Origin: Dimargaris cristalligena
Lineage: Eukaryota
DNA: 32,375 nucleotides
NCBI GenBank assembly: GCA_003614675.1
Contig: ML002424.1
Span: forward strand, 1 to 32,375
Reading direction: 5' to 3'
The notes beneath the pieces are model-generated. The model did not search any database and was not told where the DNA came from. It was given only the letters and a program-made list of their open reading frames with translations. Position numbers and translations under genes: made by a program. Shown here piece after piece: positions 1 to 32,375 of this stretch; the first letter of the stretch is position 1; each line of letters starts with the position of its first letter.

Positions 1-420
1 TTTCGAAGTTCAAGTGCCTATTTTTACTTATCAATTGAAGTATTCTATCATTTTACTTGTCTTTTATCAAATACCAATATTCGTTGCATCTATCGATTCT
101 ATTTCAACATTGTTCCACTGAGTACAGTTAGCTATAGCAGAGTTCCGACCTAACTCAGCATCCCTACTTTTCCTTCGCCTATAAAAACCCCAGTTCCGCC
201 GAACTGGGGAAAAAAAGAAGCTAAGTCCAAGTAAAGTGTAACGAAGCAAGTTATACTCCAGCCAGCCGTTCATAGTTATATATATATTTCTTATTTCTTA
301 TAAACCTCGAATTAGCCGATTTACCTCGCACATTATTTTCAACTCTCTTATTTTTCACTTAGTCTATTATTTTCATATTGCTCTATTTCTTTTTAGTAAA
401 TAAATTTGTAAAAAACCACA

Positions 421-600
421 ATGTCTTTCTCACCGCAAAGCGCTTCTACAACCCCACCATTGGCTCCACTACAATCTGCCAATAACGAGATCCCTGATAG
501 TGGTTCGAACCTCCCGCCGATTTTCCCGGCTTTTTCCCCCCATGACGTAATCCCCGACCTAACCGGTCCACCGAGTCTCGGCATTACACATATACACTGA
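421..600 (+). CDS. Possible 59-aa Pro/Ser-rich small ORF or 5' remnant of a decayed gene (MSFSPQSASTTPPLAPLQS...GITHIH*)
   Basis: ATG at 421 in a strong context (AAAAAACCACAATGTCT). It follows a TA run at ~277-287 and a T-rich leader, and GC rises locally. Frame is open to TGA 598-600. Below the ORF-track cutoff; no recognisable homology. Confidence 0.25.
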   Translation: MSFSPQSASTTPPLAPLQSANNEIPDSGSNLPPIFPAFSPHDVIPDLTGPPSLGITHIH

Positions 601-2160
601 AGCGTCTAAAAAGGATGCGGATGAGGCATGTTAAATATGGATGAAATTCAAACCAGCTATATAAGGTTTTACATAATACGTGTATGGGTGAACATATGTG
701 AGAATAGCTTTTAACCAGTAATATTGGCCTCATCCAATGTATTTTTCGTTATACAGCCTGAATGAACTCCCATATGTTGAAAGTCCAGGACAAAGAGGCA
801 TGGTTTCCCTCATTCTATTTTTTTGTGCGAGAGCTTCGTGTGGTCGGACAACCCTCCTTCTTGACATGATCGGCACACTAACTCAGTGCTTGTTCAGCAG
901 TTGCTATAAGATACCCGGACGTTCGTCAAGAAACTTAAGCCAATTCCCTCGCTTGCCAACTTTGCCACTCGGGCGCACTAATCTCCCAAAGGGGAATATG
1001 GAAGTCTCTACAGCTGTGCATTGGGGACATTACCCCTGTATATTCAATGTGACAAATTTACACTTGGGTAACACAGTAACCTACTAATAAGGTGGTGTAG
1101 ACGAGGGGGCGGCTGATCTATACTTTCGAACATTTAATAGCACTGGTATGCCATAGTCTGACTGAATAACGAGAAATCTATTTTGTGTGGTCATTTGAAA
1201 TTGATCTGAAATAATGCCCCGACTATTAAATTGTTTACGTTTAATCCAAAATTCCATACAAGTATGGCTTATTTTCCCTATACTAGCTGGCTAAATTCCA
1301 CGGCAGTATAATCGTTTGAGTAGAGGCTAATTTATCTGAGAGCCCAAATTCTTGGCAGTTGGACCAGGCCAAAACGATAAAGACGCGCCCTAATGCCTAT
1401 TTTGTGTACTATATTCAAAATCTCTGATATAGGTTTTGGCCTTTCACATATCCCTATATTAAACTTAGTTTCTAGGGGGTCAATGGTTTCTTGTAAAGAA
1501 CTACCCACTTATAAACTTTATAACTTCAAGTTCATTCAAATTCCTTATTATGATTCCCATATATAATCCAAATCCTGTGCATGGTATTCCGCATTGTTAA
1601 ACCAAAGCCCCCTCTCCTTACCATTGTCTAAGGTAGTTATTGACCAACCCCTCCCCATGGTAAGATTAAATAGCGAGTATGTACGAGTGGTTTATTAATA
1701 GAATCCCTGCTAATTGGCGTAGTGGTCTCGGGCTATACCCTTGTAATGGCCTCGGGGCCAGTAGGTGTCAAGGGTGGAGTAGGCACGTGTGGGGTGGCCT
1801 GGCCGTAAGTCCTTTTACAGAGGTTTCCAGGCTGGTACTTGGTATCCCCGGTGGTTCAGTAACACCTAGTCTAATGCTGGATAGTTATACCTCCCCTCCA
1901 CTAGAACTCAAAGGTATCTCTTCTATGTTGATTCTCCAAATACTACACTCATATCCAAGCCAATCGCCGGATTGCTAGGGACAGAAATAAGGTGGTTGAC
2001 CTACAACAACAAAAAAGACAAGGTGGAAAGAATCCTTAGCTCAAATTAAAATACGACCACGGAAATACTGATATATCTTTAATCATTCGGCTATAATATA
2101 AAAAAATTAAATAGAGTCACTACCAGGCTTCAGTGTGAGTTATGTTGAAGCAGTAGGCCC

Positions 2161-5100
2161 TTATACACAAGCTGCCCCGTCATCCTCAGACAAACGAGTG
2201 CCCTCATCGATAGAGCATTCGGTGAGCACGAGTGTATCATTCTCATCGACGCATAAAGTATCGTCCTTTAGCTTCTTGGCCTTATTAAAAGCGAATACAG
2301 CGAGCGTCGATTGCGCAGGTCGTTTGCGGGACTCGGCATCGGCTATGTTGTCAGCAGCGGCTGCATCCGTGGTGGAGGTGTCATCTAAGAAAGCCCAGAA
2401 TAGTGATAATGAAATATTCGTTTGTGTAAGGCAATAAAAATTAATGCATTGGTTAGTGTAATTTAAGGATAGTTCGCAAATTTCATTCAGTCAGACTACA
2501 TGGCCATTTGCATGGTATTAGGATACCTATTCAAGCATAACGTAAATAGCAACTGAATGTATCCATAGGCCATATATAGCCAACGACTCGTATTAGGAAC
2601 CTACTAAAAGTAAGGGAACCAGGAGCATACCTTTGCTTTGCATTAGGTGATCAACAGCATTAAAAAAACTGTTGCCCCGTGGGATCACTTCTGGTTCAAG
2701 TGCTGCTGCTACGACTGGCTTCTTAACCGCAAAGGGGTTTCGACTAACGATGGATGTGGGTTTACGAGGCGATTCAGAAGCTAGCTCAGACTGGGCAGCC
2801 ATACCCCCCATCCGACTCGACATTGGACTGCGTACATCTGAATCGTCTACCGGAGCCCGGCGGCTCTGGCCAGGAGCGGGGCGATTCAGGGCTGAGTTCA
2901 GACTTGGTCCCGGCGTGTATTCAACAGCTGATTGAGTTACGGGTGGTTCACGAGCGGGGCGGGGGGATCGTGGATATATCATTGTCGTTGACGCTGGAGG
3001 TGGGTTCCGATAAGACTGGGTCACCGGGGGGTTCAATGATTCTTCGTCGTCGATAAATTTGGTCTGCTTAACCAAATTAATACGCTCCGCCAAGGTGGGA
3101 TAGCGGTGGAACATGGCGATTTTGACCGCAGCATCGATGGATTTGGGTAAGTGCAGTAGGGAGGTCAAGTCTAGGGCCCGGTAGATTCGGTCAGCCTTAC
3201 AGGCGGCCTGGATGAGCTGCAGGGTAAGTTTATCTTCCTGAAGGAACTCGCGCAGCACGGCGGGATCGGTTGCACTTAGGGCGGCTTGGGAGTTGGGCTC
3301 GGGGGCCAGTGGATCGGTTCGTTGGTTAATGGCGAATAGGGATGCCCGCAGGAGCCGCTCCTCTAGCTGAGATACCGCTGCGTCGTGATTCAGGAGGGGC
3401 ATCCGCAGATCCAGTTGGGTTAGCAGGGGCCGGGGAACCACCGGAACGGGCGGTGGTCGGCGGAGCGTATAGCGAAGTCCACGGCGGCGTTGGGACTTGG
3501 TGGCTTTGCGGGACGGTGACGGGCATAGCACCCCACTAACTTGAGTGGATGAAAAGCCAACCACCCAGAGCCATTGGTCCGACTGCACACGGGCGTTCGG
3601 ATCGTGCGTCAGCTGCTCTTCGTCGGCACTGGGTATCGTCACCGAACCATCCCATATAGGGACCCATTGCCCCTGTCCGGGTAAGCGGAATTTATCCAAA
3701 ACCAAGAGATTACCCCGGGTATCGTAAAGGGCCGGGATATCGGTATCGTCACTGAAGCCCGCCCATTGAAGGCCCACCTCTTCAGGAAGGGGGATGGCTC
3801 CTTGTTGGGAAAGTACTTTTTTTTCGGCGTCGAAGAGCCGGTAGTACAGCGAGGTCCCCGACCCCCCCTGGTATACCACCAGAAAATTGGGTCCCCCGCC
3901 AGCGAGGCATACAATGTCCGGACTGATGGTATAAATGGCCAACTGAAGCCCACTGCTGGTGAAGACACGCAAAAAGCCCTGGGAGGTCACTATAGCCGAG
4001 TGAGTGGAAGTCATGGATAGCGCCAATAATTCTTCGCCCATCGGAAGTCGATAAAGCCAATCGCTGTTAGCGGCCCAACTTTCGTAGGGCCGGTAGGATA
4101 TCAGGCTAGGCTCGTCAGCCGTAGCCTCCGTACCGAATAGAACCCCGCGTTCGGACAATGAGGCCATCGAGAATTTGTAGTGGTCGGTAAAATGGAAGCT
4201 GCGGTGCAGGGCCTTATCGTGGAAATCGACATTGATAGTGTTGTGGGTATCGTGATCGATGGCGGAAACGATTCCAATCATGTTATAGGCCAGGATACAC
4301 CGGTTCAGAGCAAAGGGGGTAGAGCCGGGTTGGAAATACGGATGATCGAAGCTCTCTGACTTGCCCGAACTGCGGGTCCGCCGATCCTCGAGCTGAAGGC
4401 CGTGAGGCTCAGGAGCAACGGAAACCTGCTCGAACGAGTCACCTCTAGAGTTGGTAACCTCAATCCCATCGGCGATACCGTTGTCGTGGACAATGAAGTC
4501 TTCAATGTCGGAGTCACTATCGGATGCAATGATAGCTAGCGAGGCAACTAAATAGTATACCGAGATGAGTGTATTATTAGACATCCAATACAACCCAATC
4601 CAAGCTTATTAAAATGCATAAATATATAATATAGCGAGAAATATTTACCTTTATCCTTGACCGATGCGATGTCGGGTTTAGCCGTCGAAGCGAGGAGGTT
4701 GGAATTAGGTTTGACGGCGGAGCCGGATGCAATCGGAATGTGAGGCAGCACAAGGTCGTTGGCGTTGGGGATTACGTCGTCCCAAATAGTCAGCATGCCT
4801 TGAACATCGGTCATGGCCAAAATATTACCCTTGGGGTTCCAGGCAACGTGCGATAGTCCCGCCTGGTGTTTATCGTGAAATATGGGGGTTTGTTTGAGGG
4901 TGTCCCAAATCACGAACCCACCCTCGGGGTCGATTGAAACTAAGTAAGCGCCATTGCTAGACCAGTCGCAACGCGATACGGGAGCCTGGTGTTGTTTGGC
5001 TAAGCACGCCGCTGATTTCCAAGTGGACGTGTCATAAATTGTAACATCATTATTATGGGTGGGAATAGCTAACCACTGACCACGCGGGTGCCACTGCAAT

Positions 5101-5860
5101 TTGCAAGTGGAAGACTCGCTCTTATTTCCAGGGGTCACACAGGGCAGAGTTTTGATACATGTCGGATGACTCAAATCCGAATAGTCCCAAATACGGACAG
5201 TACCCTCGCCATCCACGGAGGCCAGGCGGGGCTCCGCGGGATGAAATGTCAATGAGTGAATGGAGCGAGTATGTCCCTTTAGTCGCAGGGTCTGGGAAAT
5301 ATTATTGATGCGGACCATAAGGAGAGTTTCTTCTTCATCGCACGCAATACCAACCCACTCGCGGTCAGAGCTTACTTCGAGGTCCCGGACCGGGGCGGTA
5401 GTCCGGGCGATCATTGACTGGTATTCGAAAGACGGGTAGTCATAAACGACAACCGTGCGATCTTCCGAACCAACTATAACCGCGTGATCGGTCACTGCCA
5501 AACAGGTGATTGAGTCGGACTGGGCTTCCATGGTCTGGGTCTCCCGATCGCGGGCCTCGGGAGCGGTTTCGAAACTACGAACTAAGAAGTCAGCCCCACC
5601 TGTAATGATATGGCTGAGAACAGGAGGGGGAGGGGTAGAAGGAAGGAAGGGATATACAGTAGGAAACAGTGTTGTTCGTTAAAACATACGGTCGCTATGA
5701 ATAGTGGAGGCTATGGTGGAGGCCCAGGACGGCTCAGGCCGTTCATTCGGAGGAATCGGTTTCGCGTAAACGCTTACCTGCCATTGGCCGAAAACCGGAC
5801 AGGACATTGTCCTTCGGTATGCGCAAAACGCGGCAGTAGATCTGCTAGATGGTCTGGCAT
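2161..5860 (-). CDS. CTF4: Replisome hub protein Ctf4/Mcl1/AND-1 (N-terminal WD40 propeller + SepB domain), 4 exons: 5860-5778, 5613-4649, 4547-2631, 2384-2161; 1062 aa
   Basis: Exon 1 RFAHTEG joins exon 2 HIITGGADFLVRSF and further WD40 repeats (LKGHTRSIHSLTFHP, DGEGTVRIWD). SepB hallmark HPYFQPGSTPF..RCILAYNMIGIV..INVDFHD. Helical DKLTLQLIQAACKADRIYRALDL...AAVKIA. Donors GTAAG/GTAAAT/GTATG and CAG/TAG acceptors keep frame (83+965+1917+224=3189 nt). Confidence 0.93.
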
Positions 5861-6409
5861 GCTAGCGACACTAAAATAGATTCGCTGGGTAACCGCGAAG
5901 GTTGAAGGGTAATGACAGCGGCTAAGAAGGTAGAGAGGGATAAAAAAGCGGGAAAGTATAGGGTACCGAATGGTGAAGTGAATAATTCTTGCAGCTCGGT
6001 CCGATAAAAGCAAAGCCCCCTGCTAGTCACTTCCAGTCGAGTATACTAACTATAACACGAAGGGATTTATAAGGAAAGTGATTAGTGAAGCCGACCATTT
6101 CACTAAACAAGCCCCAAGAGTCGACGCGCTATCTATTTTGTTTACCCAAGCTCTATTCTGCTTACTAGAATTCTTTATATAATGTTTATATGTTGTGATA
6201 AAACCCATAACAAAAGTAAGGAGGTGGGTTATATGTCAATAGTTACACAATTTGGCTTCACCGTTCATACTGGGGATTATAAAAATAATCACGTGATTGG
6301 AAATATCTCATAGAAAATGGCTAATTGGGAGTCTAAAGCGGTGTTCTATTCCCTACTTACAAGATAAAATAAGAAGTGACAAGTTGAACAAATGTTAGGC
6401 ATGCTCAAT

Positions 6410-7580
6410 AATTTGAGACGGGCGAAATGCAGCCCAGCTGTATAACGCTTTACATAAGATGAAAATGGGAAGATAGACGGGTGATTCAGTTGTCCCCAGT
6501 TAGGTTTACCTAGTCCAGGGGATTTTAGCCTTATACCGCCTGGGTGAACCTCTCCCGTATGTTTTCTGTCCTCGGGGCCGAATATAAGTAGTTACAATTT
6601 AACAATCGAGTCAATCGTCCTGCCGATGGTCACAATCAGTGATAATCCTCAAGGTAATTCTTTTTGATTACCGCAGTCTAAACCGACCGATTTTTATTTT
6701 GAGCGGATAGTGGGCGCCATGAGGTCAATCAATATGTTTATATTTTATCCAGTAGGGTGTGGATTGTAGTCCTCCATCTCTTTAACCATTGGATATATTT
6801 TTTCGGTCGTTTTCGAACCCTCCATCATTTATAAATTACGGTCAGACTTTAACAGCAGTCTGCCTATAATCTCCACTTGGTGATCTATAAACCACACCGA
6901 TTTTTATAATAACCCTTCCCATCCCCTCCTTCATCCAACGACTCGTTCCCCATGAAGGTCACCCGCGTATTCACCATGGCCTTTTTCGTCGCCGCGGTCG
7001 CTTTCCTAGTAGCATCCCGGGTGACAGCCGCCCCAGCTATAGCCAAAGTAGACCTACCCCTTCCAGTATCCGAATGGATCGCCGTATCGCCGTCTGGGGC
7101 ACTCGCCTCGCTGACCCGTCGCAAAATCACTATTTACGCCGATCATCTTTATGTACCCATCAGCACTAAGAATATCTTTAACGGTGGCTCACACAGGTTA
7201 GATTGGTAATAACTCGGAGTATTCTAGTTAACCCATGCAACTAATATGGAGCCACTCTCTCCTCGAAGGGATCCTTTCTAGGCGGCGAAAGCCCCGCCCT
7301 GATGACGGGATGATTACTCCTTTCAACATTAGTGATTGATTGTAACTATTGATTTCTGGAATCCATATAATCATCATTAATAAATAGCTGGTATTGATAA
7401 TACTGTTGCTTGGAAGCCTTCATCAGAGTCACTGGTTCTATATTGTGATCTAGTTATCAGATGAAACTAAAGGAGGTCGTATAAGTATTACACCTATTGT
7501 AGTAATCACAAATAGTCTACATTGTCGTTAACTCTAGTACCGATTATTGTTAGAAATCCTTAAGGAATATCGATACTACT
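6410..7580 (+). repeat. Copy A of a duplicated block (upstream region + small secreted peptide gene + 3' flank); paralogous to ~22510-24310
   Basis: Shared tracts such as GGAAGATAGACGGGTGAT (6468/22607), GTGAACCTCTCCCGTATG, GGATAGTGGGCGCCA, ATATTTTATCCAGTAGGGTGTG and TAACTATTGATTT (7343/24074). Similarity continues to ~7550/24280. Ends approximate. Confidence 0.88.
6952..7209 (+). CDS. Small secreted prepropeptide, paralog A (signal peptide, pro-region, LTRR Kex2-type site, 28-aa mature peptide)
   Basis: MKVTRVFTMAFFVAAVAFLVASRVTA|AP signal-peptide pattern. First 57 aa are colinear with 23611-23943. TATA-like TTTATAAA at ~6828 and a pyrimidine-rich leader. Confidence 0.72.
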   Translation: MKVTRVFTMAFFVAAVAFLVASRVTAAPAIAKVDLPLPVSEWIAVSPSGALASLTRRKITIYADHLYVPISTKNIFNGGSHRLDW

Positions 7581-9795
7581 GGATGTAAAGGAAGAAATCA
7601 GCTAGAGGATATTCAATAATACCCCTAGGTGATTGGTATTATTGAATAGTGTAAGTGGTAGGGGGCATTTAAAGTGGTTAAAATGAGAGGACACATAATT
7701 AAATAAACTAGCGTAATTGGTCAGAAGCGGGGGAGAATAGTAGATTTATCTGGACATATTTTTCAATAACACAATCAACAGTCCCTACCCAAAGGGCCAG
7801 AGATGGGTAAAGTGTTAGGAATTCATTCCCCGTGCCCCACGGATTCTATATTCTAGACTACAGCGTCCCATACTCGGGACATCACGTTTATCTTGATTAC
7901 TTCTTTTATCTAATTCAATGAAACCAACCGCGGACATCTGGCCTCGCCATTCGCAGCTCTTTCTCTCTTCCATATATAGTTTAAGTTGCACTGGAAAGCA
8001 CTTACGTTTATCTATCGAGTTACCTTTCCGATATATATCGGGTCGTAATGAGCTGAGTCATTCGGCCATAGGGAGGCTTTTAGCCGCCTTAAATTATTTT
8101 TTATTTTAACCACCTACCTAGTGTTCCCGGCAGCTGCTGAAGCCGTTTCTATATTGACGGTCAAATCAGTCGGGGAGAGAGCAATCGAACACTCCTTCTA
8201 TCCAAACAAGAGGTAATTGGGCCTAGATGTCACGTGAGCATCACTTATTAAAAGGCGTATTTGGTGTAACCAGCATACAATTCCAAAGGTAATCGACCTG
8301 CATCTTTATTGAGGGCCTATTCGGGGTTGGATGCAATCAAGAGGAACTTGACAGCTTTTTGATATATCCCCGGATGTGGAAAGGTCACCTTTAGCTTAAT
8401 TTTTGGCTTATCAGCCAAGTATCCGAATTTGGGATGAGAGGGGGGGGGGCTTCTTATGGTGTATTTATCCCTCTTTCGCTACCCTGATGTATCCTTTTCT
8501 TGATGAACACCCCCAAAAAGACCCATTGGCATGAGTGCCTATTTAGCTTACCGATAGAATGTGCCATATTCTAAGTTCCTTCTTCCCGTCCTTAAGAGTG
8601 ATGAGACACGTCTCGCCACTGCGTAATATATAGTACAGCGAAGGACTTTGGTGACAATTCAAACTAAACTTTAATTTATATCAATAAAATCATAAATCGC
8701 CCCCCCCCAGATTTAGGCAAGTCAAATTATTCAGGTCAACAACTCAATTATTCTAAACAGTAAGGATCCGAAGGACTGGCCATGTAGTCCATTGTGTCCA
8801 GCCCAACCTAGTATGGTAAGTTTATCATGCCAACCACCTGACCGTAAATTGATTATGCTCCAGGTTTCCCTTCACTGAATAGAAGGTCTGGGGTTTTCTA
8901 ATTCACCCCTTAGGCTTAGACGGTACTCGGGAACCTGACTATAGGTAGTACATTATATATTGATATAGAAATATATTAAATTCATGATGGCGGCGAGTTG
9001 AGTATCAACACCCAATCAGGTATCTATCGAATGTCAGAAAATCCTTATCCGGTCCTCAATAATGTAACCCGCATCAACCATTATGAAGAGTGGCTTCTTT
9101 AACGGTCTTCGGAAAGGAAGACCTGTATGCTTTTTTTAACTCACTGGTCGCAGTTTCTTATCTTTAATAATGTAAGTGTACTTACGACCTAAATGGCAGC
9201 ATACCAACAATAATAATTGACAAACACAGCAGGCCCAGCCAAGATGTTGACAGTTTCTCTAAGCGTAGAGTATGGCCACGTGTGGGCGCCTACCTTGATA
9301 CCAGAAGCCCACTTGGACAGGGGATGGCTTGTTATGGTTTGGGGAATATCTGGAATACAGAGCAGGGCAGAGTAACGGGCGCATAGGGGCCATCATGCAA
9401 GTCCGTGATGTGGCAAACGCCACTGCATAAACCCACCAAAAAAATAATACAGCCAACGGAAAATTAAGACGACTGATGCAGTGGCACCATTGCTCCAAAC
9501 AATACTGCATTTGCTCGCCCAAAATGTCCCCCTGAATCGCCCAAATTATGGAAGCCATGGGTCATCTGCTACACACTCCTAACCAACCACTGGTTGGGAA
9601 AAGGGGAGCGCGGGGTTTTAATGGAAGTTGACTCTACCAAAGTATATAACAATTCGATGGATCTAAAAGAGAGCAATAGACACGTGTATCCCAAGCGGGC
9701 CAGTAATCTTTGGGTCTTGTTTTGGTTTTGGTTACCTAGTATCTAATATCTCCTCCACGTCCTTCCTTTAGTACGGCACGCCTCGTTCAAATTGA

Positions 9796-9803
9796 TATAT
9801 AAA
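9796..9803 (+). promoter_or_regulatory. TATA box upstream of the orphan ORF at 10071
   Basis: TATATAAA followed by a CT-rich tract (9831-9855) typical of fungal start regions. Confidence 0.45.
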
Positions 9804-10070
9804 GGCCGAAGGATGCGGCCCTACACGCATTCCTCACTCTTCCCTCTTTCCCTCAAATCCAACGATCATTAACACCCTTGTACTCCATATTGAATCTGTA
9901 TTACCTGAGGCCCGACACTCACCCTTCATTTAATTTATTGAGCACCGCTTATTCCCAGTCTTGGTCACATACCGTCAGTCACTTACCATACACTCCTTAC
10001 CTAGACCTTTCTAAATCCGTGTATTCCCATTTATTTCTCGATCAAAACCTCTCTTACCCCATTCGATATC

Positions 10071-10991
10071 ATGGTTTCCGCTGTTCCCCGATTCATGAGC
10101 TCGACCGTCTCGTCCCGTGCCCGGCGCGCGACCACCCCCAAACCCCCGGTTCCCAAGTGCACCCGTTCACCTCGCCCTTCCAATGTCCTAAAATCGACCA
10201 AGGTAGTTACGCCGCCCGCCTTCACCAACCCGGGTAGCGAGAGTACATTGTCCCCCACTCTAACCCCCTCTTCAACCCCAGCCCGCACTACGTCCCCAAC
10301 CATACATCAGTCAAAGGTTACCCCCTCGCAGCATTCTGCAACCGACCGACTCACCGCTAAACCAACTCACGCCGCCGTGGAGCTGCTCCAAAGACTACGC
10401 ATGCGCTACCGGTCCGACCTTCAGGATACCGCCATGGAGCGTGGCAACAACGGTCCCTGGGTAACGGCCTTGGGGACCATTGGCCTGTCGGCCACCGCCG
10501 AACGCATTACGCTACTTAACGAACTGTCCGGCGTCAATTTCGATTTGACCATGTCGGGTGGCCATTGTATTGCCGGGTGCATTCACGATCAGGGCCACTG
10601 CGACTTGGCCTGGTCTCCCTGGGCCACCAACGAAGGCAAGCATCTGCAGGTACCTTTCCCCTTGGCCCGCAACGACTTTGCCGCCAAGCTGACGGCCCCG
10701 ATTGTTTTAAAGGGACCCAAAACTACTCGCGACCCCATCCTCTGCGCTTTTTACGAATACGGGGTGCCCGTCGAGCTGGCCACGCGTCTGTGCCAACGTC
10801 CGTTACTGCGCGCGGCCCTGCGCTATGTATACGATTCGAAATTCCAGAAGGTAGCCATTCCGATGGACTTCACTTTCTACTTAAGTTTTCATATTCTCGA
10901 GCCGAGCCTGGGCGACGCGTTCGATCTATTTTACCATGTCCACGACTGCCTCGGACGGCGGCCATTGATATGCCGCAACTGGTCCCATTAA
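10071..10991 (+). CDS. Hypothetical protein, 306 aa; Ser/Thr/Pro/Arg-rich N-terminus plus a globular-looking C-terminal region
   Basis: Long GC-rich intronless ORF with C/G-ending codon bias like the neighbouring genes, an upstream TATA and an AT-rich 3' flank. Family not recognised. Confidence 0.7.
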   Translation: MVSAVPRFMSSTVSSRARRATTPKPPVPKCTRSPRPSNVLKSTKVVTPPAFTNPGSESTLSPTLTPSSTPARTTSPTIHQSKVTPSQHSATDRLTAKPTHAAVELLQRLRMRYRSDLQDTAMERGNNGPWVTALGTIGLSATAERITLLNELSGVNFDLTMSGGHCIAGCIHDQGHCDLAWSPWATNEGKHLQVPFPLARNDFAAKLTAPIVLKGPKTTRDPILCAFYEYGVPVELATRLCQRPLLRAALRYVYDSKFQKVAIPMDFTFYLSFHILEPSLGDAFDLFYHVHDCLGRRPLICRNWSH

Positions 10992-12264
10992 TGGACTATC
11001 TTATTTATTTTAATTTTTATTGCCCATATTTTATACATCACCTATACATTATTTATTAATTATTGTTCGTATATAACTCGGCATTTTCATCATAAGCCTA
11101 AACTAGCGTCATAGTGCATTGGTTCTGCACCCTAGTCTCATTTTATAACTGTATTTCTAAGCATCATGTACAATAAATTAACATGTCTAATTCAAGTAGA
11201 CACGATGATGTAGCGGACGAACTAACAAATAAATATTAGCTACTGAATCGCGGTGGTAATAGTACACTTCAATGCTAGATAGTCCCGAGGGCAGGAAACT
11301 ACAGCCTGGTTGTTTCGAGGCGGGAAGATGCATATATATAAAAGGACGGTCGTACGAGATATAGAATTAATAACATACTACTATGGGTAATAATATATGG
11401 TTTAAAAAATGCGAGGATCCTTAGACCTTGGAGTTCAAACGCAAAGGGCAACGTGTAGTTCTATGGACATCATAGCAATTGGCGTAATTTGGCGAGCGAA
11501 GCCAACCTGGTTATCCGGATACTTGGAGATAGCTTGGGCTATTAATTCAGGTAGGATCAAGAGACCTGGAACTAAATTGACCAAGGCTGTTGAACAATGT
11601 GAAAATAAACACGCTGAAGTAGTGACGGAGCAACACGGCTGGATATAGTAAACCTGTTAATGGCTAATTTTCGGCGTAGGACTGGTTGATCGTTGCCTTG
11701 GATATAGCGTGGTTGGAAATAAGTCAATTGCAGGTCATGTAGAATTGATAACATGAAAGCATTACATAATTCATTGGCCCAATTCGTTGGAGGTTCCTAA
11801 AATCCTTCCTGGCCGACATGTCCGCCAGGGCGTCAAGGAGTACTATATTTCTGATTTTGGAGGGCCAGTAAGCTTTTTAGTCAGTATATCTTTGAGTGTT
11901 TGCAGACCGGGGAATGTTAGCACCAGATTGTCCAAATAATCGAATATATTAGCTATTCTGCATTCCTATTAGCCAACATTGCTCACGCACTTGGTCAATA
12001 GGGGTTTCCCCTGTAGTATTAACGCCCAATTTTTGACGATAACCTATTCTAAGCACCCCATGAAGAATACTAAGCACCACCACTAACTATATTCTCTAGC
12101 AACTAGACATAAATAAATATGATTTGTTTATTTGAATTATGTAGGGGTAGTGAAGTTCAACAAGAAAAAGGGCATCCGGTAGGGGGCAGCCAATCGTTAT
12201 CCAATTAATTAAGAAACATACGGAGGCATAGGGGCAATCGATGCTATAAGTGTTTGTTGGTTTA

Positions 12265-13347
12265 TTAATTGCGCTTCTTGCCAATATTAATGTAGCCGGT
12301 ACCCACACAAGTCAAAAGGACCGTTTTCGTAGCCGGGTCGGGCTTAATCTTAAATGTTACGCCGAACATCTGTTTCAGGTCCCGCAGATACTGTATCGTG
12401 AATTCGGTGAGTTTACCGAGTCGGACTTTGGACACGTCTTCGGAACTCAGGACCATCATGAGTAAGGCCATCCACTGGGTATTGCTATCGAAGACACCGC
12501 CGCGATCGATTTCCTTGAGCAGCTGTTTAGCCGCGAGGCGACCGAATTCTTCGGGGGGCTGATCGGAGGAGCCGGCCATTTCGGCGGACAAGAGAGCACC
12601 GGTCGTACTTTCAGCAACCAGCGATATGCCATACCCGGATGAACGACCGGCGTCGGCCCCTTTGAAGACATCGGTGTAGAGATAGATATCGGGGATAAAC
12701 CGGTTGAGGACGGACCGGGCCGAACTGACCACCCGGTTGGGAATTTCGGGGGCCACTCGGGTGGAGTAAATGATACCCCGGATGCGTTTGATCCGGCCCT
12801 CGTCGACTAACTGGACGGGCTGGACTCCGTTGGCGATGGGACAGCTAAAGTGCACTTCACCGCCGCCCAGGGGGGCCGACCCCCGTTTGGCAATCCGTAA
12901 TTGGGCGTCTTCAGCCACGCCGAACTTGAGCAGTTGCGGTAAAGCGACGGTACGCAGCGTGTCCACCGACAGGTCCAGATCGTTGGAAGTCACCCCCGTC
13001 AGGCGAACCGTGAGCGGGTTCTTACAGAACGGGGCCAGCACCAGCAGGGCTTCGAGAAAATAGCCAATGCCCCGACTGGAGGGACAATCGTGGTTGATTT
13101 TACCGCCGGTCAGAATGCCGGGTTTGTAGATCATGGAGGTACCGGTGTAGCCAATGTCAATGGTTGAACCGTTGGAAATTTTATCGAGGAGGCGGAGGAA
13201 ACTGGCTTCGAAATCCTCCAGACCGGGCCGTTCGGCTTGGTGCCGGATTTTATCAATTTTCACGACGCGGCCGGCCAGCGTGGCCATGACCAGACGCTGG
13301 CGGAAGTAATTGTGGCCCTCGTATTTAAGAACCAGGGTGCTGCTCAT
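12265..13347 (-). CDS. RCL1: RNA 3'-terminal phosphate cyclase-like protein Rcl1 (18S rRNA biogenesis)
   Basis: YEGHNYFRQRLVMATLAG, PGLEDFEASFLRLLDKISNGS, KRGSAPLGGGEVHF, GRIKRIRG, IQYLRDLKQMFGVTFKI, CVGTGYIN. Intronless, 360 aa. Confidence 0.97.
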   Translation of the reverse strand: MSSTLVLKYEGHNYFRQRLVMATLAGRVVKIDKIRHQAERPGLEDFEASFLRLLDKISNGSTIDIGYTGTSMIYKPGILTGGKINHDCPSSRGIGYFLEALLVLAPFCKNPLTVRLTGVTSNDLDLSVDTLRTVALPQLLKFGVAEDAQLRIAKRGSAPLGGGEVHFSCPIANGVQPVQLVDEGRIKRIRGIIYSTRVAPEIPNRVVSSARSVLNRFIPDIYLYTDVFKGADAGRSSGYGISLVAESTTGALLSAEMAGSSDQPPEEFGRLAAKQLLKEIDRGGVFDSNTQWMALLMMVLSSEDVSKVRLGKLTEFTIQYLRDLKQMFGVTFKIKPDPATKTVLLTCVGTGYINIGKKRN

Positions 13348-14036
13348 GGTCGACGGAGTGGTGGGGCCGGCTACGGGAGCGGGTAAATATAAGTGGGGGG
13401 GGTAGATTCCTACAAGAGGAGAGAGGATCGGGCAATGCTTATAGTACAGAGAACATGGAAGAGAAACGACGATGCAACAAAAGGAATAGGCTGGCGGTAA
13501 AAAACACCATATACGAGTAAACCACTTGGCTTTGCAGTTTGAGTGCTAATCAAGTTGACTTTTCTTTAAGGGTGGAGAGGGTTGAACATACAGATTAAAA
13601 AAAGAACAAACGAAAAATTACTATAGTACATGGAGCCTACAAACTGGGTAGTTAGGCGACTGTTAAAAATCATATAGAAATGCTAGAAAAATTGGCCCTT
13701 GGAACTGGTAGAGGGATAGGTAAAAATAGGCACGTGACTTGACTAGAGCCACATTTTATTTACAGTGCAGGGTATAACCTCCCCTCTGGACAGCATAGCG
13801 TGTAGACCGATTTAATACCAGTAATAAAAATGATTTACACTGCCATATTATCACTTTACCAACTAAACTATTGAGGTATTATAGCAAATAACTTTATTCA
13901 GCTAGAAATAGACAACCGGGCAATATGAGGCAGGCACGGAGGACATTGATTCATATTCACAGACCCCAGACTTAAATCAATCAATCAAGAATAAAAAATG
14001 AAAAACCTCACTCCACCCCCCGCAAATAGGCGCAAC

Positions 14037-15275
14037 TCAGAGGCGATATTCGCGAAGGACGACGGGAACACTGGTGAATGGAATCATGCCAACTTCGGTA
14101 ATGGCCATGCTGAGGTATTCGGTGGGCGTCACATCGTACATGAGGGTCAGCAGATTTAGGTTATTAACGGATTTCCAATTGGTGAGCGAGGCGGCCGGGT
14201 CAATGGGCGAGCCGTCCTTATGGGCGGCCAAATCATGAGGGTCGCCCAATTCGTTCATGACGACCGAGTCGAGTTGGACCCGCTCGGTGAATTTGTAAAT
14301 TTCGGAAAAGACAATCACGGGAATATTGCGCCGATGGGCGGTCATAGCCACCAGGGCCGTACCGGCCCGGGAAAACAGGGCGCCGTTGGCCAGAACGGCG
14401 TGGGTCCCCAAAAACACTTTAGTGGCCTCCTTCATTGTGGAGCTAATGGAGTTGATGTAAGCGTAGGTGCACGCTAGGCCCGCCGTAGCCAAATCCCGGA
14501 GCAACTTCAGGCCCTCCAATAACGGACGGGAATCGATGACAATGACCCGGAACTGGATACCGGCCTGGTGGGCGGCAATAAGCAGGGTCTTGACGATGGA
14601 CGAGCAAGCGTAGGTCAATACGACATCACCGTCCTGGATTTTCTGCAGGCCGTATTGGACAATCAGGCGGTCGGCGGCGGTGATGCGGTCGCGGATAAAT
14701 TCATCGATTTTTTCAATGAGCTGCCCTTTGGCGTCGCTCTCGGGCAGATCGATATCCAGGATGGAGATGTGGTACTTGAGGAAGCGGATGGCGTTACCCA
14801 TGGTGACGGCCATGGGGCGCATACTGACGAGGTAACTGATTTGGATGGACAAATAAGTGGGCAAGTGGCGGCACAGGGTGGTTTGGGACGGGGTTTGGTA
14901 ATCCTCAATCACTTGTTTGAAGGCATTGAGCATGGCCAGGCAGCGGGCCGTGGACCCGCAGATTTTAAGCTCGGCGAACTGGAGGCCGAGGGAGCGCACA
15001 CAGGGATGCACGCCCGAGGGGGCCTGGGCGGTGGTGGCCGGGTACTCCCGCTCCTCCAAATGGGCGAACAAGGGGGAGATTTTTTTCGCAGCGGGGGTAG
15101 AGGAGGAGGAGGCTGCTCCGCCCTTGGAGGCGTTGTTGACCTTGGCGGCTTTCCCGGGGCCTGCGTTTTTCGGAGCCTGCTTGGCGGGCTTTTCGCTCTT
15201 GGGAGCCTTGGCCTTGGGCTTCGGGGTATTGCTGGCCGACGGTAGCCGGGGGCTGGACGATGCTGAATTACTCAT
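14037..15275 (-). CDS. GCD2: Translation initiation factor eIF2B subunit delta
   Basis: Lys/Ala-rich N-tail, LFAHL, ICGSTARCLAMLNAFKQVIEDY, RPMAVTMGNAIRFLK, DSRPLLEG, ERVQLDSVVMNELGDP, YDVTPTEY, PFTSVPVVLRE. Confidence 0.96.
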   Translation of the reverse strand: MSNSASSSPRLPSASNTPKPKAKAPKSEKPAKQAPKNAGPGKAAKVNNASKGGAASSSSTPAAKKISPLFAHLEEREYPATTAQAPSGVHPCVRSLGLQFAELKICGSTARCLAMLNAFKQVIEDYQTPSQTTLCRHLPTYLSIQISYLVSMRPMAVTMGNAIRFLKYHISILDIDLPESDAKGQLIEKIDEFIRDRITAADRLIVQYGLQKIQDGDVVLTYACSSIVKTLLIAAHQAGIQFRVIVIDSRPLLEGLKLLRDLATAGLACTYAYINSISSTMKEATKVFLGTHAVLANGALFSRAGTALVAMTAHRRNIPVIVFSEIYKFTERVQLDSVVMNELGDPHDLAAHKDGSPIDPAASLTNWKSVNNLNLLTLMYDVTPTEYLSMAITEVGMIPFTSVPVVLREYRL

Positions 15276-16168
15276 CGGAAGTGGCTACTGTGTAATAATG
15301 CGAAAGGTTGGGGGATACAGAGGACGGAATAAACAGAAATAAGGGGCGGGGTTGAATAGAAGAGCCCAAAAGCCGGGGATTGGTAAGGGATTAAGTGGGT
15401 AGTAGACCAATGGGCGAAATAAAATTGGAAGGCGCTGGGAAATGAATCATAAGGTGAGTCAACAGCAGACGATGGGAGCTGATCAAGGAAGGTGTGTAGT
15501 TTCCATTGGAGTGATGTGGCAGCTCTTGGTAAATGAATTGGACGCAGGCGGGGACTTGGGGAACGCTTCAGTGGATCTGTAGGGCCTGCCTGTACCACTT
15601 TTGGCGGGCTAAGCTCCCGAAGCCCCTCCCCACTAACCAACTAACTGTACCCATTAAGAAGTACTGCTGATGGTACAGACAATGCCTTCTCGGCTTGGGC
15701 ACAAAGGTAATAAACCGAAGAGCCTCTTTTCATTTATCCGCCCTTGGAAGATGGAAGAGCCCTGTGTCACATAAACCCGGATTGATAAGATGATACCTTC
15801 AACTGCAGTCTAAGTATTTCCAGAATTTACCCGAGCGCCAAGGAATTGTTAATGATTCTTTAGGGGCGCATTGTACAGTGACGACCCTAACTATAATAGG
15901 GCGCAGTTTATAGTTAACTAGTTAGTGGGGAATTGAACCAGTAAGAAGTAAGGGTATCCCTCCCTCCAGTCTCTGAAAATCGTGGTATCAAGCACCTTGG
16001 CCACTTCTCCCTTTCTATGTTTACGCCCCTTTCCCCATCTTCTCCATCTAAACTCCCCCGACTCCATTCATAGTTACTTAACCCTCTAACTAACCCGGAT
16101 CCCTCCTTACCTTAACTCCCCTTCTTTATACCTCGAGCCAGCCCTCCTTTCCTCCCTCCAGTTTAACC
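15276..16168. promoter_or_regulatory. Divergent intergenic region shared by GCD2 (-) and SGT2 (+)
   Basis: Head-to-head start codons ~0.9 kb apart, with pyrimidine-rich tracts leading into each ATG. Confidence 0.55.
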
Positions 16169-17591
16169 ATGGACGACACTCAGCGCAAATTGGTCGTGGC
16201 CATCATTGACTACCTGCAGGGCTCCATCGCCAACAACACCGTCCACAGCTCCAATGCCGAGTCCCTTGAAGGTAAAGAAGCGACCGTTTGCCCCTAGGAA
16301 GCCAGCTTGTCTGAACAGGTTTTCGTTGAAATTCTTGCCTGTCTTCTAGAGCAATATCTTGTGCAATAACCCACCCTCATGTCCCTTGCTGCGATTGATA
16401 ATTCCCTATTTAGTGGCCATCGACTGCATCGCCGAGTCCTTCGGCGTGGATTTAAGCGACGAGGCCCAGCGCTCCCAGCTGTCCATCAAACCCGCCACCC
16501 TGCAAAATGTGTTCGATATCTACTTGAAGACCCAGGACAAGATGGCTGCCAAGAAGGTGAGTACAGTCGAGCTCATGTGAATCCACCTGAATTATACTCT
16601 CCATTGATTTGCCATGCTCCCCTTTCCATAATTATCAGCCCACGTGTTTATCTCCCTATCAACGTACCATGCCATTTATACTACCCTCCTTGCATAGACT
16701 GCTTCCTCCAACGACTCCGCGAGTGGCGCTTCGGACGACTACCCCGCCCCTTTAACCGACGAGCAAAAGGCCAAGGCCGAGGAGCTCAAGGCCGCCGGTA
16801 ACAAGGCCCTCAGTAGCCAGCAGTACGCCGACGCCATCCGTCTCTACACCGAGGCCATCGCCATCAACCCCCACAACCACATCTACTTTGCCAACCGGTC
16901 GGCCGCTTACAGCCAGAGTGGCGACTTCAACAAGTCCGTCGATGACGCCAATGCCGCCATTCGTTTAGCCCCCCAATACGCCAAGGCATACAGCCGCCTG
17001 GCCCATGCCTACTACGGCCTGAAGCAATTCGACCTGGCCGTCAAGGCCTACGACCAGTGCCTGGAACTGGAGCCCAACAACGCCAACATTATCACCTCCC
17101 GGTCGGTTGCCCAACGTCGCCTCGAAGAGTCTGACGCTGCCATTTCCCCTCGCTCCGAAGGCTCCGATAGCCAAGCCGCAACTACCACCTCCTCGGCGGA
17201 CGGATCATCGTCGGCGAATACCGGTGAGGCCGGGGCCCGCGGACCCGGTGCGGGCATGGATTTCAATGGTTTGCTTAATAACCCCGCTCTCATGAACATG
17301 GCCAGTCAGATGATGGGTAACGGCGGTTTGGCTAACCTCATGAGTAATCCTGCTATTCGCCAGATGGCCCAAAGTATGATGGGCGGTGGTGCTGGTGGCG
17401 GTGACTCGGCTGACCCTATGGCCTCGATGATGAACAACCCCCAGATGCGCGAGATGGCCCAACAGTTTATGAGCGGCAATAATCCCGGTGGTGCCGATTC
17501 CGATAATCCTATGGCTGCCTTTGCCAATAACCCCGACCTGCGCGGTATGGCCGAGCAGTTCATGCGGGGCCAGGGTAATAACAACCAATAG
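16169..17591 (+). CDS. SGT2: Small glutamine-rich TPR co-chaperone Sgt2/SGTA, 3 exons: 16169-16271, 16414-16556, 16698-17591; 379 aa
   Basis: Dimerisation domain KLVVAIIDYL...ESLE|VAIDCIAESFGV. TPR repeats AEELKAAGNKAL..YADAIRLYTEAIAINP..YFANRSAAY..YAKAYSRL. Met-rich NNP repeats at the C-terminus. GT-AG introns keep frame (103+143+894=1140 nt). Confidence 0.95.
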
Positions 17592-18651
17592 CTCCTTAAG
17601 CCACACCACACGTTGGTAGGACGCGCGACTGATGAAAGAGGTGCACTTCTAGCCTAATTGCCCCCTTTAGGTCGATTGGTTTGCTTTATCAGCGGCAAAT
17701 CCATTGGAGGCGTTTGGTGGCCTCCCATCGACACCACCCCTCCGATGTCCTTTCAACCGGTTAGCCCTGAGTCAACGGCGCCTCCTTTTTACCCTCAAGC
17801 GCCATCCGCTTTTTCTAAATCAAAAATGTTTTAAAGTGCTATGTGATTTTCTTGAATACCCATAGCCACAAAATGGTTACCATTGAGTTTTGGACGAATA
17901 TCCGTTGTTGTTTATTTGGAGGGGATGAAGGCTATTAGGCGACAACCAATTTTCTTTCATTAAAAGTCGGACATTACCTGTCTCTTACTAGATATATAAT
18001 ACCAATTATAGGCTGTACTTTGTAGTATAGTATTTTTGGAATGTTCAGCTCTTCCTTGTAACTTGGAAGGATTGCACCATGGTAACTACAGTATTATGGC
18101 CGCTTCGGCGGCTGGGCCATACAAGTAAAAAAATTGAAGGATGGCAAAGCGGATGCTCTAAAACAACCAGCATAGATAAATATAAACATTGATCCGATTG
18201 ATTTCCCAAATCCCGGTTCATTATTTTCAGCTTTAGGTGGACTGCCTTTTTGAAACCACCTTAATACGCTATATACTATACGTTGACACATTAAGTCTCA
18301 AATTAGAGGCAAAAAGACCCTATGGGAGATGATGTGATACTATTGGTCTGAACAGCGGGCCCAGTTGTTTGCAGGCCAGCCACATTGCAAGTTTTCCTTT
18401 GGCCTGGGCTGAATTTCGTGCTTTCCCTGCACAACCCAAGGTAGCCAGTATTGTTTAGCCTTTCTTTCCCGTATTTTTTTTAGTATATACTTATTTTAAT
18501 AGAAACCTCCCTATTTTTCAATCCACTGTAGCTCCCCATTCTATTCATTTGAGGCATACACCACATGACACATTCACTTCTTCTTCACTAAATTATATTT
18601 TCCCAAACCAGCCATTGACTTGCGAAGTCTCCTTTGTTGGTTAGGTCGACC

Positions 18652-21069
18652 ATGAGTGCCACTTTGCCCAAGTCCGAGGACGATTCGTCCAGCTCACCCC
18701 ACTTCCACATGGCCGTTCCCGAGCCACCTGACACTCCCCCCTCTGCCACGCCCGTCTCCGACGAAGAAACCCAAACCATCGAAGCATTCAAGCTTAACCT
18801 CCGCTACAAGGCCCTACTGCAACAGCAATTGGAGCAGGTCCAGCAGCTTCACCAACAGAACCTCCAATTCCAACGGCGGCTGGTCGAAATTGCTGGTCCC
18901 CAGCGAGGTCGACGTTTGCCGCGCCAGCAAGCGCCAGTCCAGCCGAACCCCTCCGCCCTGACTAGCGGTTCCAGAACCCGCCTCGGCGCTAGTAACCCTT
19001 TCAGCCCTTCCGATGTCCCAGCCACGGACCTGGTTCAAGCCGCGGCTGAATCGGAGGGTAATCCCAACTTGGCCGATATCCTCAGCCTATCCGAGAATTT
19101 GGTGTCCATGGCTGCCAATATGAAAATTGGTCAATTCGGCAGTACCCCGGTCTCGCACGAACCCGATAACCCCCCTCTGGATTCGGACGGCGGGGGTTGT
19201 TCGTCCGACGGTGAGCAAGTATCGTACGAACACCGGAAGGTGCGGCTGAACCGCCACCGTACGGTGGCCAAAGTACCCGGAACGGTCACCAAATGGGACG
19301 TACTGGCCAAACATATCGAAATGGACCAGCAGTTTGAGCCCTACTTTGTGGATATTAACGGTGAAATACCCCCCAAGAACGCCGATGCCCTCTTACGGGA
19401 ACGGCATCCCAGTGTGCTCGATCGGTTTAATCGGTGGACTTCCAAAGAACGCCAGGCTTTGTCTGAGGGGGTGCGAGCCCAGAACAAGCGGATCATCGCT
19501 GAAATGATGAGTACCTCGTAAGTTGTGATTTGCTTTTTATATTCCTACTATACGATAGGGACCCGCTTGTAGAGTGATTCTCATTTACCTACCCGAGTCT
19601 ATATACGTATTCCTGCGTACCCCTTGATATAGCTAACTGTCTTTATTCCTTAATCCTACACTATACTATATATGTCTATACCTTTTGGGCAATTCTGTAG
19701 AAATGATCCGAATGCATCCCTCTGGGATGTTAATAAAGTCCCCAAGGCTGAGCTAGAGCGGAATCTAGAGGGTCTGGACTGGATTGAGATTTCACGCGAC
19801 TTTGTGCGGTCCCGACAGCCCAATGAATGCATTATCCAATGGACGTGCCATGACCACCCTATCATCAACAAGGATGCCTGGACCCCCGAGGAGACCGACC
19901 AGCTGATGCAATTGGTCAAGCAAAGTACGCCGCGGCGCTGGCCCCAACTGGCCGAGAAGCTGCAAACCAACCGAACGGCGGTCCAATGCTTTCAACGCTA
20001 CCAGGAGATCATCACGACCACCAACGTCGTGAAACGGCGCTGGACCCCGGAAGAAGACATGTTGCTGTACGAGGCCGTCCAAACGTACGGGGAGAAGAAC
20101 TGGCAACAAATTGCCCACGTTCTGGAAACCCGTACCGGCCAGCAGTGCCTGCACCGGTGGGCCAAAAGTATCAACCCCATTATCCGCCGGGGTCGGTGGA
20201 CCCCCGCCGAGGACCGGGCCCTCATCGCGGCCGTCGAGATCTTCGGTCCGACCCAGTGGCGCCAAGTCCAACTTTACGTCTCGTCCCGAACGGACGTGCA
20301 ATGTCGGGAACGGTACATGAATACCCTGAACCCCGACGTGAACCAAGGTCCCTGGACCCCCCAGGAGGATCGGGCCCTGATTCGGGTGGTTCAGGATATT
20401 GGACTGGGTAAATGGTCCCAGGTGGCGACCCGGATGGACAATCGGACCGATAATCTGTGTTGGCGCCGCTGGAAGAGTCTGGTTAAGAAAAAAGTGTTTG
20501 ACCCCGCGGTGATACTCCATCCCGATCAGGTTGGCGGCGAGATTGTCCTCAATTACCCTACCGACGAGGTGGGGTTTGTGCTGGATCCGGATAATTTGCC
20601 CGAAAAATTAAAGAAACAGACCACCGCAGCGGCCACTACCACCACCACCACCACCTCCTCTCCAGTCGGTGATGTGGATCCGACCTCCGACCCTGAGCTC
20701 CGTTCCAGGGAGAAGGAGGGGCAAGAACAAGAACAAGAACAAGAACAAGAGGAAGAGGGAGAGGGAGAGGGGGGGAAGGAATGGGGGGAAGAGAACGAGG
20801 ATGACCCCGAGTCCGGGCGGGCCAAACTGCACCCCTTTTTCCGGTCCGGACCCACCATGGTCGTCAAGGCCCAGTGCGACGACTCCAGCGGCAAGGTGAT
20901 GGTCGAACCCGCCCCCAATGACATTATAGCCAACCTCCGCAAACGACCCCCTAAGCCCCCTCCCTCCCCCCGTAAGCCCCGTCCCGTCAAAACAGATCAA
21001 CCGAAACGGAAACGCGGTCGTCCCCGTAAGGTTGTACCGGCCAATATTGAGGAAACGAATCATCTTTAG
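18652..21069 (+). CDS. SNAPC4: SNAPc large subunit-like (SNAPC4/SNAP190) multi-Myb-repeat protein with a C-terminal AT-hook; exons 18652-19517, 19701-21069; 744 aa
   Basis: N-terminal coiled coil LNLRYKALLQQQLEQVQQLHQQN, then PYFVDINGEIPPKNAD and RWTSKERQALSEGV. A half Myb repeat (LDWIEIS...ECIIQW) and four Myb repeats (WTPEE, WTPEED, WTPAED, WTPQED) follow, then KRKRGRPRK. Intron GTAAGT(19518)...TAG(19700) keeps frame. The Myb call is firm; orthology comes from recalled motif similarity. Confidence 0.82.
20632..20775 (+). repeat. Coding microsatellites (ACC)n, (GAACAA)4 and (GAGGGA)n in the Myb-protein linker
   Basis: Directly visible; they encode poly-Thr, (EQ)n and (EG)n. Confidence 0.85.
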
Positions 21070-21617
21070 TTAATTGGAAACACGGGGATAGTAGTTAATA
21101 AATACGAGTTCCTTATCATCTGGTGGGATTGGTTTAAACGGTGGGCATATCCAACTCGACGGTGAAGGGTGTGACAATTTCCTCCCCAATGATTAACAGT
21201 ACGGATGAAAGCGCCTGTATTTCGTTAATAAGGAGCTGAGGGACATTCAATAAACCTACATGTGGTTGGATATCAAATAGCTTGTTGCCGTCATTTCACT
21301 CCAGCCTCTATCGAGTTCCATGATATACATTTAAGAGAAATCTTGTTTAATGGAATGTGGTATAATCCGACTAGACAGGTCCATATAAATGGGCCTCCCA
21401 GGTAAAGAGCACCATGAGCTGTTTCAACCCGAGCTTACTCAACAGATGATAGTAGGTAGGGGGTATTGCTAACTAAGTGATTGTAATATAGTCACTAACT
21501 GGGGGGGGGGCAGCATAGGAGAAATAAACTGCAATAACTACCAGTACCATCCTAATAGCATCTGTAAGACACTTAGGACATATGGTGAAGTATAGGGTCA
21601 GAAGACATGGGTGTCGA

Positions 21618-22375
21618 CTGGGCTTAATTATACGGCACTATATATAGGATGGCAGTACTGAAATGGTGATTTGGTATCATCGCATATCCGAATATATACA
21701 AATATATATGTATAAAAAATCAAACAGCATTAGGGAAATATTACCAGTCAGTACCATACCTATCCGCATGGATTCGGGTATCATAAATCCATCAAGTATT
21801 ACTTTGAAACGCTCATACAAAACAAGACAGCTAACAAATGCCATACATGGTTAGCTAGTGCATTCATAAAAATTAGCTGATGATATGCATATTCTCTTGG
21901 CTAACACCCCCCGACGATATTAAAATGTTATTCTGCATCCCTTTAGTTTAATAGCGCCATTGCAGTGGCAAAGATTGGCTTACAAGCTGGACCAGCAGGC
22001 TCTTTGGATTATTTGGCCTCAGGTATCAATAGAAAAACAGACCCAGTCCTCGACATTGAAATACGTATAATTTAGTTATAGTCCTGACCAATACTGGGTC
22101 ACCAAGACATGTGTATGGAGATCGTTTTACAAATTGAACCCAAGCTCGACATTTTTTTTCTAAGCATCACAATTAGACACCCACAGCGGTAAGAAGCCGG
22201 TTGTACCATGGTGAATTTCAGCGGGTGCCCTTTAAAACTAGGGTTTTGCTCCACATGTGATTTACCAAAGGCGAACGTGCCATCGGAGCTCCCTGTTCGG
22301 AGGCCAACCCATTATAATATCTAATTAAGCCATGTCTATGGCCGCTTGATAATCAATGCTGGGTGAAATTCGGCT
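21618..22375 (+). repeat. Diverged non-coding direct repeat paralogous to ~28841-29330
   Basis: GGATGGCAGTACTG......TGATTTGGTATCA....ATATCCGAATATATAC (21647) vs GGATGGTAGTACTG......TGATTTGGAATCA....ATATCCGAATATATAC (28870). TGTCTA..GATAA..TGCT..GAAAT.CG at ~22333 vs ~29281. Confidence 0.6.
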
Positions 22376-22509
22376 TGGTTGTGCAAAGTTTTGCGCGATA
22401 TAGTTACCGGTTAAATATAAGTGACGGGTCCGAATATTAACGGACTATTACTAAATGGGCAAGAAAACACGAAGGAGCCTCCCAGCGCAAGGTAGCGGCG
22501 GGGGCACTT

Positions 22510-24310
22510 AGTTTTGAAACCCGACGGTGAGTGCAAATTCTCCCGCCCTGCTGGTTATTACGCTGGTGCAGTCAATGACCATGTGGGCCGTGACAATGTG
22601 AATATAGGAAGATAGACGGGTGATGCATTTATCCCCAGTTAGGTTTGCCCTGTCCAGGGGATTTTTTTCGTTATACCGCCCGAGTGAACCTCTCCCGTAT
22701 GCTCCCTACCGTCTGGGCCGAATCTGAGTAGCTATAGTTTAATAAGCATGTCACTCGTCCAGCGATAGTCGCATTCAACGATAATCCTAGAGACAGTCTT
22801 TTTCGATTACCGCAATCTAAACCAACCGATTATATTTTTAGTGGATAGTGGGCGCCACGAGGTCATGCAATTTGCTCATATTTTATCCAGTAGGGTGTGA
22901 AGTATACAGCCCTCCATTTCTTCAACCGGCGCCGCATCATTTTGCGGGCCGGAATTTGCATGACTCAGTGACAATTGATGGACCTAAACAACTCGTGGAC
23001 CATCTCCATGCTCCGCCTGTTGAGTCGATCAATCCCCTTCGGCCCGCTACACCGTCGACACCAATGTAGACTGTATGTACAAAAGTATAGCATCTCACTT
23101 CAATCTGAATTTAGGGACTTTATCGGATAGCATGTGGTGTTAATCATGGATTTCGCATCGGTCGAATTGATTACCATAGTTAATCATTACACAATCCCTC
23201 TGTTCAGCAGCTACTCCACGTGTTAGTCCCATTTGAGAAAACGACAACGTTTAGCCGGTGGGGGAAATAGACTGACACTCTCGAGTATAGCTTAAATAAG
23301 GGGAGAAATTTGTTGTAAAGTTGATTTGGGCCAAGGGATGGGGGTAGCTGAATACCAGCTTCCGATATTAAAGCCCTGTCTTCGCACCACCCGGTCCCTC
23401 CAACATCACCATCCCCTACCTAGGCCATCATATTATGTTTAGCCGTCCCCGATATTTTTGAGTTCTTTTTCGAACCCATCCATCATTTATATACTACGAT
23501 CAGCCTTTAATAACAGTTGGCCTAGAACTCCCGCATAGTGTTTTACGAGCCAATCATATTTCTACTTTAATTTTCTTCTGCCCCCACCTCCCCCTTGCGA
23601 CGCATTCTCCATGAAGGTCACCAGCGTATACGCCAAGGTTCTTTTCGTCGCCACGGCTTCCCTCCTCATAGCCACACGGGTGAGAGCCGCCCCAGCTTTA
23701 GCCAAATCCGAGCTGCCCCTTCCCGTAACCCAGCGGAGTGCGATGGCGACGCCCAAAGCACCCTCCTTGCTTACCCGTCGCTACCGCTCATTTTCCGCCC
23801 GATCCGCCCGTCACTGGGGCACCCGCCCCAATGCCCAGCAGCGAACCAAAAATATAGAAATTATTCCTAATTTAATAGTATTCCACGATTCTCGGAGTCA
23901 CTTTATCAGTGTAGGTAACGGATTTATGTGGAATGATCTGTAGTTCGGATGTATTTCACTGGGCCCTGAAATGAACCTGGCCCCCTCTTCTCCTTGAAAT
24001 GGAACTTTGAAAGCGGTAAAAGCCCTACCTTAATGATTTAATGACTACTCGTTACTATATTAGTATACGATCTTAACTATTGATTTTTGTAGTTCACAAC
24101 TGCTATTAATAAACAGTTATTATTGGTAATTTCTTTACCTGGAGGCTTATATTCGAGGCACAGGTCTATATTGCTGTCTAGATAATGGGCTGGTTTAAAG
24201 AGTTCGGAATAATTATTACATCTAGTATAGTAATCGAAAGTAGTGTGTACATTTTTTAACACCAGTCCCGAATTCTGGTGCGCTTCGAATGGTAGGTTGT
24301 AATAACTACT
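22510..24310 (+). repeat. Copy B of the duplicated peptide-gene block; has ~517 extra bases (22928-23444) relative to copy A
   Basis: Colinear with 6410-7580 on both sides of the extra segment. Confidence 0.88.
23611..23943 (+). CDS. Small secreted prepropeptide, paralog B (signal peptide, pro-region, LTRR site, 53-aa Arg-rich mature peptide)
   Basis: MKVTSVYAKVLFVATASLLIATRVRA|APALAKSELPLPV...LLTRR aligns without gaps to paralog A through LTRR. TATA-like TTTATATA at ~23486. Confidence 0.72.
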   Translation: MKVTSVYAKVLFVATASLLIATRVRAAPALAKSELPLPVTQRSAMATPKAPSLLTRRYRSFSARSARHWGTRPNAQQRTKNIEIIPNLIVFHDSRSHFISVGNGFMWNDL

Positions 24311-25061
24311 GACCATCAGCCACGTATAATAATGGCCTACAAACATACAGACCATTTCACTGGATTAGCTCTAATCGGACTGAGTTAAGCACTACTGCTC
24401 ATCTATTTTGATAGTCATATAAAACGGAGGGAGCATTGAGTGACTAAGTCCCGGGAAGTTGAAAGAGTTATTTTTAAGGGAACTGCACTCCCCAACCGCA
24501 TACCTGTGCTATGACAGTCTCTTGGGCTGGCAAAAGCACGGCGTCGCCAGGAGACTCAATATAAACCCCAGATTACCATCTCCAATAACCTCTACGGAAA
24601 TAGAGGACGGCTCCACCAGCCTAGACCAACAATCTACCTTAGGCACTTAATGCCAGAGTTCCCAAGAACTTTCTCTAGAATGCAGGTGAGTGGAGGATGG
24701 GAGTTGTTGCATCCACAGTCATGGTAGGGCCTGATCCAGGTCACCATAGCAGCTCAACCCCATTGGAGTCTACCAGCATAACCAGGACTATGGCCCCGGT
24801 CACTATGCCTGAGAGCCAGTGTGTTTTACAGCCACCATTGACCCGACTATGGACTCCTTGATAAAACCTCCACCTCCCCTTTTCAGTATAATGGTCTATT
24901 AGTATATACATTATTCCCAAAGGTTCAATGAAGTTACTTCTGGCCCTTATAATGCCTTTGGATGTCAGTTATCAGTCTTATAAAGGTATACTAATAATAC
25001 ACCCTAATCCCTCAGTTTACTAGTACTCATAATACGACTATTAAGATCTACACTTTAAGTC

Positions 25062-25670
25062 TGTCACCTTAGTTGACTAATTTTAGTCTATTAAGAGTCC
25101 TAAGGATAGGCTTCTAATAGTAGGTACGGCTTAGGCTTAGTTAAACAGTTCACTAGTATCAGGTACAGGGTATAGTACTAAATAATAAAGGTTTAATAGT
25201 AAGTATAGTTAAGGGACATACAGTGGGCACACTTACTAGTTAGTATAAGGGGAGTGAGTATATATAGAGTTTATTGGGTAAACTAAGGGGTAAGAATAAA
25301 CTAAGGACTCTAACCGGTCCCAATGGGGCCCAGTTATATATATGGGGACAACTCCAGAGGGAGGTCCCAAGGGAATGATACCACTAAGATTAAGGTATAG
25401 ATAAATAAACCAACTCGATAGTCACTAGTATCCAGAAGACTCTGAAGGTAACTAGAAGAGTCTTCAGATTAGTACTGGAGTGATTAGTGCAAAGAGGTGG
25501 AGTCCAAAAGGGGAAGGATTATATAATAAATGATGATCCCATAGTACCAGGAGTGACCATGGGAAGGTTAATAGGATGCTATAAGGCCTAATAGGGATGG
25601 ACACTACAGGTGCCTGGATTAAGGAGGATTAGATAGTCCAACAGTGAATTAGAAGGGCCAAAATTACTAA
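25062..25670 (+). repeat. Left inverted-repeat arm
   Basis: For example AAGGATAGGCTTCTAAT, CTCCAGAGGGAGGTC, GTGACCATGGGAAGGTTAATA and TGCTATAAGGCCTAATA each occur reverse-complemented in 27285-27878. Confidence 0.92.
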
Positions 25671-25918
25671 ATGAGAGTTAGTAATAGATTTTAATTCAAA
25701 CAGTGTATATTTATTGAGAAATATGGTTTATGAAAATTATTAAGTAAAACACTATACATTTTCAAAAGGTCCTGCCTGAGTTCCAGTAAGACCAGGAAAA
25801 AAATGTATATTTGTGAGACTGCTCAAAGTTAGTTGTCATTGCTGACAGAACCGTCAGTCTGCTTATTTTCATTTCCTCCACTTATATACTCAGTTATCAT
25901 TGTTTTTGCCTTCTTTAG

Positions 25919-27259
25919 TCACTCCTCTAGTGCCTCCTTTGGCTGGCTTAGGTACATTGGGTTTTTTGATTTAGTCATTAATATTACCAAGTGATAGCCA
26001 AACAACTTTCCCCAAATATTTTCCTTTTTTGCCATGCCCTTGCAGTCATAGCCCTTGCCCAGGGTAAAGAAATCGGTGAAGTGTGTTTCAGTAGTTTCAT
26101 CATAACCCAAGGTATAAATGAGCAAAGGACTGGCCAGCCTCTTATAATACCATTGGAAAAAAATGCTGAGGGGATTACTAATTTGATAAGTCTTTTTTAG
26201 GGTGGATAGAGCTCTTAATCCACTAATTTTACATTTATATAATGGTAATGCAATTTTAAGTTTTTCAAATGATATTAGGTTATAGTCTGAACCTCCATTC
26301 AGAGTTTTGAATGTATCAATAGAGCAACTATGGTCGATACTAATCAGCCCTTGATCTATTTCCCCTCCCAACACACCCAATGATTCTTGTATCTCAGGAA
26401 AGGCCATTTGGGAAAGATGCTTGCATAGTTTCATTGATATGTCCACAGGCATTGCACCTGATTTCTCAAATACCCCAATAATTTGCTTTGCCTTGTTAGG
26501 TTTCCCATTACTGGCAGTCCATATGCTGTCTGAATTTAATTTTATGGCACCAGCTGCAAAGTAATCCATAAATTCAATGGTGGTATGTTTGGGGTTTGAG
26601 GGTAGGCTATTATCACCTAGCACATTAGTTGGTTGTTTTGTTAGAGATGTGTCAGCCATTTCTACATCCAATTTAATTAACCCATTGTCAGTAGATCGGC
26701 CATTTTTCATATACATTGTGGAGTCATCACTAAGCTGATGACTGGTGGTATCTGCATGCTTATGGAACTCACATACAGAAGGGTACCCTGCGCTTTCCAT
26801 CTGCATTGGTAGCATATTGGTATTCCCTGGATGACCAGCTGGCTGTGGCAAATGAGTTCCCGCAAACTGCTGACTTGACCCTACAAGTAAATCACTGCAA
26901 TTCACATGGGGCCCAGGGTTGGGGGGAGATTATTGTTGACTAATACCATTACTAGGATCTGATGCAAACCAGAAGGACTTGGGAAACCCAGGCAGTATTT
27001 CCTTTATTTCAGAGATGCAAATATCTGTGATAGGCTGGTTAAAGAATGACAATGGAGTAGGTCTCCCATTTGTAGGACTTAGTGGTGGTAACAGGTCCCT
27101 GTCATTGGACTGTAAAGGTAAGGCATTGAAATTGTCAATCATAAGCAATCCTTTGACAGCATCATTTAACAATAGTTTATCTGGTATATTGTCAGCAGGA
27201 GCAGGCTGTACATAACCTTGGCATACTACCAGCAACAAGATGAATGTGTGATAAGCCAT
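25919..27259 (-). pseudogene. Secreted protein pseudogene (about 446 codons or more); ORFs 26930-27259 and 25919-26905 are one frame split by a TAA
   Basis: Signal-peptide-like MAYHTFILLLVVCQGYVQP. 27259-26905=354 nt, so the ORFs share a frame. The sequence reads CAA CAA TAA TCT CCC across 26932-26930. Past TGA 25921-25919 the frame continues LKKAKTMITEYISGG. Confidence 0.75.
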
Positions 27260-27284
27260 CTGATCAGCTGTTTAAATCTTTAGT

Positions 27285-27878
27285 TTTAAGGATATCAGCC
27301 CTTCTAATCTACCTTAATCTGGACACCAGGCTATCTACCCTTATTAGGCCTTATAGCACCATATTAACCTTCCCATGGTCACCCCCAGTACTATGGGATC
27401 ACCCTATATCATATAACCCTTCCCCTTCCAGACTCCGGCTCTTCACATAAATCACTTAACTGGCTGATCTAAAGACTCTTCCGGTTACCATGAGAGTCTT
27501 CCAGATACTAGTAGCCATTCAGTTAGCCTATTTTTACTATATACCTTAGTTACCTGTAGTCTTCCCTTGTGACCTCCCTCTGGAGCTGTCCCCACATATA
27601 TATAACTGGGTCCCTTGGGACCAGTTAGATTCCTTAGCTTTATACTTACCCCCCTAGTTTACCCCAATAAATACTATATATGCTCACCCCCTTGTACTGA
27701 CCTGTAAGTGTACCTGATGCATGTCCCTTGTATAACTGATCACCTAAGCCTTTACTGGTTAGTACTATACCCCATACCTGATGCTAGTAGCCCACTTGGC
27801 TGAGTCTAAGCCCTACCTACCATTAGAAGCCTATCCTTGGAACTCTTGATAGACTAATTATGGTAAACCCAGGTGACA
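27285..27878 (-). repeat. Right inverted-repeat arm; ends ~25-35 nt upstream of the cargo ATG
   Basis: Reverse complement of 25062-25670; about 82% identical in a 99-nt stretch I aligned by hand. Confidence 0.92.
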
Positions 27879-28840
27879 AAGGACAAGACAAGTAAAATAG
27901 AGGAATAGCATACTATGTTTTTAACATATGGTATCTGATGAGTTTCCCGAAACTGTGACTCAAACCATCAACTTGTACATAGATAGGGTGAATTATATAT
28001 TATTGCTTACTTCTAATATTGCTACTCTCAAAGGTTGGGGGTGTGGAAGAGCTGCTGATAAATATGAAATAGCCTAGTGAGTGGAATAGTGGAGGCAGAA
28101 CATGCCTGTTTTATAGCACTGTGCTTCAACCACTCTACCTCTATGCTCCCAACAGACCTGCCTTTGGTTTCCATTTAAATGCAATACATTGGTGCTACAG
28201 GATAATATATATCGGATATCTGGGGATGAATGGCGTAGAGTACAATGGAAATATTGAGTGTCCCACACATACTTCATTAATTACATATAGCCCAGCCACC
28301 TTAGTCTCGGGGCATTCCATTGGAGACCATTCCAATGACTTGATGGAAAATAGCTAACCAATTAAATATATCCCCGCGTATCACACGTAGCTGAGATTTC
28401 TTGGAGGCATTTGATATAATATTGTAGTAAAATTACGATGACTAACCGTTCAAATCCCAAACCGGAACCTATATGGACAGGTTTCCTATGAATAATGCTC
28501 CAAAAAGTATCATAGCAACTAGGTGCTAAATAGGGTGGAGATATTGGGATAAACAGGAATGATGTATGCTGTGGAATAGACTGACTGTATTCTGGTGGGA
28601 TATTAGTTCATTGGGACAGTATTGAAAGGCCAACATGTGGGTAGTAAGCAGCAGCCTTGGTGACTATTCGTTGGTATCCGGAAGACTCCTCAGACCAATG
28701 CTGATAATATAGGGGCTGATTCCTCTGGTTTCGGTTATACTTATTGTATATCACAGTGGTACGAAGTGTTACCATGGAAATGGTAAAGCGCCATGAGTGG
28801 GACTTATACAGAAGGCCAGCCAAGAGTGGTCTCGATTATA

Positions 28841-29330
28841 TTGGGTCGGATTATCCCGTGTGACATCCGGGATGGTAGTACTGTGTCAATGATTTGGAAT
28901 CAATGTATATCCGAATATATACCTGTGTTAAAGTAAAAAGACAATGGTAACCCATTATTAGCCCCCCCCCCCGATATTGTATACCAGGATCGGTTCCCGT
29001 AAATACTATACTTGTAATTTAAATACTTGAAAAGCCCTGTTGCGACGCAAATCCTAGACGAAAACCAGCATAACTATTTTCCCGAGCGGCATCAGTATCT
29101 GGTACTTCGTTAAGTTCTACACATTGGTCTACTATCGCAGCTTTGCAAGACACTCCCGCTACTTCTTCCTTATTTCGTTTGGTATGAACTATGAATTAGA
29201 TTATTTCACGTGGTGCTTCTCTGAAATACTATCAGTTTATATAATTTGCGTGTATTTATATATAGCATCCCTTCGAACGCTGTCTAACATGCCTCCTGGA
29301 TAACAGCTGCTTGGAAGAAATCCGCCAACT
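28841..29330 (+). repeat. Diverged copy of 21618-22375
   Basis: See partner entry; similarity is patchy but colinear. Confidence 0.55.
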
Positions 29331-30383
29331 CCAGCGCACACACTGGTCTCATCCTATAGATAGCGGGGTCACTGGTGCATCACCAAATGTACGACTTTCT
29401 ACCTTCACCATAACCGAAGCGGGAAGGTCTGTGTACCTTACAGACGGGTTTGGCCCAATGCGCCCAGTGGCGTTGGGGATGTGAATTCTAAATGCAGATA
29501 TATTTTCAACTGCGAAAAAGACAACAAAGCGATACTACATATAGCAACAATAGAATCCGATTAGACACTGGTTTGTGTATCATTGGGGCTGTTGTCCAAG
29601 TCGGTGCCTTCCCCCAAATCGAAACAGTCGGTGGTTTATACTAAAGGGTAAATGCACTTCTACCATTAGGGGTAGCACCCCGTTATCTAGCAGAGCAGTG
29701 TCGTTGGTCTTAATATCACCCTTGAGAAAAGATCCAGTGGAGGAACGCGTTTTCATCGCTTACATATCCCTACTATTACTAATGTCGGGATTCATTATCT
29801 ACTATAGGCAGTTAAGGCCCACTTCCCACGCACCACTGGCTACCATTTCTTTGTTTCTGACGGTTTAATTCCTTTTGTCGTATTGTGTATTCTAATGACA
29901 ATATTGCCCGTCTCCACTGAGAGCATAGTGCGATTGCTGAATACTGACATATTTCGATAGGATTGAATTATTTCGTTAATGTTTCCAGTTAGAACCTTGA
30001 AGCAGTCCGGCACACTACTCAGGCTGGAGTAGGACGCAGACGCTAATTACTACCAATATTTACCTCTAAAATGATTATACACCGCTTTCAAGACGGTGTG
30101 TACTCACCTCCCTTCGACACCCCCCCCCCCGACTACACTATAGATACCTCTTAACTACATCCTACGCCATTTAAACCCCCCTGTAATTATAATACACTCC
30201 CGCCCATTTATTAAAAATCTCAGTGTGATATATATTTGGAGATGCTGGGAACGTAACTGGGCTCTGCAACAGTAATTTAATCTTTGATTCCATAGGCAAA
30301 GCATCCTTTTATCACTCGCGTGGAGCATATTGGTGGAAGTGGGTCCACATTTCCTGGCTTTGAAAGAAGCTAAATGACGATCA

Positions 30384-30390
30384 TATAAAA
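30384..30390 (+). promoter_or_regulatory. TATA box upstream of the NmrA-like pseudogene
   Basis: TATAAAA ~160 nt before ATG 30546, followed by a CT-rich leader and CAAACACCATCATGG start context. Confidence 0.5.
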
Positions 30391-30545
30391 GCCTGCCCCT
30401 ACCTTCCTCAATGGATTCTGCAGTCCAACTTGAGTCATTGTCGCATTATCTTGGCACACCCCATTCCCTCTGACACTTCTAATCCCAACCCTGCTTCTTT
30501 AACAACTTCTCTCTTTCGCATCCTACTTGTTCCACAAACACCATC

Positions 30546-31511
30546 ATGGCCTGCCTCCGCTCCAACATAATCACCCTATGTGTCACCTCATGTGACCAGT
30601 GGATCGGCTCCAGCTTCTGTTACGGGCTATAGCACGGCAAGGCCCGCGACTGCATCGAAAAAATATACTGTGGTGTGACCGACAAGCACCGCGAGTGGGC
30701 CAAGATGCTCCGCAAGGAGGACCGCGTGCACTTGTTCACATACTTCAAGGGCCACATGGACGACATGGGCAAGTACTTCAAGGAGGCTGACACTATGGAC
30801 CTGGTGCCTGTCTATCAGCACTTCTCCCAGTCCAGCGAACAGCACGTCCCCAAACTGTGGAAGTGCTTCCTGGAGTGCGCCAAGGAAGTCCAGGCGCGGT
30901 GTCTAATCATGCTGTCGGTACTTAATATCGACAAGGCCGAGAGACCTGGCCTCAAAATGGTCTACAACATGGAGAAGTTGTTCAAGGAGTGCATCAAGGA
31001 AGGCGACCATGACCCTGCACCGTGGTCACCAGATGCACGGCCTGGTCCTCCGGATGGCCCTGCCCATGGAGCATTTATACTTCTTCCAGGACCATATTCA
31101 GGGTGAGGGACAGATTCCCTACTGATTAAGGACCACAAGTTTGTCCCTATGATCATGTTCGACCTGGCTACTGGGTACATGCTCTTTATGAGTAAGTACC
31201 TGAAGAGGCAAGGCGACCACCATACTTCTGATTTTCCCGCCGTTGACGAGTACCAGGACTGGATGTCGGAGAGCAAAGCCCACATCATTTGCGTAACAGG
31301 CCCTGAGAAGGTGATCGGTAAATGTATCGCTGAGGTGGCCAGTAGTGCCCTGGGCACCAAGTTCGAGTTCAAGTGCATTTCCATGGACGAGCTCGAGCAT
31401 TACCTCGATGAACACAGCTACTTGGATGAGGAGGAGATCGAGTGTATGCTCAATATCTTCGCGCACATCAATAAGGGCTACATGAATGAGGTAACCAAGG
31501 ACCTCGAGTAG
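30546..31511 (+). pseudogene. NmrA-like / atypical SDR NAD(P)-binding Rossmann-fold pseudogene
   Basis: MACLRSNIITLCVTSCDQWIGSSFCYGL* (TAG 30630-30632) continues in frame KIYCGVTDK...CFLECAKEVQARCLIMLSVLNID...MEKLFKE. The +1 frame gives LVLRMALPMEHLYFFQDHIQGEGQIP. The original frame then resumes with KFVPMIMFDLA...VTGPEKVIGKCIAEVASSALG...VTKDLE, matching NmrA-family motif order. Confidence 0.75.
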
Positions 31512-32261
31512 ATGCTAGGTCACAAGCCCGCTACTATAAAACAATTCTTCCAGCACAATGAGAAGGATTTCAAGCCCCAGGACTAATCCTCCACTGTGCT
31601 TTAGCCATTTATGACGTGTTCCGCGCCCTTCACTAAACCATGGACAGTTTTCACTTTAAATGAACAACCCTACACTTTATATCGCTTTATTACATTTGTC
31701 GTTGACTTGCAGCTTCTCGATTGTCCCATCTTAGCTTTGCACTCTCTCCTGCCATTTACCCGGCGATTTCAGCGTCTCAATAATAAATAATCTAGGTCAA
31801 AAGAAGATCCCCGCCCGCTCTTCTAATGTGGTGGATTAATGCTGGAAACAGTTGGAAATGGCCTAGCTCTTTCGCTTAGAGATACGATAGTACTCGGGAG
31901 GCAAATTAAGGAAAAAGAGGCACCTTGGTCGTAATTGTCCTATCCTTACAATTGAAATATATATTACCACCCTGTTCAAGGTTTGGTGAATTCAATTTGA
32001 GCAACTAGCTGACTCCCTATGCTTTCGGGGGCTTAGCAAAGTTAGGTCCATAGTCAAGTATCTATAGTTATGTTCTATTTTACTGGACCAGATCTTTATT
32101 ATTGTCGCCTTATATAATGCTATACATATTACCTTTGTTCGATCACCACGAAAATAGTATATAGCAAAGTCCCGCTGCGGGGTGGGTTAGTATTATGTTA
32201 GTTTATGGTGAGAATATATGGTGAATTTTGATCGTTAGATTGTCCTATCGAGTCTTTAATA

Positions 32262-32375
32262 CTACGTGCCTGTTGTTGGGCCGGTGATTTGAGGAACCCC
32301 TCTCCCGGGACTAAGGCTGGGGCTGAGCCCCGCGCTATGCTCGGGATTGGATGGGTCACCGGACGTCGGGTTTGG
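32262..32375 (-). CDS. Probable 3' end of a gene entering from beyond the window (PNPTSGDPSNPEHSAGLSPSLSPGRGVPQITGPTTGT*)
   Basis: GC-rich open frame from the window edge to TAG 32264-32262, followed by AT-rich sequence. Low complexity; no identity can be assigned. Confidence 0.4.
   Translation of the reverse strand, partial: PNPTSGDPSNPEHSAGLSPSLSPGRGVPQITGPTTGT

Follow-up and report, generated by a model that had tools for sequence, protein, structure and literature searches.

The window analysed here, a 32,375-nt stretch of DNA from Dimargaris cristalligena, which parasitises other fungi by means of haustoria, contains two open reading frames, copy A (6952-7209, 85 residues) and copy B (23611-23943, 110 residues), both on the forward strand, which resemble each other in their first part and in their surroundings and differ after an RR pair. 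The first-pass annotation had read them as precursors in which a hypervariable mature peptide follows a conserved leader. The question raised by this locus is whether the difference after RR reflects such a peptide, a loss in one copy, an error of the gene models or a stretch that is not coding at all.

Colinear blocks and an identity valley between copies A and B

The first 171 nt of the two frames, equivalent to 57 codons, align gap-free up to LTRR as had been claimed, with identities of 125/171 (73 %) for nucleotides and 29/57 for amino acids. In copy A, codons 1-26 (6952-7029) form a predicted signal peptide with a hydrophobic core (Kyte-Doolittle mean of 2.42 over residues 6-22) and with V-T-A preceding the predicted cut, positions -3 and -1 being occupied by small residues, and codons 27-57 (7030-7122) form a pro-region ending in LTRR (7111-7122) that is gap-free with B and four other paralogs. 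The corresponding part of copy B (codons 1-57, 23611-23781, GC 61 %) comprises a predicted signal peptide (23611-23688) and a pro-region ending in LTRR (23770-23781). Translation confirmed the lengths given earlier for the part after RR, 28 residues in A and 53 in B. When 7123-7257 of A was aligned with 23782-23988 of B, 58 matches were obtained against 53.3 +/- 7.7 in 100 shuffles, and since this is chance level, the identity valley after RR is real; the identity here does lie below that of the flanks (68-80 % in the BLASTN blocks), in agreement with the original observation.

Comparison of the two loci by BLASTN gave three colinear blocks of similarity. The far-upstream block (6460-6787 in A, 22599-22927 in B) is the most conserved, with 80.1 % identity over 331 columns (E 1e-79) and 72-87 % in 60-nt windows; in copy A it is non-coding, with stops in all six frames, and has no match in Rfam. 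The middle block (6795-7122 and 23452-23781; 70.6 % over 330 columns, E 5e-39) includes the proximal promoter and 5' leader of each copy (6795-6951 aligned with 23452-23610). A TATA-like hexamer is located 122 nt before the ATG in A (6830-6835, with a CT-rich tract after it) and at the matching distance of 123 nt in B (23488-23493), the two being at aligned positions. The third, 3' block (7258-7543 and 23989-24271; 67.9 % over 290 columns, E 3e-17) carries AATAAA at aligned positions, 7379-7384 in A and 24108-24113 in B. Thus the reported upstream similarity is present, but as two blocks, which are split in B by a 524-nt segment (22928-23451) that is unique within the window and was either inserted into B or deleted from A. 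Similarly, the downstream similarity exists, although it had been put at more than 300 nt and is about 286 nt long, starting about 50 nt past each stop codon. Across windows, flank identity between A and B ranges from 58 to 87 %, the 3' block being flat at 58-68 %, and an indel occurs roughly every 70 nt. No third copy of the ORF was found within the window. Only the far-upstream block recurs, weakly and in part (67 %), at 643-778, where no ORF follows it.

Nucleotide differences in the leader are distributed over the three codon positions as 19/10/17, which is not clearly non-uniform, and dN/dS is 0.61-0.75, so that a comparison of A with B does not by itself demonstrate coding constraint. 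Because dS in the leader (about 0.4-0.5) is not saturated, unconstrained point substitution alone cannot explain the chance-level identity after RR, and additional indels, replacement of segments between paralogs or positive selection have to be invoked as well.

Family members and their shared leader

Homology searches extended the two copies to a paralogous family of six loci, as the first-pass annotation had anticipated in proposing that more variants could be collected. HMMER searches against 1.84 billion representatives gave 8 matches at E <= 0.001, five of which are D. cristalligena family members, and a profile search of 5.8 billion clusters, where all six matches were from D. cristalligena, added the sixth locus; no homolog outside this species was found in these sequence-database searches. 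Another assembly of D. cristalligena likewise contains both copies at their spacing, under the locus tags H4R33_001443 and H4R33_001449. At the gathering score no Pfam-A family was recognised for A, B, P0006 or P0013, and at E <= 1 only a single sub-threshold chance match was recorded, for B. The family had been called undescribed, which holds in the sense that literature searches found no paper on these genes, although both A and B are already deposited as hypothetical proteins.

The family proteins have 74-117 residues, of which 17-60 follow R57, and, as had been proposed, no cysteine occurs in any of the six. The 57-residue leader starts at the same ATG and is gap-free in all members, with pairwise identities of 26-39/57 and nine invariant residues (M1, K2, V3, V6, F12, A26, A27, L54 and R57); it must be noted that the six annotated proteins are ascertained by keeping an ORF and that decayed copies are invisible to protein searches. 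The N-terminus is signal-peptide-like in every member, having small residues at -3/-1 and a mean Kyte-Doolittle hydropathy of 1.5-2.4 across residues 6-22, and two paralogs carry the UniRef label 'Secreted protein'. Considering these features together, it is likely that we are dealing with a real gene family of secreted proteins.

The first-pass annotation had also suggested a dibasic, Kex2-type cleavage site at the end of the leader. L54 and R57 are indeed invariant in 6/6 paralogs; however, the RR pair occurs in only three, the P2 residue of the site being R, R, H, R, G and T and hence basic in only 3/6. For Kex2, P1 Arg, P4 Leu and a tolerant P2 have been described (PMC8528282), and the invariant L54-x-x-R57 fits the extended LxxR motif. 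Other potential sites are unevenly distributed: V-T-K-R is found at 39-42 in four of the six members, up to 3-4 dibasic sites occur in other paralogs against one each in A and B, and both the KR at 41-42 and the KR after the core are absent from these two. Processing by kexin at LxxR or KR would be plausible, though somewhat less likely than not. In an AF2 model of B (mean pLDDT 56), an N-terminal helix has pLDDT 83-91, the pro-region (51-64) is without secondary structure and residues 76-110 fall below 50; no fold is predicted beyond the helix, which is weak evidence as the alignment holds only six sequences.

The region after R57: core, tails and rival readings

In copy B, codons 58-81 (23782-23853, GC 62.5 %) encode an Arg-rich basic core that is shared with the four paralogs other than A (shuffle P = 0, 0, 0 and 0.03), and when three other loci are combined into a profile, B can be aligned with it up to position 81 but A only up to position 58. 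This core spans about 25 residues and ends in Q-K-R in three members; in some members it is truncated or deleted, and in the region after R57 the six paralogs differ by in-frame gaps in a mosaic pattern. The 28 codons after RR in copy A, with the stop (7123-7209, GC 39 %), lack the core, a 66-nt (22-codon) gap being required in the alignment with B, and they bear no significant similarity to any paralog's tail (best uncorrected P 0.04-0.05). Because the core of B is shared with four other paralogs and A has no detectable one, the contrast between A and B appears to stem mostly from a loss in A, the outlier of the family, and copy A is probably a degenerate or re-purposed copy.

Beyond its core, copy B continues with an AT-rich tail of 29 codons and a stop (23854-23943, GC 33 %), which is not similar to the tails of other paralogs (P 0.36-0.78 by shuffling). 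The GC content of the variable parts, namely everything after RR in A and the 29-codon tail in B, is 33-39 %, compared with 61-62.5 % for leader and core, 55-58 % for four housekeeping ORFs and 42-43 % for intergenic DNA. In the non-coding DNA of the window, 17-19 % of positions start a stop-free run of 28-29 codons by chance, the value for 29 codons, the length of B's tail, being 17 %. These variable parts have a composition like that of non-coding DNA read to the first stop, and they may not be coding.

Such observations bear directly on the view that the active product is the peptide released after RR, and that diversifying selection has made it diverge in the manner of toxin, pheromone or effector precursors while leader and flanks are conserved. 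Post-RR identity at chance next to flanks of 58-87 %, a valley exceeding the neutral point-substitution prediction given a leader dS of only 0.4-0.5, tails with no detectable similarity between paralogs and the mosaic of in-frame gaps would all be expected of it. Nevertheless, the first 24 residues after RR in B are conserved in four paralogs, so that the region beside the cut site is not hypervariable, and the stretches which do vary have intergenic GC and open frames that are unremarkable by chance. The tails moreover rest on gene models in disagreement between loci and annotations, and DNA was compared for two copies only, too few for a site test of positive selection. We therefore consider diversifying selection of the mature peptide distinctly unlikely; the claim of hypervariability stands for the C-terminal parts, which vary in length and sequence, but not for residues 58-81.

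The gene models themselves suggest another reading, in which the variable stretch is largely an intron, a short last exon in the 3' block supplies a common C-terminus and the hypervariability is an artefact of read-through. In each of the deposited models, whose coordinates were obtained by matching the deposited proteins to the window, splicing leads into the 3' block: that of copy A (RKP37958.1/KAJ1991248.1; deposited protein P0005) has an intron at 7197-7426 and a 22-nt last exon at 7427-7448, and that of copy B (RKP37963.1/KAJ1991242.1; deposited protein P0003) an intron at 23915-24063 and a 20-nt last exon at 24064-24083. Copy A conserves the acceptor modelled in B (ATTAG) together with the 13-nt run after it, which includes the stop codon, a GT of compatible phase at 7184 in A would lead to a last exon ending in N-Y-stop as in B, and the GC of the variable stretch is intron-like. 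A, B and the JGI model of a third paralog (P0014) resemble one another in one frame of the 3' block and stop at the same place there, and that model reads the block equivalent to B's as coding, with a 10-residue identical run. However, the deposited introns of A, B and the third locus are at different, non-homologous positions, with donors GTTAGA (A), GTAACG (B) and GTGGCT as against GTAAAT and GTAAGT at two candidate housekeeping introns, and neither the loci nor the two annotations agree in their models of the tails. No exon-like peak of identity is seen in the 3' block, and a shared exon would add only about 6 common residues, leaving 20 versus 45 codons unalignable. A common spliced C-terminus is, on this evidence, very improbable.

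It is also conceivable that the loci are a low-copy dispersed repeat with non-functional ORFs, which ab initio predictors called because some copies retain an open frame that is rich in GC and begins with a hydrophobic stretch. The restriction of all homologs found to one species, the lack of a Pfam family, a leader dN/dS of 0.6-0.75, truncated or deleted cores, inconsistent gene models, the partial third copy of the upstream block and a far-upstream flank (80 %) more conserved than the coding part (73 %) are all compatible with such an origin. On the other hand, six loci retain the ATG, the invariant residues and a 57-codon leader with no indel, next to the frequent indels of the A/B flanks; leader and core have a coding-like GC 20 points above the flanks, no member has lost the hydrophobic core or the small residues at -3/-1, and the TATA-like site and AATAAA lie at conserved distances. 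A repeat of this kind thus seems unlikely.

On balance we favour, with some reserve, the account as a whole in which at least six paralogs encode a secreted pro-protein family cut by kexin and copy A has lost the core. Each gene would be a self-contained unit of about 1.1 kb, in which a conserved promoter with a TATA-like site and a 3' region containing AATAAA accompany the coding part. The product of such a gene would be a Cys-free pre-pro-protein that starts with a cleavable signal peptide (1-26) and continues with a pro-region (rich in Pro, Ala and Ser, probably disordered, with L-x-x-R at its end, 54-57), the strongly basic core and, as the fourth part, an unconserved tail. After entry into the secretory pathway, a Kex2-type convertase would cut after R57 and after KR sites, releasing a short Arg-rich peptide and by-products. 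The valley would then be due to the loss of the core in A, via the 22-codon gap plus further change, and not to symmetric hypervariability of the mature peptide; the whole coding part would evolve fast, the regulatory flanks being kept.

A far bolder version, which we regard as speculative and rather unlikely, holds that kexin-released, Cys-free and Arg-rich peptides of about 25 residues are specific to this mycoparasite and target the host fungus, either as haustorial effectors or as peptides active on membranes or nucleic acids. They would have diversified by birth-and-death, in-frame indels and segment exchange between paralogs with promoter and 3' signals kept, A being a re-tooled copy with a different cargo behind the same leader.

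Comparison with known secreted precursors

The precursor of candidalysin, Ece1 of Candida albicans, is a Cys-free secreted polyprotein that is cut by Kex2 at KR into eight short peptides, one of which, an amphipathic helical toxin, is bioactive. No sequence similarity between Ece1 and the Dimargaris family was found, and none is expected.

In the organisation of the precursor, the family resembles the Kex2-processed pro-domain (K2PP) effectors of fungi such as SnTox3, ToxA and SIX1, in which a short pro-region prone to disorder comes after the signal peptide and has KR, RR or LxxR at its end (PMC8528282); here, L54-x-x-R57 is found in all six members, RR in three, and the pro-region of the B model has pLDDT 51-64. 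The mature domain of K2PP effectors is, however, folded and usually Cys-rich (PMC8528282), in contrast to the 17-60 residues, Cys-free and predicted unstructured from a six-sequence alignment, of the Dimargaris proteins, and D. cristalligena is a parasite of fungi and not of plants.

KEX2-processed repeat proteins (KEPs) such as the alpha-factor precursors and Ustilago Rep1 provide another parallel, being described as short, often Cys-free peptides cut from secreted precursors at dibasic sites (PMC6339444, PMC7329392), and they are noted there as abundant in Zoopagomycota (PMC7329392). By definition, though, KEPs contain at least 3 internal repeats separated by KR, RR or KK (PMC6339444, PMC7329392), and the Dimargaris family is without internal repeats: in the 9 protein versions examined, no 4-mer occurs at least three times and no repeat structure was detected, and the dibasic sites separate no repeats. 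A fungal RiPP precursor of the ustiloxin/dikaritin type, which would have repeated core peptides and a tailoring gene such as UstYa/DUF3328 close by, was rejected because repeats are lacking and the 27 ORFs of the window that were scanned gave no Pfam match to DUF3328, methyltransferase, P450 or prolyl oligopeptidase, the only families recognised being Ctf4/Mcl1, WD40, RTC, IF-2B, TPR and Myb.

A further likeness is to the lineage-specific small secreted protein (SSP) orthogroups of zygomycetes, which are secreted, shorter than 300 aa, without a Pfam domain, restricted to close relatives and paralog-expanded (PMC9391592). From 132 genomes, the survey in question counted 47,494 SSPs, with 3,144 groups that are not singletons and no Pfam similarity in more than two thirds of the multi-species groups (PMC9391592). 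It is a catalogue, and in its accessible text the Dimargaris family was not found named (PMC9391592). The six loci are probably an ordinary lineage-specific family of small secreted pro-proteins, possibly processed by kexin, and for now one more uncharacterised SSP family of the kind reported there by thousands in zygomycetes (PMC9391592).

The two-copy comparison overstated the 'hypervariable mature peptide', as six paralogs reveal a conserved region beside the cleavage site and the variable parts may be non-coding. To our knowledge, almost nothing is known about host manipulation by Dimargaritales and other zygomycete mycoparasites, and a species-restricted, multi-copy family of secreted pro-proteins whose convertase-type site is invariant can reasonably be counted as a candidate for such a role.

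Colinear blocks around the two copies

BLASTN aligns copy A (ORF 6952-7209, plus strand, 85 residues) and copy B (ORF 23611-23943, plus strand, 110 residues), whose translations match exactly those of the first-pass annotation, in three colinear blocks. These are a far-upstream block (A 6460-6787 vs B 22599-22927; 80.1 % over 331 columns, E 1e-79), a block from the proximal promoter to the leader (A 6795-7122 vs B 23452-23781; 70.6 % over 330 columns, E 5e-39) and a 3' block (A 7258-7543 vs B 23989-24271; 67.9 % over 290 columns, E 3e-17), with identities in a sliding 60-nt window of 72-87 %, 55-83 % and 58-68 %, respectively. Between the two upstream blocks B alone carries a 524-nt segment (22928-23451), which has no second copy within the window and reflects either an insertion in B or a deletion in A. 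Between the leader and the 3' block (A 7123-7257 vs B 23782-23988), 58 positions match, compared with 53.3 ± 7.7 in 100 shuffles. The loss of identity first noticed after the Arg-Arg pair (after R57) is therefore real, with chance-level matches there against conserved flanks in the sliding-window check, and it reaches about 50 nt past both stop codons.

A TATA-like hexamer in the best-conserved proximal window precedes the ATG by 122 nt in A and by 123 nt in B, and AATAAA is found at aligned positions of the 3' block in both copies; this placement fits duplicated transcription units with regulatory signals kept. The far-upstream block has stop codons in every frame, and no conserved ORF or gene was detected in the flanking blocks on either strand. 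No tRNA was found in the window, and Rfam gave no match at the gathering score for the window and none at E <= 1 for locus A or locus B. The stretch 643-778 is a weak third copy (67 %, E about 4e-6 to 2e-5) of the far-upstream block, covering its 5' part (6424-6563, also 22664-22701), and no family ORF follows downstream; the upstream block may thus be a dispersed element in its own right, or include one.

The surrounding window ORFs include housekeeping genes, namely Ctf4/Mcl1 with WD40 (2593-5678, minus), an RNA 3'-phosphate cyclase family gene (12265-13545, minus), an eIF2B-family gene (14037-15284, minus), a TPR protein (16698-17591, plus) and a Myb protein (19654-21069, plus). No peptide-tailoring enzyme was found among the 27 window ORFs scanned. 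GC-rich long ORFs without Pfam match occur at 10005-10991 (plus, 328 aa), 18619-19521 (plus, 300 aa) and 30633-31511 (both strands, 130-157 aa), and presumably represent further lineage-specific or poorly conserved genes. A 2.8-kb element at 25062-27878 ends in long imperfect inverted repeats (25062-25195/27745-27878, 78 %; 25335-25375/27562-27602, 93 %; 25479-25601/27334-27456, 82 %) and encloses two minus-strand ORFs without Pfam match (25919-26929, 336 aa; 26930-27271, 113 aa); a possible identity is a DNA transposon with terminal inverted repeats of about 540 nt. A 70-nt direct repeat pair of 73 % identity (21647-21716 and 28870-28939) lies in AT-rich intergenic DNA.

Leader, putative cleavage site and the region that follows

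The leader (codons 1-57) consists of a predicted signal peptide, residues 1-26, and a pro-region, and it aligns without gap in all six paralogous loci recovered from D. cristalligena. Pairwise leader identity among the six is 26-39 of 57 residues; A and B, identical at 125/171 nucleotides and 29/57 amino acids and likewise free of gaps, do not form a closer pair within the six. M1, K2, V3, V6, F12, A26, A27, L54 and R57 are invariant, and a hydrophobic stretch and small residues precede position 27 in every member. The Cys-free character proposed for the two copies extends to all six paralogs. The proposed Kex2-type site was in part borne out, as the Arg-Arg pair is present in only three of the six, but L-x-x-R is invariant, and PMC8528282 describes this as an extended Kex2 motif, in which Leu occupies P4 and Arg P1. 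A canonical V/A-T/S-K-R is seen at 39-42 in four members, with QR in B and EW in A, and Q-K-R ends the basic core in three. The AF2 model of B, built on the six-sequence alignment, has a mean pLDDT of 56, with residues 76-110 below 50, and its sole confident part is the N-terminal (signal-peptide) helix.

Similarity after R57 was assessed by local alignment with 2,000 shuffles. Each of the four non-A paralogs resembles copy B there (P = 0, 0, 0 and 0.03), and thus an Arg-rich core (B residues 58-81) is conserved in most members, right after the putative cut site. Copy A is similar to no paralog, the best uncorrected P (0.04-0.05) being against the tail of one of them, and with a profile from three other loci the match runs to position 81 in B and ends at position 58 in A. 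Copy A has lost the Arg-rich core; the DNA alignment of A and B has a 66-nt gap at this position, and in-frame gaps are found in the post-R57 region of other members too. The tails past the core show no mutual similarity (P 0.36-0.78). Hence, of the architecture originally described, the conserved leader stands, but the mature peptide is not hypervariable throughout, as the core is conserved in the non-A paralogs; the dissimilar parts are the tails and the whole post-RR stretch of A. The contrast seen between A and B is mostly that of a core-deleted copy with an intact copy, together with AT-rich tails read as peptide.

Gene models and divergence of the variable parts

GC content is 61 % in the leaders of A and B, 62.5 % in the B core and 55-58 % in four housekeeping ORFs; it is 39 % in the 28 post-RR codons of A and 33 % in the last 29 codons of B, with intergenic DNA at 42-43 %. 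Stop-free runs of 28-29 codons start at 17-19 % of positions in the non-coding stretches of the window, and therefore the open frames of the A and B tails carry no weight.

The deposited records list copy B as a D. cristalligena hypothetical protein (RKP37963.1; KAJ1991242.1 in a second assembly) and copy A as RKP37958.1/KAJ1991248.1. The deposited models of both have short last exons within the conserved 3' block; the modelled introns (A 7197-7426, B 23915-24063) are at non-homologous positions, and at a third locus there is outright disagreement between the two annotations. The intron consensus from neighbouring genes comprises two usable candidate junctions, too few for judging the modelled donors. 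The acceptor modelled in B, with the following run and its stop codon, is kept in A, and a phase-compatible GT at A 7184 is a candidate splice that would give A and B a last exon ending N-Y-stop. The first-pass annotation held that an unrecognised intron restoring a common C-terminus would overturn its claim. Such a shared exon is possible, but it goes only part of the way, because 20 codons of one copy against 45 of the other would still be unalignable. A frameshift in A was also considered and rejected, as no other frame of 6900-7600 fits the family profile. Within the 3' block (B 23989-24050, A 7258-7325), one frame is similar in A, B and the JGI model of a third paralog (P0014, RKP38766.1), ending at the same aligned stop position, and B and P0014 share 10 identical residues in a row. 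Immediately before this frame both A and B have an in-frame stop, so that it may represent either a relic or an alternative last exon.

Comparison of the A and B leaders gives dN/dS of 0.61-0.75 by three methods, and the differences are distributed 19/10/17 over the codon positions; leader constraint is weak at best. The coding part, at 73 % nucleotide identity, falls below the 80 % of the far-upstream block. Leader dS of 0.4-0.5 is unsaturated, so neutral point change is not enough to account for the chance-level identity after RR. Indels, segment exchange between paralogs and positive selection could each have contributed, and the DNA of two copies does not tell them apart. The two D. cristalligena assemblies disagree on B at 2 of 107 residues (A26T, V90I) and on another paralog at 2 of 117; for A they are identical.

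Family membership and relation to known precursors

A HMMER search with the A and B profile against 1.84 billion representatives yielded eight proteins at E <= 0.001, of which five are D. cristalligena proteins sharing the N-terminus. Three matches were rejected as spurious: P0008, a 498-aa tandem-repeat protein from an ENA contig, reached 73 bits across 9 repeats with a best pairwise BLASTP E of 0.03, and for P0010 and P0011, repeat proteins of 1,500-1,900 aa, the match is confined to hydrophobic leader positions. A further profile search, over 5.8 billion clusters, gave six matches, all from D. cristalligena, and added the sixth locus. The family is species-restricted within the collections searched, where the presence of other Dimargaritales proteomes is not assured. 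Scanning JGI metagenomes with the family alignment returned 131 pattern matches, none of them confirmed; no Pfam family was matched, and ESM Atlas gave no usable match for B. P0014 (100 residues, on another contig) bears the UniRef name 'Amine oxidase', which has no support in its sequence, and two further members carry the label 'Secreted protein'. No paper on the locus tags or the family was found, and supplements of secretome or KEP surveys might list these proteins.

We conclude that A and B belong to a lineage-specific, multi-copy family of Cys-free, small, putative secreted pro-proteins with an invariant convertase-type site. D. cristalligena is described as a haustorial parasite on other fungi (PMC9866270; PMC6784888), and SSP families of this kind are reported as common in zygomycete genomes (PMC9391592). 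No internal repeats were found in the family proteins, which are therefore not KEPs as PMC6339444 defines them. The likeness to K2PP effectors lies in the leader, and that to peptide-hormone-like precursors in the short basic predicted product.
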